From NCBI GenBank assembly GCA_963718745.1, contig OY970370.1, positions 1,547,566-1,611,565 of the forward strand: DNA of 64,000 nucleotides, read 5' to 3'. This document shows, piece after piece, positions 1 to 64,000 of the stretch. The notes beneath the pieces are model-generated. The model made no database searches and was not told the origin of the DNA. It worked only from the letters and a program-made list of their open reading frames with translations. How positions within the stretch are numbered: the stretch's first letter is position 1; each line of letters begins with the position of its first letter. Both the position numbers and the translations under genes were made by a program. Origin of the DNA: Candidatus Fermentibacterota bacterium (GTDB lineage: Bacteria; Fermentibacterota; Fermentibacteria; Fermentibacterales; Fermentibacteraceae).

Positions 1-33
1 GCCCGCGGCCTCTTCGTTAACGCCCCCGTGCGG

Positions 34-630
34 CTAGAGTGCGTAGATTCTGCTGATCAGGAGCTCTGCCAGGCTTGTGAGGGTTGCCGTCCTGTCCAGC
101 TCGGGATAGATCGCCACGTCGTACCTGATCCGGATGCAGACGTCTCCCCGGCGGATCAGGATGGCGGCCTTCGTGGCGCCCGCATCCTCCATGGTTCCGA
201 TTATCGCCTGATCCCAGAGTTCGTTCGCAGCTTCGACAGGTTCGTTGACGAAGGCCGTGACCCTGTCGTAGTTGCTCTGTCCCTCGGCGCAGTAAACCAG
301 GAAGTTTACGCAGGAGGCGGCGAGCTGTCCGTCGTAGAAGCTTCCCTGCGGCTTGCCGGCGGCCGGGTCGCTCAGGGTCTCGGCCCAGGGCTGGAAGCCC
401 GTGCGTCCCATGATGGCCTCGACTTCAGCCGGCGTGATGGCATCGTTGATCTCCCAGCCGGCAGGCAGAGTGATCGTCGCGCTGAGGTCGGGGGTTTCGG
501 CAGGCTCTGTGGCAGTCTCCGCAGGCTCCGCCGCGGTATCCGCAGGCTCGTCGGCGGGTTCCCCGCCACAGCCGGGCAGGGCGAACATGGATACGGAGAG
601 CAGGATCGCGAACGTCAGGATACGGAACAT
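34..630 (-). CDS. hypothetical lipoprotein
   Basis: ORF 34..636; internal ATG gives N-terminus MFRILTFAILLSVSMFALPGCGG (signal peptide with lipobox); purine-rich RBS upstream. Confidence 0.6.
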   Translation of the reverse strand: MFRILTFAILLSVSMFALPGCGGEPADEPADTAAEPAETATEPAETPDLSATITLPAGWEINDAITPAEVEAIMGRTGFQPWAETLSDPAAGKPQGSFYDGQLAASCVNFLVYCAEGQSNYDRVTAFVNEPVEAANELWDQAIIGTMEDAGATKAAILIRRGDVCIRIRYDVAIYPELDRTATLTSLAELLISRIYAL

Positions 631-819
631 GGCCACCCCTCTCTCGGGTCGGGAAGTTGTGATACTGCTGGACAGCCTCGAAGCATTGTGCGGCGAGGCC
701 CCTGAATATTAGTCCGGATACGCGTGCGGCGGTATGCGCGGAGTGGCGGGAGATCGCTCCGGGGAGAGATGTGCAGAGGGCCGGGATCGCTCACGGCCCC
801 CCTGCTGCTGCCGTACAGG

Positions 820-1620
820 TCAGAGGTTGCTGAAGATCGTCAGCCTTGGAATCGGCTGGTACCAGTAGTTGAACTCCAGACCGTAGACGATGCTGTCCGG
901 TGCGATCGTGTCGGCCGGGATCCCGGTGACGTTCATCTTGACGAAGTTCCCGCTCGAAAGTTCGATGAAGAGCCTGTCGCCGTCGATCAGATGAATGGAG
1001 TCGACATACCCGGAGTCGGGCGCGATCCTCGGGTTGTTCCCCTTGGCCATGTCGACATGGCTGCCGTCCCCGAAGGGAGCCAGGTCTCCGGAGTTGAGGC
1101 CGACCGGGCTCTGAGCCCATCCCCCGTCGAAACAGTAAGCATCCTGCAGGAAGGCGGGATCGGATGCCTTGCCGAGAGTGCCGCTCGTTTCGCCGAAGAT
1201 GACGGCATCTAGGCTGTCCGCCGGAGCGTGGTTCGACCAGATGGTGAAGCTGCCGCAGAAGACGGGGTGGGTGTTCGCGTAATCCGAGTAATCCTCCGAA
1301 GTGTCGACCCCGTTGAAGGCAAGGACCGTGTAGTAGCCTGCGCCTCCGTTGCTCCGGAGCGACACGTCGTCGACGTATGTCGTGTCGACTACGTTCACCA
1401 GCTCGTCCCAGGAGCCCGTGGTCTCCGACCAGTAGAGCCTGTAGCCGTCGACGTCGGGAACCGAGTTCCACCTGAGGCTGACCTGCGTTCCCGTACAGAG
1501 GCTTTCCACCACTTCGAGGCCTGTAACCTGGGGTAGCGATCCGGTGGGCGACGATGGGTCGCCGCAACCCGGTGCGAGGATCAGTGCGAATGAGACCGAT
1601 GCGAGAACGAGTTTCTTCAT
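820..1620 (-). CDS. hypothetical lipoprotein, possible fibronectin type III-like domain
   Basis: Within ORF 820..2115; start placed at MKKLVLASVSFALILAPGCG (lipoprotein signal) with GGGAGG RBS; the upstream ORF extension is low-complexity. Confidence 0.6.
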   Translation of the reverse strand: MKKLVLASVSFALILAPGCGDPSSPTGSLPQVTGLEVVESLCTGTQVSLRWNSVPDVDGYRLYWSETTGSWDELVNVVDTTYVDDVSLRSNGGAGYYTVLAFNGVDTSEDYSDYANTHPVFCGSFTIWSNHAPADSLDAVIFGETSGTLGKASDPAFLQDAYCFDGGWAQSPVGLNSGDLAPFGDGSHVDMAKGNNPRIAPDSGYVDSIHLIDGDRLFIELSSGNFVKMNVTGIPADTIAPDSIVYGLEFNYWYQPIPRLTIFSNL

Positions 1621-1721
1621 GACCCCTCCCTTGTTCGTGCGTTCGTGAAGATAAAGGATGGCAAGCGTATGCGGGAGTGTTCCGCCGCCCGGCCCTCTCC
1701 GGTCACGCATGGACGGGCTGC

Positions 1722-2522
1722 TCAGGGGTTCGCAGTCCTCGCCAGGCGGAATCCCAGATAGTGCTGATACTCCTCCGGGATCTCGTAGAAGCGATTGGAA
1801 GATGTGCATACTCCCGCGCCCAGGTCGAAGCTCCCGCCTCTGCTTATCCTGAAGGTGTAGCTGTCCTCCTCGATCCAGGCCGAGCCGTCGTCCGGGGCTC
1901 CGGAGTAGTCGGCATGATAGAGATCCTCGCAGAGTTCGATGGCGTTCCCCAGCATGTCGTAGAGTCCCCACGGGTTCGGCTGCAGGCTCCCCGCCGGGTG
2001 CAGCGCGTAGCGGGAGTTGCCGGCGTACCAGCAGTAGAGGGCCATCAGGGCGGGGGAGCCGTCGTCCCCCCAGAAGTACTTCGTCGAGGTTCCGGCTCGG
2101 CAGGCGTATTCCCACTCCGCTTCGCTCGGGAGGCGGTAGGTGTGCTGCGGGTCCAACCTGTTCAGGGTTTCGATGAAGTCATGACAGTCGGCCCAGTCGA
2201 TGTAGTGGACGGGGAACGAGGGGCCGCACCCGTAGAGGCTCCGGCTCGGGTGGGCCCGGTCGCGCTGCTCCTCGATCGTGCGCCCGGTGACGGCCTCCCA
2301 TGCGGCCTGGGTGACCTCCGTGGTCATCATCTCGAAGCTCTCGATCCGGACGGAATGCACGGGCCGCGAGTCTTCGAATGCGTAAGGGGCGTCCGAACCC
2401 ATCATGAAACTGCCCGCCGGGATCGTCACGAACTCCATCCCCAGGTCCGCTGCGACGTCGCCCGCCTCCGCGCCCGTGGTCGCCAGGATCAACGAAGACA
2501 ATAGCATCAGGATCGATTCCAT
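1722..2522 (-). CDS. formylglycine-generating enzyme (FGE/SUMF1) family protein
   Basis: ORF 1722..2552; start at MESILMLL signal; FGE-sulfatase-like motifs (WEYACRAGT, GLYDMLGNAIE, RGGSF). Confidence 0.8.
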   Translation of the reverse strand: MESILMLLSSLILATTGAEAGDVAADLGMEFVTIPAGSFMMGSDAPYAFEDSRPVHSVRIESFEMMTTEVTQAAWEAVTGRTIEEQRDRAHPSRSLYGCGPSFPVHYIDWADCHDFIETLNRLDPQHTYRLPSEAEWEYACRAGTSTKYFWGDDGSPALMALYCWYAGNSRYALHPAGSLQPNPWGLYDMLGNAIELCEDLYHADYSGAPDDGSAWIEEDSYTFRISRGGSFDLGAGVCTSSNRFYEIPEEYQHYLGFRLARTANP

Positions 2523-2601
2523 CTCGTTCCTTCCCGTCCGGTGCGGGCGCATGCCGCTCTCCGATGAAGCCTGGAGGAATATCCGCGCCTCCGCCCCCCG
2601 T

Positions 2602-2630
2602 CACCAGTTCCAGGTTTAAATAAGCTTGAA
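2602..2630. promoter_or_regulatory. conserved 29-bp intergenic motif CACCAGTTCCWGGTTTAAAWWAGCTTGAA (copy 1)
   Basis: Near-identical copy at 43168..43196; contains the CCAG-TTC-CTGG palindrome; sits in the divergent region between the FGE gene and the lipoprotein gene. Confidence 0.35.
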
Positions 2631-2712
2631 TTGGGATTGTTAACGCTAGCGGGAGAAGTTATGCCATCATTCCGTGTTCATCATGGGTAAACGGTCGGAA
2701 TGGAGGTCGAGG

Positions 2713-3651
2713 ATGTCAGGAGGCTCCGATCCAGGTGAAAGGCACGGCCAGGTCCGGATGTCCCGTCAGTCAGGCACCGGCGTTCGCTTCCACGTTGCGC
2801 TCTTCTTCGTCGTTCTCGCAGCCGGCTGCGGAACAGGATCCCCTGGCGGCCCCGGTCCGGAGGAGAACGTCGGCTTCGCCGGCGTGCGCTCCTCCAGCTA
2901 CGGGGTCGATCCCTTCCCGGACCCGGCCGGCTGGGTGGACTGCATCCTCGCCATGTCCGACGCCTTCCCGGGCTCGACGCCGTCCGCCCTCTGGGTTGTG
3001 GGGACGGTCGACGAGGGGATTGGCGGGGTGAACCTGGAGTTCCCGACGCCGGACAGCCTAGTGTATCCGCATGTGAGCTTCTCGGACGAGGACCTGCACG
3101 AGGAGTACCTGGCCTGGTTCGACCAGTGCGGGGTGGAGGTGTTCCTGCAGGTCGAGCCCGGGTACGCGGATGTCGAAACGCTGATCTGCCTGGTCATGCA
3201 GCAGTACGGCGACCATCCCTGCGTCATAGGGTTCGGTGTCGACGTCGAGTGGCTCGGAAACGTCACCGAGGGCGGGGAGGGGACTCCGGTCGGCGATTCG
3301 ACGGCCGCCTCCTGGGAGAGCCTGATACATGGTTTCGATCCGGCGTACGGCCTGTTCCTCAAGCACTGGGACGCTTCGTTCATGCCCCCTTCGTACAGGG
3401 GGAGCATCATCTTCGTGGACGACGGCCAGGGCTACTCAGACATGGGGGCCTACCTGGACGACATGGGGGAGTGGGCGGAGACTTTCGCTCCGAACAGGGT
3501 CTTCTACCAGTACGGATACGAGGCCGACCGGCCCTGGTGGGAGGACCTGGAGTCACCTCCGATCGCCATCGGAGAGGCGCTGGCCGGGCAGACCGCCCAG
3601 GAGTGCGGCCTGTTCTGGGTGGACTTCAACCTATCCGAGCTGCAGCGCTAG
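2713..3651 (+). CDS. hypothetical lipoprotein
   Basis: ORF 2674..3651; ATG at 2713 has a GGAGG RBS; hydrophobic segment VALFFVVLAAGCG with lipobox. The start could also be 2674 or 2758. Confidence 0.6.
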   Translation: MSGGSDPGERHGQVRMSRQSGTGVRFHVALFFVVLAAGCGTGSPGGPGPEENVGFAGVRSSSYGVDPFPDPAGWVDCILAMSDAFPGSTPSALWVVGTVDEGIGGVNLEFPTPDSLVYPHVSFSDEDLHEEYLAWFDQCGVEVFLQVEPGYADVETLICLVMQQYGDHPCVIGFGVDVEWLGNVTEGGEGTPVGDSTAASWESLIHGFDPAYGLFLKHWDASFMPPSYRGSIIFVDDGQGYSDMGAYLDDMGEWAETFAPNRVFYQYGYEADRPWWEDLESPPIAIGEALAGQTAQECGLFWVDFNLSELQR

Positions 3652-3721
3652 TTCCGCGCTAGTTCCTGGTTTCAGATGCTTCAGATGCAGTCATATCACT
3701 ATGTATGGCTATGATTTAGCA

Positions 3722-4438
3722 TCAGTAACGAGTTTCCGATCTGAATGTTGATAGGAATTCTTCGAGTTCCATTCCGTATGTGCTCTCGAAAACATCATCA
3801 GGGTCGCTCCAGAACGTGTGCCGGGTCATGTACTCCTGGAATCTCTCGCGTCCGAACCTCTCGATGAGATTATTCACTATGAGGGCGAATTCGCAGTAGA
3901 TGAACGGCTGCCTGTACTCGACATCCAGTCCTACCTCATCCTCGGAATCGGTGCCAAAAACTGCAGGCGGCATCCAGTTGCCCGCCGCGATAAGCCTCAC
4001 GGTCTCCGCCGAATCCGGATAGAAGGTGGCGCCCATCTGGTCTGCACCGAGTGTCGCCATCCCCTCCATGAGCCATCGCGGATACCGGAGAGCGGCGATC
4101 AGATCCATGTGCTGATAGAGGAGAGTGTGCGACAGCTCGTGCGTGAGGTAGGTCTCCAGCGATATCAGGCCTTCCGCGTCCTCCCTGGAAGCCCATGGCG
4201 AGACCACGATGGAGCCTGAAGGGAAGGCGCAGAGCCTGGCTCTCGAGGGGGAGCGCCGGGAATAGGTCCCATCGTCGCCGAAGAGGAAGACCCTCGGCCT
4301 GGAGCTGAAATCGAGCCCGTGGAACTCCTCCACTCGCCGGGGGAGTGAGTCGATCCAGCCGGTGTCGCCGAAGTCGAATCCCTTCTGGGTGTAGACCGCA
4401 ACGCAGGGATAGTCGGTCCTGTCGAAGCCCACGATCAC
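3722..4438 (-). CDS. putative zinc metallopeptidase (HExxH), 5' end likely frame-disrupted
   Basis: ORF 3722..4438 (GTG); HELSH zinc-binding motif; the upstream in-frame stretch reads like a signal peptide but has no start, while an ATG with RBS lies at 4520 in another frame. Confidence 0.5.
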   Translation of the reverse strand: MIVGFDRTDYPCVAVYTQKGFDFGDTGWIDSLPRRVEEFHGLDFSSRPRVFLFGDDGTYSRRSPSRARLCAFPSGSIVVSPWASREDAEGLISLETYLTHELSHTLLYQHMDLIAALRYPRWLMEGMATLGADQMGATFYPDSAETVRLIAAGNWMPPAVFGTDSEDEVGLDVEYRQPFIYCEFALIVNNLIERFGRERFQEYMTRHTFWSDPDDVFESTYGMELEEFLSTFRSETRY

Positions 4439-4958
4439 CGGGGAGTAGGGGAAGAGCCTGCCCCAGACGAGAGCGTACGAGAGCCCGGGAGCAAGCAGGA
4501 GATTCCTGCTGCTGCCGCATGTGCGGTTCTCCAGCTCTTCCGGCTCTTGTCATCTCCATGCCCCCTGCGTCGTGCGAACCCGGTCTATCCGGCATCGCCG
4601 GGCTGTTCCTGGCGGGAAGGGAGGATTCAACTGTCCGCCGGCACGCCACGGCGGACAGTCCCTTCCGGGACCAGGACTATAGATTCCGGGACGGATGCGA
4701 GCAATAATGACCGGAATGGCGGATCACGCTTCTGGCCGGGAGAGTTGAGCGGTAAGGTTATAGCCTTCTGTGCCCCGGTGCCGCCCTTGCCTGGGAATAT
4801 CCGCACAGCAGCCGTTTGTGAACATCGCTCTGAAGAGCGCCTTGATGGCGGCTGCCATCATGAAGGAATCTTACTTGTCAGCGTGGGGCGGTTGGTGACC
4901 GCAGCGGCAGACAGGGAACAGGGCAGAGATAGTGCCCTGTCCCCCCAGAGAAGCGAAT

Positions 4959-5783
4959 CTAGCGGACTATCGCGAAAGTCGCCGAATCGAACGACTGCCC
5001 TGTGGATGCCGTGACCACATACGCTCCTGACGGGAGAGGGTTCCCGTCGTTGCCGCGGCCGTCGAAGTCGAAGTAAACCTCTTCTGTCGATGTCTGCACA
5101 CCATCGAGAGTTCGCACGCACCGACCCATGATGTCGATTACTTCGGCACCGACAGCTTCGGCGTCATCTCCACGGTAGCGGAAGACGAACGGGCCGGAGA
5201 TTGAGACCCTGGTTACACTCAGCCCGGCTTCGGAAGCAGGAAGAGGAATCCCGGCTGTAATCTCCGAGCCGTCGGAAAGGTTTTCAGGGAAGAACGGTCT
5301 GTACATGACGTCGTAGTTGGTGTGTCCGCTGCTGAGATAGGCCGCCCCTGCAGCGAAGAAATGCCCCGCCTCCGTGACACAGCCACCCATCTGATCGCAG
5401 GATGGGGCAGTTAATCCGAAGGAGCCCGTGTCGGCGCTTCCGACAAAGGAGTGAGTGAGTTCGAAGTCGTTGTTCAGCCTTCCGATCCAAATATACCATT
5501 CGTCTCCATCTCTTACCATGCCGGAGACCATGTAGCCCGCGGAGAACAGCTCGAAATCGTAGACTCTGATCCCATCGAAGGGATTCGGGGGATAGACTTT
5601 GTAATCCCTAAGGAAGTTCAGCGACTCGTCGAGGATAGTAATCGAGATGTATGCATCTGTATGCTGGAAGATGCCCTCCATGCTCTGAGTGGTGATCGGA
5701 TTGCCCATCACGACATAGCCGGGGGCTCCCGGAAGGGGAAATGATGTTCGATCTCCTGATACTGCTGACGATTGCGGCTTCAC
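4959..5783 (-). CDS. protein with T9SS/FlgD-like C-terminal sorting domain, possibly N-terminally truncated
   Basis: C-terminus EVYFDFDGRGNDGNPLPSGAYVVTASTGQSFDSATFAIVR resembles the Por-secretion C-terminal domain; no signal peptide, and the 5' end overlaps the divergent gene at 5741. Confidence 0.45.
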   Translation of the reverse strand: MKPQSSAVSGDRTSFPLPGAPGYVVMGNPITTQSMEGIFQHTDAYISITILDESLNFLRDYKVYPPNPFDGIRVYDFELFSAGYMVSGMVRDGDEWYIWIGRLNNDFELTHSFVGSADTGSFGLTAPSCDQMGGCVTEAGHFFAAGAAYLSSGHTNYDVMYRPFFPENLSDGSEITAGIPLPASEAGLSVTRVSISGPFVFRYRGDDAEAVGAEVIDIMGRCVRTLDGVQTSTEEVYFDFDGRGNDGNPLPSGAYVVTASTGQSFDSATFAIVR

Positions 5784-7354
5784 CGGTCAGGATTGCAGTC
5801 CTGGGTGACAGGACCGGGGGTCCGGACGACGAGGAATTCGAATCAGCCCTCGAGGCGGTCTCGATACTGGCTCCCGACCTGGTGATGAACGTGGGTGATC
5901 TCATCGACGGCTACACCGACGACACGGACGCCCTCGGCGGGCAGTGGGACCATGTCCTCGGCATGATCGACTCAACCCTGGGCGAACTCCCGTTCGTATT
6001 CGTCCCGGGCAATCACGACATCACCTACGACGAGGCCGAGGCCGTCTGGCTGGAGAGGACCGGGACAGGGCCAGACAGGACCGAATCGACCAGCGGTGTC
6101 GAGTTCATTGTCTGGGACACGTCCAGAGACGAGATCCTGGAGGCTGACGATCTGGACCGTCTCGCCGCCCTTCTCGAGGACGTCCGCCCCGGCGGTACAA
6201 CCATCCTCGCGACCCACAGGCCGTTCTGGATGATGTGGGAGACGGATCCGGAGATGGCTGCGAGGCTTCGCGCCATGGTCGCCGCAGCCGACGTGGAGGT
6301 AGTCATCGGGGGCCATATCCATACTTACGCGTGGGAGCAGGTCGACGGGGTCCACTACATTACGATGGGGACATCCGGAGGCGATTACGGGCAGGAGGAC
6401 ATCCAGGCGGGGTGCTTCCCCCAGGTGGGCTGGCTGACGCTGGACGGCGACGAAGCGGCATTCGCCCTCCTGGACCCCAGGTCGGTCCACCCTCTCGATC
6501 TCAACACTGTCATCGAGGAGACCCTGCTCTATCTCGCTACCACAAGGCTGCTCTCGCTCAGGCCTCTCGAGGATGCGCTCGAATCCGCCTCACTCACGGT
6601 GGAATCGATCGAGGACGTGGAGCGCACGGTCGGGATCGCGATCGACCCCGGTTGCTGGGGCTTCGATCCCGAGAGCGTTTCGGTGCTTCTCCCCCCCGGC
6701 GGTCAGGTGCCGGTGCACTTGAGCCAGAATCCGTCCGGAGCTGTCTTCCCCCTCCCCGTGCTGCACGTGAGCATTCCCTACGGTGACAGGGGCAAGATTG
6801 CGGAGTTCGATACGTGCTGGCCTGCGCTGAGGTCGATCGATGCTCCACGGGGCGTTGTGGATATCGACGGTACTGCTTTCCCGACCGAATACCCGGGTCC
6901 GGCCGAGACGCTGTTCGCAGGAGACGGCGGCATGCCGGCGCAGAACGGTCCAATGGAGGTCCTCATAGCCGATTCGGACGGCATGCTCTGCTTCCAGTCC
7001 AGGATGGGCCTGAGCCCGGACGGTCTGCTGGAGGACGAGTCGTTCGCGGTGGTCCTGTTTGCGGACGGCCTCTTCTGGAGGGTCAAGGTCTTCCCGGACG
7101 GCGGCGTCGATGCGATCTGCTACTCCGATGAAGGCATCGAGGAGTGGACGGAAGGATGGCAGGCCGTCTCGACAGTTTCGGAAGGCGGCTGGGAGGCCGA
7201 GATCGGGATCGACCCCGCTGCCGTCGGAGCTTCGGAGCCGGAGCTGCGCACGCACATCTACCGCCTGTCGACCAATGGGTACGCCACCTGGTCGTGGCCC
7301 CTCGAGTTCGACATGGAGGCTATGGGTCTCGTCTGCACGGAGCCGGGGATCTGA
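5741..7354 (+). CDS. metallophosphoesterase (calcineurin-like) family protein with C-terminal extension
   Basis: Motifs VLGDRTGG, GNHD, GGHIHTY; hydrophobic N-terminus. Confidence 0.75.
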   Translation: MMFDLLILLTIAASPVRIAVLGDRTGGPDDEEFESALEAVSILAPDLVMNVGDLIDGYTDDTDALGGQWDHVLGMIDSTLGELPFVFVPGNHDITYDEAEAVWLERTGTGPDRTESTSGVEFIVWDTSRDEILEADDLDRLAALLEDVRPGGTTILATHRPFWMMWETDPEMAARLRAMVAAADVEVVIGGHIHTYAWEQVDGVHYITMGTSGGDYGQEDIQAGCFPQVGWLTLDGDEAAFALLDPRSVHPLDLNTVIEETLLYLATTRLLSLRPLEDALESASLTVESIEDVERTVGIAIDPGCWGFDPESVSVLLPPGGQVPVHLSQNPSGAVFPLPVLHVSIPYGDRGKIAEFDTCWPALRSIDAPRGVVDIDGTAFPTEYPGPAETLFAGDGGMPAQNGPMEVLIADSDGMLCFQSRMGLSPDGLLEDESFAVVLFADGLFWRVKVFPDGGVDAICYSDEGIEEWTEGWQAVSTVSEGGWEAEIGIDPAAVGASEPELRTHIYRLSTNGYATWSWPLEFDMEAMGLVCTEPGI

Positions 7355-7396
7355 CCCCGGCTGTGTGTTGCGGGGCCGCCCCCGCGGTCTCCGGCC

Positions 7397-8449
7397 CTAC
7401 CGCCAGCTCGACGGATCCGTCGGGATGGTCATCCTGACCAGGAAGACCTCTTCCGAACCGGGGCTTGTTCCTGCCGCCAGATACTCATCTGCTGAAGGAT
7501 CGGCGCAGGCGATTCCCGTGAGCCAGTTCGAAGACTGCAGTCCGATCACGGACTCACCGAGCAGGTTGCCCTCGCCGTCGAGCACGACGAGCAGGGGGAG
7601 CATCTCCTCGCAGGTGGAAAGACCGCATCCTGCGACGACCGGGATGGAGGTCGAGCCCACCGCAAGCAGAAGCCCGGAATCGGTCTCGACTGTCTGAAAG
7701 GCATTCGCTGTGCCGAGGCCGAACCCGGTCGTCTTCCAGACAGGTTCCCCGGTGTCCCCGTCCAGGATGCAGACGTACCACGCCCCGGGCGTGGTGAACC
7801 ACTCCGAGACGCTGCCCGACAGGAGCACATCACCGGAACGGGTCAGGGTCATCGACTCGACGCCGGGTCCGGTCTCGCCGTCGAATTCCGGAAGGTCCAG
7901 CAGATAGTAGTTGCTGAGCTGGACGGAGAAGATGACCTCCCCGGACGGCGAGAGACGGAGGACGCGCGTCTCGTTTCTGTTGCAGTCGGGGCGGATGCTC
8001 ACGAGGTATCCGTCCGCCTCAGAGCCGGCCACGACAGGGCAGTTGTCGAACTCGTCGGTTCCATCCAGGGTGCATGTCCACAGCGTGTCTCCCGCCGTTG
8101 TGCAGGCAACGAGGACCTGGTTCCCCGCATAACCCCCGGGCTGGAACACGGTGATCACAGGATCTCCGGACACGATCACAGGCTCGCAGGAAGCCGGGTC
8201 TCCACAGGAGCCTTCAACCAGACCCCATGCGTCATAGTCGTTCACCACAGGCAGCGAATAGATGTACCTGCTCGCGACGAGACCCGTGATCCCGAAGGCT
8301 CCGGCCTCGAAGCCTTCCATGTGGACCGGGTACGTCCCGTACGAGGTGGCGGGTATTCCGCAGGGCAGCTCGGACAGGATTTCAACGGGTGCATTGTCGT
8401 ACGACGCGGGAAGCAGCAGGGCGAGAAGCAGCAGCATCAAGGACACCAC
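7397..8449 (-). CDS. hypothetical secreted protein
   Basis: ORF with signal peptide MVSLMLLLLALLLPASY; Cys/Gly/Thr-rich. Confidence 0.6.
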   Translation of the reverse strand: MVSLMLLLLALLLPASYDNAPVEILSELPCGIPATSYGTYPVHMEGFEAGAFGITGLVASRYIYSLPVVNDYDAWGLVEGSCGDPASCEPVIVSGDPVITVFQPGGYAGNQVLVACTTAGDTLWTCTLDGTDEFDNCPVVAGSEADGYLVSIRPDCNRNETRVLRLSPSGEVIFSVQLSNYYLLDLPEFDGETGPGVESMTLTRSGDVLLSGSVSEWFTTPGAWYVCILDGDTGEPVWKTTGFGLGTANAFQTVETDSGLLLAVGSTSIPVVAGCGLSTCEEMLPLLVVLDGEGNLLGESVIGLQSSNWLTGIACADPSADEYLAAGTSPGSEEVFLVRMTIPTDPSSWR

Positions 8450-8600
8450 CTTCGGCTCGAGTTCGATGATAGATCCGAGGTCGGAATGGACCCGGTATCT
8501 GACGGATTTCAGAGGATCGCTTCACGAAATCCCCGGATTATCATCGGCCTCAGGCCCCGTTGTCACCTATCGAGAAGCCCGGGAACTTCGCCCCGTCGGA

Positions 8601-8792
8601 TCAGCTGCTCCTGCTCGACAGCCGTGTTACCAGCAGGGCGGCGCTCACGCCGGCCGTGATCCCGACTATGCGCCCGGGCCAGACCCCGCCTATCAGCGCC
8701 CCGGAGACGGAGCCCAGGACTAGACAGAGCACCACTGTGACGGCTGTCCAGACAGCCAGAAGCTTCCCGTTTCCTCGGATGCTGAAGGACAT
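8601..8792 (-). CDS. small hypothetical membrane protein
   Basis: Internal start in ORF 8601..8942 gives MSFSIRGNGKLLAVWTAVTVVLCLVLG with two predicted TM helices; downstream of the regulator gene on the same strand. Confidence 0.4.
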   Translation of the reverse strand: MSFSIRGNGKLLAVWTAVTVVLCLVLGSVSGALIGGVWPGRIVGITAGVSAALLVTRLSSRSS

Positions 8793-8938
8793 GTCTACCC
8801 CTCTCCGACGGTTCCAGGTGAAGGATTTGCATGAATCCGCTCTTTCACATACCGGATGACAGGAGAGGGTATTCCCTCTTCCAGGCTCCTCCGGGATCAC
8901 CTGTGTCGTTTCACCAGAGCAGCACTGATCAGCCTTCA

Positions 8939-9253
8939 TCAAGACCCGAGTGCGGCGAGCATGGCCCGCCTGTACCCGTCGAAGGCCTCTCTGCCGGCCG
9001 TGGTCAGCCTGTACATGGTCCGCGGCCTCCGGTCCACGAACTCCTTCTTCTCCTCGACGTAGCCGGCGCCAGCGAGCCTGCTCATGTGCGACGACAGGTT
9101 GCCGTTCGTGAGGCCGGTCCTGTTCAGCAGGAAAACGAAATCGGCGCTGTCGACCACATAGAGATTCGCCATGATGGTCAGGCGAGCGGGTTCGTGTATC
9201 AGCCTGTCGATCCCGGGAAGACCCGCTTCATCCTGTGCGGCTCCCGGGACCAT
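8939..9253 (-). CDS. winged-helix transcriptional regulator (ArsR/HTH_34-like)
   Basis: Start at MVPGAAQ overlaps the stop of the upstream membrane gene; wHTH signature HEPARLTIMANL...GNLSSHMSRLAGAGYVEEKKEF...RPRTMYRLTTAGREAF. Confidence 0.6.
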   Translation of the reverse strand: MVPGAAQDEAGLPGIDRLIHEPARLTIMANLYVVDSADFVFLLNRTGLTNGNLSSHMSRLAGAGYVEEKKEFVDRRPRTMYRLTTAGREAFDGYRRAMLAALGS

Positions 9254-9840
9254 CACGCAGCCTCGACCTTCTGCACCGGGTTCCGCCGGACGAATCTCAC
9301 CAGGAGCAGGACGCCGACAACGAATATCGGCGCCCCTGTGGCCATGACGGGCCAGGTGTGGGGCTGGCCGAAGAACTGCGCGCCTGCGAAGTCGAGCACG
9401 GCCATGATTGCATAGACGTAGAACCTGCCTGCGGACTTTGCCCATGCGACCGCCGCCATGCTGACCGCCACGAAAAGGCCGAGCACTAGGGTCGCGTGAT
9501 TCGATACGGCTCCCAGCCAGGCAACAGGCTTGTCCGCGAAGAACAGAGCAAGGCCCAGGGGGATCGGCAGCAGGACGAGTAGCGCGATGAGCAGCACGCC
9601 CGTCCTCTCGCGGGCCCTGCGGTCCGCCGCGAACCTCACCCTTCCGACCCTGGGGGTCACGACGAACTTCCTGAGCAGTACGGCCAGAAGCAGGCAGTAT
9701 GTCGGGACGAGATAGGCTCCGACGGTGGCAAGGAGCCCGTACCCCAGCAGGCCTGCTCCGACCACGACGTCGAGTAACCCGCTCTCGCTCCTGACGGCAT
9801 AAGCCCTGCTCTCTATCTCCTTCAGATCAAGCGCATCCAT
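9253..9840 (-). CDS. hypothetical integral membrane protein
   Basis: ORF with multiple hydrophobic helices; first gene of a three-gene unit with the wHTH regulator. Confidence 0.6.
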   Translation of the reverse strand: MDALDLKEIESRAYAVRSESGLLDVVVGAGLLGYGLLATVGAYLVPTYCLLLAVLLRKFVVTPRVGRVRFAADRRARERTGVLLIALLVLLPIPLGLALFFADKPVAWLGAVSNHATLVLGLFVAVSMAAVAWAKSAGRFYVYAIMAVLDFAGAQFFGQPHTWPVMATGAPIFVVGVLLLVRFVRRNPVQKVEAA

Positions 9841-9850
9841 CTCCTACCCT

Positions 9851-9885
9851 CCGCAGATTAATTTGTAATGCAAACCGATCTGCGG
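9851..9885. promoter_or_regulatory. inverted repeat CCGCAGAT-N19-ATCTGCGG upstream of membrane/wHTH operon
   Basis: Perfect 8-bp arms 11 nt upstream of the start at 9840; candidate operator. Confidence 0.3.
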
Positions 9886-10185
9886 AAGTATATCAACTAC
9901 CCCGGGAGTGTCAAGGCTGCCCCGGTCCGGTTGCCTTTTGCTTGTCTCAATCCAAAGGCGTGAACCTTATCGTCCACGTGCCGATGGCGGTCTCGTCGTC
10001 GTATGGAAGAAGGATCTCGCAGGGCTCCCCCTCCCCCAGTTTCGAGAGGGGGACCGGAAAGACCACCACGCCGCTCTCGATGGAGGTTTCAGCGAAGTCG
10101 GGATACTGCCACTGCAGCTCCGGCCCCAATTTGACACGGATCCGCACCGTCCTGATTTTCGACAGGAGATGCAATCAGGACCACT

Positions 10186-11574
10186 ATGATGATCGAATGT
10201 ATCCCACAGACTGGGAGAGTGGATGTGAGAACTTCCGTCTTGTCCTTCCTGGTCGCCCTGGTACCTTTCTCGATGTCTTTCGCGAACGGCGGCCCGATCG
10301 ACGGATCGCGAGTACTCGGCGCGGGAAGCATCGAGATCGCCCCGGTCGACGGTGTGGAGCTGAGATCCGAGGATCTGTCGTTCGTAATCAGAGGCGATTA
10401 CGTCGATGTAGTGGCAGTCTACGAACTGGAGAACACCGGGGCCGCCCGGGATGTGGAGTTCGCGTTCCCCGTGGACTTCGTCACGGACTACGAAGAGGTG
10501 AACTACTTCTCCGAAGACTCGCCCGAGCCGCTCCAGGAGGTCGAGGAATTCTCGATGACGCTGGACGGCGTGCCGCTACGGATAAGCCGCATCGTGGCGG
10601 ACTCCTCCGAGATCGAGCTGGACGAATGGGTCTATACGAGATCCTCCCTCTGGCACGTCGCCACTCTGCCCCTCGAGGACGGAGCGACACAGATGCTCAG
10701 GGTCGGGTACAGCTTCAAGCCCTTCTTCATGGATGCCGCCTTCAGCAAGGGCTGGTTCCCGTACTGGGGGACGAGGAGCTTCACATACAGGCTGGACCCG
10801 GCGGGCGGCTGGGGTGACGGGATCGTGGAGTCTTTCTCGTGCAGGATGGACGTCTCCACGCTCGAGCACTACGGCGACAGCTTCTCCCTTCCCGAAGGCG
10901 GGAGCTGGATCACCCCCGGCGTTTACGGATGGAGCTGGACGGACTGCGATCTGAGCAGCGCCGATCCCCTCCTGATGTCCTACTCGGTCACGAACGCAAA
11001 GAATTCGCGGTTCCTGCTGGATGACCGGCTCGACTCCGCGGACGTCGCAGCCATTCGTTCCTCCTCGGATCTGGCCCCGCAGGACGGCAACACCTACGAT
11101 CCGGGCAACCTCCTCGACATGGACTTCACTACGGCGTGGTGCCCCGGGGGTCCGGCCGGAGGCGTGGGTTCCTGGGTGGAGTTCGACATGGAGCCCTGCC
11201 TCGCAGGCGCAATTCTCATCGGGAACGGCTACACGAAGAGCGCGGAGGCTTACACCGCCAACTCGCGAGCGCGATCCGTCAGGCTGATCCTGACGGGCGA
11301 CCCCGACAACCCGCATGGCTACGGGGACGGCGGCGTGATATTCGACGAGGTGATCAACCTGGAGGACACGCCGTGGGCGGAGCTGGACGAAGGTAACTTC
11401 GCACGCGGTCTGCAAAGGCTCTTCTCGACTGGAGACATGGGCGAGGCAGTGGGCAGGATCCGCCTCGAGATCCTCGAGGTCTACCCCGGGGATGCTTGCG
11501 ATGACCTGTGCATCTCTGAACTTGTAATCGCGGGTTACGACGGGGAGGACTTCGCACGCTGGGAATCCGACTGA
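10186..11574 (+). CDS. hypothetical secreted protein
   Basis: Signal-like N-terminus (VLSFLVALVPFSMSFA); C-terminal region is W/D-rich and may be a carbohydrate-binding-like domain. Confidence 0.6.
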   Translation: MMIECIPQTGRVDVRTSVLSFLVALVPFSMSFANGGPIDGSRVLGAGSIEIAPVDGVELRSEDLSFVIRGDYVDVVAVYELENTGAARDVEFAFPVDFVTDYEEVNYFSEDSPEPLQEVEEFSMTLDGVPLRISRIVADSSEIELDEWVYTRSSLWHVATLPLEDGATQMLRVGYSFKPFFMDAAFSKGWFPYWGTRSFTYRLDPAGGWGDGIVESFSCRMDVSTLEHYGDSFSLPEGGSWITPGVYGWSWTDCDLSSADPLLMSYSVTNAKNSRFLLDDRLDSADVAAIRSSSDLAPQDGNTYDPGNLLDMDFTTAWCPGGPAGGVGSWVEFDMEPCLAGAILIGNGYTKSAEAYTANSRARSVRLILTGDPDNPHGYGDGGVIFDEVINLEDTPWAELDEGNFARGLQRLFSTGDMGEAVGRIRLEILEVYPGDACDDLCISELVIAGYDGEDFARWESD

Positions 11575-11612
11575 CGCTGTCGCCCGGCGCCGCGGCAGCC
11601 TGCTCCGCGGCC

Positions 11613-12476
11613 GTGATCCTGACGGGGGGCGTGCGGGTGGACGGGACGAGCATGCACGTCCTCTCCGGAGACTCGATCGTTCTGGTGTCGGAGTGCACCT
11701 CGGACTGGTACATCATTCGGCCGGAGCCCGCATCCTACGACCGATTGGAAAGCAGTATTCCGTGCGGAGCCGCGGATACTCTGGCATACACCAGAGTCCT
11801 GCTGTCGGCCGGTGCGTGCAGCCTGGAGACGGTTGCTGGAAGCCTTGCAGGCCCCCTGGGTGCGGGAACCTTCTACATCCAGGCACTTCCCGCCGGGGCT
11901 GCATGCCCGGAGAGCCTGCATTCGACGGAGCCGCCCCATCTTGTGGAACCAGGGATGGTGCAGGTTGCGGTGCGCCCCGGTGACGAGTACGTGGACTTCC
12001 TCATGGAGGCGCTCGGCACGCCGTTCGTGATGATGCCCGGTCGCACGCCCCGGGGCGCCCACCAGGCCGACGACCTCCTGGGTTTCGACTGCGCGGGGCT
12101 CGCCGTCTACGGGGCGCGGAGGCTCGGCCTGGATGTGGAGTACCTCGGGCCGCAGGGGATCATGCGGTATCTCGATCCGGTCGCCTCGGGTCTGTACTCG
12201 CCGGAGCCGGAGGGCGGCCTGTCCGTCTACAGGGATTCCGGAGGCCGGACGGTCGCGGTCGGCGAAGGCGGCCTGGTCACGGGTGACATCCTGCATCAGA
12301 GGACCCAGGTCTCGGTGTTTCTGGAGGACCGCGGGGTGCCGGGCCTGCTCGATTCCGAGGACCTCGTGATCCAGTCCTGGTTCGACGGCCCAATGATCTG
12401 TACGCTGGAGGAGAACGGCTTCTACGGCCTGCCGCTTCGCGTCATGCGCTGGCATGGCATGCCCGCAGCACAGTGA
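11613..12476 (+). CDS. hypothetical protein, weak NlpC/P60-like cysteine peptidase signature
   Basis: GTG start; GFDCAGLAVYGARRLG resembles the NlpC/P60 catalytic Cys region, with downstream His candidates. Confidence 0.45.
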   Translation: MILTGGVRVDGTSMHVLSGDSIVLVSECTSDWYIIRPEPASYDRLESSIPCGAADTLAYTRVLLSAGACSLETVAGSLAGPLGAGTFYIQALPAGAACPESLHSTEPPHLVEPGMVQVAVRPGDEYVDFLMEALGTPFVMMPGRTPRGAHQADDLLGFDCAGLAVYGARRLGLDVEYLGPQGIMRYLDPVASGLYSPEPEGGLSVYRDSGGRTVAVGEGGLVTGDILHQRTQVSVFLEDRGVPGLLDSEDLVIQSWFDGPMICTLEENGFYGLPLRVMRWHGMPAAQ

Positions 12477-12596
12477 TGGAGCAGGATGCCCGGGCGATGA
12501 TGCGGCGCCCGTTCCGCCGCCTGCCCGCCCGTCGACGTCTCGAAGTCGTGGAAGAGGGTCCCGGCGAGGTCTACTCAGGCTCCTGACGATCTCCGA

Positions 12597-15188
12597 TCAT
12601 CTGCCTGATCTCGTCCGCCTTGCTCCGGGTCGACTCGTCGAACTCCCCTCCGAGGATCTCCGTCGCCCTTTCGAGGGACTCCCGGCCTCCGCCCGGCGTC
12701 CAGTGAAGGCGGCAACCTGGGCGAGCACGAGCAGGGCGTGACCCTGCATGCTGGCATGCTCGATGGACTCCGCGATCCGCAGGCATTCCCCGGCCAGCCG
12801 TCCAGCCCTTTCAGGATCCTCCCGGCACAGCAGGTCGGCGATGCCCAGGAGCGACAGCTCCTCGGCCCTCCTGTCGCCCACTTCCCTCGCGATTTCGAGG
12901 GATTCCTCCAGGCAGGCGAGCGCGCGGGCGTCCTCGCCGGCGTGGATGAGCATGAAGCCCATGCTGCCGAGGGTCCGCATCTGCATGATGATGTCTCCCT
13001 GGATCCTGGCGTGGTCGAGAGCCTTCCCGTAGTGCTCCACGCCCTTCATCAGGTTGCCGCCGATCGCCTCGAGCGTGGCCAGGTTGGTGAGCGCGACTGC
13101 TATCTGCCTGTGATCCCCGATCTCCTCGACCGTGGCCAGCATCCTCTCGAAGAATCTCCTGGCTGCATCGTGCCGGCCCCCCTGCGCCTCCATGACTCCC
13201 AGCGTGCCGAGTATCCTGGGCTCGAGGTCCTTCTCCCCGGAGCCCGCTGCCAGGGTCAGGGCCTCTTCGAGCAGCAGCCGGGAATCCTCCGCCCGGCCGG
13301 CAAGCTGCAGGAAGGTCGCCATCCTCTCCATCACGTTCGCCAGCAACCCGGACCTATCGGGCTGCAGATCCCGTCCCCACCTCGACCTGAAGATCTCGAG
13401 CTTCTCGCCGAAGACCTGCAGGGCGAGGCCTGTTGTGCTCCGCACGATGAAGATCTGGCTCAGCGCGATCAGGAAGCCGCGCGTCTCGGCTGGCGGCCAC
13501 AGCCTCGCGGCCCGGTCCCACGCCTGGAGGAGGTTGGGCAGAGCCGTCTCGATCTGCTTCAGGACCTCCGCCGAACCGGCCCGGTTGATGTCCTGTCTGG
13601 CCTGCTCCAGCCAGGCGGCGAAGTGGCGGGCATGCCTCTCCGACAGTTCCTCCCGCCTGCCGGGGTCGTTCGACAGCTTTTCCGCGGCATATGCGTGGAC
13701 GATGGGGTGCATGAGGAACCTGCCGGGGGAGGGGCAGTTGAGCAGCGACCTGTCGAGGAGGCTCCGAAGGTTGCGAAGACCGCAGTCCGCCACCGCCGAG
13801 GCAGCCGGAGGATCGAACTCCCCCGCGAAGATCGACAGTCCGGATAGAGCACGCCTGCCTTCCTCGTCGAGCAGTTTCCAGGAATACTCGAAGACGGCCT
13901 CGAGCCCCCGATGCCTTCCCGGCATGTCCAGGGGAGCGGAGTCGAGCAGCTCGAAGCTGCGCGCCAGCTCGGAGACGATATCCGCCGGCGGGACCATCCG
14001 GACCCAGGAGGAGGCGAGCTCGATGCCCAGCGGGCTGCCCTCCAGCATTCTGCAGATGGAGGCTATTGCAGGCCTGTCCGCCCGCGAGGCATCCCAGCCG
14101 GGGTCCGCCCTGCGGGCCGATGCGAGGAAGAGATCCGACGCGTCGCAGCCCTCGAGGTCGGATCCGTCCGGCGCCGGAAGGTCCATCCCGCGCAGCACGA
14201 AAACCCTCTCCTCGCGGATGTCGAGCCTGTGACGGGAGGTGACCAGCAGCTTCAGCCCCGGGCTCCTGGAGAGCAGGCGCGAGAGGACCGGCGAGTCCTG
14301 CGACAGATGCTCGAAGTTGTCGGCGACGACGAGCACTTCTCTGTCGGCGAGGAACGAGGCCAGCTGGTCCTCCTCGGAGGAGGTTCCGGAGAACCTGAGG
14401 GACATTGCAGAGGCCACAGCGGCGGGGATCATGGAAGCGGAGGGGATGTCCTCGAGGCGCACGAAGAAGGCTCCGTGCCTGAAGCCAGTTATGGCGCGAG
14501 CAGCAGACTGCAGCGCCAGGCGGCTCTTACCCGTGCCGCCGGGGGCGAGTATCGTGAGCAGCCTGCAGCTTGGGTCCTCGAGCTGTGCGCAGATCTCGTC
14601 CAGCTCTCTCGCGCGGCCGACGAATGGCGTCGGCTGTGGCGGTAGGTTCTGAGGGCGGCTGGAGACCGTCCGCAGGGCGGGGAACTCCGATCTGAGTGAC
14701 GGGTGGGTCAGGATGTGGATCTGCTGAGGCTCCATCAGGTCGCGAAGAATGTGCAGACCGGCATCCAGGAGCGATGCTCCGGCGGGAAGCACTTCGGTTC
14801 GACCTGCCTCATCGTTGGCCAGGACCTGCCCGCCCCATGCCGCCGAAAGCATGCGGGCGGCGCCGTTCATGACAGGGCCGAAGTAGTCGTCGCCCCTTCG
14901 CTCGGCCTCCCCTGCGAACGCGCACATCCTGACGTTGAGTCCCCCGACCCCGGACCAGTCCCCGGCCTGCAGGGCGACCTGGGCATGGATGGCGCATTCC
15001 AGGGCCCGGCCATTGTCGAAGACGGCGATGATGCCGTCACCCGTGTGCTTGACGATCCTGCCGCCGTGGAGGGCTGCCGATTCCCGCAGGATGGAGTCGT
15101 GGCGGCAGAGGGCGGCCGACATGGCGTCGGGTGCGCTCTCCCACCTGGCGGTCGAGCCTTCGATGTCGGTGAACAGGAACGTGGGCAT
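12597..15188 (-). CDS. adenylate/guanylate cyclase domain protein with AAA-type P-loop ATPase and TPR repeats
   Basis: N-terminal class III cyclase motifs (FLFTDIEGSTARWE, HGGRIVKHTGDGIIAVF); P-loop APGGTGKSRLA; alpha-helical repeat C-terminus. Confidence 0.8.
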   Translation of the reverse strand: MPTFLFTDIEGSTARWESAPDAMSAALCRHDSILRESAALHGGRIVKHTGDGIIAVFDNGRALECAIHAQVALQAGDWSGVGGLNVRMCAFAGEAERRGDDYFGPVMNGAARMLSAAWGGQVLANDEAGRTEVLPAGASLLDAGLHILRDLMEPQQIHILTHPSLRSEFPALRTVSSRPQNLPPQPTPFVGRARELDEICAQLEDPSCRLLTILAPGGTGKSRLALQSAARAITGFRHGAFFVRLEDIPSASMIPAAVASAMSLRFSGTSSEEDQLASFLADREVLVVADNFEHLSQDSPVLSRLLSRSPGLKLLVTSRHRLDIREERVFVLRGMDLPAPDGSDLEGCDASDLFLASARRADPGWDASRADRPAIASICRMLEGSPLGIELASSWVRMVPPADIVSELARSFELLDSAPLDMPGRHRGLEAVFEYSWKLLDEEGRRALSGLSIFAGEFDPPAASAVADCGLRNLRSLLDRSLLNCPSPGRFLMHPIVHAYAAEKLSNDPGRREELSERHARHFAAWLEQARQDINRAGSAEVLKQIETALPNLLQAWDRAARLWPPAETRGFLIALSQIFIVRSTTGLALQVFGEKLEIFRSRWGRDLQPDRSGLLANVMERMATFLQLAGRAEDSRLLLEEALTLAAGSGEKDLEPRILGTLGVMEAQGGRHDAARRFFERMLATVEEIGDHRQIAVALTNLATLEAIGGNLMKGVEHYGKALDHARIQGDIIMQMRTLGSMGFMLIHAGEDARALACLEESLEIAREVGDRRAEELSLLGIADLLCREDPERAGRLAGECLRIAESIEHASMQGHALLVLAQVAAFTGRRAEAGSPSKGRRRSSEGSSTSRPGARRTRSGR

Positions 15189-15600
15189 CGTCAGCCACCT
15201 TCCCCGATGCGGAGGCCGGTCTCTCCGGCCGCAAGATTATGGCGCAGGGCAGGGAGCCCTGTCCCGTTCTGTCGATCCAGCCGGGCGGGTCGTCGCTGGG
15301 GCCTCGCAGCTTCCGGTCGGACCCCCTAGTCATCCGGGCAGTGAAGAGCGCTCCGGTCAGGTTTCGAACAGCCAGCCTCTGAACGTGTTCACTCTGTCAG
15401 ATGTCCCGGGTTTCTCCCGGTCGGAGAGGCGGAAGCCGGAGGGGTTCGAACAGCGGAATCCAGGAGGACGGATATCTTGAATTGGAACATCATGCTGGTT
15501 GCAGGATAAATAGATGCACGAATGGCCTGACCGGCCGTCGGAGTCGCAGGGGATGGGTGTCCATGGCCGCAGAGGGTGCAACTGTAGAGGGGAGTTTCAA

Positions 15601-16263
15601 ATGCGCCTGATGTTCCGTACTCTGTCAGCCCTGGTTATCGTGGCTCTGGGATGCGGGGATTCCCCGTCCGGGCCGGATGATCCGGGTTATCCAGTCTGGA
15701 TGCCGATGAATGAATCCGAGCAGTGGCTCTATGAAGCTTCGGGTTACATGGTCCAGGAGGGCGACACCCTCGATGCTTCGGGGCTTTTCATTATCGACTA
15801 CAAGCAGGAGGTGATGCACTCGCTCGGATTCCCCGTAGTGGAGATCGAGGAGGTGGACAGCACCGTCTTCACACCCCGGAAAGGTGGAGAGACTCTCCGT
15901 GGGAGCAGAGGATGGACCTTCTACAGACGCCTTACCGATGACATGCTCCGGCTGTACTACAATCTGGAAGCCGACAGTGGAATGGTGGAGCTCGTCCTGC
16001 CTCTCGTCGTGGGGGACCAGTGGGAACTGTGCTTCCCCGGATTGCCCGGCGTCACACAAGTCCGCGAAGTCATCAGCCTTACTGATTCGGTCTCGGTCCC
16101 GTTCGGCGATTTTACTGACTGTGCGCACGTACGTGCGAGCGACGGCCTGAGCCTGACCGGGGACTTCTGGTATGCGGACAGCGTAGGGCTCGTGAGATGG
16201 ACCGTCCAGGAGGCCGGTGTAGACATGATGTTCGAACGAATTCCACAGCCTTCGGTTGAATAG
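15601..16263 (+). CDS. hypothetical lipoprotein
   Basis: Internal start MRLMFRTLSALVIVALGCG (lipobox) with GAGGGGAG RBS; upstream part of ORF 15514 is not protein-like. Confidence 0.6.
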   Translation: MRLMFRTLSALVIVALGCGDSPSGPDDPGYPVWMPMNESEQWLYEASGYMVQEGDTLDASGLFIIDYKQEVMHSLGFPVVEIEEVDSTVFTPRKGGETLRGSRGWTFYRRLTDDMLRLYYNLEADSGMVELVLPLVVGDQWELCFPGLPGVTQVREVISLTDSVSVPFGDFTDCAHVRASDGLSLTGDFWYADSVGLVRWTVQEAGVDMMFERIPQPSVE

Positions 16264-16667
16264 GCGCGTCCTCGGGCCGACCCCGTAGCACCTCGCCCCA
16301 CGCGTCAGCTGAAAAAGTACAGGGATGCGGGGTCCGCTCCGGCGGGCCCCGCATCCATCTGTGAAACGGTTGCTGGAAGCTCACCAGCCTGATCCATCGA
16401 GGTCTTCCGACCATCAATCCAGCCTGCTTGTCGCCAACTGCCCCCCGGGGCAACGCATTCCCCGCTGATCAAAGAGCGAGTATTCGATGGGAGCACCATG
16501 TCGGACGGACTCTGTGTCCCGAGTTGCTGGTTTCCTCCTGTCTGACTCCCCCGGATGTCTTCATAATCATGCTGGAAACCGATTCGGGCGCGTGGACGGC
16601 CAGGATGGTCATCCTGAGAAATGCGGCACCATGCACACGGTGCCCGAGTCCCCGGAGGGGAGGAACG

Positions 16668-18578
16668 ATGAGATACCTTCTGCTGCCGGTCATCTGCGCG
16701 CTGCCGTGCTTCTCCGCGGAGCTCCTGTTCCGCAGCCAGGAAGCAATGCCGGACGCCGAGATCCTCGCTTCGGATGCGAGCTCGGTTACCTTGTGCTTCA
16801 ACCTCCCCGCCCTCACCGGATCCGATGCTTTGGTCGACGGTTTCGGCACCGGCACCTGCCTGCGCGTGCCGGGCTGGGGAATGCTGGCCGAAGCGGGCTG
16901 CCCCGACCTGCCGGTGCTCAGGAAGCTCGTCATGGTCCCGGACATCGGGGGGGTGAGCCTCGAGGTGATGGAGGAGACCACCGCGAGCCTGGGTGTGTTC
17001 ACGATACCGCCATTCCAGCATCCACCCCTCAGATCCGGTGAGACTCAGCCGTTCGAGCAGGACCCGGCGATCTATGGTTCGGAAGGTCCTTTTCCTTCCG
17101 AGTGTGCACTGCTGGAAGGCGTTCACGTGCTGAGGGACCTCAGGGTTGCGACGGTCAGGTTCAATCCCGTGAGGTACGACCCACGGACGGGTGAGGTCAC
17201 TCTGGTGACTTCGGCCACTGTCAGGCTGACGTTCGGGGGATCAGGGGAGAACGAGTTGTCGCGAAACTTCACGGGCACCACCCCCGGTTTCCTCCCGGTG
17301 TACGAGGAGGTCCTGGGGTTCGAACCCTCGGGTCCCTTCCTCGACGGCTGCTACCTGTTCATCGGCACCGAGGAGAGCCTCGAAGCGATCGAGGCGCTGA
17401 TCGACTGGAAGAGACAGCGGGGCTACAGGGTGGAACTGGCACAGGTGCCGAACATGGGAACGACAGCCGAAGAGGTCGACGACTGGATCGAGCTTGCCTA
17501 CGCGATCTGGTCGTGCCCGCCCGAGTGGATCCTCATCGCAGGCGGCGAAGACCTCGTGCCGGTGCCGCTGTACGAGGGATTCGCATCCGACAACGTCTAC
17601 GGCGTCATCGGCACAGGGACCAGCGTGCCATCGATACATGTCGGGAGGATCACCGGGTCCATGGAGGACCTCCAGTACCAGGCCTGGAAGATCCGCAGCC
17701 ACGAGGCCGACCCGTACGAGCCGGCAGGCGTGAACTGGCTGCAGAGGACCGTGGTCATCGGCTCGAGCGACGGGCTGGATCCGCTGCACTCCTGGGAGCA
17801 TGCTCAGATCTTCATGCAGCACGGTTTGTCCGTGGATTACTACTGCGACAGCCCCGCGTACGGCGGGGCGCCTCCGGACAAGGCGGCCATCGCGGCGAAC
17901 ATCGACGAGGGAAGGACGATCGTAGACTACATCGGCCACGGGTGGAGCGAAGGCTGGGGCACCTCGGGGTTCTCCTCGACCGACGTGGCAGCCCTTTCGA
18001 ACGGCCGCATGCTCCCCTGGGTGAACTCGATAGCCTGCAGCAACGCGGAGTTCATGTACGGGTACTGCTTCGGAGAAGCCTGGATGACCGAGGGAGACAT
18101 GGTCGACCCCAGGGGCGGGCTCGGTTTCATGGGGGCGACGACGGGCAGCCCCTTCGGCCCGACGGATTCACTGGCGGAGTACACGTGGCGCGGCTACTTC
18201 GAACTCGATATCCATCACATGGGAGCGGCAGTCGACTACGGGAAGCTGAAGGTCGAGGAGTTCTACGGCGGCGGCGGCTGGGCAAACAACATGATGCACA
18301 TGGTGTTCGGATGCCCCGAGGTCGACGTCTATGGCGACACTTCCCCCATCCCCGTCCTGGCATCTGACCACAGCGGGTACATCTGGAGCGGACCGTGGCC
18401 GGTATACGTCACCTCCGAGGGCGATGGTCCCGTCGAAAACGCGATGGTGGGCGTGGTTCAGGGCGACGAACTGCTCGGAGCCGGATACACCGACAGCAAT
18501 GGCTTCCTGCAGCTGGACATCCCGGAACTGCCCTACGGATCTTCCGATGGAGGCCACCATCACTGTCACTGCTCATAA
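16668..18578 (+). CDS. peptidase C25 (gingipain-like) family protein, catalytic region
   Basis: Start MRYLLLPVICALPCFSA (signal) with GGAGGGGAGG RBS; conserved His/Cys regions (IDYIGHGWSEGWG, VNSIACSNAEF); reading frame ends abruptly at 18578. Confidence 0.8.
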   Translation: MRYLLLPVICALPCFSAELLFRSQEAMPDAEILASDASSVTLCFNLPALTGSDALVDGFGTGTCLRVPGWGMLAEAGCPDLPVLRKLVMVPDIGGVSLEVMEETTASLGVFTIPPFQHPPLRSGETQPFEQDPAIYGSEGPFPSECALLEGVHVLRDLRVATVRFNPVRYDPRTGEVTLVTSATVRLTFGGSGENELSRNFTGTTPGFLPVYEEVLGFEPSGPFLDGCYLFIGTEESLEAIEALIDWKRQRGYRVELAQVPNMGTTAEEVDDWIELAYAIWSCPPEWILIAGGEDLVPVPLYEGFASDNVYGVIGTGTSVPSIHVGRITGSMEDLQYQAWKIRSHEADPYEPAGVNWLQRTVVIGSSDGLDPLHSWEHAQIFMQHGLSVDYYCDSPAYGGAPPDKAAIAANIDEGRTIVDYIGHGWSEGWGTSGFSSTDVAALSNGRMLPWVNSIACSNAEFMYGYCFGEAWMTEGDMVDPRGGLGFMGATTGSPFGPTDSLAEYTWRGYFELDIHHMGAAVDYGKLKVEEFYGGGGWANNMMHMVFGCPEVDVYGDTSPIPVLASDHSGYIWSGPWPVYVTSEGDGPVENAMVGVVQGDELLGAGYTDSNGFLQLDIPELPYGSSDGGHHHCHCS

Positions 18579-18924
18579 CTGCAGGGCGTACACGGCTTCA
18601 CTGGACCCGGCTCCGGTGGGCTGGGAGGAAGGCGGCAGCGCGTGTCTCTTCCTCGACCCGGCCACCCCCTCTCCGTTCTCGTCCCTCACCTCGATAACCT
18701 TCGGCCTGCCGTCGGAATCCCCCTGCAATCTGTCCGTCTACGATGTCTCCGGAAGGCTGGTGCGGACGATCATCGACGCCAGCCTGCCCGGCGGCGGTCA
18801 TGCGGTCGTCTGGGACGGTACGACGGGCTCGGGTGCGAGATGCCCGGACGGAGTCTACTTCATTCGCCTGAGCATTCCGGAGGACGGGCTCACCCGGAGA
18901 GTAGTCCGGCTGGGCGGGGATTGA
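18546..18924 (+). CDS. T9SS C-terminal sorting domain, probable 3' continuation of the C25 peptidase in the +1 frame
   Basis: Frame +1 encodes ...CNLSVYDVSGRLVRTIIDASLPGGGHAVVWDGTTGSGARCPDGVYFIRLSIPEDGLTRRVVRLGGD, a classic Por-secretion C-terminal domain; implies a frameshift near 18530-18550. Confidence 0.5.
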
Positions 18925-18943
18925 CGGCTTTCTAGATCATCAT

Positions 18944-18968
18944 GGGGCGGAGTTCCAGGCTCCGCCCC
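18944..18968 (+). terminator. GC-rich hairpin downstream of C25/CTD gene
   Basis: GGGGCGGAG-TTCCAGG-CTCCGCCCC about 20 nt after the stop; weak T-tract. Confidence 0.35.
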
Positions 18969-19184
18969 TGTCCGACTTGTCCGGTATCAGGCCGGGGTCA
19001 CCTTAAGGACAGGTCTGCAGCAGTTACCAGCCTCCGTCCATCTTCTCTGCGGGCGGCATCCCTCACGCCAGATTCCTGAAAGCGTGCACTGAAGGCGATG
19101 GTGTCGATCTGATGGGCGGAGAGGCATCCACAGAAGGAGTCGGACCCGATCATCCGTTTGACGGTATCCGGAGCTCCGCCTGTC

Positions 19185-19565
19185 TCAGTCGCACACCCAC
19201 CAGCGACCGTCGATCAGAATCATCGCAATCTTGATGTTCGTGGCGAGGATCGAGGCTTCAGCGATATCGTCCCGCACTTCGACATAGACTTCGTAGTCGC
19301 CGGGCAGGTCGGGCATCCCGTCGATCTCCATCGCCTGCCTCAACTCGGCCCGCTGTTCGGGCAGGATCCAGAGCAGCGCAGCTTCCATGTCTTTCCGGTC
19401 TACGGCGTCATAGAAGATTTCGGCGACCATCACCGGATTCGATGTGTCGACCTCGGATTCGGTCGATTCCGCAAAGGAGTCCGTGCTCTCATTCCGGATG
19501 CTTCCGCAAGCCACAGAACCCATGATGAAGACGGAACATGCGAATGCTGCAGCTCTCGACGACAT
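19185..19565 (-). CDS. hypothetical lipoprotein
   Basis: Internal start MSSRAAAFACSVFIMGSVACGS (lipobox). Confidence 0.5.
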   Translation of the reverse strand: MSSRAAAFACSVFIMGSVACGSIRNESTDSFAESTESEVDTSNPVMVAEIFYDAVDRKDMEAALLWILPEQRAELRQAMEIDGMPDLPGDYEVYVEVRDDIAEASILATNIKIAMILIDGRWWVCD

Positions 19566-19816
19566 CGATGCCCCCGTTCGGAGATCCAGCCTTTCTGCGT
19601 TCCCGATATGGAATTCTAAGAAGCTCATCGCTCCTGGAACACCCTGATTGTCCTGTTCGTGAAATTGTCCCTCGAGTGGGCTTCCGGCTCCCGGATGCCC
19701 TGATCACTCAGCTGATCGCAGAAGCAGCAGCCGGAAGGGATCGGAACATCGCAGACATCCTGTATCTGCCTGATGCTGCACAAGCGTGCCTCGTCATCCT
19801 GCCGAAGACGTGTGTA

Positions 19817-20878
19817 TCAGTCGTGGTCGTGCCGGTGGTGGATGTCGGGATAGTGCTGGTGGAAATGAGTCAGCGGAGCATGGATGTGGGGATGGCTGTG
19901 CATCTCTCCGTCGGGTTCGGTGCCGTCGTGCTCATGGGCATGATGTTCGTCGTGGGCGTGAGAATGCTGATGGACGATCTCCTCGTGCGTGTGCTCGTGA
20001 CGGTGCTTTTCCCCCAGCTGCAGCCAGACTCCCAGACCCATCAGGAGCGCTGCCGGGAGCAGCAGGGGGCTTGCCTGCTCCCCTAGGAACAGCAATGAGG
20101 CAATTGCTCCTATGAAGGGCGCCGTCGAGAACAGGGCTCCGGTCCTTGCAGCACCCATGTTGCGCAGGGCCAGCACGAACAGCACCAGGCTGGCGCCATA
20201 GCCTATGAATCCCACCAGGCAGGACATGGCGACCATCGGCGCTCGCGGGACGGCCTGTCCGAGGGTCAGAGCGATCGAGACGTTCACCACGCCTGCGAAC
20301 AACCCCTTGATCCCGGCTATGAGCGCTGGATCCCCCGCCGAGATCCGGCGGGTGAGGTTGTTGTCCACGGCCCAGCAGAGGCAGGCGGCCACGATTGCCA
20401 TCCTTCCGGGCAGACCTGCATCAGTGCCACCCTCTGGTGAGATCGACAGGAAGACGGCTCCCGCGATTATTGCGAGGAGCCCGGATAAAACCTTCAGGCC
20501 GATGTTCTCCCGGAAGACCAGCCATGCCAGAAGGGCTGTCAGGATACCCTCGAGGTTCAGAAGCAGCGACGTGGTGGAGGCAGGGGTGCGCATGAGCCCC
20601 CACATGAGAAGCAGTGGCGCGAGAATTCCGCCCGACAGTACGGCGCCTGCGAGCCAGGGAAGATCAGTCCACGCGAGAGGGGTCGATTGTTTCCGACCCC
20701 TCCCGAACAGTCGACCGGCAATGATCAGCGAGCTGAGACCCAGCCCGGAGCCTAGGTATAGGAGTCCGGCCAGCATGAAGGGTGTGACATCGCCGAGAAG
20801 GGCTTTCGCCGCTGCGGTGGCCCCGCCGAAGAAAGCCGCAGCGACGAGGGCCGGAACCGGACCTTCAGCGATCCTCAA
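19817..20878 (-). CDS. EamA/DMT-family transporter with ~60-aa histidine-rich C-terminal tail
   Basis: About ten TM segments typical of EamA; tail HRHEHTHEEIVHQHSHAHDEHHAHEHDG...HSHPHIHAPLTHFHQHYPDIHHRHDHD. Confidence 0.8.
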   Translation of the reverse strand: MRIAEGPVPALVAAAFFGGATAAAKALLGDVTPFMLAGLLYLGSGLGLSSLIIAGRLFGRGRKQSTPLAWTDLPWLAGAVLSGGILAPLLLMWGLMRTPASTTSLLLNLEGILTALLAWLVFRENIGLKVLSGLLAIIAGAVFLSISPEGGTDAGLPGRMAIVAACLCWAVDNNLTRRISAGDPALIAGIKGLFAGVVNVSIALTLGQAVPRAPMVAMSCLVGFIGYGASLVLFVLALRNMGAARTGALFSTAPFIGAIASLLFLGEQASPLLLPAALLMGLGVWLQLGEKHRHEHTHEEIVHQHSHAHDEHHAHEHDGTEPDGEMHSHPHIHAPLTHFHQHYPDIHHRHDHD

Positions 20879-20884
20879 CTGAGG

Positions 20885-21505
20885 CTATCGCATCCCCCTG
20901 CAGCCGCCACCCGTGCGGCCCATACCGCGCATGCCGTCCATGCCGTTCATCCCGCCCATTCCGCAGCCACCGCGCATGTCGGCACCCATCTGATCGAGGT
21001 CGAGATCCTGCAGCTGCTCCAGCTGACCGGGCGTGAGGACCCCGTGTATGCTCACCAGGGCTTCCTCGTGGATGTTCCTGATCTCGTCGGACAGGTCGGC
21101 GGCCCGGCCTGTGAAGTCCTCGAGAGATGCCACCGAGAAGCTGCTGCTGGAGAAGAGATCGAGGAATGCCCTTGCAGGATCGGCCATCCCGGCCTCTTCG
21201 CGGGCTTCGGAGATCCTCTCCTCGAAACCGGCCATGAGATCATCGATCTCGGCCAACTGGGCATCCGAGAGATCGAGGTATCCCAGGAAGGGCATGATCA
21301 TCATCGGGCAGCCCTGCATCATGTTGCATGATCCCATGCCCATCATGCCGCCACACATGCCACCCATACCGCCCATACCAGACATCCCTGAGCCACGGTC
21401 CATGCCCATACCCATGCCGCCCATTCCGCCGCAGCCCTGTGCCCCGGCCGGGACTGCCAGAGCCAGAACAAGTGCGAGCACGAGCAACCATCTGAAGCGG
21501 TTCAT
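20885..21505 (-). CDS. periplasmic Spy/CpxP/ZraP-like protein with Met/Gly/Cys-rich termini
   Basis: Signal peptide; LTxxQ-type motifs (LDLSDAQLAEI, LTPGQLEQL); MGGMG/CGG repeats at both ends. Confidence 0.65.
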   Translation of the reverse strand: MNRFRWLLVLALVLALAVPAGAQGCGGMGGMGMGMDRGSGMSGMGGMGGMCGGMMGMGSCNMMQGCPMMIMPFLGYLDLSDAQLAEIDDLMAGFEERISEAREEAGMADPARAFLDLFSSSSFSVASLEDFTGRAADLSDEIRNIHEEALVSIHGVLTPGQLEQLQDLDLDQMGADMRGGCGMGGMNGMDGMRGMGRTGGGCRGMR

Positions 21506-21699
21506 CTCCGACTCCTCTCGAAAACCATACGACTATACCCTACCTTACAGGTATTCTATAGTGGAATCACATCTTGTGGTTCCCGACCATTTGAATCAGC
21601 AACGCAAGGTTCGTCCATATCCGCTGACAACCCGCAATCAGGGTCGCTGTATCAGTTGATGATGCCCCAGGGGGGAACAAAGCCCCCCTGGGACAAGTC

Positions 21700-21905
21700 G
21701 TGATAGCTATCTATGCATGGACGAGCCTGCGAGCACGGCGAAGGGGAGACACGGTCGTTGCCGGTTGGAACATCATTATAGCCCAGCTCATCAAGACGCG
21801 GAGTGGAGCAGGGTTGCGTAAGGGCAGCTCAGAATGCCTTCTACCCGCTCTGCTGCAAAGAAGCCTCTCCTGGCCGAGAGAAGGGTAGCCATGTCGGATT
21901 GGAGT
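21700..21905. repeat. mosaic intergenic repeat, copy D
   Basis: About 120 bp nearly identical to 25530..25640 and about 55 bp to 29545..29600; lies between the FG-GAP gene stop and the Met-rich gene; a 10-bp GC hairpin sits at 21666..21692. Confidence 0.6.
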
Positions 21906-21934
21906 ACCAGGAGGAAAGGTCCTCCCGCTCGATG

Positions 21935-23755
21935 CTACTCCACCACCACGACGCGTCTCGCGGTCTCGAACTCCCCGGCCTGCATCCTTACGAAGTAGAC
22001 GCCCGGGGGATGCTCGCCCAGTCCAACCTGCGAATAGCCGGGCTGGTATTCGATCGAACCCGTCGATTCCGCAACCCTGCCCGCGATGTCCAGAACGGTC
22101 AGAGTCACCATGGAAGGCTCGGGAATGCCGATCGTGACGAGCAGGGGCCCGGAGACGGGATTGGACACGAAGGGCATCAGCTCGAAACCGCCGGGCATCT
22201 CCGGCCCCTCCGTGCCGAGCGGGTTCCAGGAGACCGTTACGTCGAGCAGAGCGGGGCTGGCGCCGGGATCGTCCGTCGTCATCACGGACCTGTACTGGAA
22301 GTAGTTCGCTCCCTCAGGAAGCACGCCCGCGAGACTGCACGGGTCATCGAGAATGGCCGACCACGCCCCCATCTCGTCGGAATCGTCCGAAGCGCGCACC
22401 TGGAAGGAAATGTCGGTCTGGGAGGGAGAGTCTTCAGTCCATGTCAGACCTCCCCAGCCCGGATCGCCCTGCAGGTATAGGATGCTGGATTCCAGGACCG
22501 CCTCGTTCACATGGATGTCCCACCAGCGGAAGAAGTGCAGGTCCGGCTCGAAGCTGGTCCCCAGGATGTCCATCCAGCCGTCGCCGTCCACGTCACCCGG
22601 GATGATGCAGTCGGCAGTGTTGTACTCCCCGATGTCGCAGACCGTGTGCTCCTCCCAGTCCGTCCCCAGTCCGTCGGAGTTCTCGATCCAGATGTACTGT
22701 CCGCCAAGCCCCGTTGTGACCAGGATGTCGCTGTCTCCGTCCCGGTCGAGATCGCCGGACCCGAGGCCCCAGCAGCAATCGGAATAGGCTGCAACTACGT
22801 GCTTGGTCCAGTCCGAACCCGTGCCGCTCAGGTTCTCCCACCACGAGACGGCGTCCGAGTCAGTACCTGAACCGAGGACGTCGAGATCCCCGTCTCCGTC
22901 GAAATCGGCCGCATGGACGGAGAACGAGCTGTTGTAGCCGTCATCTATGGCGGCCATGGTCCAGGTCGTCCCGAGACCGTCGGTGTTCTCGAGCCAGAAC
23001 ACGCCGTACTCGGCTGAACCTGCGGCAATGATGTCCAGATCTCCGTCTCCGTCCAGATCGCCGGGATGCACACCGTGGTAGGAACTGCTGAGCCCCGTAT
23101 CGATCTCATGTTCGAGCCAGTCGGAGCCGTCCCCCTCGACGTTCTCCCACCAGTACCAGTACAGGCCGAAGACGTCTGCGCAGACGATGTCGATGTCTCC
23201 ATCCCCGTCGAAGTCCCCCGTGCACGGGGTCACTGGCATCTCTGGAGCGGCGCTGATCGAACAACCGATCCATAGAGTCCCCTGGCCGTCCACGTTCTCG
23301 AACCAGGAGACCAGGTCCTGGGCTGCGACGAAGTCGGTGTCGCCGTCGCCGTCGATGTCGCTCGCGCAGATGTATCCGCCGGTTGCAGCTGCTATAAAGT
23401 GAATCGTCCAGTCGGTGCCCGTGCCGTCGTTGTTCTCCCACCAGCAGACGGTGGAGGAGCTGCTCGCAACGACGTCCAGGTCCCCGTCGCCGTCCATGTC
23501 GGCAGCATCCAGGTATTCGGGCTCGAAGATGTCGTCGATGGTGTTCTCGTACTCTCCAGGGAGGATCCCGACCTGCCCGGCGGGAGACGACCACGACGCT
23601 CCGGCGCATTCGTAGAATTCTCCACCCCATGCCGTTACCGGCCCCTGAGTCCCGGGGCCGCCGGCCCAGTCGGTCTGGCTTTCGCTGTCGGCATGGCAGA
23701 CGGAAACTGTAATCAGAAGGGCTATGAGGAGGAAGAGTCGCTGCATCCGGACCAC
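21935..23755 (-). CDS. FG-GAP/VCBS repeat protein with T9SS C-terminal sorting domain
   Basis: Signal peptide; repeated DxDGDGDxD calcium-binding-like motifs; C-terminus TLTVLDIAGRVAE...PGVYFVRMQAGEFETARRVVVVE. Confidence 0.8.
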   Translation of the reverse strand: MVRMQRLFLLIALLITVSVCHADSESQTDWAGGPGTQGPVTAWGGEFYECAGASWSSPAGQVGILPGEYENTIDDIFEPEYLDAADMDGDGDLDVVASSSSTVCWWENNDGTGTDWTIHFIAAATGGYICASDIDGDGDTDFVAAQDLVSWFENVDGQGTLWIGCSISAAPEMPVTPCTGDFDGDGDIDIVCADVFGLYWYWWENVEGDGSDWLEHEIDTGLSSSYHGVHPGDLDGDGDLDIIAAGSAEYGVFWLENTDGLGTTWTMAAIDDGYNSSFSVHAADFDGDGDLDVLGSGTDSDAVSWWENLSGTGSDWTKHVVAAYSDCCWGLGSGDLDRDGDSDILVTTGLGGQYIWIENSDGLGTDWEEHTVCDIGEYNTADCIIPGDVDGDGWMDILGTSFEPDLHFFRWWDIHVNEAVLESSILYLQGDPGWGGLTWTEDSPSQTDISFQVRASDDSDEMGAWSAILDDPCSLAGVLPEGANYFQYRSVMTTDDPGASPALLDVTVSWNPLGTEGPEMPGGFELMPFVSNPVSGPLLVTIGIPEPSMVTLTVLDIAGRVAESTGSIEYQPGYSQVGLGEHPPGVYFVRMQAGEFETARRVVVVE

Positions 23756-24053
23756 CCCCGTTTAAATTTTCACTGCATATCTGATCTCGCACGACATCAG
23801 ACCTGCGTCAAGCCCAACTTCCAGATCGCTTTGACTTCAGGTCCCAGCTCTGGTCGAAGGTTTCGCAGCAGTTTCTTTCGCTAGGCGGAAGACAGGAGTC
23901 ATTCACCTTGAATCCTTTTCATGACCGAGCAAGCTCTGGTTACTGCGGTGCAGTCCTCTGGAGGCACCGACCCTCCCGATCTGCCGGAAACCTGTAAATG
24001 TCCTGCCCGGGAAGCATATCCATCGTTTTCTACGATCCGATGAAGGGTAGGCA

Positions 24054-24082
24054 TTGACTCTACGTACGGCATTGCGTACGAT
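24054..24082 (+). promoter_or_regulatory. sigma70-like promoter TTGACT-N17-TACGAT with CGTACG-N6-CGTACG operator palindromes
   Basis: About 25 nt upstream of the antitoxin start; paired short palindromes in a toxin-antitoxin promoter are the expected autoregulation architecture. Confidence 0.45.
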
Positions 24083-24105
24083 ACAGAAGATAGAAAGGGG
24101 AGCGT

Positions 24106-24348
24106 ATGTCAGCGTTGAGCGCCACTGATGCAAGAGCCCGGCTGTACCGCCTCATCGACGAGGCGGCCGAGACTCATGAACCGATCCTGATAACCGGGAA
24201 GCGGAGTAACGCCATTCTCCTCTCGGAGGAGGACTGGCGTTCGATCCAGGAAACCCTGTTCCTGCTCTCGGTCCCCGGCATGCGCGAGAGCATCGTCGAG
24301 GGCATGAAGACACCGGTCGAGAAGTGCAGCGAGAAGCCCGGCTGGTGA
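24106..24348 (+). CDS. yefM: type II antitoxin, Phd/YefM family
   Basis: 80 aa; MSALSATDARARLYRLIDEAAETHEPILITGKRSNAILLSEEDWRSIQETLFLLSVPGM matches YefM; AAAGGGGA RBS. Confidence 0.85.
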   Translation: MSALSATDARARLYRLIDEAAETHEPILITGKRSNAILLSEEDWRSIQETLFLLSVPGMRESIVEGMKTPVEKCSEKPGW

Positions 24349-24608
24349 CCTGGCGCCTGGTCTACACTGCGCAGGCCCGGAAGGACGCGAAGAAGATCCA
24401 GGCAGCCAGCCTCCGGGAAAAGACGGAAGCTCTCCTCGAACTGATCGCGAAGGATCCTTGCGCCGCCCCTCCTCCCTTCGAGAGGCTCCTCGGTGACCTG
24501 AAGGGCGCGATATCCCGCAGGATCAACATCCAGCACAGACTTGTCTACCAGGTTCTCGAAGCAGAGAAGACCATCAAGGTCCTCAGGATATGGACGCACT
24601 TCGAGTAG
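24324..24608 (+). CDS. yoeB: type II toxin, YoeB/Txe family
   Basis: RLVYTAQARKDAKKI...RRINIQHRLVYQV...IWTHFE matches YoeB; the likely start is the GTG at 24345 overlapping the antitoxin stop. Confidence 0.85.
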   Translation: MQREARLVTWRLVYTAQARKDAKKIQAASLREKTEALLELIAKDPCAAPPPFERLLGDLKGAISRRINIQHRLVYQVLEAEKTIKVLRIWTHFE

Positions 24609-24705
24609 ACAGAATCAGCCCTCTGGAAGCATGACCGCCATGCCTTCTTGCCTGCCTGGACCCTCTTCCGTATCGTCACTTCTGGCGTATGCGAGAGGGG
24701 GGCGT

Positions 24706-25182
24706 ATGCGGATCGTCGCCGAAGTTCTCGGGCTAGTCACGATCTTCACTTTGATGCTCTCAGGATGCGGCAGTTATGAGGACGAAACCGTCATCTTCAC
24801 CAAGGTCCTCCCGGCTGACGTTCAGCAGCTCATGGACAACGGGTATCTCGACAGCGGGGGTGCAAACCCCATCCTTTATCCTGTCGAGGAAATGTGGGAA
24901 GACTTCTACTTCGCAGAAACCCCCGAGATGCTGGACTCCCTGTTCCAGGAATATCCTCCAGTTCTGGACAGCCTCTTCCCGGAAGGCGGCTCACTTCTGA
25001 TCCTGGACCTCCACACAGAAATTGAGGATGAAGTTCTAGGCTACTCTATGGAAGCCAGTTCTGACACAGTGCGGATATGTGTTGAGATAAGATACCGAGA
25101 TGTCGGAAGCCCTTATCCAGGGATTCGCGAGTGGGTTTTCCCGATGGGAGTTGTTCTTGATCCGGAGACTCCCGCTGAGTAG
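24706..25182 (+). CDS. hypothetical lipoprotein
   Basis: Internal start MRIVAEVLGLVTIFTLMLSGCGS with GAGAGGGGGG RBS. Confidence 0.55.
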   Translation: MRIVAEVLGLVTIFTLMLSGCGSYEDETVIFTKVLPADVQQLMDNGYLDSGGANPILYPVEEMWEDFYFAETPEMLDSLFQEYPPVLDSLFPEGGSLLILDLHTEIEDEVLGYSMEASSDTVRICVEIRYRDVGSPYPGIREWVFPMGVVLDPETPAE

Positions 25183-25307
25183 ACTGACGCCGACCAGCTG
25201 ACCTCGCGGACTTCCACACGGATGCAGTAGACGATCTCGCCTAAACCCCGTAATCTCAAAAGGCTTCAACATCCTGGGGCTGCTCAACAACCCGAAGAAG
25301 ACGGATG

Positions 25308-25640
25308 TGTCCCACGGGGATACGCAGCCCCCCGTGGACCGGTCGCGCGAACGAATCGAGCTGAATGGCAGTTGTGAGCGCGACAAGGCATCATCACGGT
25401 CGTTTCACGGAAACGACGATGCTGTGCTTATCTACTGGTGGTGATGATGCCTTTGCCACTTCCCGCAGGGAAGTGGCGGTCCTGGTCCTTTGTGGATGGA
25501 ACACCCTGATGGCCCAACTCGTGAAGATTGCGGCGTGGAGCAGAGTTTCGTAAGGTCTGCTCAGAATGTCCTCTACCCGCTCTGCTGCAAATAAGCCTCT
25601 CCTGGCCGGAGAAGTAATAGCCATGTCGGATTGGAGAATG
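25308..25640. repeat. mosaic intergenic repeat, copy A (includes a hairpin variant of the tRNA-Glu 3'-end motif)
   Basis: About 270 bp aligns with 27396..27650 at high identity; its 3' part matches copy D. Confidence 0.65.
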
Positions 25641-25794
25641 GCCTGAACAATGTGGATGGGATTGCAGGCCAGCTCGATTCCGGATGATCAATTCCCTCGA
25701 TGTTGACGACACTCACATCTGAACTTGCTGGCATGTCCTAGTCTAGGCATAGATAGAATACACTCGGCTTCGGTAATGGGCTGGAGGTGGAACG

Positions 25795-27285
25795 GTGTTG
25801 GCGCTCCTTTTACTTGCAGCGACCGCGAGTCCACCCGAGATCCTGTGGGCTGCCTGGTCCCCTGGCGGGATAGTTGATGTAGAGTGCGCCGGCTTCGTGA
25901 ATGGCGACTCCACCGAAGATGTCTTTGCCGCGTCAGATGAAGCCTCCGGGCATGGCATCATGTGCCTGGACGGGGCTACAGGTGGAATCATCTGGCTCAA
26001 CGACTCTCTTCCGGGAATCACTGGCACGGGTTGCCTCCGAGCTATCAGAGACGTGAATCTTGACGGAGTTCATGATGTTGCGGCAGGTTCATCGGCGAAT
26101 CCTGCGGTGGCTGTCTTCTCTGGAAGCACAGGTGAGATTCTGTGGAGCATTCCCCAGGAGTATCCGGTCTGTTGGATCGAGGCCGCCAATGGTCCTGGTC
26201 CCTCGGACGTCTACGTTCTTGTTAACCGACAGAACTCATACTGGACCAGTTGTGCCGCGCTTGTCGGTCAAACTGGAGCGCAGCAGTGGGCCACGCCTTA
26301 CGTGGCAACCACAGATCTCTGGCTAAGAGCGACTGAAGGTGACATCAACGGTACAGGCTGGTCCGAGTTCGGTATATCGGTTGACAGGGGATCTGTCAGC
26401 GGCGGATGGGCCGACGTGATGGACGGTTCGAATGGCGGCCTGATCCATCGAGAAAACACGATGTATTTCGGATCCATGGACGTATGCGACACGCCCATGC
26501 CGTTGATGGTCATGTCTCACTTCGGAACCTACCCCGTGACATGGGCGTACTCCTTTGTCTCGGGCACTGTAGTATGGCAGAGTTACAACCCGGATCTGGG
26601 TGGCGCCCAGCTCCAGATTCTCCCGAGCATCACCCAGCCTGCCACCCCGGATCGTGAGATCCTCGGATTCGGAAGCAGCAGCCACCTGGTCCTGTTCAGT
26701 TGTGATGAGGAATACACTGACGTTTTTGTTGAATACGTCTTTCCGAGCGCGATCAGGGCGGTTGACTATTTCTGTGAGGCTGCAACGTGGAGGGTTGCCT
26801 TGGTGACCTCGGCCAGATTCCATTGCCCCCTGCTGGACCTTTGGTCCCCACCTTCCACAGAGCCTTCAATCGCCTTGCCTAACGCGGATGCACAGGATCT
26901 TTGCCTGATCGAGTCGGTTCTCTCTCCGACACCACTCGTAGCTGTCGCAATGAAAGCAGCCGGACCAGGTGTCTGCGCGATTCGCACCACATGGCCCGAA
27001 GGCATCGAGGAGGAAAGCACAGCCCCCAATCTGGTCTTGAGCTCCTGTTCGCCTAGTCCTGGGACGGGGGAGTTCAGTCTCACCTGGTCATCCGGCATGG
27101 GGCCGACGGAGATCGGAGTCTATGAGGAATCCGGCAGACTCTGCCTCGATTGCGACCTGGGTCTGATGCCCGAAGGCGAACACTCCACACAGCTCGACCT
27201 GCAGGAAATGCCCTCCGGCTGCTATGTGGTCGTAGTCTCCTGTGGCACAGAGCGGGCCTCCACGAAGCTGGTTGTGCTCAGGTAG
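25795..27285 (+). CDS. secreted repeat protein with T9SS-like C-terminal domain
   Basis: GTG start with GGAGGTGG RBS; signal MLALLLLAATASPP; C-terminus GVYEESGRLCLDCDLG...PSGCYVVVVSCGTERASTKLVVLR. Confidence 0.7.
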   Translation: MLALLLLAATASPPEILWAAWSPGGIVDVECAGFVNGDSTEDVFAASDEASGHGIMCLDGATGGIIWLNDSLPGITGTGCLRAIRDVNLDGVHDVAAGSSANPAVAVFSGSTGEILWSIPQEYPVCWIEAANGPGPSDVYVLVNRQNSYWTSCAALVGQTGAQQWATPYVATTDLWLRATEGDINGTGWSEFGISVDRGSVSGGWADVMDGSNGGLIHRENTMYFGSMDVCDTPMPLMVMSHFGTYPVTWAYSFVSGTVVWQSYNPDLGGAQLQILPSITQPATPDREILGFGSSSHLVLFSCDEEYTDVFVEYVFPSAIRAVDYFCEAATWRVALVTSARFHCPLLDLWSPPSTEPSIALPNADAQDLCLIESVLSPTPLVAVAMKAAGPGVCAIRTTWPEGIEEESTAPNLVLSSCSPSPGTGEFSLTWSSGMGPTEIGVYEESGRLCLDCDLGLMPEGEHSTQLDLQEMPSGCYVVVVSCGTERASTKLVVLR

Positions 27286-27375
27286 GAGAGCCTCCGAAGC
27301 TGCTTCCCGATTCCGTGCTGTAGTGCGTCTGGCTGTCTGTATTAGCGCAAAATATTGCTGTATAACTGATTATAT

Positions 27376-27660
27376 GGTGGCGGTCCCACGGGGCAACGCA
27401 GTCCCCCGTGGACCGGTCGCGCGAACGATTCGAGATGGATAGCCGTTGTGAGCGCGACAAGGCATCATCACGTCGTTTCTCTGGGAACGACGATGCTGTG
27501 CTTATCTACTGGTGGTGATGATGCCTTTGCCACTTCCCGCAGGGAAGTGGCGGGCCTGGTCCTTCGTGGATGGAACACCCTGATGGCCCAGCTCATCAAG
27601 ATCGCAGCCTGGAGCGAGGTTTCGTGAGGGGCAGCTCAGGATGGTGTTATCAGCTCCAAT
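27376..27660. repeat. mosaic intergenic repeat, copy B (starts with a duplicate of the tRNA-Glu 3' terminus)
   Basis: TGGCGGTCCCACGGGG (revcomp = the last 16 nt of tRNA-Glu) followed by the CAACGCAGT-loop hairpin and about 250 bp shared with copy A. Confidence 0.65.
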
Positions 27661-27845
27661 TGGCCATCGATCCTCTACAGGATGGAGAAGTAGTAGCCAG
27701 AGGGGATTGGACCACCACGGTATCTTGCCATTGTTGTGTCTGGTCGACTACAGATCGCTGCCGTCAACCAACCGAGCTAGCTGGTTAGGATACTGGAGCT
27801 CCATGCCCCAGTTCTGAAGACCTTCCTAATGGAACAGCCAACCCA

Positions 27846-28931
27846 CTACTGCAGCTCGAAAATGTAGACCCGGGGCCACGAGCTGGCGAAAGGATTCCAG
27901 GCAAGAATCCCGCGATCTGTGATGCGGAAGATCATCAGCTCGTCGCCGGGGAGGCCACTGACAGCGGAGGTGAACTCCAGCGTGCCATCCGACCTATACA
28001 CGTCGAACTCAGGGTGGAAATAGGAACTGTGGTGCACCCAGACCCTTCCCAGGGAATCCTGGACCTGGATCCCGATCACACCCAGCTCCCTTGGATCAGG
28101 GCGCCAGGCCCCGCCCATGTTGTCACGGTACCGGCGCCAGAGGAGTTCCTCCTCTACTTCCAGAGAATCGCGGAAACCTGGTTCCCGGGGATTTTGAAGA
28201 GTATCCAGGGGGGTACCGTCCTGCGCTAAAACTAGGACACGATTGTTGACGCCAGAGAGGGCCACATATATGTGCCCGTCACTATCTGTAGTTACTGCAG
28301 GCTGTCCGGCATAAAGCTCGTAGAGATCCTCGGGATTGATGCTGATCTGCTGAAGTGAGCTAAAGGTAGTGGTTATCTCTCCGGTGTCGATGCTCCACCG
28401 GGACAAGTCCATAGAAAGCGTGAGATCGCCATTCTGATCCGCAGTGAGATTCCCGGCCCAGCCGAGAGCGGAGCTGTCTGGAAGGATACTCAGCTGATCG
28501 ATGACCGAATTTCCGGGGAGTGTGACGGAACGCACCGTTGCCAAATCAGCTCGGTAGTACACAAATCGTCGAAGGTAGTATTCGTATAGGACGAAGCCTT
28601 CGCCGAATGGCGTTATCCCACCGATGTGATTGTATTCCAAAGGGCCATTGCCCAGATTCTTGACCCGGCTGATGCAGAGACCATCCGGAGAAAACAGACG
28701 CAGATCCTGATACGCCCCGTCCGCAACCAGTATGTTTCCGTCCGGTATGAAGAATGCCCCAGCGACTTTGCCCAGTAAAAGGTTGCTATCTCCGATTTCA
28801 ACTCCGATGGAATCGACAACTCGCAGTTCTCTGTATGTGATCGGATCATCGGTTGCTGGTGTGGGTCCTTTGCAGGCGATAGCCATAAGGATCAATGGCC
28901 CGCCTGAAACAAGGAAATATCCACTTCTCAT
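27846..28931 (-). CDS. hypothetical lipoprotein, beta-propeller-like
   Basis: Start MRSGYFLVSGGPLILMAIACKG (lipobox) with GGAGG RBS; repetitive beta-rich sequence. Confidence 0.65.
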   Translation of the reverse strand: MRSGYFLVSGGPLILMAIACKGPTPATDDPITYRELRVVDSIGVEIGDSNLLLGKVAGAFFIPDGNILVADGAYQDLRLFSPDGLCISRVKNLGNGPLEYNHIGGITPFGEGFVLYEYYLRRFVYYRADLATVRSVTLPGNSVIDQLSILPDSSALGWAGNLTADQNGDLTLSMDLSRWSIDTGEITTTFSSLQQISINPEDLYELYAGQPAVTTDSDGHIYVALSGVNNRVLVLAQDGTPLDTLQNPREPGFRDSLEVEEELLWRRYRDNMGGAWRPDPRELGVIGIQVQDSLGRVWVHHSSYFHPEFDVYRSDGTLEFTSAVSGLPGDELMIFRITDRGILAWNPFASSWPRVYIFELQ

Positions 28932-29149
28932 CCCGCTAATCACCTCCAGTCTGCAATATCATCAGTTTCGCAGCTCTGCCTGTCTAGTTACAGGGATCGA
29001 AGTCCAATCCGGGGAAGGTCAGCATTCCGAGCTTCAGAACCCGGGGACCGTTAATGCGATCCTTCAAGACAAGGACGAGCTGCTTGCACGACCAGGCATC
29101 GTCATGGTCGTTTTAGGAAACGACGGCTCTGAGCTTGTAACCAGTTGGT

Positions 29150-29650
29150 GATGATGCCTTTGCCACTTCCCATGGGGAGGACGCTCAGGCCCTCTCGCGG
29201 CTCGTCTCTTCAGTTTCGCAAGGCGAAACTGATACTTAGCAGAACACTCCAGTTCCGCGAAGCGAAAATGGTACGTAGCGCAACAGCATGGTTCCCGAAG
29301 GGAACCTGCGAGTGCGCGTGTCTGTGTTACCAGGGAACCTGCAAGTGTGCGTGAATGTCGTTGAAGGCTTTACCGCTCTCGCAGGTCCGCTTCGCGGACC
29401 GTGCTGCCGCTAAACTCATCCCTCTTCGCGGGATTCGAGACCTGTCGGGCCAGGTCATTCCCGCAGACGCGGGAATGACCGTGGCGGTCCCACGGGGCAA
29501 CGCAGTCCCCCGTGGACCTGCCGTGAGAGCTTCGTGCGAATACTGTGAGCCTGCGAGCACGGCGCAGGGACGACACGGTTGTTGCCGGAGGGAACGACCA
29601 TTCAACCGTTATGTCTTCGAGGTGTCGTCACTGCTGCCACTTGCCGGAGG
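29150..29650. repeat. mosaic hairpin-rich repeat block, copy C, directly downstream of tRNA-Glu
   Basis: Contains a second duplicate of the tRNA-Glu 3' end (~29482..29497), the hairpin GGTCATTCCCGC-AGAC-GCGGGAATGACC, and units shared with copies D and E. Confidence 0.65.
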
Positions 29651-29654
29651 CAAG

Positions 29655-29730
29655 TGGCGGTCCCACGGGGAATCGAACCCCGGTTTGATGGCTGAGAACC
29701 ACCCGTCCTAGACCTCTAGACGATGGGACC
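29655..29730 (-). tRNA. tRNA-Glu (anticodon CUC)
   Basis: Revcomp GGTCCCATCGTCTAGAGGTCTAGGACGGGTGGTTCTCAGCCATCAAACCGGGGTTCGATTCCCCGTGGGACCGCCA; cloverleaf with TTCTCAG anticodon loop; CCA encoded. Confidence 0.9.
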
Positions 29731-29766
29731 GCAGGCGAGGCCGGTACTATCGCCCGCGAGGGGCTT

Positions 29767-31293
29767 TTACGTCAAGACCCCTCGGCGGGTTGCCCTTCCG
29801 CCGGCTCTTCTCTGAAGAGATCGGCGTACTTCTGCTCCGATGTCCGACAGCATTGCCTGGGTCACGGGGCCGAGGGCCTCGATCGCGCGTCGCAGCCGCA
29901 TGCGCACCATGTCGGTACCCAGCAGCGCCATCGAGTCGTACAGCGGGGTGGAGGCCTTCGACCCGCTCACGGCCATGTAGAACGGTTTCGTGAGATCCCG
30001 CAGCTTGATGCCCAGCCTGTCGCTCATGGTCTTGAACATCTCCTCCACGCCTTCGGCAGTGAGACCCTGCATGCGCTCGATCTCCCAGATCGAGTACTGG
30101 AGGATCTCCTGCGACTCCTGCGGCGTCCGGCCCTTCAGGAGCAATGCTTCCGCATCGAGCGGCACGGAGTCCGAGAAGAAGAAGGAGGTGAGATGCCCCC
30201 AGTCGGAGAGGGTCTCGAGACGGGTGTGGGCAACCCGTGCAACCTTCCCGAGGTATTCCTGATTGAGCCCCCAGCTCTGGAGGCGGGCAAGAAGGGTGTC
30301 GGGCGTGAGGTCCTCCCTGATGTACCTTGCATTCAACCACCGCAGCTTGGCAAAGTCGAACACCGGGCCGCCCAGGGTGACGTCCTCGAGCCTGAACTCC
30401 CTCACCATGTCCTCGACTGTGAACTTCTCCTCCCCGCCCGGCATGCCCCAGCCCATCATCCCCAGGTAGTTGAGGAGAGCCTCCGGGAGGAAGCCCGCCT
30501 GCCTGAAATACGTGATGGAGGTGGGGTTCTTCCTCTTCGACAGCTTGCTCTTGTCCGCATTCCGCAGCAGGGGCAGGTGGCAGAAGACGGGCGGCTCCCA
30601 TCCGAACAGGCTGAAGAGGTGGACGTGCTTGGGGACGGAGTTGATCCACTCCTCGCCGCGGATGATGTGGCTGATCTTCATCAGATGGTCGTCCACCACG
30701 ACCGCGAGGTGGTATGTGGGGAATCCGTCGCTCTTCATCAGCACCTGGTCGTCGACCGTGGACCAGGCCTTCCTGATCTCTCCCCGCAGGAGGTCCGTGA
30801 AGACGCAGTCGCCCTCCAGGGGCGCCTTCATCCGTATTACGAAATGCTCGCCAGCCGTGGCCCGCCTGTCGGACTCCTCGCGCGGGATGTCCCTGCAGTG
30901 CCTGTCATAGCCGGAGCCCGCGCCCGTCCGGCGGGAGTCGCGCATGGAGTCCAGGCGCTCCTTCGTGCAGAAGCAGCGGTATGCGGCTTCCTTCGAGAGA
31001 AGGGCTTCGGCGTGCTCCCTGTAGATCGCGAGCCGCTCGCTCTGCCTGTAGGGTCCATACGGTCCGCCGACACCGGGACCCTCGTCCCACTTCAGGCCGA
31101 GCCACTCGAGGGAATCCAGGATGGCCTTTTCCGAATGCCCGGTGGACCGCTCCTGGTCGGTGTCCTCGATCCTCAGGACGAAGCTGCCGCCGTTCCGCTT
31201 CGCCCAGACATAGTCGAACAGAGCCTGGTAGGCGGTTCCGACATGCGGGTCCCCGGTCGGGGAGGGGGCGATCCTGGTCCTGACCTCCGTCAC
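29767..31293 (-). CDS. gltX: glutamyl-tRNA synthetase
   Basis: HIGH-type motif PHVGTAY and KMSKS-type KLSKRK; full-length class I GluRS; start overlaps the glnS stop. Confidence 0.95.
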
Positions 31294-33032
31294 CCGTTCA
31301 CCCCCGGGGTTCCGGTCCGCTCGATCTTCGCCCAGGTGTCCCTGAGGGTGGCGGTGCGGTTGAAGACCGGCGCGCCCGGCTTCGAGTCCTGGGGGTCCGT
31401 GAAGAAGTAGCCCAGGCGCTCGAACTGCCAGCTGGAGCCGACGGGCGCTTCGGCCAGATGCTTCTCGATCAAGGCCCCGGCGACGATCTCGAGCGATCCG
31501 GGGTTCAGCTCTTCCTTCCAGTCGACACCCTCCGTGGACCCTGGGAACTCGGCCGAGAAGAGGTGGTCGTACAGCCTGACCTCGGTCGCCATGGAATGCC
31601 TCGCGGAGACCCAGTGGAGGGTCGCCTTGACCTTGCGTCCGTCCGGGGCGTCGCCGCCCCGGGTCGCGGGGTCGTATGTGCAGCGCAGTTCGGTCAGTTC
31701 ACCAGTTGAAGGGTCCTTCGTAACGCCGGTGCACTTCACGAGGTAGGCGTACCTGAGCCTGACCTCGACGCCCGGGGAGAGGCGGTGGTACTTCGGCGGC
31801 GGCACCTCGCGGAAGTCGTCACGCTCGATGTAGACCTCGCGGGAGAAGGAGATCTTCCGGGTCCCCGCCGAGAGGTCCTCGGGGTTCACGACGAAGTCGA
31901 ACTCCTCGACCAGGTCCGGAGGATAGTTCTCTATGACAACCTTTATCGGCTTGAGGACTGCCATGGCGCGCGGGGCCGTGCGGTTGAGCTCCTCCCGGAC
32001 GCAGTGCTCGAGCAGCGCGATGTCCACCACGCTGTCGCGCTTCGCTACGCCGACCCTCTCTGCGAAGGCCCGGATGGCAGCGGGCGGGTAGCCCCGGCGC
32101 CTGATCCCCGCAAGCGTCGGCATCCTGGGGTCGTCCCAGCCACGTACGCGACCTTCGTTCACGAGCTGGAGGAACTTGCGCTTGCTCATCACCGTGTGCG
32201 TCAGGTTCAACCTTGCGAACTCGATCTGGCGGGAGTGATGGATGCCTAGCTCGTCGAGGAACCAGTCGTACAGAGGCCTGTGGTCCTCGAACTCCAGCGT
32301 GCAGATCGAATGCGTGATCCCCTCGAGCGAGTCCGAGACCGGGTGGGCGTAGTCGTACATCGGATAGATGCACCATGCGTCCCCGGTCCGGTGGTGGCTG
32401 GCGCGCAGGATCCTGTAGACGACGGGATCGCGCATGTTGAGGTTGGGCGAGGACATGTCGATCCTCGCACGAAGGGTCCTCGAGCCGTCCGGAAACTCTC
32501 CTGCCCGCATCCGCCGGAACAGGTCGAGGTTCTCGGCGACGCTGCGCCCGCGCCACGGGCTGTTCCTGCCAGGCTCGGTCAGGGTGCCCCTGTACTCCTT
32601 CATCTCGTCGGCCGCGAGGTCGCAGACGTAAGCGCTGCCCTTCATGACCAGCCGCTCCGCGAAATCGTACAGCCTGTCGAAGTAGTCCGAGGCGTAGAAG
32701 AGCCTGTCCTCCCAGTCGAATCCCAGCCAGCGAACGTCGTTCATTATCGAGTCGACGTACTCGACCTCCTCCTTCGAGGGGTTCGTGTCGTCGAAGCGGA
32801 GGTTGCACAGACCTGAATACTGCTTCGCGATCCCGAAGTTCAGGCAGATGGATTTGGCGTGGCCGATGTGGAGGTAGCCGTTGGGTTCAGGAGGGAAGCG
32901 CGTGTGTACCAGCCCTCCGAAGCGCCCTGTCCTGTTGTGCTCGTCTATGATCTCGCGGATGAAGTCCCGGGCTCCGGACGATGCCCCAGCATCAGCCCCG
33001 GCAGCCGGCCTCTCGCTCGTCTTCTCGTTCAT
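31290..33032 (-). CDS. glnS: glutaminyl-tRNA synthetase
   Basis: HIGH-type NGYLHIGH and VMSKRK motifs; length and C-terminal anticodon-binding region typical of GlnRS. Confidence 0.9.
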
Positions 33033-33131
33033 CGCATGGCTCCGTTATTCTGGCGACCCGCGGGTCGGTTGTGTTCGTTACGACGCCTTCGCGCACGTTG
33101 AAGCATGCCTGCAGCCTGCAGGAGACGGATT

Positions 33132-33926
33132 CTACTGCTGCGGGATATCGGTGCGCCAGGGCTCGGACAGCCCCCTGTACTGGGCGAACCGCCTGCCGCG
33201 GATGAGGATGGCGTTGACAGGACAGATCGACTGGCAGCGCATGCAGCTTTCGCAGCGGTCGGCGAACTCCGGCAGGGTCGTCATCCTGATGTTGCTCGAG
33301 GGGCAGTGTGCGGCGCAGAGGCCGCAACGGGTGCAGACGGACTGGTCCACCGAGATGGGCAGACCCTTTCTCATCCCCGCGAAAGGCCTGTCGTTCGCCA
33401 TGTATTTCGCGACCAGGTCGGGCAGCCCGGGTATGCGCCGCCAGACAGCCCTGCCCTCGGCAAGGGCGGACGCGAATTCCGAGACACTGCGGAGGGCCTT
33501 CTCCCTCTGAGCCGCGTTCCGCTTCTCGTTCTGCGATGTCAGAAGGAAGTTGGAAGGCATCCTTATGCGTTTCGCTCCGAGCGGCCGGTATCCCTTTGCG
33601 GTGACGAGTTCGCGCATCGGCCCCACGAGGCCCCCGGTGGCTCCGGCCATCGTGACCAGGAGGAACACGCCCTTCCCTCCCCCGGGCCTGAGATTCTTCA
33701 CGAACCGCCACACGAGCGGATAAGTGGTGAAGGCCGCCGCAGGGCAGGCTATGCCTATCGAGCCGGACGAATAGAGCGTTGCAGGATCGGTGTCCTCTAT
33801 CGCCCTGAGGTTGGTCTCGATCCCGCGGATCGAGAAATCCGCGGCCATGCGCCCCGCAGCGAGTGCCGTGTTCCCCGTGCCGGAGAAGAAGCAGAGATCG
33901 ATCGGACCCTCGGGTATCATTTCCAC
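33132..33926 (-). CDS. EFR1-like ferredoxin (flavodoxin-like domain plus two 4Fe-4S motifs)
   Basis: N-terminal CFFSGTGNT; C-terminal CTRCGLCAAHCP and CESCMRCQSICP. Confidence 0.6.
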   Translation of the reverse strand: MEMIPEGPIDLCFFSGTGNTALAAGRMAADFSIRGIETNLRAIEDTDPATLYSSGSIGIACPAAAFTTYPLVWRFVKNLRPGGGKGVFLLVTMAGATGGLVGPMRELVTAKGYRPLGAKRIRMPSNFLLTSQNEKRNAAQREKALRSVSEFASALAEGRAVWRRIPGLPDLVAKYMANDRPFAGMRKGLPISVDQSVCTRCGLCAAHCPSSNIRMTTLPEFADRCESCMRCQSICPVNAILIRGRRFAQYRGLSEPWRTDIPQQ

Positions 33927-33988
33927 CAGACTTCCCTTGCATCAATACCTGCAATGAAACATACACATCCGGAAGGGATGTGAATACG

Positions 33989-35077
33989 ATGGCGGAAAAG
34001 GTGCTCCTGGCGATGAGCGGCGGGCTGGACTCGACCGTTGCCGCCATGCTCCTCCTGGACGCAGGCTGCGAAGTCACGGGCGTGACCTTCACCGTCAAGC
34101 CGCGACCGGGCCTGCCCTCGTGCGCCCTGTCGTCGGGGAGCTCCGCCGCCTCCGCGTCCTCCTCCGCACGGAAACTCGGCATCCCGCACCACGAGGCGGA
34201 CCTGTCCGGGGAGTTCATCTCGAGCGTCCTCGAGCCCTTCAGGCAGGGATACCTGTCGGGCCTGACCCCGAATCCTTGCACCGTGTGCAACGGCGCGATC
34301 AAGTTCGGCGCCCTTCCCCGATGGGCTTCGGCGGCAGGTATCGCGTTCGACCTCGTGGCCACCGGGCATTATGCCGGAACGAGGATCGGATCGGACGGAG
34401 GAGTCGATCTGGTCCGAGGCAGGGACCACAGGAAGGACCAGTCCTACTTCCTGGCCATGCTCGCGCCGGATCAGCTTGCCCGCGCTTTGTTCCCTCTGGC
34501 GGAGCTGACCAAGGACGGTGTCCGGGAATTGGCCGGGCAGCGCGGCTTCGAACAGGTTGCCGGGCGGCCGGAGAGCCAGGATTTCGCCGGCCCCGGCGGG
34601 CTAGGGTCCATCCTGGGTTCGGAGGGGCTCCGGCCGGGTCCTGTTCTCTCGGTCGACGGCAGGGTTCTGGGCGCCCACGGCGGATGGGCGCTCTTCACGA
34701 GGGGGCAGCGCCACGGGCTGGACATCGGGGGCGGGTCCGAACCCCAGTACGTGATCCGCACGGATCCTTCGGACTGCACGGTCACCACGGGACCGCGGAG
34801 CGACCTCATGTCGGACCGGCTCGAGGCCGGACCGATGAACTGGCATCTCCGAGGGGGTCTACCCCGGGAGTTCGAGGCGGAGGCTGCCATCAGGAGCACC
34901 GGCGCGCCTCGCCGCGTGAAGGTCGGCCTGCTCGATCCGGAGGGCGCCTGCGTCGAGGTGTTGTTCGAGGAGCCAGTGTTCGCCGTAACCCCGGGCCAGC
35001 TGCTCGTGCTGTACGACGGGGACAGGGTCCTGGGGGCCGGAACGATCCGCGGTCATCGGAACGGCCGGGGCGCCTGA
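33989..35077 (+). CDS. mnmA: tRNA 2-thiouridine(34) synthase MnmA
   Basis: PP-loop LAMSGGLDSTVAA; C-terminal TPGQLLVLYDGDRVLGAGTI; start inside ORF 33863 with RBS. Confidence 0.9.
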   Translation: MAEKVLLAMSGGLDSTVAAMLLLDAGCEVTGVTFTVKPRPGLPSCALSSGSSAASASSSARKLGIPHHEADLSGEFISSVLEPFRQGYLSGLTPNPCTVCNGAIKFGALPRWASAAGIAFDLVATGHYAGTRIGSDGGVDLVRGRDHRKDQSYFLAMLAPDQLARALFPLAELTKDGVRELAGQRGFEQVAGRPESQDFAGPGGLGSILGSEGLRPGPVLSVDGRVLGAHGGWALFTRGQRHGLDIGGGSEPQYVIRTDPSDCTVTTGPRSDLMSDRLEAGPMNWHLRGGLPREFEAEAAIRSTGAPRRVKVGLLDPEGACVEVLFEEPVFAVTPGQLLVLYDGDRVLGAGTIRGHRNGRGA

Positions 35078-35129
35078 AGGGTTTGTTCGAGGATGTCCGG
35101 TAACCCGGGGTGAGCTCCGGGATCCGGGA

Positions 35130-35924
35130 TCAGCCTTGCCGCCCGGCCCGGGGTTCTGCGCCCGACCTGCCGAGGAACCGGAGCAGGGCGTCCAGGATCG
35201 TCAGGGGATGCGGAGGGCAGCCGGGGATGAAGAGGTCTACCGGCAGAAGCGAGCCGATCCCTCCACAGGTCTTCGGGTTGTCGGAGTAGAGCCCGCCCGA
35301 AATCGCGCAGGTTCCGGTCGCGATGACGATCTTCGGGTCCGGGACGGCCTCGTATGTCGCAAGCAGGGCATCCTTCATGTTCGTCGTGACCGGCCCGGTG
35401 ACCAGGAGTCCGTCCGCATGGCGCGGCGAGGCGACGAACTGGATCCCGAACCTCCCGAGATCCCAGCCCACCGTTCCCAGGACGTTGGAATCGGCCTCGC
35501 AGGCATTGCAGCCGCCCGCGCTGACCTGCCGGAGCTTGAGCGACCGCCCGAAGAGCGATGCGGCTGACTCCGCAAAGACCGGCGGCGGTTCCGCGCCTCC
35601 GCCCGCCTTCACGACCAGGTCACCGCGGGTCCTGGCTGCCAGGCGGTAGTCTTCCGTGAATCTGATCGAGCACGCGGGGCAGACCCTCGCGCACTCCCCG
35701 CAGAAGATGCAGCGGCCCGTGTCCAGCGTGATCTCGCCCGACGGCCCGTTCCCGATGGCGCCGGTGGGGCATCCCGCTATGCATGCCATGCAGCCTTCCG
35801 GGCATTTCGAGGCTTCTATCTGGGGACGGCCCGCGAAGCGCGCAGGCAGCGCAGGAGGCGGTCCGTCCGGGTACCGGATCGTCCTGAACTTCTGGCGGGC
35901 TCTCGCCATGAGGATCCTCAGCAT
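35130..35924 (-). CDS. fused 2x[4Fe-4S] ferredoxin (HycF/NuoI-like) and hydrogenase small subunit (HycG/EchC/NuoB-like)
   Basis: N-terminal CPEGCMACIAGCP and CIFCGECARVCP; C-terminal GGCNACE, RFGIQFVASPRHAD, PDPKIVIATGTC, IPGCPPHP. Confidence 0.8.
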   Translation of the reverse strand: MLRILMARARQKFRTIRYPDGPPPALPARFAGRPQIEASKCPEGCMACIAGCPTGAIGNGPSGEITLDTGRCIFCGECARVCPACSIRFTEDYRLAARTRGDLVVKAGGGAEPPPVFAESAASLFGRSLKLRQVSAGGCNACEADSNVLGTVGWDLGRFGIQFVASPRHADGLLVTGPVTTNMKDALLATYEAVPDPKIVIATGTCAISGGLYSDNPKTCGGIGSLLPVDLFIPGCPPHPLTILDALLRFLGRSGAEPRAGRQG

Positions 35925-35936
35925 CGGTGGGACCCC

Positions 35937-37409
35937 CTAGAGGTCATGTCCGCAGTAGGACAGGTTGAAGCTCTTGTTGCACAGGGGGAAGTCCGAGATC
36001 TGCTGCCCGCGGAGCGCGCAGGCCAGCCCGAACCAGTTCCGGAACGAGGGATCCACGACCTTGCAGCGGCTGAAACCCCCGCGGTCGTCCGTGATCAGGA
36101 CATGGCAGATCTCTCCGCGCCAGCCCTCCGCCAGGGAGACCGCCATCCCGTTCCGCGGCAGCGCGCCCGTATCGACATGGACCGGGCCGTCCGGGAGGCT
36201 TCCGAGCTGTTCCAGGATGAATGCGGCCGATCTCTGTACCTCCATCCACCGGACGAGGGCGCGGGCGAAGACGTCACCCGAATCCCAGACCGAGAGCGGG
36301 ATGTGGGACATCCGGTAGATGCCCGAAGGGAAGTCACGGCGCACGTCCTTCTCGAGCCCGCTGGCCCTGGCGGCCGGTCCGGAAAGGCCGATGGACGCCG
36401 CGAGGCCGGCGGGAACGGTCCCGGTGCCCTCGAACCGCGACAGGACGGAAGGGGTCTCCCACAGCAGGCCCACGGCCCCCTCTGCGTCCCGGAGCGCCGT
36501 CCTGAGCCTGTCCGAGAGGTCCCGCGCCGTCTCCCCGTCGATGTCCCGGGCCAGGCCTCCCGGCCGGAGCAGCCCCCGGCCGAACCTGTTGCCGCACATG
36601 CCCGCCGTTATGTTGAGGACATCCCCCCTGATCCTCCCGCAGTACGACATGGTGGGGAGGAAACCGACGTCGCCCGCCATCGCGCCCAGGTCGCCTACGT
36701 GGTTGGCCATCCTCTCCAGCTCGAGCGCCACGCCCCGGAGGACCTGCGCCCTCGCAGGGACGTCCGTTCCGCACAGAGCCTCGAATGCCGAGCAGTACGC
36801 GGTCGCATGGCCGATGGAGGTGTCTCCCGCGATCGTCTCGACGATGCGGAGCCTCCGGTAGTCCGGCCTGCCCTTCAGCGCCTCCTCGACTCCCCTGTGC
36901 TGGTATCCGAGGGCGATCTCGAGGTGATAAACCGTCTCGCCGTGGCACAGGAACCTGAAGTGGCCGGGCTCGATCACGCCCGCGTGCACGGGGCCGACGG
37001 CGACTTCGTGGATCTCCGCGCCCCTTATCCTGAAGAAGTTGTTCGTCTCCGCAGAAGGCGGGCCGGGGGGGTACCTGACCGGTTTCAACCACGGGTGCCC
37101 CCTGAACTCGATCCCGTACCCCTCGGCGGCCTCGCGCTCGAACATCTGCGCCTGCGGGCAGTCGGGCACCAGCGAGTCCATCCCGCCCGAGGGGCGGGTG
37201 GAGAATACCGAGATCTGGCCGGTGCCAGGCTTCGACATCACCGCGTACATCGTCAGGCTGTCCTGGAGCCGGCATGCGAAGAGCGCGGAAATGGCCGCCC
37301 CGCCCTGCACCGAATCCAGAACGCCCTGCCTGAACTCCGCCCTTGTGAGGAGGGGGATCTCGGCGAGCGGCACGGGTCCTCCGCCCTGGAACAGCGCTGT
37401 GCGTGTCAC
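35937..37409 (-). CDS. NuoC/NuoD-fusion large subunit (HycE-like) lacking NiFe-ligating CxxC motifs
   Basis: C-terminal 490 aa of ORF 35937..38888; GTG start overlaps the stop of the upstream gene; NuoC-like (YAVMS...ISVFSTR...FEREAAEGYGIEFRGHP) then NuoD-like domain; the L1 position reads TIAGDTSIGH and the C-terminus is NLSYCGHDL. Confidence 0.8.
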   Translation of the reverse strand: MTRTALFQGGGPVPLAEIPLLTRAEFRQGVLDSVQGGAAISALFACRLQDSLTMYAVMSKPGTGQISVFSTRPSGGMDSLVPDCPQAQMFEREAAEGYGIEFRGHPWLKPVRYPPGPPSAETNNFFRIRGAEIHEVAVGPVHAGVIEPGHFRFLCHGETVYHLEIALGYQHRGVEEALKGRPDYRRLRIVETIAGDTSIGHATAYCSAFEALCGTDVPARAQVLRGVALELERMANHVGDLGAMAGDVGFLPTMSYCGRIRGDVLNITAGMCGNRFGRGLLRPGGLARDIDGETARDLSDRLRTALRDAEGAVGLLWETPSVLSRFEGTGTVPAGLAASIGLSGPAARASGLEKDVRRDFPSGIYRMSHIPLSVWDSGDVFARALVRWMEVQRSAAFILEQLGSLPDGPVHVDTGALPRNGMAVSLAEGWRGEICHVLITDDRGGFSRCKVVDPSFRNWFGLACALRGQQISDFPLCNKSFNLSYCGHDL

Positions 37410-38888
37410 GGCAGCACCTCGATCACGGACGCGGCGGAGGCCAGGGCTTCCCTGAGGAATGGCGGCATCCATATCCCGAGGACGAGCAGGACTATCATGG
37501 GCACTGCGACTAGCAGCAGGTCGGGTAGCGTCGTGACGGCCTTCAGTGCGGGCCGTTCGGGCGGCATCCATGCCATCGGGATGGCGTGCCGGAGGATCCC
37601 GATGAAGGCGATCGAGACGCCGGCGAGGAAGAGGATCGCCACGAACACGGCGCCCGAGTCGAATGCCGTGCGGAGGATCATGAACTCGGTGAGGAAGATC
37701 GCGAACGGGGCTGTCCCCGTCAGGGCGAGGAGCGAAGCCAGCAGGCCCGCGCCCCACACCGGGGCGGACGAGAGGGTGCCGCGGATCCTGCGCATGTCGT
37801 TGGACCCGCTGATCGCGATGAGCCTCCCGGCTGACAGGAATGCGGTGCTCTTGGCAAGGGAGTGGGACAGGGCGTGCAACATCGCCGCGAGGGCTCCCGC
37901 TCCACCGAGACCGGCGCCGAGCGCGATTATCCCGATGTGCTCGAGGCTGGAGTACGCGAGCAGCCGCTTCAGATCCCTCTGCACCACGATGAAGGCCGCC
38001 GCTGTGAGTATCGAGGCGAGACCCGCCGCGATCAGGATGCTCCTGCCCCAGCCATGGCCGCCTGTCGCCGCCTCCACTATCGGGAGGCAGCGGAAGATGC
38101 AGTACAGGGCTGCGTTCAGGAGGAAGCCCGAGAACACGGCCGAAACGGGGGCGGGCGCCTGGCTGTGCGCGTCGGGCAGCCAGTTGTGCATCGGCGCGAG
38201 CCCCGCTTTCGTCCCGTAGCCCACGACCATGAAGATGAAACCCGCCTTGAGGAGGGTGACGTCCAGGCCGGATGCTGATGCGGCCAGGCTCGTCCAGAGA
38301 AGGGACTCGGTCCCGCGAAGCGAAGTAGGACCCGCCGAAGCCGCGAAGAGGAGGGTGCCTGTGAAGGCCAGGGCGACACCCACGGAGCACATCAGCAGAT
38401 ACTTCCACATGGCCTCGAGGGAGCCCGGCGTGGTGTGAACGCATATCAGGAAAGCGCTCAGGAGCGTCGTCGCCTCTATCCCGACCCACATCACCCCGAG
38501 GTTGTTGGACAGGAGAACGACGAGCATCGCGAAGAGCGAGCCGAACCAGAGCCCCCCGAATCGGCGGGCGGACCGGATGTCGAAAGAGCCGGCGGCGAGT
38601 CTCGTTCTCGAAGTAGCCGGGGGCCTGCAGCGCAGCGAGCGTGAATACGACGCCCATTATCAGGAGATGGAAGGCCGAGAGTGCGTCCAGCCTCAGCCAG
38701 CCGCCCGGTACCGTGACCGGGCCGCCTCCCAGCACAACGAATGCCGCCGCGCCCATGAGGATGCACGTGAAGACCGTGCCCAGGGCGCACAGGCGGAGCG
38801 CCGACCGGGGCGTGCCGGAGAACAGGCTCGCCGCGGCAAGCAGCACGGGAAGGGCCAGCATCGCGGTGATCATCAGGGTCGCCGTCAT
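37406..38888 (-). CDS. HyfF/NuoN-like antiporter-type membrane subunit, frame-disrupted near 38560-38600
   Basis: N-terminal ~96 aa in the frame of ORF 35937..38888 and the remaining 373 aa in ORF 37406..38527; both parts are NuoL/M/N-family TM sequence. Confidence 0.7.
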
Positions 38889-38891
38889 GCG

Positions 38892-39536
38892 TCAGCCCCT
38901 CAGCCTGGAGAGGCGGTCGGAGTCTATGTGGTCGAACTCCGAGTTGATCCTGTAGATGGCTATGCCCATCACGAACACGGCCACGAACATGTCCATCAGG
39001 ACGCCGATCTCCACGAGGAAGGGGACGTCCCTGACGAGTGCCAGGCTGAACGCGTAGATGCCGTTCTCGAGGACCAGGTAGCCCAGGACCTGGTTGACTG
39101 CGGTCCGCCTTGCGACAAGCAGGAAGAGCCCCGTGGACATGAGCGTGAACGAGACTGGGACCATCATGGCGGCGGATGACTGCCGGGGCAGGTCCAGCCT
39201 CCCGTCCAGCCAGAAGGAGGCGGAGAGGGCCAGGACGCCTATCAGGAGAGACGGCACGTACCCGACGAAAGGCTTGACCTCGCGGCTGGTCGCGGACTCC
39301 CTCAGGGCCTTCCTCAGCAGGTTCGGGAACACGAAGCCCTTGAGGGCGAAAACGGCAAGGCCGAGAACCGCTATCCTTATCGAAAGGCCGTCCTCCGCGG
39401 TCACGACGGGCAGCAGGCCGACCAGCATCCCCTGCCAGGCTGCGGTCCTTATGCAGTTCCCGAGCCTGCTCGAGCCGAGCAGCACGAAGTTGGAGAGCAT
39501 GAGGCCCACGAGCACGAGGTCCATCCAGGCCGTCAC
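38892..39536 (-). CDS. HyfE-like small membrane subunit
   Basis: 214-aa polytopic membrane protein in operon position and size matching hydrogenase-4 component E. Confidence 0.7.
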   Translation of the reverse strand: MTAWMDLVLVGLMLSNFVLLGSSRLGNCIRTAAWQGMLVGLLPVVTAEDGLSIRIAVLGLAVFALKGFVFPNLLRKALRESATSREVKPFVGYVPSLLIGVLALSASFWLDGRLDLPRQSSAAMMVPVSFTLMSTGLFLLVARRTAVNQVLGYLVLENGIYAFSLALVRDVPFLVEIGVLMDMFVAVFVMGIAIYRINSEFDHIDSDRLSRLRG

Positions 39537-40453
39537 GGTATGAACCTCGATGCCAGGATGAAGGCGAGTACCGACAGCGCGCCCGCCGCCGCGAGGAGCT
39601 GGGGTGCCCTGGTCAGGCTCAGCCTAGCCATCACTGATTCGGCGACGCCGACGAGAACCCCTGTCAGGAGCATGACACCCAGGAAGGCGGCGAGGTATGG
39701 ATATCCCCCGAGCCCGAAGGGGGAGAGGAGCAGGCCTGCGAACAGGGAGCCGAAGAGCCAGAGCTTGAGCGAGGCGCCGTATGTCACCAGGGCGAAGTCC
39801 GGGCCTGAGCTGTCGAGGACCATCACCTCGTGGACCATCGTCAGTTCAAGGTGGGTGTCGGGGTCGTCGAAGGGGATCCTCGAGTTCTCGGCGAGCAGGA
39901 TTATGAAGAACGACACCGCCACCAGCGCGGGAGCGGTTTCCGCGGAGATCCAGCCTGCGCTCCCCAGGCCCGCGAACATGCCCGGGAGGGAAGCGGAGCC
40001 CGAAATCCTCGACAGCGCCGCGAGACCGGTCAGCAGGGCCGGTTCCGCCAGGGCCGAATAGAGTACCTCCCGGCTCGCGCCCATCCCCTCGAAGCTGGAG
40101 CCGCAGTCCAGTGCCGCTGCGACAGTGAAGAACCTTGACAGACCGAGGATGTACGCGAAGAAGATCATGTCTCCCGCGAATCCCCAGCCGGGCTGGTTCC
40201 CGGCGGGCGCAAGGATCACGAGCGAGGCGAGGACGCATGCTATCGAAAGAGACGGGGCGAGCTTGAAGATCCATGTCGATGTGGAACTGAAGACGGCGCC
40301 CTTCCGCAGCAGCTTGGAGATGTCGCGGTACTGCTGGAGGAGGGGCGCGCCCCTCCTTCCGGCGAAGACGGCCTTGGTCCTGTTCACGACCCCTGCGAGC
40401 AGGGGGGCCAGCAGGAGCCCCGCGAAGACGAACAGCAGACCCTCGGTGCTCAT
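39533..40453 (-). CDS. HyfC/HycD/NuoH-like membrane subunit
   Basis: 306-aa polytopic protein with NuoH-like conserved acidic/aromatic loops; 4-nt overlap with the next gene. Confidence 0.8.
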   Translation of the reverse strand: MSTEGLLFVFAGLLLAPLLAGVVNRTKAVFAGRRGAPLLQQYRDISKLLRKGAVFSSTSTWIFKLAPSLSIACVLASLVILAPAGNQPGWGFAGDMIFFAYILGLSRFFTVAAALDCGSSFEGMGASREVLYSALAEPALLTGLAALSRISGSASLPGMFAGLGSAGWISAETAPALVAVSFFIILLAENSRIPFDDPDTHLELTMVHEVMVLDSSGPDFALVTYGASLKLWLFGSLFAGLLLSPFGLGGYPYLAAFLGVMLLTGVLVGVAESVMARLSLTRAPQLLAAAGALSVLAFILASRFIP

Positions 40454-40466
40454 CGCCGCGCCCCCG

Positions 40467-42455
40467 TCAGAGCTTCCACGCCAGCAGTGCGAAGAGCGCC
40501 GCGACGATGTAGAGGATGTAGAGGTTCACCCTGCCGTGCTGTATCACCCTGAATCGGGAGAAGACGCGCTCCAGGGCGGAGAAGACGGGTCTGTACAGCC
40601 CGTCCTGATAGACATCCGGCGTCTCGGTGGAGAAGGAGGATTCCGCCGGGAACAGGCCGTCCGGTTCCACGAAGCTCCTGCGCCTCCGGAGGATTCCTCC
40701 GAAGAGGCGGACGATCGGCTCGGCGAATGACGACGCAGTGTACTGCATCGACGGGGCGGGCGACCGGAATCCGCAGCCCCAGGTGGGCGCGACGGCAGTT
40801 GTGCGCCTCCTGAGGATTGCCGTCCTCGCCCAGTAGATCGCCGCCGATGCCAGTATCAGGGCGCCCGAGAAGAGTGCGGCCGCCGTCAGGGCATCTCCGG
40901 GCTGCCCCGCCGGTCCGGCGGCGCTGCCGAAGCCCGTGACGAGCCCGGACACGACGGGGCGCAGGAAACCCGCCATGAAGCGGCCCGAGAGGCCGAGCAG
41001 CAGGCAGAGAGAAGCGAGGACCGTCATCGGGAGCCGCATCGAAAGAGGGGTTTCCCCGGCTCTCGACGCGCAGGCGCTGCGCGGCTCCCCGAGGAAGACT
41101 ATGCCGAAGGCCTTCGTGAAGCAGGCCAGGGCGAGGCCGCCCGTCAGGGCCAGGCCGCCCGCGGCCAGCAGGCCGGCCGTGGCACCTGCATGCGAGGAGG
41201 CTGCCGCCTGTGTGATGCCGGAGAATGCGGACAGGTAGACGAGCAGCTCGCTCGCGAATCCGTTGAAGGGCGGCAGCCCGCAGATCGCTATGCTGCCCGC
41301 GAGGAAGCAGATGCCCGTGACCGGCATCGTCCTGAGAAGGCCTCCGAGGTGGTCCAGCTCGCGGGTGCCGGTCTGCTTCAGCACCGCTCCGGCCCCCATG
41401 AACAGGAGGCTCTTGAACAGGGCGTGGTTTATGACGTGGAAGAGGCCTCCCGCGAAGCCGAGGAAGGCCATTGCAGGTATGTCGTAGCTGATCCCGAGGA
41501 AGCCTAGCCCGAGGCCCATCCCGATGATCCCGATGTTCTCCACGCTGTGGTAGGCGAGAAGGCGCTTGAGATCGTGCTGTGCGATGGCCGAGAGCACGCC
41601 GACCAGCGCCGAGACCATGCCGGACAGCAGGAGCACCCATCCCCACCAGGGAGGCGGGGGGCCCAGGAACAGGAGGAAGCGGAGGAGCCCGTATATCCCT
41701 GTCTTGATCATCACGCCGCTCATCACCGCGGACACTCCCGAGGGGGCCGAGGGATGCGCCTCGGGGAGCCAGACATGGAGGGGGACGAATCCCGCCTTGG
41801 TGCCGAAGCCTGCGAAGGCCAGCACGAACGCGACTCCTGCGGGACCCCCCGCCGGCAGGGCGAGCCTAGAGAAATCCAGCGAACCGCCACGGCCCAGGAT
41901 GGCGAACAGAGCAAGCAGGCAGGCTGTGCCGAGGTGTGTGGCTACGAGGTAGATCCAGCCGGATCTCCGGACATCGCCCTCGACGGCGTCGTGCATGACC
42001 AGGAAGAAAGACGCGATGGCCATGACCTCCCAGCCGAGGAGGAACAGGAGCGCGTTCCTGGAGACGGTGACGAGCAGCATCCCGAAGGCGAGCAGGTTGA
42101 AGAATCCCCAGTAACCGGCCCGGTGCCTGCCCGTCCCCGCCGGGCGCCCGAGGTATCCGATGCTGTAGACGGCCGCAAGGGACGAGACCAGCAGGATGGG
42201 GATCGTGAACAGGGCGGACAGAGGATCCATGCCCAGGACCAGCCCGCCCGACGGCATGTCCCAGGGGATGACCGAGGATTCTACCGGGCCATCGAAGAAT
42301 GCGAGGATGGCGGCGGCGATGCCCGGGAGGCTGCCTGCCACGGCCGCGATCGGACCTGCCGTCCTCGAGGCTCCGAACCTGTCGGGGATGGCGAAGGAGA
42401 CCAGAGCCCCGGCCAGGAATGTGCAGAGTGACGCGACTAGCAGTCCGATGATCAT
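40467..42455 (-). CDS. HyfB/HycC/NuoL-like antiporter-type membrane subunit
   Basis: 662 aa; conserved NuoL-family segments (LGWEVMAIASFFLV, FGTKAGFVPLHVWLPEAHPSAPS, HALFKSLLFMGAGAV). Confidence 0.85.
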   Translation of the reverse strand: MIIGLLVASLCTFLAGALVSFAIPDRFGASRTAGPIAAVAGSLPGIAAAILAFFDGPVESSVIPWDMPSGGLVLGMDPLSALFTIPILLVSSLAAVYSIGYLGRPAGTGRHRAGYWGFFNLLAFGMLLVTVSRNALLFLLGWEVMAIASFFLVMHDAVEGDVRRSGWIYLVATHLGTACLLALFAILGRGGSLDFSRLALPAGGPAGVAFVLAFAGFGTKAGFVPLHVWLPEAHPSAPSGVSAVMSGVMIKTGIYGLLRFLLFLGPPPPWWGWVLLLSGMVSALVGVLSAIAQHDLKRLLAYHSVENIGIIGMGLGLGFLGISYDIPAMAFLGFAGGLFHVINHALFKSLLFMGAGAVLKQTGTRELDHLGGLLRTMPVTGICFLAGSIAICGLPPFNGFASELLVYLSAFSGITQAAASSHAGATAGLLAAGGLALTGGLALACFTKAFGIVFLGEPRSACASRAGETPLSMRLPMTVLASLCLLLGLSGRFMAGFLRPVVSGLVTGFGSAAGPAGQPGDALTAAALFSGALILASAAIYWARTAILRRRTTAVAPTWGCGFRSPAPSMQYTASSFAEPIVRLFGGILRRRRSFVEPDGLFPAESSFSTETPDVYQDGLYRPVFSALERVFSRFRVIQHGRVNLYILYIVAALFALLAWKL

Positions 42456-42463
42456 CGCTGGCT

Positions 42464-43165
42464 CTACCGGCGCTTGTCCTGCGCCCGCGAGAGGAGCATG
42501 CCGTCGACCAGGGCGGCCTGCTCGAGGATCTCCGGTTCGGGGCAGCGCCTGGAGACCGATTCGATGAACGGAGGCTGTCTGAGTGCGAAGGCCAGCCTGG
42601 AGAGGAGGTCGAGATGCGAGTTGACCGTCGGGCTTATCATCATGAAGAGGGTGTCGACAGGCCTGCCGTCGAGGGCTCCGAACTCTATCCCGCGCTCCAG
42701 GAAGGAGAGCGTGATGATCGGCCGGGGTATGTCCAGGACGATCGGATTGCGCACGTGGGGGATGGCTATCCCGTCCCCGATGCCCGTCGAGGCGAGGGCT
42801 TCACGGGCTTCGAGGATCTGCAGGAGGTACTTCCTGTCCGCGCTTTCCGGAACGGGCATCAGGGCTAGCGTCGCTTCGAGGACCGAGTGGCGGTCGCCGC
42901 CGGTTACGCCGTACCGGATTCCTCCGGCCTGGAGGGCGTCCCGGAGACCCCACGCCCCGGCCGGGTCATCCGATCCAGCCCCGGAGAAGAGCCCGGAGGC
43001 GAGGGGGATCTGCCTGCGCGTGGCCCACTCCAGAAGCTCGGTGCGGTTGAAGCGGTACTGCCCGCCCACCTTGACCGCGGGCAGGGCATCCTCGCGTATC
43101 CAGCGGAGGAGGGTCTTCTCCGGCACCCCCATGATCCCCGCGGCCTCTCTCATCCCAAGCTGCAT
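42464..43165 (-). CDS. MerR/excisionase-type HTH fused to PTS EIIA(Ntr)-like domain, putative regulator
   Basis: Start MQLGMREAAGIMGVPEKTLLRWIRE (HTH); C-terminal EIIA-2-like region with GIAIPH; ends 8 nt before the first gene of the hyf-like operon. Confidence 0.65.
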   Translation of the reverse strand: MQLGMREAAGIMGVPEKTLLRWIREDALPAVKVGGQYRFNRTELLEWATRRQIPLASGLFSGAGSDDPAGAWGLRDALQAGGIRYGVTGGDRHSVLEATLALMPVPESADRKYLLQILEAREALASTGIGDGIAIPHVRNPIVLDIPRPIITLSFLERGIEFGALDGRPVDTLFMMISPTVNSHLDLLSRLAFALRQPPFIESVSRRCPEPEILEQAALVDGMLLSRAQDKRR

Positions 43166-43167
43166 GG

Positions 43168-43196
43168 CACCAGTTCCTGGTTTAAAATAGCTTGAA
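43168..43196. promoter_or_regulatory. conserved 29-bp intergenic motif (copy 2)
   Basis: Differs at three positions from 2602..2630; abuts the start codon of the MerR-EIIA gene. Confidence 0.35.
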
Positions 43197-43379
43197 AACG
43201 GTCGGTAAAATATTGATGGGCAGAGAGATGAGAGAAAAACAGATCTGGCTGCGTCTCTCCGCTCGAACTGCCATATAACTAACCGTACTCCGGGTCTGCT
43301 GCAAGGTCGAACAAGGCCCATTCCTGGTTTCAGATCCCTCATTCCGGCTGAGCCGGAATGAGCAGGTAGCACATCAGCA

Positions 43380-43860
43380 TGGTTCAAAAAGGAAGGACGC
43401 TCGGGCCCTCTCGCGGTTCGCCACTCCAGTTCCGCGAGGCGGAACTGGTAGGTAGCACGACAGCATGGTTCCCGGAGGGAACCTGCGAAAGTGCGTGCAA
43501 GTCGTTATAGAGGTCGCTCGGAGCCCTCTCGCGGCTCGCCTCTTCCGGCTGATGCTCTGTGAGCTGGCGAGCCACTGACGGGCCAGGTCGTTCCTGCGCT
43601 TGCAGGAACGACCGATGCGAGTGTGCGTGCATGTGTTATAGAGGTTCGCTCGGGCCCTTTCGCGGCTCGCCTCTCCGGAATGTTCTTGATCTGGCGAGCC
43701 ACTGACGGGCCATGTCATTCCCGCGGACGCGGAGTTGATGGAAGCCCTGCGGGCTCGTTTGAGGAAGATCGCCCGGGTCCTCTCGTTATCCGCCAGACGT
43801 CTTGAACAACGGATGGCGGATAACTGTCGGACCTGGTCATTCCTGCCCGTGCAGGAATGA
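43380..43860. repeat. mosaic hairpin-rich repeat block, copy E, directly downstream of tRNA-Ser
   Basis: Tandem ~130-bp units sharing blocks with copy C; perfect hairpin GGTCATTCCTGC-CCGT-GCAGGAATGACC abutting the tRNA-Ser 3' end, plus variants with compensatory stem changes. Confidence 0.65.
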
Positions 43861-43863
43861 CCG

Positions 43864-43956
43864 TGGCGGAGAGGGAGGGATTCGAACCCTCGGATAGGTG
43901 ATAAGCCCATCAACCGCTTAGCAGGCGGTTGCCTTCAGCCTCTCGGCCACCTCTCC
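43864..43956 (-). tRNA. tRNA-Ser (anticodon GCU)
   Basis: Revcomp GGAGAGGTGGCCGAGAGGCTGAAGGCAACCGCCTGCTAAGCGGTT...GAGGGTTCGAATCCCTCCCTCTCCGCCA with long variable arm; CCA encoded. Confidence 0.9.
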
Positions 43957-44103
43957 GCATGGTCGGTGATTATCGGCCGGGAGTGCCGGACAGTCAAGCT
44001 GTGATCCAGCCGCGTCGGCACCGCTGCGCCGCTGCATCGGGGCGATATCCGTTTTGAGTATAGTCCGTACCTGCACGGACGGACGATCCGGGGGAGGTGA
44101 CGG

Positions 44104-45417
44104 ATGCCGAGGATCGACAGGCTTGTGATCGGGATATTCGGGAGGATCAACGCCGGCAAGAGCACGCTCATGAATCTCCTCACCCAGCAGGAGACCTCGA
44201 TAGTTGATCCGACCCCCGGGACGACGGCGGATATCAAGACCGCCGTAATGGAGATCCACTCGCTCGGTCCCGCGCGGCTGCTCGACACCGCGGGCCTCGA
44301 CGAGAAGGGGGAGCTCGGCGACAAGAAGCGCCGGAAGGGTTTCGCCGCGCTCGAGGAATGCGACGTCGCCCTGCTCGTGATCGATCCGATCCAGACCTTC
44401 CTGTCCAATACCCTCGATGTGGAGGAGACCATCGGCAATGCCGCACGGAGGCACGGAAGGGCTCTCGCCGTCGTCTTCAACATCAGGCGGGGATCGGAGC
44501 GGGCGGCGGAGGATGCCGGGACGAGCCTGGGTGATGCGATCGAGTTCTGCCGGACCGCGCTGCCCGACAGGGCGGCCGTTCCGTCCTGTACCACCGACCT
44601 GGCCGACCCGTCGGCGCTCTCCGGGATAGTGAGCCTTATCGAGCGGGCGCGCCCGGCTGCCGACGCGCACCCGCCTCTCCTGCCTTTCATCAGGCCGCGC
44701 GGAGCGGTGCTCCTTCACATCCCCATGGACGAGGAGACCCCGTCGGGCAGGCTCCTGCGGCCCCAGGAGATGGCGATGGAGCACCTCCTGAGGATGATGG
44801 TCCCCGTGGGTCTCTACCGGACCGACCTCAGGCTGGGGCGGAGTTCCACCGAGTCGCTGGCTGCCGCCGAGAGGCGGAAGTTCGAGGCCTTTCTCGGATC
44901 CCTCGGTGGAGACCAGGGAGTCCAGCTCGTCCTCACCGACTCCCAGGCGGTCGACCTGATGAAGGACTGGGTCCCCCGGGACATCCCCCTGACCACCTTC
45001 TCGATAATGATGATCAACCAGACCGCAGGCGGGGATCTGGCGCTCTTCGCGAAGGGCACGGAGGCGCTGGGGCGGCTCGTGCCGGGCGACCGGGTGCTGA
45101 TCGTGGAGGCCTGCAACCACGACCGGATGGCCGAGGACATCGGCACGGTCCAGATCCCGGCAAAGCTCCAGGCTGCAGTTCCAGGCCTGGAGATCGACCA
45201 CGCATTCGGGCGGGAGTTCCCTGATCCGGCCGGTCTGTCACGCTACAGCGTTGCCGTGCATTGCGGAGGCTGTATGATTAGCCGTCAGGCCGCCTCCGCC
45301 AGGGTCAGGAGGCTCGTCGAGGCGGGCGTGCCCGTCACCAACTACGGCCTGGCCCTGTCCTGGTTCGAGGGTCCTGAAGTCCTCGCCAGAGTCCTTGCGC
45401 CCTGGACCGAAAGGTAG
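44104..45417 (+). CDS. hydF: [FeFe]-hydrogenase maturation GTPase HydF
   Basis: G1 motif GRINAGKST and G3 DTAG; HydF-specific C-terminus (LTTFSI, EACNHDRMAEDIGTVQIP, VHCGGCMISR, TNYG). Confidence 0.8.
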   Translation: MPRIDRLVIGIFGRINAGKSTLMNLLTQQETSIVDPTPGTTADIKTAVMEIHSLGPARLLDTAGLDEKGELGDKKRRKGFAALEECDVALLVIDPIQTFLSNTLDVEETIGNAARRHGRALAVVFNIRRGSERAAEDAGTSLGDAIEFCRTALPDRAAVPSCTTDLADPSALSGIVSLIERARPAADAHPPLLPFIRPRGAVLLHIPMDEETPSGRLLRPQEMAMEHLLRMMVPVGLYRTDLRLGRSSTESLAAAERRKFEAFLGSLGGDQGVQLVLTDSQAVDLMKDWVPRDIPLTTFSIMMINQTAGGDLALFAKGTEALGRLVPGDRVLIVEACNHDRMAEDIGTVQIPAKLQAAVPGLEIDHAFGREFPDPAGLSRYSVAVHCGGCMISRQAASARVRRLVEAGVPVTNYGLALSWFEGPEVLARVLAPWTER

Positions 45418-45427
45418 GTTTCGCGGA

Positions 45428-45688
45428 ATGAGACTCCTACACGCGTCAGCCATCGTCACGGCAATGTGCCTTCTCTGCGCGTGCGGCGGGGGACCGGCGG
45501 AGGAAGCCGCCGTAGAGACCGGAACCACCCCGGGGGCCGAGGCCGTCCAGGTTGTACAGACCCAGGAAGTCCTGACCTCCACGCCCGTTCCGGCGCCCTT
45601 CACAGGCGCGATAGGCGAAGCCAGGGAGACGGCCGCAGCCGCCAACGCCCACGTGCAGGCCATCGATTCCATAATGAGCGGCCAGTGA
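45428..45688 (+). CDS. small hypothetical lipoprotein
   Basis: MRLLHASAIVTAMCLLCACGGG lipobox; Ala/Thr-rich. Confidence 0.5.
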   Translation: MRLLHASAIVTAMCLLCACGGGPAEEAAVETGTTPGAEAVQVVQTQEVLTSTPVPAPFTGAIGEARETAAAANAHVQAIDSIMSGQ

Positions 45689-46962
45689 GGGCCCTCGCGG
45701 CCGCGATCCTGCTGCTGCCGGCCCTTGCCGCCGCGGTGCCGGTACATCATCTGGGGCCTCTGTCAGACCAGTTCGACGTCATAGCCGTGTTCCTGCCGGG
45801 CGGGCAGCCCCCTGCAAGCCCCTGGCAGGGCATCTCGGACGATTTCAGGGAGCGCTTCTGGACCCTCGGATGCCAGGGGTTCCTGATCCAGAGAACGGCC
45901 TGGTGCGCCTACCTGGCGGTCACTCCGGCAGGCACGGCAGACCTGTTCCTCGAGGAGATGGCCGGTCTGGGCGACTCGGCCGTCATTAGCGACACGTCGA
46001 TCTGGGCAGGTTTCCTCCAGCTCGAGCCCGTCAACGACGACAGCGCCCTGGCCGTGGTCTGGCACGCCTGCGACGAGCCGTCGCAGCCTCCGACGATCCC
46101 GCTCAGGGGAAGCCGCTGGCTCGCCTCCGGCAGTGATACCCTGATCTCCAACGGACCGTGGAGCACGAGCACATTCCTGTGGACCCGGGATGCCTCGGAA
46201 CAGGCCAGCTACGACGGAGCCTGGAGAGGATCGGGGACCGAGATCGTACCCGTCGGACCTGATCGATCCGTGATCGTGAGCGTTCTGTGCTCCACCGGGA
46301 TGACTCCGGCCGAGCTGCAGTTCGCGGATGATGCCGGACACGATTGGGACGGCGAGTTCGGGAGGACCTGGACCCCGGTCTTCCAGGCGGTAGATGCCCT
46401 CGTTGCTGCATCCTGCCCGCCGGTCACAGGGCCGGCCAGCCTGCTCTGGCTCAAGGGATCCGGCGCGGGAGCGCCGTTCGAGCCCTGGAAGACAGCAGCC
46501 GCTCCACCTCCGCCGGCCAGGTCGCGATCGACCATCGCGCCCCCCGCGGGAATCAGCGGTTTCCAGCGCTCCTGCTCGATGCCTTCCGCACCCGGCATCT
46601 CGATGACGACGATCAGGTGCACAGGCGCATCAGCGGACGAGACCGCTGTATTTGCCGGTGTCTTCGAGAGGGTGCTCGCGCGCAGCGCCCTGCCGGAGCT
46701 CCCGGGGGCTGTCTCCGTGGCCGTCGATGCGGAGGGCGATTCGATAAGGGTATGGCTCGCGGCTGACTGCGAGGTAGATGCCACCGGACTCGCCGGGATG
46801 CTGCCCCGGCTTCTCGGCCCTACTGCGCTCTGCCCGCCCGAGAGCGAACTGGTGGCCAACGCTGCTCTGCGTGCCTCCATGCGCACCGGGAGGTTCGTCT
46901 CCACTCCGTCCCCCACCACGATGGTCCACATCCTGGCGGAGGTCCTGGGGCTGCTGGACTAG
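45685..46962 (+). CDS. hypothetical secreted protein
   Basis: GTG start overlapping the previous stop; signal MRALAAAILLLPALAAAVP. Confidence 0.6.
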   Translation: MRALAAAILLLPALAAAVPVHHLGPLSDQFDVIAVFLPGGQPPASPWQGISDDFRERFWTLGCQGFLIQRTAWCAYLAVTPAGTADLFLEEMAGLGDSAVISDTSIWAGFLQLEPVNDDSALAVVWHACDEPSQPPTIPLRGSRWLASGSDTLISNGPWSTSTFLWTRDASEQASYDGAWRGSGTEIVPVGPDRSVIVSVLCSTGMTPAELQFADDAGHDWDGEFGRTWTPVFQAVDALVAASCPPVTGPASLLWLKGSGAGAPFEPWKTAAAPPPPARSRSTIAPPAGISGFQRSCSMPSAPGISMTTIRCTGASADETAVFAGVFERVLARSALPELPGAVSVAVDAEGDSIRVWLAADCEVDATGLAGMLPRLLGPTALCPPESELVANAALRASMRTGRFVSTPSPTTMVHILAEVLGLLD

Positions 46963-47195
46963 GGTCTTCTTCCCCCGGCCGGCTTGCCGAGGAAGGCAGC
47001 CTTCACCCAGCTCCAGTTGAGGGCGAGGTGGACCAGGGCGAGCCCGATGAAAACGAGCCCCGCATTCGGGTGTACGGTTCTGAACAGGTCCGTATCGACC
47101 AGTCCTGCGCGCCTGCCAATTGCGGCCCCGGCTACGGCGACGAACGAGAGCAGCAGCAGGGGGTTCACGATCTTGAGAGCGGCCTGCTTCTTCAT
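46959..47195 (-). CDS. small hypothetical membrane protein
   Basis: Internal ATG with AAGGAGGAGG RBS; two predicted TM helices. Confidence 0.45.
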   Translation of the reverse strand: MKKQAALKIVNPLLLLSFVAVAGAAIGRRAGLVDTDLFRTVHPNAGLVFIGLALVHLALNWSWVKAAFLGKPAGGRRP

Positions 47196-47209
47196 GCGAT
47201 CCTCCTCCT

Positions 47210-47767
47210 TCAGGTGAGATCCTTCAGTGAACGCGAGATGATCCCGGCGATCTCCTGCGCGAGTCTTCGGGCCTCCGCCTCGTCCTGGAGCACGAGGAGG
47301 TCCTCCTCCCCGTCCATGGTCATCAGACGTATCACGAAGTGCTTCACGCCGGGCCTGCCCTCCCATCCGCCGTCCCTCGACGAGAGGACCATGTCGCGAA
47401 TCGCGGAGAAGGGTACGGAGACCCTCCTCGAGCCCCGGCCGGCCATGCCGCGGGTGAAGGAGACGATTCCGGCCGCGGGGTCGATCGTCGCTCCACCGAG
47501 CTTCCTTGCGAGCAGGACAGAAAAGACGACGCTGAAGAGCGTTATCGCGAGGAACGGCAGGATCATGAAGATCGGACCCCCGGGGAGCTCGTCTCCGCCT
47601 GCCCTCCCGGGGATGGAGCCCGGATTGCTGATGAATATCCCAAGGACGATCACCATGACCACGAGAGGGGGGATCATGGTGTGGATCCTGCGCTGCGATC
47701 CCGCCCCGCCCCCTTTCAGGTAGTACTTCCCGTCCCTGAATTCGAGAGTCGCCATCTCAGCCTCCAT
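47210..47767 (-). CDS. hypothetical membrane protein
   Basis: Two central TM helices with a cytoplasmic-looking C-terminal domain. Confidence 0.5.
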   Translation of the reverse strand: MEAEMATLEFRDGKYYLKGGGAGSQRRIHTMIPPLVVMVIVLGIFISNPGSIPGRAGGDELPGGPIFMILPFLAITLFSVVFSVLLARKLGGATIDPAAGIVSFTRGMAGRGSRRVSVPFSAIRDMVLSSRDGGWEGRPGVKHFVIRLMTMDGEEDLLVLQDEAEARRLAQEIAGIISRSLKDLT

Positions 47768-49745
47768 TGTTTCCGGGCGTCAGCCTCTCGTGCTCCTCCG
47801 CGAACCCGTTCCACCGGGCCTGGAGCCCGTGGACCCTGTCGGCCAGCCAGGCGTGCTCCTTCTGCAGCTCGACCACCCTCCGGCCGTCGGCGAGGACATC
47901 GGGATCGCACAGCGAGGCCTCGATGCACTTCTTCTTCTCCTCCAGCGGGATCAGCTCGCGTTCGACCCTCTGCATCCGCTTCTCGACCTCGAGCCTCTTC
48001 TTGTACAGCCTGTTGCGCTCCTCGGCCTCCGCCCGCTTCCTCTGCTTCTCGATGTCCCTCTGAGAAGGCCCCCTGGGCTCCTCGCGCCTCTCGGCGCCGA
48101 ACCCCGCCTCGAGCTGCTGCTGCTTCTTCTCCACATACCACGCGAACGTACCTGCGAAGGGTCTCACCCTTCCTCCCTCGACCTCGTAGATGGTCTCGAC
48201 CGTCGAGGAGAGCAGCTTCTCGTCGTGGCTTATCAGGATCAGCGTTCCCTTGTAGTCCGCCAGCGCCTCCTCGAGCACCTCGCGGGAGAAGATGTCGAGA
48301 TGGTTTGTGGGCTCGTCCAGGATGAGGAGGTTGAGGGGGGTCATCAGGATGCGGGCCAGCGCCACGCGGGACTTCTCGCCTCCGGAGAGCACCGAGGTCT
48401 TCTTGAAGGCCTCGTCGCCCGTGAAGAGGAACATGCCGAGATAGCTCCTGAGTTCGCCCTGGGACCGTTCGGGTGTGACGGCGGCAACCTGGTCCAGGAC
48501 TGTCAGTTCGCGGTCCAGCGCGAGCTCCACCTCCTGGGAGTAGTAGCCCATCAGGACCCCCGGCCCGGTCGTGACGGTTCCCGCGGTGGCGTCCTCCAGC
48601 CCGGCCATGATGCGCGAGAGGGTGGACTTGCCCTCGCCATTGCGCCCCACGACACCGATCCTGTCTCCCCGCCCGACTATCAGGTCGACGCCTGTGAAGA
48701 TCGTCCTCTCGTAGCTCTTGGCTATGCCCTTCAGCTCCAGCACCTTCTGGGGGCCTCTCGGCACCTCGGGGAAACGGATCCTCATGCGGGACGGGCTGCG
48801 GTGGGTCTCGATGACCTCCATGCGCTCCAGCATCTTCATCCGGCTCTGCACCAGGTTGCGCTTCTTGGGACTGCTGCGGAACTTGTTGATGAATCTCTCG
48901 TAGCGCTCCCGCTGGTCCGCCAGCAGACCCGCCTGCTTCTCGCGCTCCCGGATCTCTTCCCGCTTGAGCTCCTCGTATCGCGTGTAGCCGCCCCGGTACG
49001 AGGTCATCCGGCCGAACTCGATCTCGCATATGCGCTTCACGGTGCGGTCGAGGAAGGCCGGATCGTGCGAGATCATCCAGACGGCCCCCCCGAACGACTT
49101 GAGGTACTCCTCGAGCCAGAGACGCGCATCGAGGTCCAGATGGTTGGTGGGCTCGTCCAGGAGAAGCAGGTCCGGCTCCGCAAGCAGCAGGGCTGCAAGC
49201 TCCGCCCTCATCCTCCAGCCGCCGGAGAACTGGTCGAGCGGCTTGTCCATCTCCTCCTGCCTGAAGCCCAGCCCGCCGAGCAGCCGTGCTGCCCTGTGCT
49301 CGAGGTCGTAGAACCCGGCCGACTCGAGAACCGCCGAAGCACTTGCCAGTTCATGCAGTACGGCCTTTTCCTCCTCCTCGTCCAGCTCTCCCGAAAGGTC
49401 CTCGTGCAATCTGTGCTGGAGGGAGAGGGCTGTGCGGATCTCGTCCGAGTGGAACATGACCCTGCTGAGCAGAGGGCCGGAGGGGAACTCGGACATCTCC
49501 TGGGGCAGGTATCCGACCCGGGTCCCGCGAGCGACGACCAGAGTGCCTTCGGTGGGTTCGAGGAAGCCCCCCATCACCCTGAAAAGCGTCGTCTTGCCCG
49601 CTCCGTTCACGCCTACGAGGGCCGTCCGGTCGCCCCGTTCTATCGAGAAGTTCAATGCGGAGAATATCTCATCCTCGCCGAAGGACATTCCCAGATTGCC
49701 CGCGTGCAGGATCAAGTCAGGACCCCCTCCATGCCGGAACCCCAT
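47757..49745 (-). CDS. ABC-F family ATPase (tandem ABC domains, no TM domain)
   Basis: Two Walker A motifs (GVNGAGKTT, GRNGEGKST), signature LSGG motifs, and a charged linker/C-terminal coiled region. Confidence 0.9.
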   Translation of the reverse strand: MGFRHGGGPDLILHAGNLGMSFGEDEIFSALNFSIERGDRTALVGVNGAGKTTLFRVMGGFLEPTEGTLVVARGTRVGYLPQEMSEFPSGPLLSRVMFHSDEIRTALSLQHRLHEDLSGELDEEEEKAVLHELASASAVLESAGFYDLEHRAARLLGGLGFRQEEMDKPLDQFSGGWRMRAELAALLLAEPDLLLLDEPTNHLDLDARLWLEEYLKSFGGAVWMISHDPAFLDRTVKRICEIEFGRMTSYRGGYTRYEELKREEIREREKQAGLLADQRERYERFINKFRSSPKKRNLVQSRMKMLERMEVIETHRSPSRMRIRFPEVPRGPQKVLELKGIAKSYERTIFTGVDLIVGRGDRIGVVGRNGEGKSTLSRIMAGLEDATAGTVTTGPGVLMGYYSQEVELALDRELTVLDQVAAVTPERSQGELRSYLGMFLFTGDEAFKKTSVLSGGEKSRVALARILMTPLNLLILDEPTNHLDIFSREVLEEALADYKGTLILISHDEKLLSSTVETIYEVEGGRVRPFAGTFAWYVEKKQQQLEAGFGAERREEPRGPSQRDIEKQRKRAEAEERNRLYKKRLEVEKRMQRVERELIPLEEKKKCIEASLCDPDVLADGRRVVELQKEHAWLADRVHGLQARWNGFAEEHERLTPGNNGG

Positions 49746-50488
49746 GCGGGGACCCGGACCGGCGTGAATCCGGTCTGGTCGGCCGAGCACATGATGAACC
49801 TGACTCCTTCCAGGATGAAGTCAGAGAGACCCGGGGATACGGTTCCGTGCAGATGTCCGAAGACGCAGACCGAAACCCCTCCATCGGAGAGGATCCGGGT
49901 GAACTCCGAAGGCCCGCCGTCCTCGGTGGGCGCGAAGTGCATCATCGCCACCAGAGGCTTGCCCGTCATCCCGGAGGCGCTCTCGACCGCTGTCTTCAAC
50001 CTTCCGAACTCCCTGCGGAGGATCGGGTCGTCCCTGTCGGCGCTGTAGTGTTCGGAGGACGGCAGGGTCCAGCCCCTTGCCGCGCAGAGCGCGAATGAGC
50101 CGAGGTCGACGGCCGAATCCAGAAGCGCGTGGACCCCTTCCGGAAGGATCGCGGCCGCCTGGGCCTTTGATTTCCACCAGTAGTCGTGGTTGCCGCGCGT
50201 GATGTACTTGGTGCCCGGCAGTGAGCCGAGGAAGGCGAGGTCCTCCGCCGCGTCGGCCGGGCGCGTGGCCCAGGAGATGTCGCCCGGCACCAGGACGATG
50301 TCGTCGTCACCCACGCATCCGCGCCAGGAGGCCTCGATGCGCTCCGCATGGCCGGTCCAGCCTTCGCCGAACCTGTCCATGGTCTTCCCGGTTCCCCCCG
50401 GAAGATGGAGATCGGAAAGAGCCCAGAGCACGCGTGCACCTCCGTCGGTTCGTACTTTTGCGGTTATATACCGGTCTCTCCGCCCCAT
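49712..50488 (-). CDS. metallophosphoesterase family protein
   Basis: Motifs LSDLHLP, GNHD, GHLHG. Confidence 0.7.
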   Translation of the reverse strand: MGRRDRYITAKVRTDGGARVLWALSDLHLPGGTGKTMDRFGEGWTGHAERIEASWRGCVGDDDIVLVPGDISWATRPADAAEDLAFLGSLPGTKYITRGNHDYWWKSKAQAAAILPEGVHALLDSAVDLGSFALCAARGWTLPSSEHYSADRDDPILRREFGRLKTAVESASGMTGKPLVAMMHFAPTEDGGPSEFTRILSDGGVSVCVFGHLHGTVSPGLSDFILEGVRFIMCSADQTGFTPVRVPAWGSGMEGVLT

Positions 50489-50510
50489 CGACGAACAAAG
50501 GAGCTGTCAG

Positions 50511-51158
50511 TTGCGCAAACTCGCGGTTTTCGACCTCGACGGTACCCTGCACGACTCGTCCGCCGCGCTCACCCCGGCAATTGCCGAGGCCCTCGCCGAG
50601 ATAGGGATGGAGCCGTCCGCCCCGTCGAGCATCGAGGCGCTGTACGGGCAGCCGATGAGCGTGCTGCTGCCGTCCCTGGTGCCCGATCCGAACCTGCGGG
50701 TCGCGTTCGTCGCAGCGCTCGGGAGGATACAGAAGAGGACGGTGTCGGAGTCGGGCAGGACCTTCCCCGGAGTGCCCGAGATGCTAACCGAGCTGAAGTC
50801 GGATGGCTGGAGGACTGCGGTCTGTTCGAACGCCGGCCGATCCTATGTCGAGATGGTCCTCGGCGCCCTGGGCATAAGATCCCTCATCGACAGGGCGGAG
50901 GGGCTCGGGGAGTCCGGCGGCAAGGCCGGCTCGCTGTCCGGTATTCTCTCGGAGGAGAAGCCCGACCGGGCGATCATGGTAGGCGACAGGTACCTGGACT
51001 TCGAGGCGGCGAGGGAGAACGGCATCCCCTCGATAGGCTGCGCGTGGGGATTCGGGGACCCGTCCGAGCTGGCGGAGGCGGACATCGTGGCCGATTCCCC
51101 CGCGGTCGTCCCCGGCCTCCTGGAAGACCTGCTCCGGAGGGGCGAAAGCCTCGGCTGA
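50511..51158 (+). CDS. HAD-family hydrolase
   Basis: TTG start with AAAGGAG RBS; HAD motif I VFDLDGTL and C-terminal GDRYLDFEAA-type motif. Confidence 0.75.
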   Translation: MRKLAVFDLDGTLHDSSAALTPAIAEALAEIGMEPSAPSSIEALYGQPMSVLLPSLVPDPNLRVAFVAALGRIQKRTVSESGRTFPGVPEMLTELKSDGWRTAVCSNAGRSYVEMVLGALGIRSLIDRAEGLGESGGKAGSLSGILSEEKPDRAIMVGDRYLDFEAARENGIPSIGCAWGFGDPSELAEADIVADSPAVVPGLLEDLLRRGESLG

Positions 51159-51184
51159 CCCCTGCGTCTCGATGCGCCCGCGCG

Positions 51185-51856
51185 CTACCCTCCGCAGCGG
51201 CCCGCCTTGCCGCCGGCCACCTCGATCGCGTGCCCGAGGATGGGCAGCATGTGCGAGAAGCTCTCCACCGCGCCCCTGCGGCTTCCCGGCAGGTTCACCA
51301 TGAGGGTCCGGGTGCGGATCCCGGCTACCGCGCGCGAGAGCCAGGCGTTCGGAACCGTTTCCGCCGACTTCAGGCGGATCATCTCGGGGATGCCGGGGAC
51401 CACCCTCTCCAGGACGTCCAGAGTGGCCTCCGGAGTGATGTCCCTGGGGGAGAGGCCGGTTCCGCCGGTCGTCAGGATGATGTCGCACGAGCAGTCGTCG
51501 CACCAGGACCGCAGCCTCCCGGAGATCCTCTCCCGGTCGTCCGGCTCTATGGCGTAGCGGACCGCATGGAATCCCGCGGCTTCGAGCGCTTCGACGAGGG
51601 CCGGGCCGCTCAGGTCCTCCCGGCCGCCCTCGCTGCATGTGTCGCTGACCGTGATCACTCCGGCGTTGCCCGCGCCTGTGCGCTCGAATGTTACGGAGTC
51701 ACCGCAGCCGAATTCTCCGGCTTCGATGACCTCGGCCTTCACGCGGTCCCGCGAGGCGTCGTCGCGGAAGACGGCCAGCACGGCGCGGCCGGCCTTCAGC
51801 AGAGCCCCCTGCCTGATGCAGTCGAGGTCCAGGTCGCTCACTGCGATGAGCTTCAT
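51185..51856 (-). CDS. molybdenum cofactor biosynthesis protein MoaB/MogA family
   Basis: Conserved ILTTGGTG and PGIPEMIR...LMVNLPGS regions; start with GGAGGA RBS. Confidence 0.8.
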   Translation of the reverse strand: MKLIAVSDLDLDCIRQGALLKAGRAVLAVFRDDASRDRVKAEVIEAGEFGCGDSVTFERTGAGNAGVITVSDTCSEGGREDLSGPALVEALEAAGFHAVRYAIEPDDRERISGRLRSWCDDCSCDIILTTGGTGLSPRDITPEATLDVLERVVPGIPEMIRLKSAETVPNAWLSRAVAGIRTRTLMVNLPGSRRGAVESFSHMLPILGHAIEVAGGKAGRCGG

Positions 51857-52009
51857 TCCTCCGTCCCCGACTGGCTTCAGAGGATGCGAGTCCATGCGGG
51901 GACTCGAAGAGCACCACCCGCTCGGGCTCGCGCTCTCCCGCCTCGTTCACGCCCACCAGCGTCGCAGCTATGGGAACCTGCCCCGAGGGGGAGGGGATGC
52001 TGATGTATT

Positions 52010-52492
52010 CTACTCTTGCCATATGTACTCCCCGGATCTGCCCCCGCTCTTCCGCGAAAGCCGTATCCCCTCCATGACCATCGACCTGTCCAGCGCCTTG
52101 AGCATGTCGTAGACTGTCAGGAGAGCAACCGAGACGCCTGTCAGCGCCTCCATCTCGAACCCGGTCCTGTCCTCGCCCGCTACCATGCATCTGCACAGGA
52201 GGCCGTCGGGCAGGGTTTCGAACTCGATCCTCGCTCCGGCTATGCTCAACTGATGGCACAGGGGGATGAGCCCGGGGACCTTCTTGACCGCCATGATCCC
52301 GGCCGCCCTCGCCAGCGCCAGAACGTCGCCCTTGGCGGCGGAGCCGGTTCGGAGAGCCTCCAGGGCCTCTGCGGACATGCGGATCACGCCCCTTGCCTCG
52401 GCCGTCCGTCGCGTGGGCGCCTTGTCGGAGATGTCCACCATGAGCGCCCGGCCGTTCTCGTCCAGATGGGTCAGGCTTCGCCCTTCTCCCAT
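52010..52492 (-). CDS. moaC: cyclic pyranopterin monophosphate synthase MoaC
   Basis: MVDISDK and GLIPLCHQL motifs; 160 aa. Confidence 0.9.
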   Translation of the reverse strand: MGEGRSLTHLDENGRALMVDISDKAPTRRTAEARGVIRMSAEALEALRTGSAAKGDVLALARAAGIMAVKKVPGLIPLCHQLSIAGARIEFETLPDGLLCRCMVAGEDRTGFEMEALTGVSVALLTVYDMLKALDRSMVMEGIRLSRKSGGRSGEYIWQE

Positions 52493-52493
52493 A

Positions 52494-53441
52494 TCAGCCT
52501 CCAGTCCTCCACATCTTGAGCCCGTCGCAGCCGGAGTGTCCAGCCGGCTTCGATTCCACAGCGCCGCGGACCATCCCGGCGATTTCTTCGTCGGATGCTC
52601 CCGAGCGGAGCACCTCTCTGAGCGGGATGCCCGTCTGCGACCCCAGGCACGGCATCAGGTCGCCGGTCGAAGCAAGCCTTATCCTGCGGCATCTCGAGCA
52701 GAACAGAGGATCGGACAGCGGGGCTATCACACCGAACCGGTACCCGGTACCCTCTACCCCGAATGTCCTCTGGAGGTCCCCGGCCGCTCCGGGGAGCTCT
52801 TCCGTGCGACCCAGCACCGAGGCCGCCCGAAGGACCCTCTCCAGTGCGCCGGGTCCGGTCCCGGAGCCCGGCATGAGCTCGATGAAGCGCACCTCCGCGC
52901 CAACGTCGGCCCCCCAGATGATGAAGTCGACCACCTCGCCCTCGTTGACGCCGGGGATGAGGACGGTGTTGATCTTGACAGGCTCGAGACCCGCCCGGTG
53001 CGCGGACTCGACAGCCTTCTCGATGTCCCGGGCGGAGACGGGCGCGCGGCAGACCGCAGCAAGGACTTCGTCCCGGAGGGAGTCGAGGCTGATGTTGACC
53101 CTCTGCAGCCCGGCGCCGGCCAGATCCTCCGCGGTGTCAGGCAGGAGGAGGCCGTTGGTCGTGAGCACGAGCTCGCGCGGGGACAGCGCGGAGATGCGCC
53201 GGATGAGGTCCGCGAGGTTCCTCCTGAGGAGGGGCTCCCCCCCGGTCACCCGGATCTTTGCTATCCCGCAGGAGCCGATGAGGATGGCGCACAGCCTCTC
53301 GATCTCCTCGAAGCGGAGCAGGTCGTCATGCCTCACGAGTTCGACCCCGGAGCCGGGCATGCAGTACGTGCACCTCAGGTTGCACCTGTCCGTGACCGAG
53401 AGCCTCAGATAGTCTATTTCGCGACCCAGGAGGTCCCTCAT
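52494..53441 (-). CDS. moaA: GTP 3',8-cyclase MoaA (radical SAM)
   Basis: N-terminal CNLRCTYC radical-SAM motif; C-terminal Cys cluster; overlaps neighbouring genes. Confidence 0.9.
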   Translation of the reverse strand: MRDLLGREIDYLRLSVTDRCNLRCTYCMPGSGVELVRHDDLLRFEEIERLCAILIGSCGIAKIRVTGGEPLLRRNLADLIRRISALSPRELVLTTNGLLLPDTAEDLAGAGLQRVNISLDSLRDEVLAAVCRAPVSARDIEKAVESAHRAGLEPVKINTVLIPGVNEGEVVDFIIWGADVGAEVRFIELMPGSGTGPGALERVLRAASVLGRTEELPGAAGDLQRTFGVEGTGYRFGVIAPLSDPLFCSRCRRIRLASTGDLMPCLGSQTGIPLREVLRSGASDEEIAGMVRGAVESKPAGHSGCDGLKMWRTGG

Positions 53442-55186
53442 TCCCAGGACGCCTCCTGCGCCGACTCCCAGTTCAGGCTGAAGGGAAGGGAGCCCCCGGG
53501 GGAGACCCCGTCCAGCTCCATGTCGCAGACTGCTATCGCGTTGGTTCCGGCGGTGCTCATCAGGTCCCCCGAACCGCTGGTGTCAGGCATGTCCAGGAGC
53601 CATCGCCCCTGGTCGCGGGTCGCGATGACCCTCAGGAGGTTGGTGCGGCCGGGCCGCTGCCTGTGCTCGAACCGGCAGATGCCCTGCAGGCGTGTCCTGG
53701 AGCAGCGCTCGTGGCCCGACATGCGGCGCAGGGCCGGAGTGACGAATTCGAGGAAGGTGCAGAAGACCGACACGGGGTTGCCCGGGAGGCAGAAGACCGG
53801 TCTCTCCCCGGCCATGCCGAACGAGAATGGCTTGCCCGGCTTGATCGCCACCTCGCGGAACAGGAATCCCGTCCCGGCAGCCTCGAGCGCCGGAGCCACA
53901 TGGTCATGGGCGCCGAGGGAGATCCCGCCCGCGGCTATCAGAACATCCGAGGATGCCAGCAGGGCTTCGGCAGCCTCCGTCGTCTCGCGCAGGGAGTCCG
54001 CCGCGTGCAGGGAGTGCGCCACTTCGAACCCGCAGGCCGAAGCAAGCGAGAGCAGCATCGGCATGTTGGCGTTCCGCACCTGTCCTGGACCCGGCAGCGC
54101 CCCGGGCGCGACCACCTCGTTCCCGGTCGTGAGGATCGAGAGCAATGGGCGCCTGTAGACGCGGAGGGATGGTCTTCCCGCCATCGCGGCCACTCCCGCC
54201 GCCTTCGAGTCCAGCAGCGACCCCCGCCGGAGCACGAGCTGCCCGCGCCTCATGTCCTCGCCTCTGATGCAGATGTTCTCACCCGCCTGCGGCAAGGCCG
54301 CTGGCACAAGCCTGCCTCCATCCACCGAGGATTTCTCGAGCATAAGCACCCTGTCCGCGCCGGGAGGGACCTGCGCGCCGGTCATGATCGGGGATGCTGC
54401 GCCCGCTTCCAGCCGGGCCGGATCGGGGGTTCCTGCGGGGACCTCGTCCGCGAGCCGGTAGCTTCCGGCCTCTCCGGCCAGTGCGTAGCCGTCCATGGCC
54501 GAACGGTCGAACGGGGGCATGTCGATGTCGCTCGCGATATCCTCCGCGAGGACCATGCCGGAGGACCGATGCAGTTCCACGGTCGTCTCCGACGGCGCCG
54601 GGAGGCTCCGGAGGATGGCTTCGAGCGCCTGCTCCGGGGTCAGCATTATCCGGTAGGAATCTGTGCGATCATTCATCCGTGGTGCTCCGGTTCGTTTCGG
54701 GGCTGTCCCTCCGCCCGCGCGGCTCAGTATTTCCATGATGCCGGCTGCGGCATCCCGTGCTGCATCTTCACCGAGCGGACCGTCGAGCAGCAGGTCGGCC
54801 CTCGCGGCAAGCCCGGGATTCTTCGGCTCCGTTTCACCTCCCCGGATGTAGACCAGGCAGTCGGCTTCCATCCAGGACGTCAGCGCGTTGCTCTCCCATA
54901 CGGCGACGTCCTCGTGCCCGAGCAGGCGGGGCATCAGGGATTCGAGCTCGTCCAGGCCGGAGAACCTGACCAGGGCGACCCGGGCTGCGCCCGCGCGGTC
55001 GAAGCGCCAGGTATCCGAGCCTTCCCTTCCGGCTCCTTCGAAGATCCCTGCAGCGCCGTGGCCACCCCGGGAAAGCTTGCAGCAGAGCGCGGTCATGCCG
55101 GCGCCCGTGACCTTCTCGAGCAGCGCGCAGCAGACGGTCGTCTTCCCCAGGTCGGAAGCGGCGGCCGATACGATGACGTGCTTCAA
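53438..55186 (-). CDS. moeA: MobB-like P-loop domain fused to molybdopterin molybdenumtransferase MoeA
   Basis: TTG start with GGAG RBS; P-loop SDLGKTT; MoeA motif PPFDRSAMDGYA; the upstream 70 codons of ORF 53438..55402 are Arg-rich non-protein-like sequence. Confidence 0.8.
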   Translation of the reverse strand: MKHVIVSAAASDLGKTTVCCALLEKVTGAGMTALCCKLSRGGHGAAGIFEGAGREGSDTWRFDRAGAARVALVRFSGLDELESLMPRLLGHEDVAVWESNALTSWMEADCLVYIRGGETEPKNPGLAARADLLLDGPLGEDAARDAAAGIMEILSRAGGGTAPKRTGAPRMNDRTDSYRIMLTPEQALEAILRSLPAPSETTVELHRSSGMVLAEDIASDIDMPPFDRSAMDGYALAGEAGSYRLADEVPAGTPDPARLEAGAASPIMTGAQVPPGADRVLMLEKSSVDGGRLVPAALPQAGENICIRGEDMRRGQLVLRRGSLLDSKAAGVAAMAGRPSLRVYRRPLLSILTTGNEVVAPGALPGPGQVRNANMPMLLSLASACGFEVAHSLHAADSLRETTEAAEALLASSDVLIAAGGISLGAHDHVAPALEAAGTGFLFREVAIKPGKPFSFGMAGERPVFCLPGNPVSVFCTFLEFVTPALRRMSGHERCSRTRLQGICRFEHRQRPGRTNLLRVIATRDQGRWLLDMPDTSGSGDLMSTAGTNAIAVCDMELDGVSPGGSLPFSLNWESAQEASWE

Positions 55187-55296
55187 TATGACTCCATGCC
55201 GGTGATATCTCTGCCCGGGGCGCGCCGCTGTCAAGAATGACGCTTGCAGGACGGGGCGGCTGCTGTCATCTTCGGGTGATGACGGAGGTGTGGAGG

Positions 55297-56268
55297 ATGT
55301 TTGGACGCCGATTGTCCGGGAGTGTCGCACTTTGCGCCCTTTCCGCCGCCTGCCTCTCGTGCGGGGGCGGGGAGGTAAGGGAACCCCACCTGAGGGGCGC
55401 AATCACTGTCGACGGGATCGAGTTCGGTCTCGGAGGCGCGAGGGGTACCGTTCTGAACACGCCCCGGACGGTCTACTGGGCGGGGGTGGCGATGCCGGCC
55501 CTGGTCCGTATCGACCTGTACGGGATGGACGTGGATGTGGACGAGATGGGGCTTCCCGCGAACGACGCCTTCCCGGCGCTGACCCTGATGATACCGGCCG
55601 GACCGGATGGCGACTTCTACGCCGGGGAGGATGCGATCCCGGCATCCATGGAGATGCAGCTCGGGGGCGTCCGGACGTTCATCCCCGAGTCCCTGCTGAT
55701 AAACTGTACCGTCAGCCTGTCCGCGAGCCCGCTGGACACCTCGATAGTCGATCTCGGCATGTACTTCGCCTTCGACAGGGGAGATTCGTTCTACGAGGGC
55801 GAGTACGACTGCCCTGTCTGCTTCCCGGGCGTCCCCGCCTCGGAGTCGCCCCCTGCGTATCCGTCGCATCAGCTTCCGGACTCGCTGTTCTTCACGGCGG
55901 CCAGCGACACTCTGCGCCCCATGTTCTATGCCGCGATGGAGGAGCAGTACGCCGGGAAGGACTGCTTTTCGGTGTATGCCTTCACCGAGCCCTATACCGG
56001 CTCGGTCCCGTCCAAGGCCGGTCAGACATGCCTGCTGTTCAGGATACCCGCCGACCGTGCCGACGGGGAGCCGGTTCCCACGTTCGTAGAGGCCTGTGTG
56101 ATATCGCAGGGGGATACCCTCGGGCTCTCCGCGGGCTATGCCTTCTGCTGGGCCACGGGGCGGGTCGAGGGCTCGGTTCTCGAGGGTTCGGTCCAGTTCC
56201 AGGGGAACGGCAGCGAACAGGCGACCGGCTTCATGGGAGGCGGGCCCTACACCGCACCGATCAAGTAG
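55297..56268 (+). CDS. hypothetical lipoprotein
   Basis: Internal start MFGRRLSGSVALCALSAACLSCGGG with GGAGG RBS. Confidence 0.6.
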   Translation: MFGRRLSGSVALCALSAACLSCGGGEVREPHLRGAITVDGIEFGLGGARGTVLNTPRTVYWAGVAMPALVRIDLYGMDVDVDEMGLPANDAFPALTLMIPAGPDGDFYAGEDAIPASMEMQLGGVRTFIPESLLINCTVSLSASPLDTSIVDLGMYFAFDRGDSFYEGEYDCPVCFPGVPASESPPAYPSHQLPDSLFFTAASDTLRPMFYAAMEEQYAGKDCFSVYAFTEPYTGSVPSKAGQTCLLFRIPADRADGEPVPTFVEACVISQGDTLGLSAGYAFCWATGRVEGSVLEGSVQFQGNGSEQATGFMGGGPYTAPIK

Positions 56269-56896
56269 ACATCGGCTCCGGCGGATCCTCCAGGGTCCTG
56301 AGTACGGCGACCACCTTTCCCAGGACCTTCAGCGGCTCCCCTCCCGGGGAGAATGTCATGACCTGGAATGCGGGATTGGCCGGGACAAGCTCGATGACGT
56401 CCGGCGAGACGCGGTGGAAGTGCTTTACCGTGGCCTCGTCACCAACCAGGACTACGGCCGTCTCGTCCTGACGGACGAAAGGCTGCGACCGCACTAGGAC
56501 AAGGTCCCCGTCCAGGATGCCGTCGTCCTTCATGCTGTCGCCCTTCACGCGAAGGAAGAAGTGGTTCTCGGCCGGGTAGCCAGGCAGTTCGATCCACCCC
56601 GTGATGTTCTCCTGCGCGAGGATCGGCTTTCCCGCCGCCACCTGGCCGATCACCGGGAGCCCGCGGCCCCCGGGTGCGCCGAGGGGTGCACCGCGAACAG
56701 AGATGGCTCGGGCGGCGCGCTCAGACCTGCGGAGGTATCCGCGGGCGACGAGCCAGTCCAGATGGTCTTTTACGCTTTTAGTGCTCTTGAGGCCGACGGC
56801 GGAGGCTATCTCGCGGATGCTGGGGGGGTATCCGTTGCGCTCGTCGAACGAACGGACGAACTCGAGGATCCTCTTGTTCCTGTCGGTGAGTTCCAT
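56261..56896 (-). CDS. lexA: LexA repressor
   Basis: N-terminal wHTH; cleavage-site region; S24 peptidase motifs GDSM and Lys-containing C-terminal domain. Confidence 0.9.
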   Translation of the reverse strand: MELTDRNKRILEFVRSFDERNGYPPSIREIASAVGLKSTKSVKDHLDWLVARGYLRRSERAARAISVRGAPLGAPGGRGLPVIGQVAAGKPILAQENITGWIELPGYPAENHFFLRVKGDSMKDDGILDGDLVLVRSQPFVRQDETAVVLVGDEATVKHFHRVSPDVIELVPANPAFQVMTFSPGGEPLKVLGKVVAVLRTLEDPPEPMST

Positions 56897-56901
56897 GCAC
56901 G

Positions 56902-56919
56902 AAACATACACAGATGTTT
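56902..56919. promoter_or_regulatory. candidate SOS box AAACAT-N6-ATGTTT upstream of lexA
   Basis: Perfect inverted hexamers 6-24 nt upstream of the lexA start codon. Confidence 0.4.
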
Positions 56920-56987
56920 GTATCGGTCAAGTGACCTGCGGCTGCTGGAACCCCGGCTCGATGTCCCGGCTCCGCCGGGTGCCGACG

Positions 56988-57416
56988 TCAGTCCGGCAGG
57001 ATGTCGCTGAAGAAGACTACGTAGGCGGCTATCCTCACCAGCATCTGCTCGTCGGAGCCGTCGGTGTACAGCAGCGTGCTGAAGCTGCGGTCCTCGACGG
57101 TCCCGTCGCTCGATATCGTGATCAGGCAGCTGAAGGACGTGTCAGTCAGCCTTCCGTCATCCTCGAGGTGGTACAGGGTGTTGAAGCTCGCCCCCTCGAT
57201 CCGGCCGTCCCGGATGTAGCCGAGCGTGCGGAAGGACGAGTCCTCGACCCTGGAGTCGTCGCGGATGTACCCCAGCGTGCTGAAGGAGGAATCCTCGATG
57301 CGGCCGTCTTCCCTTATGTAAGCGAGTGTGGAGAAGCTGTCGTCCTCGAGGCGGAGATCACCGGCGGATGCGGAGGTGACCGTCATCATGATAGCAAAAA
57401 ACAGCAGGTTCCTCAT
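56988..57416 (-). CDS. secreted tandem-repeat protein (six ~17-aa SFSTLGYIRxDGRxEDS units)
   Basis: Signal peptide MRNLLFFAIMMTVTSASA; repeats visible directly in the translation. Confidence 0.55.
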   Translation of the reverse strand: MRNLLFFAIMMTVTSASAGDLRLEDDSFSTLAYIREDGRIEDSSFSTLGYIRDDSRVEDSSFRTLGYIRDGRIEGASFNTLYHLEDDGRLTDTSFSCLITISSDGTVEDRSFSTLLYTDGSDEQMLVRIAAYVVFFSDILPD

Positions 57417-57451
57417 GTACGTTGGAACCTCCTTTCAGGACTCATAAAGTA

Positions 57452-58522
57452 ATGTACCCGACAGCGGTGTCAATGGCGGCGCTGCTGGCCTCGCTCCTGG
57501 ACCCGGTCCCGCTGGACATAAACACCGCATCTCTGCGCGACCTGGAGTCGCTCCCGGGGATCGGCCCGGAAAGGGCGGCGGCGATCGTCTCCTTCCGCGA
57601 ATCGTGCGGTCCCGTCCTCGAGCTTTCGGACCTGCTCGGGGTCCCGGGCATCGGCCCGGAGACCCTGGAGGAGCTCGGGCTGCTCATGACGATAGACGAC
57701 AGGCTCGAGCTCCCGGTGGACACCACCCACTGGCTGCCCGTGTTGGACAGCATCTCCGATCCAGTCCTCACGATCGTCTCTATCGACATAGGCGAGGGCG
57801 ACGCGACCCTCGTCCGGTGCGCCGGAGGAGGAACGGTCCTGATCGACGGCGGCCCCGACGAGGGAGGGCCGATCGTGCCCGCGGTCGTCACCCGCCTGCG
57901 GAGCCTGGACATCGACAGCCTGGACGCGGTCGTGATCACCCATCCGCACGACGACCACATCGGAGGCCTGGTCGAGGTCGTACGACGGCTCCACGTCGGC
58001 TGCGTCTATGATCCCGGAACGGCATGCACCTCGCCCGTCTACGAGGACCTTCTGCTCGCCGTCGAGGCCTCCGGGGCAGGCTACAGGCTCCTGGAGGAGG
58101 GCATGGTCCTGGACCTCGGGGTCGCCTCGATCACGGTAGTCGACGCCGGGGACTCCCTGGCGGCGGACATGAACGAGAGCTCGGCCGTCATGCTGGTTTC
58201 CTGCGGGCACTTCAGGGCGCTGCTCGCCGGAGACATCTCGGAGGCCTCCGAGGTCCGCCTGACACCGGAAATGCCGCCTGTGAACTTCATGGTCGCGCCC
58301 CACCACGGCAGCAACACCTCGGCCTTCGAGCCCTTCCTCAGGAGGCTCAGGCCCCAGATCGTCGCCGTCAGCGCGGGACGGGACAACCCGTTCGGCCACC
58401 CGCACATGTCGGTGATGGAGAAGTATCGCGGTCTGGGAGCCGTTTTGTTGCGAACCGACAGGTCCGGGACTATTTTCGTCGAGACCGATGGGGAGTCCGT
58501 CTCGATCCGGACATCGATGTAA
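57452..58522 (+). CDS. ComEA-like helix-hairpin-helix domain fused to MBL-fold (ComEC-type) metallo-hydrolase
   Basis: HhH motifs (LESLPGIGPERAAAIV, LLGVPGIGPETLEEL); MBL motif VITHPHDDHIGG; a TTG at 57422 is an alternative start. Confidence 0.75.
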   Translation: MYPTAVSMAALLASLLDPVPLDINTASLRDLESLPGIGPERAAAIVSFRESCGPVLELSDLLGVPGIGPETLEELGLLMTIDDRLELPVDTTHWLPVLDSISDPVLTIVSIDIGEGDATLVRCAGGGTVLIDGGPDEGGPIVPAVVTRLRSLDIDSLDAVVITHPHDDHIGGLVEVVRRLHVGCVYDPGTACTSPVYEDLLLAVEASGAGYRLLEEGMVLDLGVASITVVDAGDSLAADMNESSAVMLVSCGHFRALLAGDISEASEVRLTPEMPPVNFMVAPHHGSNTSAFEPFLRRLRPQIVAVSAGRDNPFGHPHMSVMEKYRGLGAVLLRTDRSGTIFVETDGESVSIRTSM

Positions 58523-58542
58523 GGCAAGGCAGGGAAGGCCAA

Positions 58543-59493
58543 GTGAAATCCCGAAACAGGATCTGGCTCTCGCCGTATCTCTATGTCCTCCCGGCCCTGG
58601 CCGTAGTGATCGTGTTCAGGATCGTTCCCATCATCAGCTCCTTCCTCGCCTCCTTCACCGAATACGACATCGGCGGTCTTCACGGGTTCATCGCCTTCGA
58701 GAACTACACCCGGATGTTCTCCGATCCCCGATTCTGGGGCAGTTTCGCCAACACTGTCTTCTTCGTCGTCGGCGTGGTCCCGCTGGGCATCGTGTTCCCC
58801 CTGCTCCTCGCCCTCCTGCTGCGCGGCAGGCTCATCGGCAAGAGCTTCTACAGGACGGTCTACTTCCTCCCCGTCGTCACCAGCGCCGTTGCAGTGTCGG
58901 TCGTATGGACCTGGCTCTTCAATCCTGAAGCGGGACCGATCAACCGCATACTCGCCTCCCTCGGGCTGGATCCCCTGATGTGGCTCCGGGAGCCCCGCGG
59001 CATCTTCTCGCTCCTGCTGGAGCCCCTCGGGCTGGATCTCCCCGGGCTGCTCGCGGGTCCCAGCCTTGCGCTTGTTTCCCTGATGATCGTGAGCATCTGG
59101 AAGAGCCTGGGCTACAACACGGTGCTGTTCCTGGCGGGGCTCGAGAACATCCCGGGCGAGTACTACGAGGCCGCGAAGCTGGACGGCGCCGGCCGCTGGC
59201 CCGTGTTCAGGCATGTCACCTGGCCGCTGCTGTCGCCGACGACCTACTACGTGCTGATAATGAGCACGATAACGTCGTTCCAGGCCTTCGCGCTGGTCTA
59301 TGTGATGACTCCTCCGCCGGGCGGGGGGCCGCTGGGAACGACGAACCTGCTCGTCTTCTACCTGTACCACAAGGCGTTCGACAGGTTCGACATAGGCTAC
59401 GCCAGCGCGATCTCGGTGTTCCTCTTCGCCATACTGCTCGGACTGACGATCCTGCAGAGGAGGCTCGCGGGCAGGCGGGTGGTGTACGAATGA
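58543..59493 (+). CDS. sugar ABC transporter permease (MalF/UgpA-like)
   Basis: GTG start; six TM segments; conserved EAA-loop region EAAKLDGAGRWPVFRHVTWPLL. Confidence 0.85.
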   Translation: MKSRNRIWLSPYLYVLPALAVVIVFRIVPIISSFLASFTEYDIGGLHGFIAFENYTRMFSDPRFWGSFANTVFFVVGVVPLGIVFPLLLALLLRGRLIGKSFYRTVYFLPVVTSAVAVSVVWTWLFNPEAGPINRILASLGLDPLMWLREPRGIFSLLLEPLGLDLPGLLAGPSLALVSLMIVSIWKSLGYNTVLFLAGLENIPGEYYEAAKLDGAGRWPVFRHVTWPLLSPTTYYVLIMSTITSFQAFALVYVMTPPPGGGPLGTTNLLVFYLYHKAFDRFDIGYASAISVFLFAILLGLTILQRRLAGRRVVYE

Positions 59494-60272
59494 CCTCCGG
59501 GACCTTCGCCGGCAGGCTTCTCAAGCACGTCCTCCTGGTCGCCGGGAGCCTGGTGATGCTTCTGCCCTTCGTCTGGATGGTCGCGACCTCGCTCGAACAG
59601 GGCGGTTTCCAGAACTACGTCGACGCGTGGACCGAGGTGCCGTTCGGCAGGTATCTGATCAACACGCTGATCGTGACTTCCCTCACGGTGCTCGGCGTGC
59701 TGGTGACCTCCGCCCTCGCCGCATACTCCTTCGCGACGATGGAGTACCGCGGGCGCAACTTCCTGTTCCTGCTCTTCCTCTCCACCATGATGGTCCCCCA
59801 GCCGGTGTACCTCGCGCCCTCCTACGTGATACTCGCCAGGATGGGCTGGATAGACACCTTCGCCGCCCTGATAGTGCCCTGGACCGCCAACGTATTCAGC
59901 GTCTTCCTCCTCCGGCAGCACTTCAGGACCCTCCCGAAATCCCTCTACGAGGCGGCCACGCTGGACGGCTGCAGCAGGTTCGGCTACCTCTGGAGGATCG
60001 CCCTGCCCCTCTCCCGGTCCGTGATCGTCACGGTGGTCCTGTTCGACATCATCGGCAGCTGGAACAGCTTCATGTGGCCCCTCGTGGTTACAAACTCCGA
60101 GAACATGCGGGTGCTCCAGGTCGGTCTCTCGTATTTCAACCAGGAGCAGGCCAGCAACTTCCCGATGCTTATGGCCGCCTCGACCTTCTGCACCGTCCCG
60201 CTGCTCGTCCTGTTCGTGCTGGCGCAGAAGCAGATCGTATCGAGCTACTCCCGCTCGGGACTGAAGGATTGA
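59490..60272 (+). CDS. sugar ABC transporter permease (MalG/UgpE-like)
   Basis: ATGA overlap with the previous gene; EAA-loop YEAATLDGCSRFGYLWRIALPL. Confidence 0.85.
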   Translation: MTSGTFAGRLLKHVLLVAGSLVMLLPFVWMVATSLEQGGFQNYVDAWTEVPFGRYLINTLIVTSLTVLGVLVTSALAAYSFATMEYRGRNFLFLLFLSTMMVPQPVYLAPSYVILARMGWIDTFAALIVPWTANVFSVFLLRQHFRTLPKSLYEAATLDGCSRFGYLWRIALPLSRSVIVTVVLFDIIGSWNSFMWPLVVTNSENMRVLQVGLSYFNQEQASNFPMLMAASTFCTVPLLVLFVLAQKQIVSSYSRSGLKD

Positions 60273-60742
60273 TGAGGGCATTCCTGCTCTGCTTCGTGCT
60301 GGCGTCTGTCTGCTCCGCCGCGGGGGTCATGGAGGAGGGGCTGAGGTTCCTGAACAGGCTGGCCTCGATGGGGTACGAGGGCGTCTTCATCATGCCGATG
60401 GAGGTCTCGATCCTCGAGCCCTGCTCCCTGAAGGTCCTCATGAACCCGGACGCCGGAGACGGTTTCTTCATGGCGCTCGGCGGTGCGAACGTCCTCGACC
60501 TCTCCCTCTCGGTGTCGGGGGACGGATGGACGGTGGCCGACTCGTTCCCGGACGATTTCCCCGTGCTGGAACTGACGGCGCCCAGGACTGCTACAGTGAG
60601 TGAGATGATCGTATGTGCAACGGACATGATCAACAACGCCGATCGCGACAGCGTGGTGGTGATGTATGCCATCTCGGTCGTTGACCGTCCGGAGATGGCA
60701 GATGATGTTCCGGCGGAGCAGGATTCAACGGGGGTTCAATAG
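60272..60742 (+). CDS. hypothetical secreted protein
   Basis: Start overlaps the previous stop; signal MRAFLLCFVLASVCSAAG. Confidence 0.5.
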   Translation: MRAFLLCFVLASVCSAAGVMEEGLRFLNRLASMGYEGVFIMPMEVSILEPCSLKVLMNPDAGDGFFMALGGANVLDLSLSVSGDGWTVADSFPDDFPVLELTAPRTATVSEMIVCATDMINNADRDSVVVMYAISVVDRPEMADDVPAEQDSTGVQ

Positions 60743-61666
60743 ATGAAGGCTGTCGTCGTAGCTCTGTCAGTGGTGATCGCCGCCGCAGGCGTCGCTTCCG
60801 CGGCGGACACCGCCGGTTTCGCGTTCCTCAGGATCCCCGTGGGCGCCCGCGCAACCGCCATGGGCGGCGCATTCTGCGCAGTCACGGGCGACCCGCTCTC
60901 GCTCTACTGGAACCCCGCCGCCGCAGCTTCGGTGGAGTCGCAGTCGCTCACCACGAACTACACCGGCTACTTCCTCGACATGCAGGGAGGGTTCGCAGGC
61001 TGGGTGAACCCCGGCGAGAACGACGCCATGGGCGTCTCGGCCAATTACTTCTACGGCGGCAGCTTCGACCGCACCACGATGGAGGACCCGCTGGGCACGG
61101 GCGAGCAGTTCTCGTCCAGCAGCGTAGCCCTTGCCGGCACCTACGCCCGGAACCTCACTTCGACGATAGATGCGGGCATTACTGCCAAGTTCGTCTACTC
61201 GAGCATCGACACGTACAGCGGCAACGCCTTCTTCGTCGACGCGGGCGCCACCTGGCGGCCCGACGTGGAAAGCCCCCTCACCGCAGCGCTCGTTCTCCGG
61301 AATGCAGGCCTCCAGACGAAGGCCTTCTATCGCGAGAACGATCCCGTCCCCACCGAGATCGCCGCGGGTGGCAGCTACATCCTGGCAAGCCCCGACCTCC
61401 TGGTCTCCGCCGAGGCGACCTACCCGCTGAACGGCGACCCGAATGCCGCTCTCGGGATCGAGTACGGCGTCATGGAGATGCTGGACCTCCGCGTGGGCGG
61501 CAACCTCAGGGACATGGACGCCTCGGGCGAGGCTGGCGGTGGCTTCGTGGACGGCATGGCCTTCGGCCTGGGCACCTCGCTGAACCGTTTCGCCCTCGAC
61601 TACTGCTTCAAGCCGTTCGCCGACCTCGGCACCGTTCACAGGATATCTCTGGGCTACATCCTGTGA
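60743..61666 (+). CDS. PorV/PorQ-family-like outer-membrane beta-barrel protein
   Basis: Signal peptide; N-terminal motif FAFLRIPVGARATAMGGAFCAVTGDPLSLYWNPAA; alternating beta-strand pattern; C-terminal aromatic residue. Confidence 0.6.
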   Translation: MKAVVVALSVVIAAAGVASAADTAGFAFLRIPVGARATAMGGAFCAVTGDPLSLYWNPAAAASVESQSLTTNYTGYFLDMQGGFAGWVNPGENDAMGVSANYFYGGSFDRTTMEDPLGTGEQFSSSSVALAGTYARNLTSTIDAGITAKFVYSSIDTYSGNAFFVDAGATWRPDVESPLTAALVLRNAGLQTKAFYRENDPVPTEIAAGGSYILASPDLLVSAEATYPLNGDPNAALGIEYGVMEMLDLRVGGNLRDMDASGEAGGGFVDGMAFGLGTSLNRFALDYCFKPFADLGTVHRISLGYIL

Positions 61667-62022
61667 CCCTTCTCCACAGGCTCCCTGCAGCGACGGCCCT
61701 CCTGGCCGCCGCAGCGGTGACGGCGTTCGGCTGCGGTCCTGAGAGCAGGGCCGAGGGGCGCCAGAGAAGGCTGGACACCTTCAGGCATATCCTGCCGGAC
61801 AGCGTCCTGGCGGCTTTCGACGCGATCGGCTCTCCCGGGGACTGCGGTCCAGTCGCCCGGATGCTCGCGTCGGCCCGTTCCTCGGACCCCTCGCTCGAAG
61901 CGCGGATCGATTCGGTGATGCACGCAGAACTGATCGACAGCTTCAACGACAGCGACATGGTGTACTTCTTCTGGTACTACTTCGCGGATGCCCTCGAGAA
62001 GGGGAGGATCCCCGAGCCCTGA
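61663..62022 (+). CDS. hypothetical lipoprotein
   Basis: GTG start overlapping the previous stop; LLAAAAVTAFGCG lipobox. Confidence 0.5.
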   Translation: MTLLHRLPAATALLAAAAVTAFGCGPESRAEGRQRRLDTFRHILPDSVLAAFDAIGSPGDCGPVARMLASARSSDPSLEARIDSVMHAELIDSFNDSDMVYFFWYYFADALEKGRIPEP

Positions 62023-62076
62023 CCGCCCCGGGCAGGTTGACCGCCAGCGGAAAAACCCTATATTCCGCGCTACGAT

Positions 62077-62153
<77 letters not shown>

Positions 62154-62158
62154 GTCTC

Positions 62159-62193
62159 GCCCCCGGTAGGCCGCAACCGGGGGCTATTCTTTT
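62159..62193 (+). terminator. rho-independent terminator after tRNA-fMet
   Basis: GCCCCCGGT-AGGCCGCA-ACCGGGGGC hairpin followed by TATTCTTTT. Confidence 0.6.
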
Positions 62194-62448
62194 ATGGCAG
62201 GACTTCGTCGACTGCCCCGAGCTATCGGGGTCAGACCCCAGTTAGGTTCATATACTTGTACTGCAACAATATGCCTCTGTATAGTGTCTGAGCCCCGGAT
62301 TGCCAACTGCCGGTTGCAGTATCGGTGCCTGCCACTCGTGGGGGACCTAGTCGCTGACATGACGCCATGATCGAGAAGGCACTGTAGGAACCGGGATACT
62401 CCAGAGCAGTGTTATTGACAAATAGGGCCTCAAGCGTTAATAACGGAC

Positions 62449-63648
62449 TTGGTTATTAACACTTCTGATAACTGGAGGCATGAATGTTGCGGGGATTCGA
62501 CGACGGGGCGTCTTGTCGAGTCTTCCACTGCTGGAGAGACGGTGCGCGCATTCGTGCCCCTGCCCCTGCCCCCTGTGCCCGCGATCGAGATCACGGCCGA
62601 CCGCCAGAGGCTCCTCGAGAAGGCGCTGCTCGCATGTGGCCGGCTCGATGCAATCACGACTCTGCTGCCCGACCCGGATCTCTTTCTCTATGCCTATGTG
62701 CGCAGGGAGGCAGTGCTTTCGAGCCAGATCGAGGGGACGCAGTCCTCTCTCTCCGATCTGTTGCTTTTTGAGATGGAAGAGGCTCCCGGAGCCCCATTCG
62801 ACGATGTCGTAGAAGTCTCGAACTATGTCGCAGCTCTGGAGCACGGGCTCGCGCGTTTGTCGGGGGGGTTCCCCCTGTGCAACCGACTCCTCCGTGAGAT
62901 CCATGCGATCCTTCTCTCACGCGGACGCGGCTCGGACAGGCAGCCTGGCGAGTTCCGCAGAATCCAGAACTGGATCGGGGGTACGCGTCCCGGCAACGCG
63001 CACTTCGTTCCGCCTCCCCCTGGAGAGGTCCAGCGCTGTATGTCCGAGCTGGAGAGCTTCATGAACAGTTCGAGCGAGGCCGGAGCACTGGTCAAGTCCG
63101 CACTGGCACACGTGCAGTTCGAGACAATCCATCCATTCCTCGACGGCAACGGGAGAGTTGGCAGGCTTCTGATCGCCCTTATCCTCAACATCGAAGGAGT
63201 CCTACGCCAACCGCTCCTCTACCTCAGCCTCTACTTCAAGCAGCACCGCGTCGAGTATTACAGGCTGCTCGACACCGTCCGATCCACAGGTGACTGGGAG
63301 GCCTGGCTCGACTTCTATCTCGAGGGCGTCGAGCGGACCGCGACGGGAGCTGTGGAGACCGCTGGCAGGCTACTTGCGCTGTTCCGGGAGGACTCGGAAA
63401 AGATCAGGACTCTTAATCGTGCTGCAGCAAATGTCCAGCTTATCTTCGAGGCTCTTCGGCACCGACCATTAGCCGGGATCGACTACCTTGCGCAGCAGGC
63501 CGGCGTCTCGTACCCGACCGCCGCCCGCGCTGTCGAGTCGCTGGCGCGGCTGGGAATCGTCTCCGAGGTGACAGGCCGCAGACGGAACCGCGTGTATGCC
63601 TACGGCAGGTACGTCTCGATCCTGAGTGAAGGGGTCGAGCCGAGTTGA
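62449..63648 (+). CDS. Fic family protein
   Basis: Fic motif HPFLDGNGRVGR; N-terminal Fic_N-like region; C-terminal wHTH-like segment; the true start may lie slightly downstream of 62449. Confidence 0.85.
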   Translation: MVINTSDNWRHECCGDSTTGRLVESSTAGETVRAFVPLPLPPVPAIEITADRQRLLEKALLACGRLDAITTLLPDPDLFLYAYVRREAVLSSQIEGTQSSLSDLLLFEMEEAPGAPFDDVVEVSNYVAALEHGLARLSGGFPLCNRLLREIHAILLSRGRGSDRQPGEFRRIQNWIGGTRPGNAHFVPPPPGEVQRCMSELESFMNSSSEAGALVKSALAHVQFETIHPFLDGNGRVGRLLIALILNIEGVLRQPLLYLSLYFKQHRVEYYRLLDTVRSTGDWEAWLDFYLEGVERTATGAVETAGRLLALFREDSEKIRTLNRAAANVQLIFEALRHRPLAGIDYLAQQAGVSYPTAARAVESLARLGIVSEVTGRRRNRVYAYGRYVSILSEGVEPS

Positions 63649-64000
63649 CCGCTGAGCAATCCAGTCTCTCGATTGTCACCGGAACCTGTGCCACCGGCCG
63701 ATCGGGTCTGACTCCGATTTGCACCATAGACCGGTACAACAACGACATGACTCTGAAAGTAGTCTGACCCCAACTCCTTATGTGATGGAAGGCTCACAGC
63801 TGAGGCATTGGCCGAAGCCGGCCAGCCGGTTGTTCTACCTTCTACAGGTGACGCCTTACCGACTGGGTGCTATATGGTTGTGGTGGAGCAGGGTGACGCC
63901 GTGTTCACGCAGAAGGTGGTTGTGCTAAGATGACGAAGAGGGTCGGCGCCCGGCAGTTGATACTGGCAGTATTGCTGCCGGGCGCCACCCTGTTTCTTCC

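Follow-up and report, generated by a model that had tools for sequence, protein, structure and literature searches.

A bicistronic operon joining a secreted LTXXQ-type protein to a CnrT-family transporter in a relative of Candidatus Fermentibacter

Two adjacent genes in a 64,000-nucleotide stretch of DNA (the window) form a real, tight operon, in which the gene for a secreted LTXXQ-type protein (gene 1) is followed by the gene for a CnrT-family transporter (gene 2). The parts are known, and what is new is how they are combined. We consider it reasonably probable that the pair is a bicistronic operon complete in itself, carried by a relative of Candidatus Fermentibacter (the organism was placed through its GluRS homologs), and that it most likely combines efflux of nickel or cobalt, and perhaps zinc, from the cytoplasm with capture or chaperoning of metal in the periplasm.

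Layout and distribution of the gene pair

The preliminary description had called a two-gene module here, and both genes proved to be real, with the following elements.

20885..21505, minus strand: gene 1, secreted LTXXQ-type protein of 206 amino acids, ATG start (open reading frame analysis)
19817..20878, minus strand: gene 2, CnrT-family EamA/DMT transporter of 353 amino acids, TTG start (open reading frame, EamA match and CnrT homology)
21527..21567, unstranded: imperfect 19-nt palindrome, 22-62 nt upstream of the gene 1 ATG, candidate operator/promoter element
21663..21695, minus strand: terminator-like GC-rich hairpin with 13-nt arms (92% complementary), then a T-run

The TTG start codon of gene 2 lies 6 nt past the stop codon of gene 1. 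The hairpin resembles a terminator of the FG-GAP gene that lies upstream (21935-23755) and marks where the module is bounded on that side. The palindrome is not conserved in the relatives L001 and L002, and neither the region upstream of gene 1 nor the palindrome itself matched a sigma-70 consensus. In the window the pair is surrounded by FG-GAP, peptidase C25 and toxin-antitoxin genes. Genes for metal regulation or any other metal function are missing next to it, as are RND and ECF genes. A cnr-type determinant, with an RND CBA pump followed by the exporter under CnrYXH ECF control, was therefore not what was found. An Rfam search over the window returned only three tRNAs, none within the module.

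The two genes are adjacent in seven independent contigs (the window, L001, L002, L086, L087, L088 and L095) whose flanking genes differ and are unrelated, and in all seven the TTG start is located 3-6 nt past the stop codon of the partner. We also searched for a gene 1-type partner at 80 CnrT-family loci from other lineages, by tblastn, with a core HMM, and by scanning for LTxxQ motifs and for Met/His-rich open reading frames; none of the 80 had one, and only the paired loci L001 and L002 scored. The pairing is confined to relatives of Candidatus Fermentibacter, and the co-occurrence that had been suggested as a check on the module holds in the seven contigs and fails at the 80 other loci. More distant members of the gene 1 subfamily (L090, L099 and L100) stand alone with no EamA neighbor. 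At L098 the partner is a mere remnant ahead of an intact transporter gene, which indicates that the partner is dispensable.

The gene 1 protein might mainly serve as a periplasmic modulator or sensor that controls expression of the exporter and does not itself handle metal, a role that we consider unlikely. Models for such a role are ZraP for ZraSR, CpxP for CpxA and CnrX for CnrYH, which belong to a superfamily common to gene 1. A response regulator of the sigma-54 type is encoded divergently upstream in L002 and L098, as in zraP-zraSR, and in L098 the gene next to it was called as a histidine kinase (the L002 contig ends there), but these two loci are syntenic and therefore amount to one observation. 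No two-component system or ECF sigma factor adjoins the pair in the window, L001 or L095. By analogy with zraP, a sigma-54 promoter was sought near 21506-21700 with up to two mismatches and was not matched, and the counts of sigma-54 matches across the whole window were below chance.

Gene 2 and the CnrT family

The gene 2 product matched the Pfam EamA family (PF00892) over two stretches at 97.3 bits (cut-off 28.2), and its AlphaFold2 model (pLDDT 87.8) contains 10 transmembrane helices in a fold that matches YddG, LicB and SLC35 (Foldseek E 1.6e-7 to LicB and YddG). As modeled, it is a member of the DMT superfamily with two EamA repeats and the 10-helix fold. No solved CnrT-family structure appeared in the PDB fold search with this model. 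The loop between the second and third transmembrane helices carries four positive charges, and we therefore place the termini in the cytoplasm. The public record of this product (P0001) is 319 amino acids long; it starts at an internal Met and so loses the first transmembrane helix.

A full-length BLASTP alignment with CnrT of pMOL28 (L084:20398-21450; 44% identity, E 4e-75) places gene 2, at the level of sequence, in the known CnrT nickel-exporter family. CnrT (Rmet_6211, Q9L3G0; DMT superfamily, TC 2.A.7) comes from the cnrYXHCBAT cluster on plasmid pMOL28 of Cupriavidus metallidurans CH34. The two proteins have nearly the same length (351 amino acids in CnrT, 353 in gene 2), the same 10-helix architecture with two EamA repeats, a common WAVDNNLTR motif, and a C-terminal domain of two His repeats that ends in HYPD[IV]HHRH.H. 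Unlike CnrT, gene 2 is not preceded by an RND cnrCBA pump, lacks CnrY, CnrX and CnrH, is translationally coupled to the gene for a secreted LTXXQ protein, and is found in a Fermentibacteria-like anaerobe and not in a betaproteobacterium. CnrT has been described as an inner-membrane protein of the DMT family that exports Ni(II) from the cytoplasm (PMC6851896, PMC11647595, PMC7019866), and it is the only member of the family for which Ni(II) export is established (PMC6851896, PMC11647595); Ni(II) is the substrate of CnrT, whereas that of gene 2 is predicted from homology.

The C-terminal tail of the gene 2 protein is organized as follows.

19820..20011, minus strand: His-rich C-terminal domain, residues 290-353, inferred to be cytoplasmic, 23 His
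19928..20005, minus strand: His repeat 1, residues 292-317, HRHEHTHEEIVHQHSHAHDEHHAHEH, modeled as a beta-hairpin
19823..19900, minus strand: His repeat 2, residues 327-352, HSHPHIHAPLTHFHQHYPDIHHRHDH, 12 of 26 residues identical to repeat 1

His accounts for 23 of the 64 tail residues (36%), so that the earlier figure of more than 40% was slightly overstated. Both 26-residue repeats were modeled by AlphaFold2 as beta-hairpins with His on alternate positions; the strands cover model residues 291-297, 300-306, 326-332 and 335-341 (add one for protein numbering) at pLDDT 61-79. In an alignment of 56 diverse family members from several phyla (A5), which includes the window protein and not CnrT itself, 22 of the tail His are invariant. 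The motif HxHxHxH...HDEHHxHxH ... HYPDxHHRHxH is present in both the window protein and CnrT. The tail is a conserved domain, and not the lineage-specific linker that the preliminary description had allowed for. A literature search on histidine-rich EamA proteins returned nothing relevant.

The CnrT family is very large, with about 8000 matches and, in species-representative genomes, more than 529 loci. The one scan of a genome collection was saturated by proteobacterial matches, and Fermentibacterota were sampled as fragments. At the 80 other loci, neighboring genes encoded RND pumps (12, not sub-typed), CDF (7), HupE/UreJ (7), MerR (5) and ChrA chromate-transporter (6) proteins, and 25 of the 80 had at least one such gene within 3.5 kb. 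One close relative, in L096, comes after genes of the CusB and AcrB types, an order like that of cnrCBAT. Together with the homology to CnrT, these neighbors make the metal-handling role proposed for the module likely.

The two genes might also have no metal function in common, with gene 1 encoding a Spy-like chaperone that serves the envelope in general and bears low-complexity linkers, and gene 2 an exporter of organic metabolites that is merely co-transcribed. Most characterized DMT/EamA transporters carry organic substrates, the NCBIfam matches of gene 2 are amino-acid exporters (all far under their cut-offs), and the partner can be lost, as in L098. However, the full-length homology to CnrT is specific and includes the His domain with its invariant residues, metal-resistance genes recur near the family, and the tight coupling is kept in all seven paired loci, which leaves this account very unlikely.

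Gene 1 and its relatives in the LTXXQ superfamily

The gene 1 protein consists of a core between two low-complexity flanks.

21440..21505, minus strand: apparent signal peptide, residues 1-22, MNRFRWLLVLALVLALAVPAGA, cleavage AGA/QG, read by eye from the sequence
21290..21439, minus strand: N-terminal flank rich in Gly, Met and Cys, residues 23-72; of its 50 residues, 19 are Gly, 16 Met and 4 Cys
20996..21289, minus strand: helical LTXXQ core, residues 73-170, with LSDAQ at 79 and LTPGQ at 157
20888..20995, minus strand: C-terminal flank rich in Gly, Met and Cys, residues 171-206; of its 36 residues, 14 are Gly, 8 Met and 2 Cys

AlphaFold2 placed a helix in the signal-peptide region (model residues 2-16, numbered without Met1; add one for protein numbering), modeled the core with a pLDDT of about 90, and predicted the N-terminal flank to be disordered (pLDDT <50). 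Scores against Pfam fell below the curated cut-offs both for PF13801 Metal_resist (24.4 bits against 29.2) and for PF07813 LTXXQ (21.4 bits against 24.3), and of nine gene 1 homologs, seven matched PF07813 and six matched PF13801 at E <=0.1. Spy, STV, CnrXs, NccX, CpxP and ZraP made up most of the top 30 Foldseek matches, with probabilities of up to 0.99 but weak E-values of 0.12 or more. The gene 1 product, as modeled, has the Spy/CpxP/ZraP/CnrX fold with LTXXQ motifs, which bears out its earlier description as a Spy/CpxP/ZraP-like secreted protein.

Its best match in both sequence and fold is Spy (PDB 3o39/3oeo; profile E 0.04, Foldseek probability 0.98). In the E. coli periplasm, Spy is an ATP-independent chaperone and CpxP the modulator of Cpx. 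Both LTXXQ-like motifs of gene 1 align with those of Spy, whereas the aligned Spy segments have no Gly/Met/Cys-rich flank. As a Spy equivalog gene 1 was rejected, scoring 13.8 bits against NCBIfam NF007769 (cut-off 174). Spy and CpxP in full length are not known to carry flanks of this kind, and no pairing of either one with a transporter is known.

ZraP (E. coli b4002; Salmonella STM4172, PDB 3LAY) is a Zn-binding periplasmic chaperone and a repressor of ZraSR. Like gene 1, it is a small secreted helical protein of the LTXXQ superfamily with a Gly/Met/Cys-rich terminus; the E. coli C-terminus, GAGMGMGYGGCGGGGHMGMGHW, is analogous to the C-terminal flank of gene 1, and the gene 1 model matches the 3LAY fold (target TM-score 0.71-0.75). 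It differs in having one LTXXQ-like motif (LTSEQ) where gene 1 has two, while gene 1 has flanks at both ends with six Cys and no His, and neither zraSR nor a sigma-54 promoter adjoins gene 1 in the window. Neither NCBIfam nor a sequence search of the PDB gave a ZraP match for gene 1, and the cores showed no similarity; hhalign aligned only 16 residues of the Gly/Met tail (probability 7%), and gene 1 was not assigned to ZraP.

CnrX and NccX (PF13801), the Ni/Co sensors of cnr and ncc, which are anchored in the membrane and face the periplasm, have a fold superfamily common to gene 1 (Foldseek probability up to 0.91), to which its weak PF13801 match also points. CnrX is likewise encoded in a cluster that holds a CnrT-type exporter, and the cnr cluster thus already joins a PF13801 periplasmic protein (CnrX, 91 bits) with CnrT. 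The Ni site of CnrX is His3-Glu-Met, and no counterparts of these residues could be aligned in gene 1. Assignment of gene 1 to CnrX was rejected, with no pairwise or profile similarity (BLASTP E 6.0, hhalign probability 0.07%), and neither cnrY nor cnrH is nearby. CnrX is membrane-anchored (PMC6851896), whereas the N-terminus of gene 1 reads as a cleavable signal peptide that would yield a soluble, secreted protein.

The N-terminal flank contains Cys25, Cys51, Cys60 and Cys66; the C-terminal flank contains Cys181 and Cys202 and ends in GGGCRGMR. Over both flanks, Met occurs 24 times, Cys 6 times and His not at all. Six Cys and Gly/Met-rich flanks recur in gene 1 homologs, with conservation of the six Cys in the clade that has the pair. 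Because these features recur and 22 tail His are invariant, neither the flanks of gene 1 nor the tail of gene 2 is a matter of chance composition.

This composition bears on whether the pair is instead a copper or silver module, as the preliminary description had read the Met-rich motifs, with the partner binding Cu(I)/Ag(I) like CusF, CopK and Met-rich multicopper oxidases and the transporter exporting Cu(I). In addition to the flanks, some family members follow Cus-like systems: the CusB-type adaptor of L096 carries an HMBD domain, and a CusF-like Met-rich open reading frame lies upstream of the CnrT-family gene in L046. However, the sole characterized family member exports Ni, a 23-His tail with Asp/Glu favors Ni/Co/Zn over Cu(I), and the CDF, HupE/UreJ, MerR and ChrA neighbors found elsewhere are not copper-specific. 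Gly/Met-rich flanks also occur throughout the wider gene 1 subfamily with variable Cys and His content, and may not point to a specific metal. The copper/silver reading fits poorly with a His-rich homolog of a Ni exporter, and we regard it as improbable.

Proposed function and its significance

In the nickel/cobalt efflux that we favor, gene 2 would, by homology, move a divalent transition metal out of the cytoplasm into the periplasm, with Ni(II)/Co(II) as the most probable substrates and Zn(II) as a possible one. The putatively cytoplasmic His-repeat domain may capture or sense metal and feed or gate the transporter, and the disordered Gly/Met/Cys-rich ends of gene 1 may bind the exported metal in the periplasm, prevent metal from misfolding the proteins of the envelope, or do both; contact of the gene 1 protein with the transporter is likewise putative. 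The gene 1 protein would then fill the place that the CnrCBA pump has in the cnr system. Against nickel or cobalt stands the lack of His in the partner flanks, where Met/Cys chemistry would favor Cu(I), Ag(I), Cd or Zn. The favored account is also weakened by the reduced partner in L098, by the absence of a partner at the 80 other loci, by the solitary members of the gene 1 subfamily, by the low Pfam scores and weak Foldseek E-values of gene 1, and by the lack of metal genes beside the pair in the window.

More tentatively, and with rather low confidence, the secreted Cys6/Met-rich LTXXQ protein could be a dedicated periplasmic acceptor for a CnrT-type exporter, resembling a metallothionein and a chaperone and sequestering the metal as it exits. 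If so, a two-protein export-and-sequester system would replace the RND pump of classical cnr/czc in Fermentibacteria-like anaerobes.

The system had also been presented as matching no described operon type. The transporter belongs to a known family and the Gly/Met/Cys-ended type of partner is known from ZraP; only the direct bicistronic pairing appears to be undescribed, and it is limited to one uncultured lineage. For annotation, the name CnrT-like metal exporter can be given to genes labeled 'EamA/DMT family transporter' whose products have this His tail. Should the pairing prove functional, an uncultured anaerobic phylum common in digesters would have a minimal export-and-buffer strategy for its transition metals. 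The pairing would then also offer a natural handle on two poorly understood questions: what the Gly/Met/Cys-rich ends do in ZraP-like proteins, and what the double His repeat, strictly conserved, does in the very widespread, barely studied CnrT family.

The gene pair and its surroundings

Two adjacent genes encode a secreted LTXXQ-type protein (gene 1, the partner) and a CnrT-family EamA/DMT transporter (gene 2), with a predicted terminator-like element upstream:

20885-21505, minus strand: gene 1, 206 aa, ATG start
19817-20878, minus strand: gene 2, 353 aa, TTG start 6 nt past the gene 1 stop
21663-21695: GC-rich hairpin and T-run, terminating the FG-GAP gene that precedes the pair

In all seven paired loci (the window and six others) a TTG located 3-6 nt past the partner stop begins the transporter ORF, which argues for translational coupling of the two genes. 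In the public record (NCBI/ENA, P0001, 319 aa) the gene is called from an internal Met, which removes the first transmembrane helix of the product (window 19817-20878). The N-terminal residues gained from the TTG start are conserved family-wide, and the conserved TTG argues against the internal start, which deletes conserved TM1 residues.

The flanking genes are unrelated to the pair (peptidase C25, FG-GAP protein, and a YefM/YoeB toxin-antitoxin pair) and the hairpin ends the FG-GAP gene upstream, so the pair is a stand-alone unit. An imperfect 19-nt palindrome (21527-21567; 74% complementary, 3-nt spacer) located 22-62 nt upstream of the gene 1 start may be an operator; it was not conserved in either of two other paired loci, L001 and L002. 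The peptidase C25 (gingipain-like) ORF (16428-18578) overlaps an ORF in another frame (18331-18924) whose C-terminus, judged by eye, resembles a secretion-sorting domain, and the overlap suggests a frameshift, real or due to sequencing error. The Phd/YefM antitoxin and YoeB/ParE-type toxin genes overlap as a pair (24106-24608).

A CnrT-type transporter with a histidine-rich tail

The gene 2 product matches EamA at 97.3 bits (Pfam), and a database search with it returned at least about 8000 matches, most of them 350-357 aa and 55-60% identical, from Betaproteobacteria, Planctomycetes, and many other groups. When species-representative genomes were scanned for WA[VIL]DNNLTR and PD[IL]HHRHxH, at least 529 relatives were confirmed among at least 600 motif-matching stretches. 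Members of the family carry the generic annotation 'DMT family transporter'. In the literature, CnrT itself is the product of the final gene in cnrYXHCBAT (Cupriavidus metallidurans plasmid pMOL28) and is described as an inner-membrane transporter of the DMT family that exports Ni(II) from the cytoplasm (PMC6851896, PMC11647595, PMC7019866). The pMOL28 cnrT gene (L084:20398-21450) encodes 351 aa with 44% identity to the gene 2 product over the full length (E 4e-75), and the two have in common WAVDNNLTR, which in CnrT is accompanied by the tail ...HDEHHQHEH...HPHYPDVHHRHSH.

The last 64 residues of the gene 2 product include 23 His (36%), a little less than the more than 40% of the preliminary description. 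Tails were aligned for 12 and then 56 sequences from several phyla, and 22 tail His are invariant across the 56 family members, so the tail does not behave as the lineage-specific linker that would have spoken against a metal-handling role; by this alignment it is a conserved domain, not low-complexity filler. Within the tail (window 19820-20011) a His unit of 26 residues is duplicated; its copies (residues 292-317 and 327-352) are identical at 12 of 26 positions, with His in register. An AlphaFold2 model based on the 56 sequences is confident (pLDDT 87.8) and has 10 helices, while the tail is predicted to form two beta-hairpins from four strands (pLDDT 61-79). Residues along a beta-strand point to its two faces in turn, so the His of HxHxHxH should all project from the same side. 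In the PDB fold search, the transmembrane region matched YddG, LicB, SLC35, and TPT (E about 1e-7), and no solved CnrT-type structure was found. From the number of helices (ten) and the positive charge of the TM2-TM3 loop, we infer a cytoplasmic tail.

At 80 loci from other lineages, we examined genes up to 3.5 kb from the transporter gene, with neighbour identities confirmed by Pfam. An AcrB-type RND pump was present at 12 of the 80, in most cases ahead of the transporter gene and in the same orientation, as in cnrCBAT, along with a CDF transporter (7/80), a HupE/UreJ_2 protein (7/80), a chromate transporter (6/80), and a MerR-family regulator (5/80); 25 of the 80 loci had at least one of these. 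In addition, the transporter gene of contig L096, a close relative (64% identical), comes after CusB-like, AcrB-like, and MOSC-like genes. These neighbours support a metal role for the whole CnrT family.

The secreted partner protein

The gene 1 product is divided as follows:

Residues 1-22: signal-peptide-like N-terminus, AGA|QG site (judged by eye)
Residues 23-72: N-flank, 19 Gly, 16 Met, 4 Cys
Residues 73-170: core, LSDAQ and LTPGQ motifs
Residues 171-206: C-flank, 14 Gly, 8 Met, 2 Cys

Its Pfam matches are weak and below cut-off (PF13801, 24.4 bits versus 29.2; PF07813, 21.4 versus 24.3). By sequence, the best-matching solved structure is Spy, aligned over the whole core and both motifs (E 0.18 with the single sequence, 0.04 with a profile). 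AlphaFold2 predicted the helical core with confidence (pLDDT about 90) and modelled the flanks as disordered (pLDDT below 50). Foldseek matched this model mostly to Spy, the Salmonella STV protein, CnrXs, NccX, CpxP, and ZraP, with probability up to 0.99 and target TM-scores of 0.5-0.75 but E-values of only 0.12 or weaker. An exhaustive HMMER search of the core alone against 1.84 billion representative proteins (E up to 1e-3) matched 47, indicating a small subfamily. The 28 of these that were read are secreted and 137-208 aa long, and most of them have flanks rich in Gly, Met, and Pro with a Cys/His content that varies; six Cys positions of the partner recur across the paired clade.

Sequence comparison detected no similarity of the gene 1 product to CnrX, which scores 91 bits on PF13801, or to the ZraP core. 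Mature E. coli ZraP begins HGGHGMW and finishes with GAGMGMGYGGCGGGGHMGMGHW, thus Gly/Met/Cys-rich ends on a helical LTXXQ core are an already known design. The Met/Cys chemistry of the gene 1 product, together with the Cus-like neighbours of some family members, would fit a copper or silver system, which we consider unlikely given the His-rich tail of the transporter and its homology to a nickel exporter.

Conservation of the pair and its proposed role

A word-indexed search identified nine partner homologues. On seven contigs, those of the window, L001, L002 (same contig as L085), L086, L087, L088, and L095, the partner immediately precedes a CnrT homologue, with flanking genes that differ from contig to contig where visible. 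It was absent from all 80 CnrT-family loci of other lineages (tblastn, core HMM, and motif scans). The two genes are therefore conserved as neighbours, but only locally. The claim of the preliminary description that the pair matches no described operon type stands in part: both proteins are members of known families, and a PF13801 periplasmic protein and CnrT already occur together in the cnr cluster. What seems undescribed is a bicistronic unit, in one uncultured lineage, that directly couples a CnrT-type exporter to a secreted Spy/ZraP-like protein rich in Cys and Met.

In one organism (L091 and L089) the gene order is reversed, with about 1.1 kb between the two. On contig L098 (3563-4000), syntenic with L002, the partner is cut down to a signal peptide and AQDCGAMRGMGM ahead of an intact CnrT homologue, a natural loss of the partner. 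No EamA neighbour was found beside the more distant subfamily members L090, L099, and L100. In L001 (5870-6010) the partner signal peptide is out of frame with the called 173-aa ORF, probably an indel error of long-read assembly. The GluRS encoded in the window shares 79-80% identity with its Candidatus Fermentibacter daniensis counterpart, and related contigs encode Por_Secre_tail proteins, so the host is a Fermentibacteria-like member of the FCB group.

A divergent sigma-54-type response regulator is located upstream in L002 (732-2099) and L098 (within 212-3562), where it precedes the partner remnant and transporter; a HAMP/PAS histidine kinase is called beside the L098 regulator, and the L002 contig ends there. 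This arrangement recalls zraP-zraSR and could give the gene 1 product an accessory role in signalling, as for ZraP, CpxP, or CnrX. However, these two syntenic contigs are the only ones in which the regulator was seen, the window, L001, and L095 have no similar genes beside the pair, and such a role appears improbable.

The best-supported reading, which we favour with moderate confidence, is a CnrT-like exporter with cytoplasmic metal capture or sensing and a secreted metal-binding or chaperone partner. Homologies, folds, adjacency, and spacing of the pair are observed; the substrate, transport direction, metal binding, and partnership of the two proteins are what we infer. The transporter would move a divalent transition metal (likeliest Ni or Co by homology, possibly Zn) out of the cytoplasm, and its double His repeat would capture or sense the metal. 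The co-translated secreted protein may bind periplasmic metal via its Cys/Met-rich ends, chaperone envelope proteins, or both. That no metal function is common to both genes seems very unlikely. A further reading, in which the two proteins form a dedicated export-and-sequester pair in place of an RND pump, is rather unlikely.

Elsewhere in the window (35937-42455), a 983-aa ORF that is NuoD-like in its C-terminal half lies near a hydrogenase-4 subunit B/Mrp-like membrane subunit, and the region resembles a complex of the energy-converting hydrogenase type. If this is a [NiFe] enzyme, a nickel-dependent enzyme would be encoded in the same genome region as the pair.

What the first reader, a model, noticed from the sequence alone, without database searches (positions are those of the whole stretch)
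21700..29730. Cassette-like array downstream of tRNA-Glu bounded by mosaic repeats carrying duplicates of the tRNA 3' end
Two exact duplicates of the last 16 nt of tRNA-Glu (TGGCGGTCCCACGGGG on the top strand) lie at about 29482 and 27378, and a variant lies near 25320. Each is embedded in a hairpin (CCACGGGG-CAACGCAGT-CCCCCGTGG) and followed by about 250 bp of near-identical sequence in copies A and B. The copies are spaced about 2.1 kb apart and bracket single cargo genes (a beta-propeller lipoprotein and a T9SS-type secreted protein), with a YefM/YoeB pair next door. This resembles serial site-specific integration at a tRNA 3' end, or an integron-like cassette array, but no integrase is visible in the window. 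Repeat blocks are shared in mosaic fashion with 21.7 kb and 43.4-43.9 kb.
Basis: seen in the sequence. Interest (0 to 1): 0.8.

Follow-up and report, generated by a model that had tools for sequence, protein, structure and literature searches.

The report
Serine-integrase cassette island at tRNA-Glu
The repeated tRNA-Glu ends mark the borders of three decayed mobile elements that a large serine integrase once inserted downstream of the tRNA-Glu gene of an uncultured Fermentibacteria bacterium. This is a known kind of genomic island, with some unusual details.

Summary
Exact 16-nt copies of the tRNA-Glu(CTC) 3' end lie at 29482 and 27378, and a decayed copy at 25303. All three sit in hairpins, and the repeats occur only in five intergenic regions.

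Contigs of the relative Ca. Fermentibacter daniensis with identical GluRS differ immediately after tRNA-Glu:
- an empty site, where tRNA-Glu is followed by a structured ~175-nt trailer "U" that ends in the hairpin copy "T";
- a site holding a large serine recombinase (LSR) gene whose reading frame runs across the tRNA end;
- the matching right junction, called ext-t|U below.

Together these give attB, attL and attR with the common core CCGCCA.

In the window, 57 nt next to the copy at 25303 are 90% identical to that LSR's 3' end. Each cassette has the form T | cargo – ext – t | U. The ext arm keeps, in frame, a conserved tail of the LSR reading frame.

I read the array as three LSR-type elements inserted at successive T|U junctions of a tandem trailer array. 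Their integrases have since been deleted.

An integron is excluded. No intact recombinase lies in the window. Two things stay unexplained: why the trailer conserves its structure, and why T copies both strands of the tRNA acceptor/T-arm.

The parts
29655..29730 (-). tRNA-Glu(CTC), the primary attachment target. It lies directly downstream of GlnRS (31290-33032) and GluRS (29767-31293).
   Evidence: ARAGORN, Rfam tRNA at 54.5 bits, Pfam for the two synthetases.
29482..29654 (-). Trailer unit U' (beta subtype). It has hairpin H1, which begins in the tRNA's GCCA, then a long hairpin H2 and hairpin H3, then the minihelix 29482-29518. The last 16 nt of the minihelix (29482-29497, T_A) are an exact copy of the tRNA-Glu 3' end.
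   Evidence: Fold of -79.6 kcal/mol, z -3.1. Member of alignment A2, which shows compensatory changes.
27557..29481 (-). Cassette c1. It holds hairpin modules shared with the tRNA-Ser trailer (29178-29481), a partial U copy (about 29040-29178), a 365-aa lipoprotein-like gene (27846-28943, minus strand, GC3 0.61), and the right arm ext_B (27557 to about 27720).
   Evidence: ext_B matches the ext of L088.
27548..27556 (-). t_B: the partial tRNA end GGCCCGCCA. This is the core of the attR-type junction between ext_B and U_B.
   Evidence: Sequence. Same junction as L088 attR...AAGCCCGCCA|U.
27378..27547 (-). Trailer unit U_B (alpha subtype), ending in the minihelix 27378-27414 with the exact 16-nt copy T_B at 27378-27393.
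   Evidence: Fold of -82.5 kcal/mol, z -6.0. nhmmer E 2e-45.
27568..27627 (+). Conserved C-terminal coding tail GWNTLMAQLIKIAAWSEVS* inside ext_B. It is in frame with GTG GCG G of the core, which is the frame the LSR of L095 uses to cross the tRNA end.
   Evidence: This frame has 42 synonymous and 51 non-synonymous codon differences, against 11-28 and 63-83 in the other five frames.
25483..27377 (-). Cassette c2. It holds a T9SS C-terminal-domain protein gene (25795-27285, plus strand, GC3 0.64) and the right arm ext_C (25483 to about 25660, tail ORF ending at 25553).
25303..25482 (-). t_C (25474-25482, GGACCGCCA) plus trailer unit U_C (alpha subtype), ending in the decayed copy T_C at 25303-25319.
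   Evidence: nhmmer E 3e-47.
25243..25299 (+). Relic of the last ~19 codons of a large serine recombinase gene, abutting T_C. This is the left (attL-type) end of cassette c3.
   Evidence: blastn against L095 11642-11699: 89.7% over 58 nt, E 1e-12. Alignment A3. tblastn 50% over 32 aa.
21905..25242 (-). Rest of cassette c3. It holds a small lipoprotein ORF (about 24706-25182, plus strand), YoeB/ParE (24324-24608, plus), YefM (24106-24348, plus), and an FG-GAP protein with a T9SS C-terminal domain (21935-23755, minus).
   Evidence: Pfam. The YefM/YoeB pair is conserved at 79% nt in L091 and also present in L104.
21658..21904 (-). Decayed distal junction: ext_E (21766-21904, frame-shifted tail) fused to a U remnant (21723-21771) and a minihelix-like hairpin without CCA (21666-21694).
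   Evidence: nhmmer E 5e-14.
43338..43866 (-). Multi-hairpin trailer of tRNA-Ser(GCT) (the tRNA is at 43864-43956). It is built from the same modules as the left end of c1, and this tRNA also ends CCGCCA. It is related sequence but not shown to be an attachment site.
   Evidence: (families D4, D8, D9).

Best explanation
The region 21.66-29.65 kb is a genomic island anchored on the 3' end of tRNA-Glu(CTC). It was built by integrative elements that use a large serine recombinase (LSR).

What is shown in the sister species:
- The attachment site attB is the last bases of the tRNA (core CCGCCA) plus the start of its structured trailer U.
- The element's attP lies inside the 3' end of its own LSR gene.
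- After integration the LSR reading frame runs into the antisense of the tRNA. This junction is attL.
- The natural 23-26-codon tail of the LSR (...VAGLVxxGWNTLMAQLIKIAAWSxVS*) is left at the far end of the element, as ext-t|U. This junction is attR.

What is inferred for the window:
- Every trailer unit U ends in a copy (T) of the tRNA-Glu 3' end.
- U-T units occur in tandem, so each T|U junction is a further attB-like landing site.
- Three elements sit at three successive junctions, each as T | cargo - ext - t | U.
- All three have lost their LSR genes. Only 57 nt of one survive, at 25243-25299.
- What remains is single-gene or few-gene cargo of atypical base composition.

Not explained: the hairpin around each T reproduces both strands of the tRNA acceptor and T stems. 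I think it most likely reflects the palindromic half-sites of a recombinase attachment site, but this was not tested.
For: (1) F. daniensis contigs encoding an identical GluRS diverge right after tRNA-Glu.
- L096 and L101-L103 have tRNA|U-T|U-T followed by a restriction-modification cassette.
- L095 has tRNA followed directly by an LSR gene.
- L094 and L098 carry another LSR element, and there the tRNA end is changed to GGGACCACCA.

(2) The L095 protein is a serine integrase. It has the Resolvase, Recombinase and Zn_ribbon_recom domains and the YTRVSTREQ motif. It matches the TP901-1 and A118 integrase structures. Its last 13 residues are the antisense translation of the tRNA.

(3) L088 is 100% identical to L084 over 5.5 kb from 6 nt before the tRNA end onward. 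Upstream of that point it carries cargo plus ext instead of GluRS and the tRNA. This gives the attB/attL/attR set with the common core CCGCCA.

(4) Six ext copies keep an open tail in the LSR frame, and the five aligned copies end in a stop at the same codon. dN/dS is 0.05-0.8, and this frame has the most synonymous differences of the six frames.

(5) The window carries the LSR relic next to T_C.

(6) Gene content between tRNA-Glu and YefM/YoeB differs in three species:
- 5 kb of secreted proteins and lipoproteins in the window;
- 12.6 kb holding a restriction-modification system, IS3, a Schlafen-like gene and toxin-antitoxin genes in L091;
- 5.8 kb holding a C25 peptidase and a FlgD_ig protein in L104.

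(7) Cargo GC3 is 0.61-0.64, against 0.8-0.88 in core genes. GC content is 0.55-0.58, against 0.63-0.65 in the flanks.

(8) An uninterrupted tandem array exists in L097: tRNA|U-T|U-T|U.

(9) At least eight short-read contigs end at or within 13 nt of the tRNA-Glu 3' end.

(10) The reconstructed attP has modest dyad symmetry centred on the junction, 12 of 25 positions complementary.
Against: - No intact recombinase lies in the window.
- Only c3 carries an LSR relic. The left ends of c1 and c2 are unrelated to the LSR gene, so their assignment rests on their ext-t|U right ends alone.
- The two ends of one complete LSR element were never seen on a single contig. L095 and L088 come from different samples.
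- The short-read metagenome contigs could be chimeric across the repeats.
- Serine integrases do not normally re-use attL. The multi-site model therefore depends on the pre-existing (U-T)n array, whose origin is unknown.
- The strong covariation in U is not something an att-site model predicts.
Confidence: 0.75

Rival explanations
1. Mosaic made by duplication and homologous recombination. In this reading U-T units are simply the structured RNA trailer or terminator of tRNA-Glu, amplified by unequal crossing-over between the 16-nt repeats. Cargo is swapped between strains by homologous recombination across these 175-250-nt repeats. The LSR relic would come from one unrelated prophage visit.
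For: U has conserved hairpins: 18 of 48 pairs carry compensatory changes, and 92.8% of cells are paired against 35-45% when the partners are slid. U lies on the tRNA strand. Tandem U-T arrays exist without any insert. c1 and c2 have no LSR relic. The tRNA-Ser trailer shares modules with c1.
Against: This reading does not explain ext, a conserved in-frame LSR tail found at every cargo/U border in six copies. It does not explain the exact attB/attL/attR set sharing CCGCCA. It does not explain why borders fall precisely at the CCA.
Confidence: 0.12
2. Integron-like system. Here U, or the minihelix, would act as a folded single-stranded recombination site like attC. tRNA-Glu would play the role of attI, and a recombinase would be encoded elsewhere.
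For: Structure is conserved more than sequence between the alpha and beta subtypes. All units share one orientation. Cassettes hold one to a few genes, and one holds a toxin-antitoxin pair. One unpaired base is conserved in the minihelix.
Against: No IntI is present. There are no R''/R' box pairs (0 against 0.9 expected). Cargo genes point both ways. A serine integrase that acts on double-stranded sites is found at the site in sister genomes. The minihelix stem is invariant, without covariation.
Confidence: 0.03
3. RNA-level element. The minihelix plus CCA would be a tRNA-like processing signal for RNase P, RNase Z or the CCA-adding enzyme, comparable to the t-elements of plant mitochondria. 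It would define the ends of the trailer RNA or of upstream mRNAs. This could coexist with the integration model.
For: The minihelix equals tRNA-Glu with positions 8-48 removed, followed by an encoded GCCA. H1 starts exactly at the CCA. On the tRNA strand there are 15 G-U cells, against 9 that would be G-U on the other strand. Two of the four units follow genes on the same strand.
Against: There are no expression data. U_C (25303-25473) follows no gene on its own strand, and the L093 unit at 3044-3222 is flanked by genes on the opposite strand. tRNA-Met in the same window uses an ordinary hairpin terminator with a T-run. Rfam has no match.
Confidence: 0.08
4. REP/BIME- or MITE-like dispersed repeats that happen to lie here.
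For: The regions have a mosaic of short hairpin modules.
Against: Within 64 kb the repeats occur only behind tRNA-Glu, inside its island, and behind tRNA-Ser. Nine other intergenic gaps longer than 300 nt have none. No RAYT or transposase is present.
Confidence: 0.02

Closest known systems
Staphylococcal and enterococcal cassette chromosomes (SCCmec, ECC)
   Same: Large serine recombinases insert elements at the 3' end of a conserved gene. The elements are flanked by direct repeats, their cargo is highly variable, and remnants are common next to the target gene (PMC6222049). From my own knowledge, arrays also include recombinase-less pseudo-elements.
   Different: Here the target is a tRNA gene rather than rlmH. 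A single LSR is unrelated in site sequence to CcrAB. attP lies inside the integrase reading frame. The extra landing sites are copies of the target end carried by a tandem trailer.
tRNA-seeded islands built by serial integration (tycheposons of Prochlorococcus)
   Same: Islands sit next to a tRNA. Elements are separated by partial tRNA copies. Newer elements push older ones outward. Degenerate elements and scattered partial tRNAs occur. A minority of these elements use an LSR (bioRxiv 10.1101/2020.12.28.424599).
   Different: Most tycheposons use tyrosine recombinases with att sites of about 40 nt. No structured trailer or minihelix copy is described there.
Phage serine integrases (phiC31, Bxb1, TP901-1, A118)
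   Same: The domain architecture is the same. The logic attP x attB -> attL + attR is the same, with reversal needing a directionality factor (PMC5737554).
   Different: The integrase reading frame crosses attP, so its C-terminal tail changes with integration state: 13 tRNA-antisense residues when integrated, and a 26-residue conserved tail when excised. From memory, gene splitting by integration is known for SSV-type tyrosine integrases of archaea, not for LSRs.
Integron cassette arrays / CALINs
   Same: Arrays of short cassettes are separated by structured repeats that all point the same way. Toxin-antitoxin cassettes are present.
   Different: There is no IntI and there are no attC boxes. 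Borders lie at the tRNA CCA end, and a serine recombinase is implicated.

Membership tests
Site-specific integrative element at a tRNA gene (LSR-mediated) | Empty and occupied alleles with the same flanks, giving attB, attL and attR that share a core | tested here: met
   L084 is attB, L095 is attL and L088 is attR. The common core is CCGCCA. L088 and L084 are 100% identical over 5.5 kb from the core onward. This was seen in the sister species, not in the window's own population.
Site-specific integrative element at a tRNA gene (LSR-mediated) | Recombinase gene adjacent to the attachment site | tested here: inconclusive
   An intact LSR abuts the tRNA in L095, and another lies in L094. In the window only a 57-nt relic remains, at 25243-25299, and no intact recombinase was found.
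Site-specific integrative element at a tRNA gene (LSR-mediated) | Direct repeats of the target end flank each insert, and the target gene stays intact | tested here: met
   T_A, T_B and T_C sit on the left of c1, c2 and c3. t_B and t_C sit on the right of c1 and c2; the distal junction of c3 has lost its t. The tRNA scores 54.5 bits in Rfam.
Site-specific integrative element at a tRNA gene (LSR-mediated) | Variable accessory cargo of atypical composition between conserved flanks | tested here: met
   Three species carry different cargo between tRNA-Glu and YefM/YoeB. Cargo GC3 is 0.61-0.64 against 0.8-0.88 in core genes.
Site-specific integrative element at a tRNA gene (LSR-mediated) | Recombination activity: circular intermediate or in vitro attP x attB reaction | not testable with these tools
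   This needs PCR or long reads on a culture or community, or purified protein.
Integron / CALIN | IntI-type tyrosine recombinase with attI | tested here: not met
   No Phage_integrase-type protein was found among about 56 window ORFs.
Integron / CALIN | attC sites with RYYYAAC ... GTTRRRY boxes at cassette borders | tested here: not met
   0 box pairs at 40-130 nt spacing in 21600-29730, against 0.9 expected. Borders lie at CCGCCA.
SCC-type cassette chromosome | CcrAB/CcrC recombinases and an rlmH 3' end target with the TATCATAA core | tested here: not met
   The target is tRNA-Glu and the core is CCGCCA. A single LSR is present per element. Homology to Ccr proteins was not tested.
REP/BIME or MITE | Many copies dispersed in intergenic regions, with a RAYT or transposase partner | tested here: inconclusive
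   Within the window the repeats are confined to the tRNA-Glu and tRNA-Ser trailers and the island. The rest of the 2.5-Mb genome could not be read.
Known structured RNA families (Rfam) | Match at gathering score | tested here: not met
   Only the three tRNAs match.

The most novel reading that the evidence does not exclude
The tandem (U-T)n trailer is a maintained, structured multi-dock landing pad. Each ~175-nt unit would regenerate an attB by ending in a minihelix copy of tRNA-Glu, which lets several serine-integrase elements sit side by side although attL cannot be re-used. In addition, the integrase would switch its C-terminal tail between the integrated and excised states, because attP lies inside its reading frame, and this could feed into control of directionality.
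Probability: 0.25. Interest if true: 0.7.

Novelty: new variant of a known kind. Interest (0 to 1): 0.45.

Why it matters
- It explains a striking repeat pattern as the scars of serine-integrase elements.
- It identifies tRNA-Glu(CTC) as an active integration hot spot in Candidatus Fermentibacteria, a candidate phylum known only from metagenomes.
- It explains why short-read assemblies of these organisms break at this tRNA.
- If the landing-pad and tail-switch ideas hold, they would show how serine integrases, which cannot re-use attL, can still build multi-element islands. They would also supply a new natural attP/attB pair, with a tRNA target, for genome engineering.

Tried and rejected
- Rfam gathering-score scan: only the tRNAs matched.
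- First metagenome pattern, requiring the exact 5' arm GGTCCACGGGG: no hit.
- Viral-contig scans for the minihelix and for a 25-nt U motif: none. The tRNA-Glu 3' half hit only phage tRNA clusters of other isoacceptors.
- Exact-protein look-ups. GlnRS was not on record. YefM returned only places without DNA.
- Searches for full-length homologues. The 59-aa ORF across U/ext gave one 44-aa hit. The second ext motif gave none. So ext is not the end of any catalogued intact gene, as expected if its full form exists only in excised circles.
- I first read the hairpin as a tRNA-like minihelix RNA, and LU (the whole ext-t-U block) as an attP-like junction of tandem elements. I then read ext as a small type-I-toxin-like ORF. 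All three were superseded once the LSR allele was found.
- ωRNA, bridge-RNA and CAST homing-guide analogies: rejected because no TnpB, IS110 or Cas12k genes are present and the order of ORF tail and structure is wrong.
- Hits L087, L090 and L092 of the metagenome scan are unrelated contexts and were not pursued.
- tblastx comparison of cargo between elements gave only noise.

Full report
**Observation**

The window has 63.8% GC. tRNA-Glu(CTC) lies at 29655-29730 on the minus strand, directly behind GlnRS and GluRS.

Its last 16 nt recur exactly at 29482 and 27378; none of 100 shuffles gave three matches. A decayed copy sits at 25303-25319 and a more remote hairpin at 21666-21694.

A self-BLAST confines all repeats to five intergenic regions: four between 21.66 and 29.66 kb, and the trailer of tRNA-Ser at 43.3-43.87 kb. 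Nine other intergenic gaps longer than 300 nt have none.

One detail of the finding is wrong. The 247-nt near-identical block links the copies at 27383 and 25309, not those at 29482 and 27378.

**Anatomy, read in the orientation of the tRNA (window minus strand)**

tRNA-Glu is followed by a ~175-nt unit U made of four parts:
- hairpin H1, which begins inside the tRNA's GCCA;
- a long hairpin H2;
- hairpin H3;
- a "minihelix", GGTCC(A)CGGGGG-loop-CCCCGTGGGACC, followed by GCCA.

The last 16 nt of the minihelix are the tRNA-end copy T. The minihelix equals tRNA-Glu with positions 8-48 removed.

The other two full units, U_B and U_C, are each preceded by two features: a partial tRNA end t (GG[A/C]CCGCCA) and an 80-170-nt arm that I call ext.

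Nine U copies from the window and its relatives fall into two subtypes with one architecture. On their alignment:
- 18 of 48 predicted pairs show compensatory changes;
- 92.8% of cells pair, against 35-45% when the partners are slid;
- the minihelix stem itself never varies.

Single units fold with z-scores of -6.0 and -3.1.

**Relatives**

The organism belongs to Candidatus Fermentibacteria. The closest GluRS sequences, about 80% identical, are from Ca. Fermentibacter daniensis. The source is a 2.52-Mb contig.

A metagenome scan for a hairpin plus the tRNA-Glu end found the same locus in F. daniensis. There tRNA-Glu is followed by U-T, a second U-T, a 6-kb restriction-modification cassette, another U-T, IS3, a Schlafen-like gene, toxin-antitoxin genes, and then the YefM/YoeB pair that is conserved with the window.

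A third species (L104) has tRNA-Glu, a short trailer ending in T, a C25 peptidase and a FlgD_ig protein, and then YoeB/YefM and enolase.

So the content between tRNA-Glu and the toxin-antitoxin pair differs in all three species. In the window the cargo genes have GC3 of 0.61-0.64, against 0.8-0.88 for neighbouring core genes.

**The decisive result**

Contigs that encode exactly the same GluRS protein differ immediately after tRNA-Glu:
- L096 and L101-L103 carry the "empty" trailer.
- L095 carries a 519-aa large serine recombinase on the opposite strand. It has the Resolvase, Recombinase and Zn_ribbon_recom domains and the YTRVSTREQ motif. It matches TP901-1 and A118 integrase structures. Its reading frame runs across the tRNA 3' end, so that its last 13 residues (VAVPRGIEPRFDG) are antisense tRNA.
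- L094 and L098 carry a different LSR element, and there the tRNA end reads GGGACCACCA.
- L088 is 100% identical to the empty allele over 5.5 kb from 6 nt before the tRNA end onward, but upstream it has cargo genes plus ext.

These give the three junctions:
- attB: ...GGGACCGCCA|U
- attL: ...GGGACCGCCA|LSR 3' end
- attR: ext...GCCCGCCA|U

The common core is CCGCCA.

**The ext arm**

On the anti-tRNA strand ext encodes VAG-LVxxGWNTLMAQLIKIAAWSxVS*. This is in the same frame as the GTG GCG G with which the L095 LSR crosses the core.

Six copies keep this tail open, and the five aligned copies stop at the same codon. Across those five, the frame has 42 synonymous and 51 non-synonymous codon differences, against 11-28 and 63-83 in the other five frames. 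dN/dS ranges from 0.05 to 0.8.

My inference is that attP lies inside the LSR gene. Integration would then leave the natural tail at the far end of the element.

**Back in the window**

The 57 nt next to T_C (25243-25299) are 89.7% identical to the LSR 3' end next to the tRNA in L095 (E 1e-12).

Each cassette has the form T | cargo - ext - t | U:
- c1 spans 27557-29481;
- c2 spans 25483-27377;
- c3 spans about 21905-25302. Its distal junction is a decayed ext-U at 21658-21904.

Uninterrupted tandem arrays, tRNA|U-T|U-T|U, exist in L097. I therefore infer that each T|U junction is an attB-like site and that three LSR-type elements inserted at three of them.

This also removes a difficulty: serine integrases do not recombine attL without a directionality factor (PMC5737554).

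No intact recombinase is present in the window.

**What is shown and what is inferred**

Shown:
- the repeats and their confinement to five intergenic regions;
- the conserved structure of U;
- variable cargo between conserved flanks;
- an LSR at this tRNA end in sister genomes;
- the allele set with a common core;
- the LSR relic in the window.

Inferred:
- ext is the split-off LSR tail;
- c1 and c2, which have no relic, came in the same way;
- the (U-T)n array pre-existed and served as multiple docks.

Unexplained:
- why U keeps its hairpins by compensatory change;
- why T is embedded in a copy of both strands of the acceptor and T stems. Palindromic att half-sites of a second recombinase family, or an RNA role, remain possible.

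**Comparison with known systems**

The closest analogues are two:
- SCCmec/ECC cassette chromosomes, where LSRs target the 3' end of a conserved gene, cargo is highly variable, and remnants of elements lie next to the target gene (PMC6222049);
- tRNA-seeded islands such as those built by tycheposons, with partial tRNAs between serially integrated elements and a minority using an LSR (bioRxiv 10.1101/2020.12.28.424599).

An integron is excluded. There is no IntI, no attC box pair occurs (0 against 0.9 expected), and borders lie at CCGCCA.

**Verdict**

It is a new variant of a known kind of island and is of moderate interest. The landing-pad array and the integrase reading frame that spans attP are the parts worth following up.

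Noticed in passing
window 43338-43866 (minus strand), behind tRNA-Ser(GCT) at 43864-43956: tRNA-Ser is followed by about 500 nt of hairpin modules with internal repeats (43484-43598 matches 43616-43725). The same modules form the left end of cassette c1 (29178-29481). tRNA-Ser also ends CCGCCA, and its junction CCGCCA|CGGTCATTCC is the same as the one at T_A. It may be a second landing site.
   Followed up: partly
L084 1620-2010; L089 2290-2470: In F. daniensis the minihelix is split by one to three and a half tandem copies of a 53-nt unit (hairpin GGGGGACTTCGTnTCCCC plus a spacer). A restriction-modification cassette appears to be inserted within such an array.
   Followed up: partly
window ~27690-27720, ~25600-25630, ~21880-21905; L088 ~2815-2850; L093 ~3365-3395: A second peptide-like conserved motif, GE(V/E)(V/I)Ax(G/S)DW, lies in ext on the anti-tRNA strand, in another frame downstream of the LSR tail stop. 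It may be the start of a lost element gene. It has no homologue in the protein database.
   Followed up: partly
L094 11626-11637 and L098 11626-11637: In the allele occupied by the second LSR element (IS1595, LSR, DUF2924, a LexA-like repressor), the tRNA-Glu discriminator base is changed from G to A (GGGACCACCA). This places that element's crossover 5' of the discriminator and leaves an altered tRNA.
   Followed up: no
L002, L003, L099, L100, L107-L110: Short-read contigs from at least eight assemblies of three Fermentibacteria species end at, or within 13 nt of, the tRNA-Glu 3' end. This is a systematic assembly break caused by the repeats and by allele heterogeneity at this site.
   Followed up: yes
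window 27337-27377; L104 11765-11800; L093 3000-3043: The ~40 nt just after T are similar in three genomes (CATATAATCAGTTATACAGCAATATTTTG in the window, CATATCTGGTTATACCGCAATATGTTA in L104), although different cargo follows. This may be a conserved element arm or part of the ancestral flank.
   Followed up: no
window 62077-62153 and 62449-63648; L086 1274-2434: tRNA-Met has an ordinary GC hairpin with a T-run as terminator, and none of the repeats. The Fic/DOC gene beside it has a homologue (74% nt identity) next to the IS3 copy in one F. daniensis contig. This points to an IS-mediated rearrangement or an assembly chimera.
   Followed up: partly
L093 1-4201: A Logan contig carries an ArsR-type regulator and a chromate transporter bracketed by two ext-t-U units. 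One has a new compensatory H1 variant (GCCACTTTTC/GAAAAGTGGC). This is an independent example of the cassette format.
   Followed up: yes
window 12597-15188 (minus strand): An 863-aa protein combines weak cyclase and STAND-NTPase matches with TPR repeats. It may be a defence or signalling NTPase and is unrelated to the finding.
   Followed up: no

Follow-up and report, generated by a model that had tools for sequence, protein, structure and literature searches.

A probable self-repressing YefM/YoeB-family toxin-antitoxin operon in accessory DNA of a Candidatus Fermentibacterota bacterium

We analysed a 64,000-nucleotide stretch of Candidatus Fermentibacterota DNA, referred to throughout as the window, and found that a 567-bp unit within it is very probably a functional type II toxin-antitoxin (TA) operon of the YefM-YoeB (Axe-Txe) type that represses its own promoter and lies in accessory DNA. 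Family membership, fold, residue conservation, purifying selection, and conservation of the operator along with its covariation with the DNA-reading residues of the antitoxin support this reading directly, while DNA binding, repression, RNase activity and toxicity are expected by analogy with characterised homologues. This is an ordinary YefM/YoeB module, and a Tyr-to-Phe change in the toxin and the presence of repeats bearing a tRNA end are its only non-routine points. The unit is laid out as follows, in window coordinates:

24043..24609, plus strand: TA unit (promoter-operator, antitoxin gene and toxin gene), 567 bp, with edges set by blastn against four relatives
24054..24059, plus strand: -35 hexamer TTGACT, a sigma-70-like match read from the sequence
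24063..24068, within the promoter spacer: operator palindrome 1, CGTACG, from sequence and conservation in homologues
24075..24080, overlapping the -10 hexamer: operator palindrome 2, CGTACG, from sequence and conservation in homologues
24077..24082, plus strand: -10 hexamer TACGAT, after a 17-nt spacer from TTGACT
24097..24102, plus strand: Shine-Dalgarno sequence of the antitoxin gene, GGGGAG, read from the sequence
24106..24348, plus strand: Phd/YefM-family antitoxin, 80 aa, ATG at 24106 and TGA at 24346-24348, with an N-terminal DNA-binding part and a C-terminal toxin-binding part
24345..24608, plus strand: Txe/YoeB-family toxin, 87 aa, GTG at 24345 and stop at 24606-24608

The initial annotation had described a promoter, TTGACT-N17-TACGAT, that holds two CGTACG palindromes 12 bp apart from centre to centre, and the sequence reads exactly so, with the second palindrome providing the TAC of the -10 hexamer. 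This promoter (24054-24082) is the sole sigma-70-like match in 23500-25200 (1 found, 0.4 expected); as a consensus match only, the prediction is weak evidence when taken alone. Downstream, the antitoxin stop and the toxin start share the sequence GTGA at 24345-24348, and the overlap first described between the toxin GTG at 24345 and the antitoxin stop is the norm of the family: a GTGA junction was found in 67 of 75 loci compared, and its conservation implies translational coupling of the two genes.

Several competing gene calls were rejected. Some database entries start the toxin at GTG 24324, giving a protein of 94 aa, but the start in homologues is at MTW, and the GTGA junction is a conserved feature. 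Antitoxin calls of 132 aa in some relatives (4606-5004 in loci L085 and L087) run through the promoter-operator and are over-extensions. Both the 94-aa toxin calls (24324-24608) and the 132-aa antitoxin calls are probably annotation artefacts. Opposite-strand open reading frames (ORFs), including 24174-24599, were without support. Past the module, a 158-aa ORF on the plus strand (24706-25182) begins 97 nt beyond the toxin stop and carries a lipoprotein-type signal (…LMLSGCGS) with no family match. No terminator was predicted between the toxin stop and this ORF, and it may be read through from the TA promoter.

Both proteins match the families first proposed for them, with profile scores above the curated cut-offs. 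The antitoxin scored 66.1 bits against PF02604 (cut-off 29.8) and 34.9 bits against TIGR01552 (cut-off 20.8). It fell below the cut-off of the E. coli-specific equivalog NF008499 (34.8 bits versus 121), which places it as a Phd/YefM family member and not as an orthologue of E. coli YefM. Its best solved relative is Sa2YefM of Staphylococcus aureus (7V5Y/7V6W), to which it is identical at the aligned positions Thr7, Arg10 and Tyr14. One antitoxin in its 90%-identity cluster carries the annotation Candidatus Fermentibacter sp., and the genome is probably Candidatus Fermentibacter-like. The toxin scored 78.7 bits against the Txe/YoeB equivalog TIGR02116 (cut-off 51.8), covering profile positions 1-80 of 80, and 33.6 bits against PF06769, YoeB_toxin (cut-off 27).

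To place the active site, toxin residues were aligned to the YoeB proteins of E. coli (reference sequence identical to chain 2a6q_E), A. tumefaciens and S. aureus, as well as to 24 relatives. The toxin carries Glu46, Arg59, Arg65, His85 and Phe86, and Glu46, Arg58/59, His64, Arg65 and His85 are invariant across the 24 relatives. Glu46, Arg65 and His85 align with E. coli Glu46, Arg65 and His83, so that three of the four members of the catalytic set Glu46/Arg65/His83/Tyr84 (E. coli numbering) are present and the fourth, Tyr84, is conservatively changed to Phe86. The initial annotation had named missing YoeB catalytic residues as grounds against its reading; the alignment shows the Glu, Arg and His in place, and Phe for the Tyr. 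Of the 120 database proteins closest to the toxin, 116 carry His-Tyr at this site and four carry His-Phe: the window toxin itself and three homologues (P0015-P0017) with 77-79% identity to it. We know of no experimentally tested member of the clade to which this toxin belongs, which is marked by a WTH[YF]E C-terminus and 29-31% identity to the E. coli and S. aureus YoeB proteins.

[quoted passage not shown] By analogy, Phe86 suggests a naturally weakened enzyme, for which full toxicity would not be assured, without refuting YoeB function. These observations could also fit an attenuated or domesticated pair, in which the Phe86 toxin is too weak for growth arrest and the module persists mainly as an autoregulated DNA-binding complex or as an anti-addiction system against incoming YoeB modules. 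Such a pair would account for Phe86 at a position where 116 of 120 homologues have Tyr, for the behaviour of the two E. coli mutants, and for the tighter constraint on the antitoxin (dN/dS 0.03-0.08 relative to four related modules) than on the toxin (0.09-0.22). We consider it unlikely, however, because the toxin is still under clear purifying selection, the remaining active-site residues are all intact, and E. coli Y84F keeps activity; moreover, Phe is also found at this position in related modules P0015-P0017, which favours a tolerated functional variant over decay. Relative to the four related modules, both genes are under purifying selection.

The predicted fold also places the toxin among the YoeB proteins. 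An AlphaFold2 model (pLDDT 89.9, pTM 0.80) was compared with solved structures using Foldseek, and the top three matches were Sa2YoeB chains (7v5y_E and 7v6w, TM 0.88-0.89), the best being 7v5y_E (TM 0.89, rmsd 2.2 Å). These were followed by other YoeB, RelK and YafQ structures, with E. coli YoeB (2a6r_C) at TM 0.81, and ParE2 or ParE structures appeared first at rank 32. That the protein is a ParE-type gyrase poison or a DNA nuclease, as opposed to a ribosome-dependent mRNA endonuclease, is therefore highly improbable: its best Pfam score is for ParE_toxin (37.7 bits, slightly above the 33.6 bits for YoeB_toxin, the two being overlapping models) and a preprint (bioRxiv 10.1101/795211) reportedly describes metal-dependent DNA cleavage by A. 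tumefaciens YoeB, but the TIGR02116 score far exceeds that for the RelE/StbE NCBIfam model (30.8 bits), the toxin retains the catalytic Glu, Arg and His of YoeB, the top folds are all YoeB, RelE-family (RelBE2, RelK) or YafQ RNases, and the partner antitoxin is YefM-type and not ParD-type.

We next consider the operator. A scan of one genome per species yielded 80 loci from many phyla; the genome that contains the window was not one of them. A homologous antitoxin match was found in 79 of the 80, abutting the toxin in all listed loci but L045. Upstream regions of 75 loci, the window included, were compared, with the motif sought within 90 nt of the start codon; they come from Pseudomonadota, Acidobacteriota, Verrucomicrobiota, Myxococcota, Chloroflexota, Planctomycetota, Fermentibacteria and other groups. 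Exact GTAC-N8-GTAC was detected in 54 of the 75 (base shuffles gave 0.08 loci), and 70 had the motif when one-base variants were allowed (shuffles, 1.9 loci). Absence of the palindromes from homologous promoters had been named at the outset as grounds for doubt; the GTAC pair is present in 54-70 of the 75. Spacing was 12 bp in 54 loci and 13 bp in one, and the promoter consensus was a-CGTACG-(6 variable, A/T-rich)-CGTAC-g/a-n-T. Across homologous promoters, conservation covers the GTAC core together with its C and G flanks. In 45 of the 54 homologues a TACnnT -10-like hexamer begins with the TAC of the second box, and TTGAC precedes the first GTAC by 9-10 nt in 28 of 54 (exact) or 36 of 54 (one mismatch).

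In the four close relatives, which share 83-90% nucleotide identity with the module and each carry it in a different neighbourhood, the block GGCATTGAC-nnnn-CGTACGGCATTGCGTACGATA hardly varies, and palindrome 1 does not vary at all. The genes differ from those of these relatives by a synonymous divergence of 0.27-0.89, and neither the flanks nor the sequence further upstream can be aligned to the window. Within the 64-kb window, CGTACG-N6-CGTACG occurs once, even at one mismatch (0.03 expected from shuffles), and single CGTACG sites are not enriched (11 found versus 8.7 expected), so the signal lies in pairing and position. Collectively, the comparison suggests that CGTACG-N6-CGTACG, fused to the -10 hexamer, serves as the operator of a whole YoeB clade that has been widely transferred.

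The antitoxin residues that would contact these boxes vary along with them. In the 7V6W structure, Sa2YefM uses Arg10 of its first helix to read GTAC, and Thr7 and Tyr14 to read the flanking bases (PMC8717551). Arg10 was present in all 70 loci with the motif. In the five motif-less loci, Gln10 was found in three and Gln14 in four (Fisher p = 1.5e-4), a covariation that involves few independent lineages, since three of the five are cyanobacterial. Its direction fits direct readout of GTAC by the antitoxin.

Two sets of loci depart from the common pattern. The cyanobacterial loci L033, L042 and L049, together with L007, have no upstream GTAC pair and carry Gln in place of Tyr14; the three cyanobacterial loci also have Gln in place of Arg10. 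Three loci from Verrucomicrobiota (L001, L002 and L073) have CGCACG/CGTGCG (GCAC) boxes, likewise spaced by 12 bp, and antitoxins with ATSAR where the others have ATD/EAR. These loci may form a small natural series of operator-specificity changes.

Palindrome 2 overlaps the -10 hexamer, so promoter function could explain some of its conservation. On a rival reading, the CGTACG pair would not be an operator for the antitoxin but would belong to the promoter incidentally, bind a host regulator unrelated to the module, or be a target of restriction-modification. We regard this as very improbable, because palindrome 1 lies in the little-constrained spacer yet is conserved like palindrome 2, the motif accompanies the module across at least 10 phyla and different hosts with its spacing fixed at 12 bp, it covaries with antitoxin Arg10 and Tyr14, the pair is found nowhere else in the window, and there is direct structural and biochemical precedent for such an operator (PMC8717551, PMC1802561).

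An autoregulatory operator is the preferred reading, and it is how the palindromes were first interpreted; GTAC pairs 12 bp apart over the -10 hexamer match the arrangement of E. coli yefM-yoeB (PMC1802561). On this model, transcription would start from TTGACT-N17-TACGAT, and translation of the antitoxin and toxin would be coupled via the GTGA overlap. The antitoxin dimer would bind both CGTACG sites via its N-terminal helix, with Arg10 reading GTAC, and its complex with the toxin would bind them more tightly. By homology with the E. coli system, the antitoxin would act as repressor and the toxin as co-repressor. Because one palindrome is in the spacer and the other is over the -10 hexamer, occupancy of the operator is predicted to exclude RNA polymerase. 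If the antitoxin were lost, free toxin would enter the ribosomal A site and cleave mRNA, with Glu46 as general base, His85 as general acid and Arg65 stabilising the transition state. With Phe in place of the C-terminal Tyr, it would probably be a weaker enzyme than the Tyr-bearing majority.

The surroundings of the module agree with its initial description as accessory DNA: its homology edges are sharp, the relatives carry it in four neighbourhoods, and it is flanked by lineage-specific repeats that include copies of the tRNA-Glu 3' end. In blastn comparisons with the four close relatives, homology runs from 24042/24043 (24050 against L087) to 24607-24609, and the 567-bp module appears to move as one unit. 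The repeats form a direct-repeat family of up to ~340 nt that separates the genes from ~21.6 kb to tRNA-Glu:

21658-21876, plus strand: direct repeat, outermost copy
25303-25640, plus strand: direct repeat
27377-27720, plus strand: direct repeat
29086-29178, plus strand: direct repeat
29437-29652, plus strand: direct repeat

The outermost repeat is 2.2 kb away from the module and the next one 0.7 kb. The module had been placed at the edge of a repeat-bounded cassette region, which is roughly right in that it belongs to the outermost, tRNA-distal cassette, but it sits inside that cassette and not at an edge. The cassette region extends between the gene of an LTXXQ protein and tRNA-Glu (29655-29730, minus strand), which follows gltX, and the genes in this interval encode FG-GAP proteins, proteins with T9SS tails, and proteins without a family match. 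The G+C content of 24-30 kb (24000-30000) is 0.57, versus 0.62-0.69 on either side, and this low-G+C stretch coincides with the cassette region beside tRNA-Glu. The tRNA-Glu(CUC) gene is 36 nt downstream of gltX on the same (minus) strand (29655-31293), placing the tRNA beside the gene of its own charging enzyme.

Copies of the repeat family also adjoin the TA unit in relatives. By blastn, a copy was detected directly upstream of the unit in L081, L084 and L087, and directly downstream as well in L081, while L090 has only a weaker, degenerate resemblance to the repeat upstream. The stretches concerned in these relatives, which are metagenome contigs, are, in locus coordinates:

L081: 4529-4603 and 5285-5453
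L084: 4525-4692 and 6495-6542
L087: 4548-4605

In the window, the repeat upstream of the TA unit is missing and the upstream region of the FG-GAP gene takes its place. L081 is syntenic with the window at tRNA-Glu, but its TA and FG-GAP genes are in reverse order.

Known vehicles of mobility were also considered. No integrase or other recombinase was found between 19.8 and 31.3 kb, and the repeats are ~340-nt direct repeats unlike attC sites; an integron reading of the cassettes was rejected on these two grounds. A plasmid or phage origin was likewise set aside, as PLSDB contained no DNA match to the module and phage records gave only distant protein matches (34-36%), so there is no evidence for a known plasmid or phage. 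We also entertain, as quite unlikely, a more specific model in which the 567-bp unit is a self-contained cassette that moves between intergenic "landing pads", the structured, lineage-specific ~340-nt repeats, in an integrase-less array downstream of tRNA-Glu, with the TA pair, possibly with an attenuated Tyr-to-Phe toxin, stabilising the array as in chromosomal integrons. If such an array exists, it would carry secreted FG-GAP and T9SS-tail proteins, and its pads would open with a copy of the tRNA-Glu 3' end.

The repeats at 27377 and 29481 open with 17 nt that exactly duplicate the tRNA-Glu 3' end (GTGGCGGTCCCACGGGG) and include a copy of the hairpin that follows the real tRNA-Glu. Searches found no Rfam match for the repeats and no Pfam match for the short ORFs within them. 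The complete repeat (27370-27720), taken as minus-strand RNA, folds very stably (-144.5 kcal/mol, z = -5.0). Twelve copies of a 75-nt repeat core (25474-25560 / 27548-27640) vary mostly at every third base in a plus-strand frame, which reads ..GWNTLMAQLVKIAAWSxxS and then a stop; no long ORF or start codon is conserved among the copies, and the same stretch also folds into a stem. The core could be coding or RNA. For the repeats as a whole, candidate identities are att-type scars left by serial insertions, a MITE, or an RNA whose end is a tRNA-like acceptor minihelix with CCA.

Short hairpin repeats form another cluster at 43422-43870, downstream of tRNA-Ser (43864-43956, minus strand). Among its hairpins are GGTCATTCC-loop-GGAATGACC and GTTATAGAGGT...CGCGGCTCGCCTCT, and some of its repeats are 87% identical to 29245-29320 beside tRNA-Glu.

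As a module of known type with an operator of known type, the finding alone matters little. The comparison of motifs and their covariation with Arg10 and Tyr14 extends an observation given in 2007 as "data not shown" (PMC1802561). The toxin is a natural equivalent of E. coli Y84F and would lend itself to asking whether nature tunes toxin strength. In addition, the module flags a variable accessory region, linked to tRNA-Glu, in a lineage that has been little studied.

The workings of YefM-YoeB modules and of their paired GTAC operators have been clear since 2005-2007, and homologues number in the thousands. Axe-Txe of the Enterococcus faecium plasmid pRUM, an autoregulating mobile module borne on plasmids or islands, belongs to the same NCBIfam equivalog as the window toxin, Txe/YoeB TIGR02116. 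Phd-Doc of phage P1 shares a Phd/YefM-homologous antitoxin and paired GTAC-core palindromes (PMC1802561), but its palindromes are 13 bp apart and its toxin, Doc, is unrelated. The closest solved relative of both window proteins is the S. aureus Sa2YefM-Sa2YoeB system (7V5Y, 7V5Z, 7V6W; PMC8717551), which has the same antitoxin residues Thr7/Arg10/Tyr14 and the same type of toxin tail, W-S/T-H-Y/F-D/E. The toxins are only ~31% identical, however, and the Sa2 palindromes are 11 bp apart from centre to centre (PMC8717551), compared to 12 bp in the window and in 54 of 75 promoters.

The E. coli system offers the most detailed comparison. Its operator consists of paired TGTACA boxes, 12 bp from centre to centre, that cover the -10 hexamer (Kedzierska, Lian & Hayes, NAR 2007; PMC1802561), with YefM acting as repressor and YoeB as co-repressor. 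In the same study, paired TGTACA boxes were common upstream of yefM-yoeB homologues, while many other homologues had bare GTAC cores 11-13 bp apart ("data not shown"; PMC1802561). The window module shares with E. coli YefM-YoeB the antitoxin-then-toxin gene order, the RelE-superfamily toxin fold, and equivalents of Glu46, Arg65 and His83, but its toxin is 29% identical to E. coli YoeB, ends in WTHFE where E. coli has RYHY, and has Phe at the position of Tyr84. Both operators have two GTAC-core palindromes, separated by 6 bp and 12 bp from centre to centre, over the -10 hexamer. They differ in that the window boxes are CGTACG and not TGTACA, with only the GTAC core in common, and in that both window sites are 6-bp palindromes, without the extended "long" palindrome of E. 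coli. The window locus belongs to the group with bare GTAC cores, and its architecture is one already known from E. coli yefM-yoeB since 2006.

Follow-up and report, generated by a model that had tools for sequence, protein, structure and literature searches.

In a 64,000-nucleotide stretch of DNA from a Candidatus Fermentibacterota bacterium (hereafter the window), the tRNA-Ser(GCU) gene is followed by non-coding, modular tandem units built from a perfect hairpin and a composite hairpin, and the same core unit, with unrelated stem sequences, is found in the tRNA-Ser trailer of three other Fermentibacteraceae lineages. We tentatively read this unit as a structured RNA module of the tRNA 3' trailer that multiplies by tandem and segmental duplication, a reading that we regard as plausible, if not yet probable. 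The evidence is found in the layout of the units, in the way their stems vary and in their position in the related lineages.

Hairpins and units of the window

On the tRNA strand, the core unit is composed of the ...CCGCCA end of the tRNA, 0-4 nt, a perfect 10-12 bp hairpin called hp1 (H1 in the original prediction) and then a composite hairpin. The latter begins with P1, a closing helix of 3-5 bp, continues with an internal loop of 4x4 nt (5'-GNCA / 5'-GRNA, where the second side is mostly GAGA) and is completed by P2, a helix of 8-11 bp. Conservation is seen in this loop, which has G.A/A.G as closing pairs, and in the asymmetric unpaired linkers. Block B, which fills the tRNA-Ser trailer, contains about three units of ~127 nt in tandem as well as rearranged units with H2 and H3 hairpins, while the shorter block A lies in the neighborhood of tRNA-Glu(CUC) (Table 1). 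Both blocks start on the tRNA strand one base after a ...CCGCCA tRNA or tRNA-like 3' end, with H1 next to CCGCCAC as the proximal end, and both end distally in H2 and ~31 nt that terminate in GAGCGTCCT. All units, including their asymmetric linkers, have one orientation and are direct tandem copies. A BLAST search of the remaining ~62 kb of the window yielded no further copies, and covariance-model matches with E<0.5 were confined to 43.33-43.87, 29.19-29.66, 25.40-25.48 and 27.50-27.55 kb.

Table 1. Features of the two repeat regions, in positions of the window
Feature	Position	Strand	Remarks
Promoter of tRNA-Ser, sigma-70-like	43997-43969		
tRNA-Ser(GCU)	43864..43956	-	CCA end one base from H1b
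Block B	43338..43862	-	whole repeat-filled tRNA-Ser 3' trailer; units U1, U2, U3, rearranged U4, partial U5
H1b (hp1 of U1)	43835..43862	-	GGTCATTCCTGC-N4-GCAGGAATGACC
U1 composite hairpin	43776..43833	-	P1 GGTCC/GGACC, internal loop GACA/GAGA, P2 GTTATCCGCCA/TGGCGGATAAC
U2	43653..43740	-	composite hairpin intact (loop GTCA/GAAA); hp1 (H1d, 43713-43740) broken
Tandem repeat, ~127 nt	43484-43725		inside block B
H1c (hp1 of U3)	43586..43613	-	GGTCGTTCCTGC-N4-GCAGGAACGACC
U3 composite hairpin	43522..43584	-	P1 GGCCC/GGGCT, loop GTCA/GAGA, P2 GTGGCTCGCC/GGCGAGCCGC
GGTTCCC-GGA-GGGAACC hairpin	43468..43484	-	forms the core of an extended hairpin with an outer stem that covaries with the block A copy
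H2c	43426..43448	-	CCAGTTCCGC-N3-GCGGAACTGG, in rearranged U4
M1 module	43394..43425	-	GGACGCTCGGGCCCTCTCGCGGTTCGCC; distal end common to both blocks
H3	43338..43362	-	CTCATTCCGGC-TGA-GCCGGAATGAG; at the H2 position of the partial distal unit
tRNA-Glu(CUC)	29655..29730	-	
Hairpin built partly from tRNA-Glu's own GCCA	29636-29658		GCCACTTGCC/GGCAAGTGGC
Unit Y	29481..29654	-	separate repeat family; tRNA-like minihelix (29483-29522) and GCCAC at its end
Block A	29178..29480	-	shorter copy of block B's modular repeat; modules 85-90% identical
H1a	29453..29480	-	GGTCATTCCCGC-N4-GCGGGAATGACC; follows a 17-nt tRNA-Glu 3'-end copy at a distance of one base
GGTCCGC-TTC-GCGGACC hairpin	29384..29400	-	P2 equivalent, then TGCGAGAG on the tRNA strand; one compensated pair different from GGTTCGC/GCGAACC in L120
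GGTTCCC-GAA-GGGAACC hairpin	29290..29306	-	paralogue of 43468-43484; half copy at 29333-29339
H2b	29249..29271	-	decaying copy; two uncompensated changes in one arm
H2a	29210..29232	-	TCAGTTTCGC-AAG-GCGAAACTGA; two compensated pairs different from H2c
M1 module	29178..29209	-	block A distal end

The original prediction described short hairpins with compensatory stem changes, and these were all found as quoted, i.e., the three H1 hairpins and the H2 hairpins (CAGTTTCGC/GCGAAACTG at 29211 and CAGTTCCGC/GCGGAACTG at 43427, with a decaying copy at 29250); H1d is a broken fourth H1 copy. The H1 pattern has three matches in the window (0 expected from 100 shuffles), and 10 of the window's 11 perfect hairpins with a stem of at least 10 bp lie inside the repeat regions. 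When the intact H1 copies are compared, the stems differ at 2-4 of 24 positions, always as a compensated pair, while divergence is far greater in the loops, at 2-4 of 4 positions, and in the left flanks, where 15-17 of 30 nt differ. All stem differences among the intact copies in the window are compensated. The chance that a second, independent stem substitution hits the partner with the complementary letter is ~1/69; H1 shows such a compensated second substitution in each of its two independent comparisons, and H2 shows it twice. H1, H2 and H3 have the core TTCC(N)GC in common, and about one quarter of all hairpin instances are decayed, e.g., H1d, H2b and the half copy at 29333.

The motifs at 43.34 and 16.44 kb, which the prediction considered related, have different identities. 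The former is H3 and thus part of block B, whereas the latter (GGGGCAACGCATTCCCC) is the tRNA-Glu-like minihelix of the X and Y units, a separate repeat family distinct from H1 and H2. Unit Y also occupies part of the interval 29150-29650 from which the hairpins were originally described. Its last 17 nt are identical to the tRNA-Glu 3' end, and 17-nt copies of this end are carried by X/Y units at 27377 and 29481. Block A is placed exactly between the end of unit Y (...GGGACCGCCAC) and the start of a partial unit X; the paralogous copies of this junction, at 27551 and 25477, are "empty", with CCGCCAC joined directly to TTCCCTGCGGGAAGTGGC, and one block has been duplicated to this second ...CCGCCAC junction. 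The segment 27545-27600 and its paralogues were considered as decayed tRNA-Glu 3' halves, but this lacks statistical support (alignment score 17; shuffles averaged 13.5 and reached up to 23).

Both blocks fold more stably than expected, with z-scores for the two strands of -8.7 and -7.6 (block B) and -7.1 and -7.4 (block A). The strands fold about equally well, and the folding energy does not pick the functional strand. The evidence on strand consists of the orientation of the units and one wobble pair: read on the tRNA-sense strand, the P2 helices of U2 and U3 have a U.G. The tRNA-Ser and tRNA-Glu genes each have their own sigma-70-like promoter. The only canonical terminator between these tRNAs and the next co-oriented gene is found at the distal end of block B, where the sole terminator-like hairpin with a T-run in the tRNA-Ser trailer is located (43410-43393). 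There is no T-run directly after H1, H2 or the composite hairpins; H1 and H2, which lack a U-tract, are therefore not canonical intrinsic terminators. The tRNA-Met gene in the window has an ordinary hairpin followed by a T-run.

The unit in related lineages

In the loci L120, L305/L306 and L307-L309 the order hp1 - CCGNCA - P2 - GAGAGGG directly follows tRNA-Ser, and the units are tandemly duplicated in every one of the four lineages, the window's included. The lineages that carry the unit are related uncultured bacteria of anaerobic digesters. The sequencing runs ERR12035931 and ERR15459707 each include a contig that codes for a protein identical to one of the window's ORFs, so these samples are likely to contain the source organism or a close relative. 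The contigs of the closest relatives end before the tRNA-side repeat region (L244 ~100 nt past gltX, while L245 starts ~105 nt before hydF). A descriptor search of the family loci (257 kb) gave 14 matches, each on the tRNA-sense strand, compared to one match in 2.09 Mb of control loci and none in shuffled sequences. In L307 the spacer from the tRNA to the next gene is only ~150 nt and is devoid of a mobile-element gene, such that the unit looks native to the trailer. As observed with tRNA-Glu in the window, the L307 tRNA-Ser is followed by a hairpin that takes in the tRNA's own GCCA.

The original prediction called for a structural alignment with a statistical test of covariation, and here pairing was found to be far above that of shuffled alignments. 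In nine units from four lineages 97.4% of the cells are paired, compared to 68.1% after shuffling and 35-48% when partners are slid, where the observed percentage is inflated by ascertainment since the units were partly found by requiring hairpins and the loops were trimmed. None of 500 shuffles reached the observed pairing, and 18 of the 21 stem pairs have changed on both sides. Outside the units, perfect hairpins of at least 9 bp are absent from the other ~185 kb of the relatives' loci that were scanned.

The prediction also held that covariation implies selection on structure. The part that stands is that pairing is maintained by compensated changes, for which the addition of the relatives makes a much stronger case; the implication of selection is less secure in DNA palindromes, since template-switch correction of quasi-palindromes can copy a change from arm to arm without selection (PMC7202029). 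The repeats might have no function, i.e., they could be neutral tandem and segmental duplicates of palindromes with arms kept complementary by replication template switching. As perfect palindromes with loops of 3-4 nt, H1 and H2 are substrates for such a process (PMC7202029); some copies are clearly decaying, and palindromes of the similar type GGTCATTCC.GC have arisen in numerous unrelated genomes. The absence of the unit from Ca. Fermentibacter daniensis proper, which has a MITE-like element in the trailer instead, also fits, and indicates that the unit is dispensable. However, template-switch correction cannot explain the persistence at one and the same place in four lineages of the two-hairpin layout, the linkers and the asymmetric loop despite replaced stems, nor the lack of comparable perfect hairpins in the rest of the relatives' loci. 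Furthermore, the conserved linkers and internal loop are RNA-like features, which, like the wobble pairs, palindrome-perfecting correction would tend to erase. We consider an absence of function improbable.

The structured-trailer reading implies that transcription from the tRNA promoter would continue into the unit, which would form a 3' external spacer and act in cis as an RNA. Its role may be to end or insulate the tRNA transcript or, alternatively, to define and protect the tRNA 3' end while it is processed, and stable spacer RNAs may be left behind. The stems would then be kept by selection on RNA pairing, while surplus tandem copies would decay. The family is a candidate for an undescribed RNA motif.

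Mobile elements and known repeat families

Among the options of the original prediction, a small or structured RNA fits best as judged from sequence, while the REP/BIME option is unsupported. BIMEs are composed of REPs in alternating orientation, and REPs are usually found in >100 copies per genome (PMC2817692, PMC3333891). The blocks do resemble REP, BIME and REPIN elements in being mosaics of short GC-rich extragenic palindromes with stems kept by compensated changes, but they occupy only two loci, both at tRNA or tRNA-like 3' ends, are in direct orientation and have no RAYT in the window. The GT[AG]G foot is absent before H1: the preceding bases read CCGCCAC or GCATC on the tRNA-sense strand, and GGGCCA or GGACCT on the other; GTAG is seen near H2 and H3 only, 1-4 nt 3' on the + strand. 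The prediction also proposed to test for an association with IS200/IS605-type transposases; no Y1 transposase, RAYT, TnpB or integrase could be detected in the window's 53 largest ORFs. Nor do the blocks represent ends of the relatives' IS elements; they show no similarity to the IS1595 and ISL3 copies found there. They have a hairpin at both the proximal and distal end, no terminal inverted repeats and no target-site duplication, and there is no tnpA or tnpB in the window.

A selfish element could still account for part of these observations. The blocks would then be non-autonomous, hairpin-ended elements (PATE/REP-like or BOX/MITE-like) that insert 3' of ...CCGCCAC without target duplication and are mobilized in trans by an HUH/Y1 transposase or other recombinase encoded elsewhere, with the hairpins as single-stranded-DNA recognition structures. 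The ends common to both blocks, the TTCC(N)GC core in H1, H2 and H3 and the interruption by block A of a junction that is empty elsewhere are in line with this model, as is the lack of inverted repeats and target duplication, which is also a property of IS200/IS605. In addition, the relatives' trailers of these tRNAs are insertion hot spots. A further copy is found inside the tRNA-Glu island of L120 (18119-18187) and block A follows a tRNA fragment; these copies without a working tRNA upstream are hints of mobility. Nevertheless, there are only two loci in 64 kb, for which one segmental duplication suffices, and no transposase or RAYT in the window. The four lineages carry the unit at the orthologous position, each with its own stems but with the internal loop conserved, which is better explained by vertical descent than by repeated insertion, and the compact L307 trailer displays no sign of insertion. 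A selfish origin is rather unlikely in our estimate.

Alternatively, the repeats could be recombination scars, i.e., piled-up att-type sites or arm remnants of serial integration and excision at tRNA ends (CIME-like), in which the dyads are recombinase binding sites. A low-GC island at 19-29.7 kb adjoins tRNA-Glu, the L117 recombinase element has an end that shows 85% identity to the segment 25243-25320, and the 17-nt tRNA-Glu end copies are direct. The sequence after tRNA-Glu ...GGGACCGCCA varies among Ca. F. daniensis strains, where the variants include large serine recombinase elements, and several assemblies break exactly at the tRNA-Ser 3' end. Against scars, no integrase or recombinase gene was detected in the window's island, no copy of the tRNA-Ser 3' end was found at the distal end of block B, and recognition of half-sites by a protein does not predict symmetric compensated changes. 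In viral contigs, either nothing or chance matches were found for M1, unit X, the minihelix, the GGTTCCC hairpin and H1 with its linker, PHROG and NCBIfam searches with the island's unknown ORFs gave nothing related to mobile elements, and the unit is conserved in the element-free L307 trailer. We consider this model improbable.

In a more speculative model, the blocks, and perhaps the X/Y units with their terminal tRNA-like minihelix and GCCA, could be gene-less cassettes that home to tRNA or tRNA-like 3'-CCA ends, inserting exactly after ...CCGCCAC without target duplication, where the covarying hairpins could be recognized in single-stranded nucleic acid. Its RNA-level counterpart would be the release of trailer RNAs by RNase P/Z at tRNA-like minihelices, as in eukaryotic MALAT1/mascRNA. 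This is doubtful; if true, the cassettes would represent a class of tRNA-end-targeting, structure-defined mobile elements without a known transposase.

Several other identities were considered and rejected. In neither block, on either strand, is there a RYYYAAC ... GTTRRRY pair 40-150 nt apart as expected for attC, and CRISPR-like arrays were dismissed. The internal loop, read directly, misfits the bulge-GA consensus of a K-turn. Operators of the downstream HTH_17-EIIA regulator are disfavored by stems that vary where the protein is conserved and by a different downstream gene in L307, and a CsrA-type GGA-loop sponge by the presence of GGA in only 2 of ~10 loops, on the antisense strand only. 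With Rfam 15, only three tRNAs in the window reach threshold; in E-value mode, what else matches within the blocks does not rise above chance (E above 2), and the stronger sub-threshold matches overlap tRNA genes.

Palindromes resembling H1 are widespread: with unrelated flanks, they are common in Betaproteobacteria and in many further phyla. A palindromic pattern search of genome contigs gave at least 115 loci in unrelated phyla, with none from the source genome and 2 of 115 within 500 nt of a tRNA among the matches listed. The GGTCATTCC.GC palindrome was rejected as a homologous family on account of unrelated flanks and the lack of a tRNA link. A metagenome search with a highly degenerate pattern listed 120 chance matches and no hairpin. 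One copy (29457-29476, ATTCCCGCAGACGCGGGAAT) fits the Neisseria dRS3/NIME pattern ATTCCC-N8-GGGAAT, but the other H1 copies do not, and on this comparison of sequences the dRS3 resemblance is convergence, not membership.

The structured-trailer reading has two precedents. One is E. coli tyrT, in which 178-bp repeats and the rtT RNA belong to the trailer, and the other is a spacer RNA, 3'ETS-leuZ. As in tyrT/rtT (RF00391, 178-bp repeats, Tpr peptide), repeated non-coding units lie directly 3' of a tRNA on the tRNA strand and would be co-transcribed as a trailer. Each tyrT unit opens with a copy of the tRNA 3' end; here, such copies are found in units X/Y and not in the H1/H2 modules. To our knowledge, covarying hairpins and a conserved internal loop are not described for the tyrT/rtT repeats. 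The rtT RNA is mentioned in 10.1101/2024.07.17.603846; there is no sequence or Rfam match to it in the blocks. The tRNA 3'ETS RNAs such as 3'ETS-leuZ, and tRNA terminator hairpins, also lie directly 3' of the encoded CCA and have stable stem-loops and conserved single-stranded stretches, but here no U-tract follows H1 or H2 and tandem amplification extends to ~0.5 kb. The pneumococcal BOX elements (boxA-boxB(n)-boxC) similarly harbor variable tandem modules between constant end modules and are highly structured as RNA. BOX elements are found in >100 copies at many intergenic sites, whereas the blocks are found only at tRNA or tRNA-like 3' ends and have no sequence similarity to BOX.

Implications for tRNA 3' ends in Fermentibacteria

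Compensated changes in DNA palindromes imply selection on RNA structure only when accompanied by cross-species, non-palindromic features, a caution that applies to similar repeats. The trailers show that tRNA 3' ends attract repeats, insertions and duplications, i.e., tandem units, a second ...CCGCCAC copy and minihelix repeats. The Fermentibacteria are the former candidate phylum Hyd24-12, which has no cultured member. If the structured-trailer reading is correct, these bacteria harbor an undescribed, strongly covarying structured element tied to tRNA 3' ends, and a new RNA motif candidate would be the perfect hairpin together with the second one after it, in which the GNCA/GAGA internal loop is conserved. 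The element would then offer a handle on the ending and processing of tRNA transcripts in bacteria with trailers that lack U-tract terminators.

Compensated hairpins in two tRNA-linked repeat blocks

The window contains three tRNA genes (see the table), and 10 of its 11 perfect hairpins with stems of at least 10 bp are found in the repeat regions by tRNA-Glu and tRNA-Ser. Every hairpin quoted in the original prediction is present. The short hairpin type H1 is located at 29453, 43586 and 43835 (three matches, where shuffled sequences give an expectation of 0), while a second type, H2, is found at 29211 and 43427 and, in decayed form, at 29250. Comparison of the intact H1 copies revealed stem differences at 2-4 of 24 positions, every time as a compensated pair, loop differences at 2-4 of 4 positions, and left flanks that differ at about half of 30. 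Two compensated pairs separate H2a from H2c, and direct reading of the outer stem around a GGTTCCC hairpin (GCACG/CGTGC vs GCGCA/TGCGC) yields two more. The claim that the stems change by paired substitutions that keep base-pairing is borne out. Decay is seen in H1d (43713), H2b (29249) and a half hairpin (29333).

Repeat finding, TRF and BLAST resolved two modular blocks, A and B, with common modules at 85-90% identity. Both open with H1, one base past ...CCGCCA-C on the tRNA strand, and close with H2 followed by a distal module, M1 (...GCGAGAGGGCC(Y)GAGCGTCC). Block B occupies the spacer from tRNA-Ser to the next co-oriented gene (HTH_17 + PTS-EIIA protein, start 43165) and contains about three repeats of a ~127-nt unit. 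The shorter Block A adjoins not tRNA-Glu itself but a 17-nt copy of its 3' end, which closes unit Y (29481-29654), a member of two separate repeat families, X and Y. Paralogous junctions at 27551 and 25477 are uninterrupted, CCGCCAC being followed directly by TTCCCTGCGGGAAGTGGC. These "empty" junctions, the ends common to both blocks and the lack of TIRs or TSDs would fit hairpin-ended, non-autonomous mobile DNA homing to ...CCGCCAC; we consider this unlikely, given just two loci in the window, no transposase, integrase or Y1/RAYT domain among its 53 largest ORFs, and the orthologous position of the repeated unit in four lineages.

Elsewhere in the window, a perfect AT-rich palindrome, GTTAATAAC-N7-GTTATTAAC (62436-62460), overlaps the start of a Fic/DOC ORF as called (62449-63648) and looks like an operator. 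A 51-nt tandem repeat in an ORF region (57206-57320; 2.3 copies, 76% matches) is probably a coding repeat.

Coordinates of tRNA genes, repeat blocks and associated elements in the window and in loci from other genomes (L-numbers)
Feature	Locus	Position	Strand
tRNA-Glu(CUC)	window	29655-29730	(-)
tRNA-Ser(GCU)	window	43864-43956	(-)
tRNA-Met	window	62077	(+)
Block A	window	29178-29480	(-)
Block B	window	43338-43862	(-)
Unit X/Y copies	window	29481-29654, 27377-27560, 25303-25486, 21658-21800	
Unit X/Y copies	other loci	L118 9058-9600; L119 11629-12041; L120 11727-11764	
…GAGCTGGGCCATCAGGGTGTTCCA… repeat	window	19635-19663, 21753-21796, 25484-25527, 27558-27601	
…GAGCTGGGCCATCAGGGTGTTCCA… repeat	L120	17299-17383, 18191-18244	
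Variable Ca. F. daniensis inserts after tRNA-Glu	other loci	L116 11637-15600; L117 11637-13200; L118 9791-12334	
Ca. F. daniensis MITE-like element	other loci	L246 212-412; L248 612-812; L250 7750-7960	
Palindrome loci from one Tannerellaceae MAG	e.g. L010, L013, L018, L028, L036, L037, L072, L073, L078, L113		

A recurrent unit behind tRNA-Ser

The tRNA-Ser loci of relatives were obtained via HydF homologues. In three further lineages the same architecture, i.e., a hairpin (hp1, here H1) and a composite hairpin with closing helix P1, a 4x4 internal loop and helix P2, is found directly 3' of tRNA-Ser on the same strand as the tRNA, and its stems are unrelated in sequence. In L120/121/122, hp1 is GCTCATTTCTGC-CCT-GCAGAAATGAGC, followed by TCCCGACA, GCAGGTTCG-CACG-CGAACCTGC and GAGAGGG, and a second copy of the unit lies 110 nt downstream. 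L305/306 harbor CTTCGTTTCGCA-TGC-TGCGAAACGAAG, then CACCCGGCA, GATCTTTCGC-CCT-GCGAAAGATC and GAGAGGGT; two tandem units are present, and in addition four 44-nt hairpin repeats. In L307-309 the hairpin incorporates the tRNA's own GCCA and is followed by GCCGGCA, GTTGTTTTCC-CTTC-GGAAAACAAC and GGTAGGC, an arrangement that fits in a ~150-nt spacer without a mobile-element gene. Tandem amplification of the unit was seen in every lineage. The consensus reads hp1, 1-4 nt, P1 (3-5 bp), G-N-C-A, P2 (8-11 bp), G-R-N-A and the second P1 arm; G.A pairs could close the internal loop at both ends. The other ~185 kb of scanned loci from relatives contain no further perfect hairpin of 9 bp or longer. The unit is lacking from Ca. 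F. daniensis proper, whose tRNA-Ser trailer instead contains a MITE-like, AT-rich element of ~190 bp bounded by terminal inverted repeats of ~30 bp (GGTGTCAGAGGAAAAAACGTCAAATAC...).

A mechanical descriptor requiring CGNCAG between a hairpin of at least 8 bp and a following one of at least 7 bp gave 14 matches in 257 kb of family loci, 14/14 on the tRNA-sense strand, one match in 2.09 Mb of unrelated loci and none in shuffles. When nine units were aligned free of gaps and their loops trimmed to three bases, 97.4% of cells paired vs 68.1% in shuffles (the observed value being reached by 0/500), a percentage inflated by ascertainment as several units were recognized through being hairpins, while the conserved linkers and fixed position were not selection criteria. 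With slid partners 35-48% of cells pair, and both sides changed in 18 of 21 pairs. Template-switch correction of palindromes (PMC7202029) could account for the perfect H1 and H2 stems if these were neutral; this explanation appears quite improbable, because it leaves unexplained the conserved asymmetric loop and linkers and the repeated occurrence of the unit at one position in different lineages. All matches of a covariance model built from the nine-unit alignment with E<0.5 in the window fall inside the repeat regions; in relatives the model matched only tRNA-Ser trailers and one copy in the L120 tRNA-Glu island (18119-18187). The unit displays conserved unpaired linkers and, on the tRNA-sense strand, a U.G wobble.

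The variable region at tRNA-Glu

Among named relatives, Candidatus Fermentibacter daniensis is the closest (GltX identity ~80%). A low-GC stretch (19000-29700; 0.54-0.60 vs ~0.65) adjoins tRNA-Glu and encodes an EamA transporter, an LTXXQ/metal-resistance-like protein, two T9SS-tail proteins (one with FG-GAP repeats, one beta-propeller-like) and several ORFs without a family match; no recombinase was found in it, and PHROGs and NCBIfam contributed no mobile-element leads for its ORFs. It is interspersed with four strongly structured X/Y copies of ~170-250 nt, each terminating in a tRNA-like minihelix, GGTCCACGGGGG-ACTGCGTTG-CCCCGTGGGACC-GCCA (a copy of acceptor and T-stem); the units at 27377 and 29481 share 17 identical nt with the tRNA-Glu 3' end. 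In Ca. F. daniensis contigs the same units are also found behind tRNA-Glu, and in L118 their T-arm-like hairpin is tandemly repeated with a period of ~51 nt. The arrangement is reminiscent of the tyrT/rtT repeats of E. coli and of minihelix substrates of RNase P. A further conserved repeat (…GAGCTGGGCCATCAGGGTGTTCCA…) lies ahead of the GCCAC hairpins in unit X; a suspected origin as a decayed tRNA-Glu 3' half has no statistical support, the alignment score falling within the shuffle range. The motif at 16440-16466 (CCCCCCGGGGCAACGCATTCCCCGCTG), predicted to be related to H1/H2, is instead a fragment of the X/Y minihelix (~22/28 positions match by eye); it lies close upstream of the gene for a C25 peptidase and possibly marks the outer limit of the variable region associated with tRNA-Glu.

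In other Ca. F. daniensis strains, large-serine-recombinase elements or IS1595 replace the sequence right after ...GGGACCGCCA of tRNA-Glu, which is thus an insertion hot spot. Among the variants are an IS1595 transposase together with a prophage-like region that has a large serine recombinase, another large serine recombinase immediately next to tRNA-Glu, and a T5orf172/ResIII gene; window positions 25243-25320 match the end of the L117 element at 85% identity. The hot spot lends some credit to the blocks being att-type scars of serial integration, which nevertheless seems a poor prospect: no recombinase was found in the window, a distal tRNA-Ser repeat is absent, and half-site recognition is at odds with symmetric, compensated changes.

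Known systems and a possible trailer element

The original prediction took the covariation to imply selection on structure, as in REP/BIME-like elements, small RNAs or recombination sites; the maintained pairing stands, while the REP/BIME and IS-end identities are unsupported. REPs are dispersed, and within BIMEs their orientation alternates (PMC2817692, PMC3333891); the hairpin units here are not dispersed in the window, are in direct orientation, lack the GT[AG]G foot in H1 and have no RAYT seen in the window. Identity as attC sites or as any Rfam family was likewise rejected, neither block matching an Rfam family, and Neisseria dRS3 is resembled by one H1 copy only. The palindrome GGTCATTCC[CG]GC-N4-GC[CG]GGAATGACC occurs at no fewer than 115 loci of very diverse phyla (at least L001-L115); because flanks are unrelated and tRNA linkage is absent, the likeness to H1 is, on this comparison, convergence. 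In a Tannerellaceae MAG and in Oscillospiraceae MAGs from rabbit gut, the palindrome is present in multi-copy families whose flanks are conserved; these appear to be unrelated REP-like families whose stems became alike by convergence.

The position and orientation of the unit are fixed at tRNA(-like) 3' ends, and across four lineages its arrangement is conserved with stems wholly turned over. tRNA-Glu and tRNA-Ser each have a sigma-70-like promoter, and, apart from the distal end of Block B, no canonical terminator was found ahead of the next gene. From this anatomy, together with the conserved linkers, the wobble and the tandem amplification, we infer that the unit would belong to the tRNA primary transcript and work in cis as RNA, through termination/insulation, through 3'-end definition/protection or by giving rise to stable spacer RNA, a reading that we regard as plausible though somewhat short of probable. 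It is weakened by equal folding of both strands, by the dispensability of the unit in Ca. F. daniensis, by copies not behind a working tRNA and by hairpins that lack a 3' U-tract, and so are not intrinsic terminators as usually defined, while tRNA-Met has a normal terminator.

Repeats of 178 bp and rtT RNA are found in the tyrT trailer of E. coli. This trailer and tRNA 3'ETS RNAs are the nearest functional counterparts of the putative trailer unit (rtT is mentioned in 10.1101/2024.07.17.603846). As judged from sequence, the unit is a candidate for a structured, lineage-restricted element in tRNA trailers.
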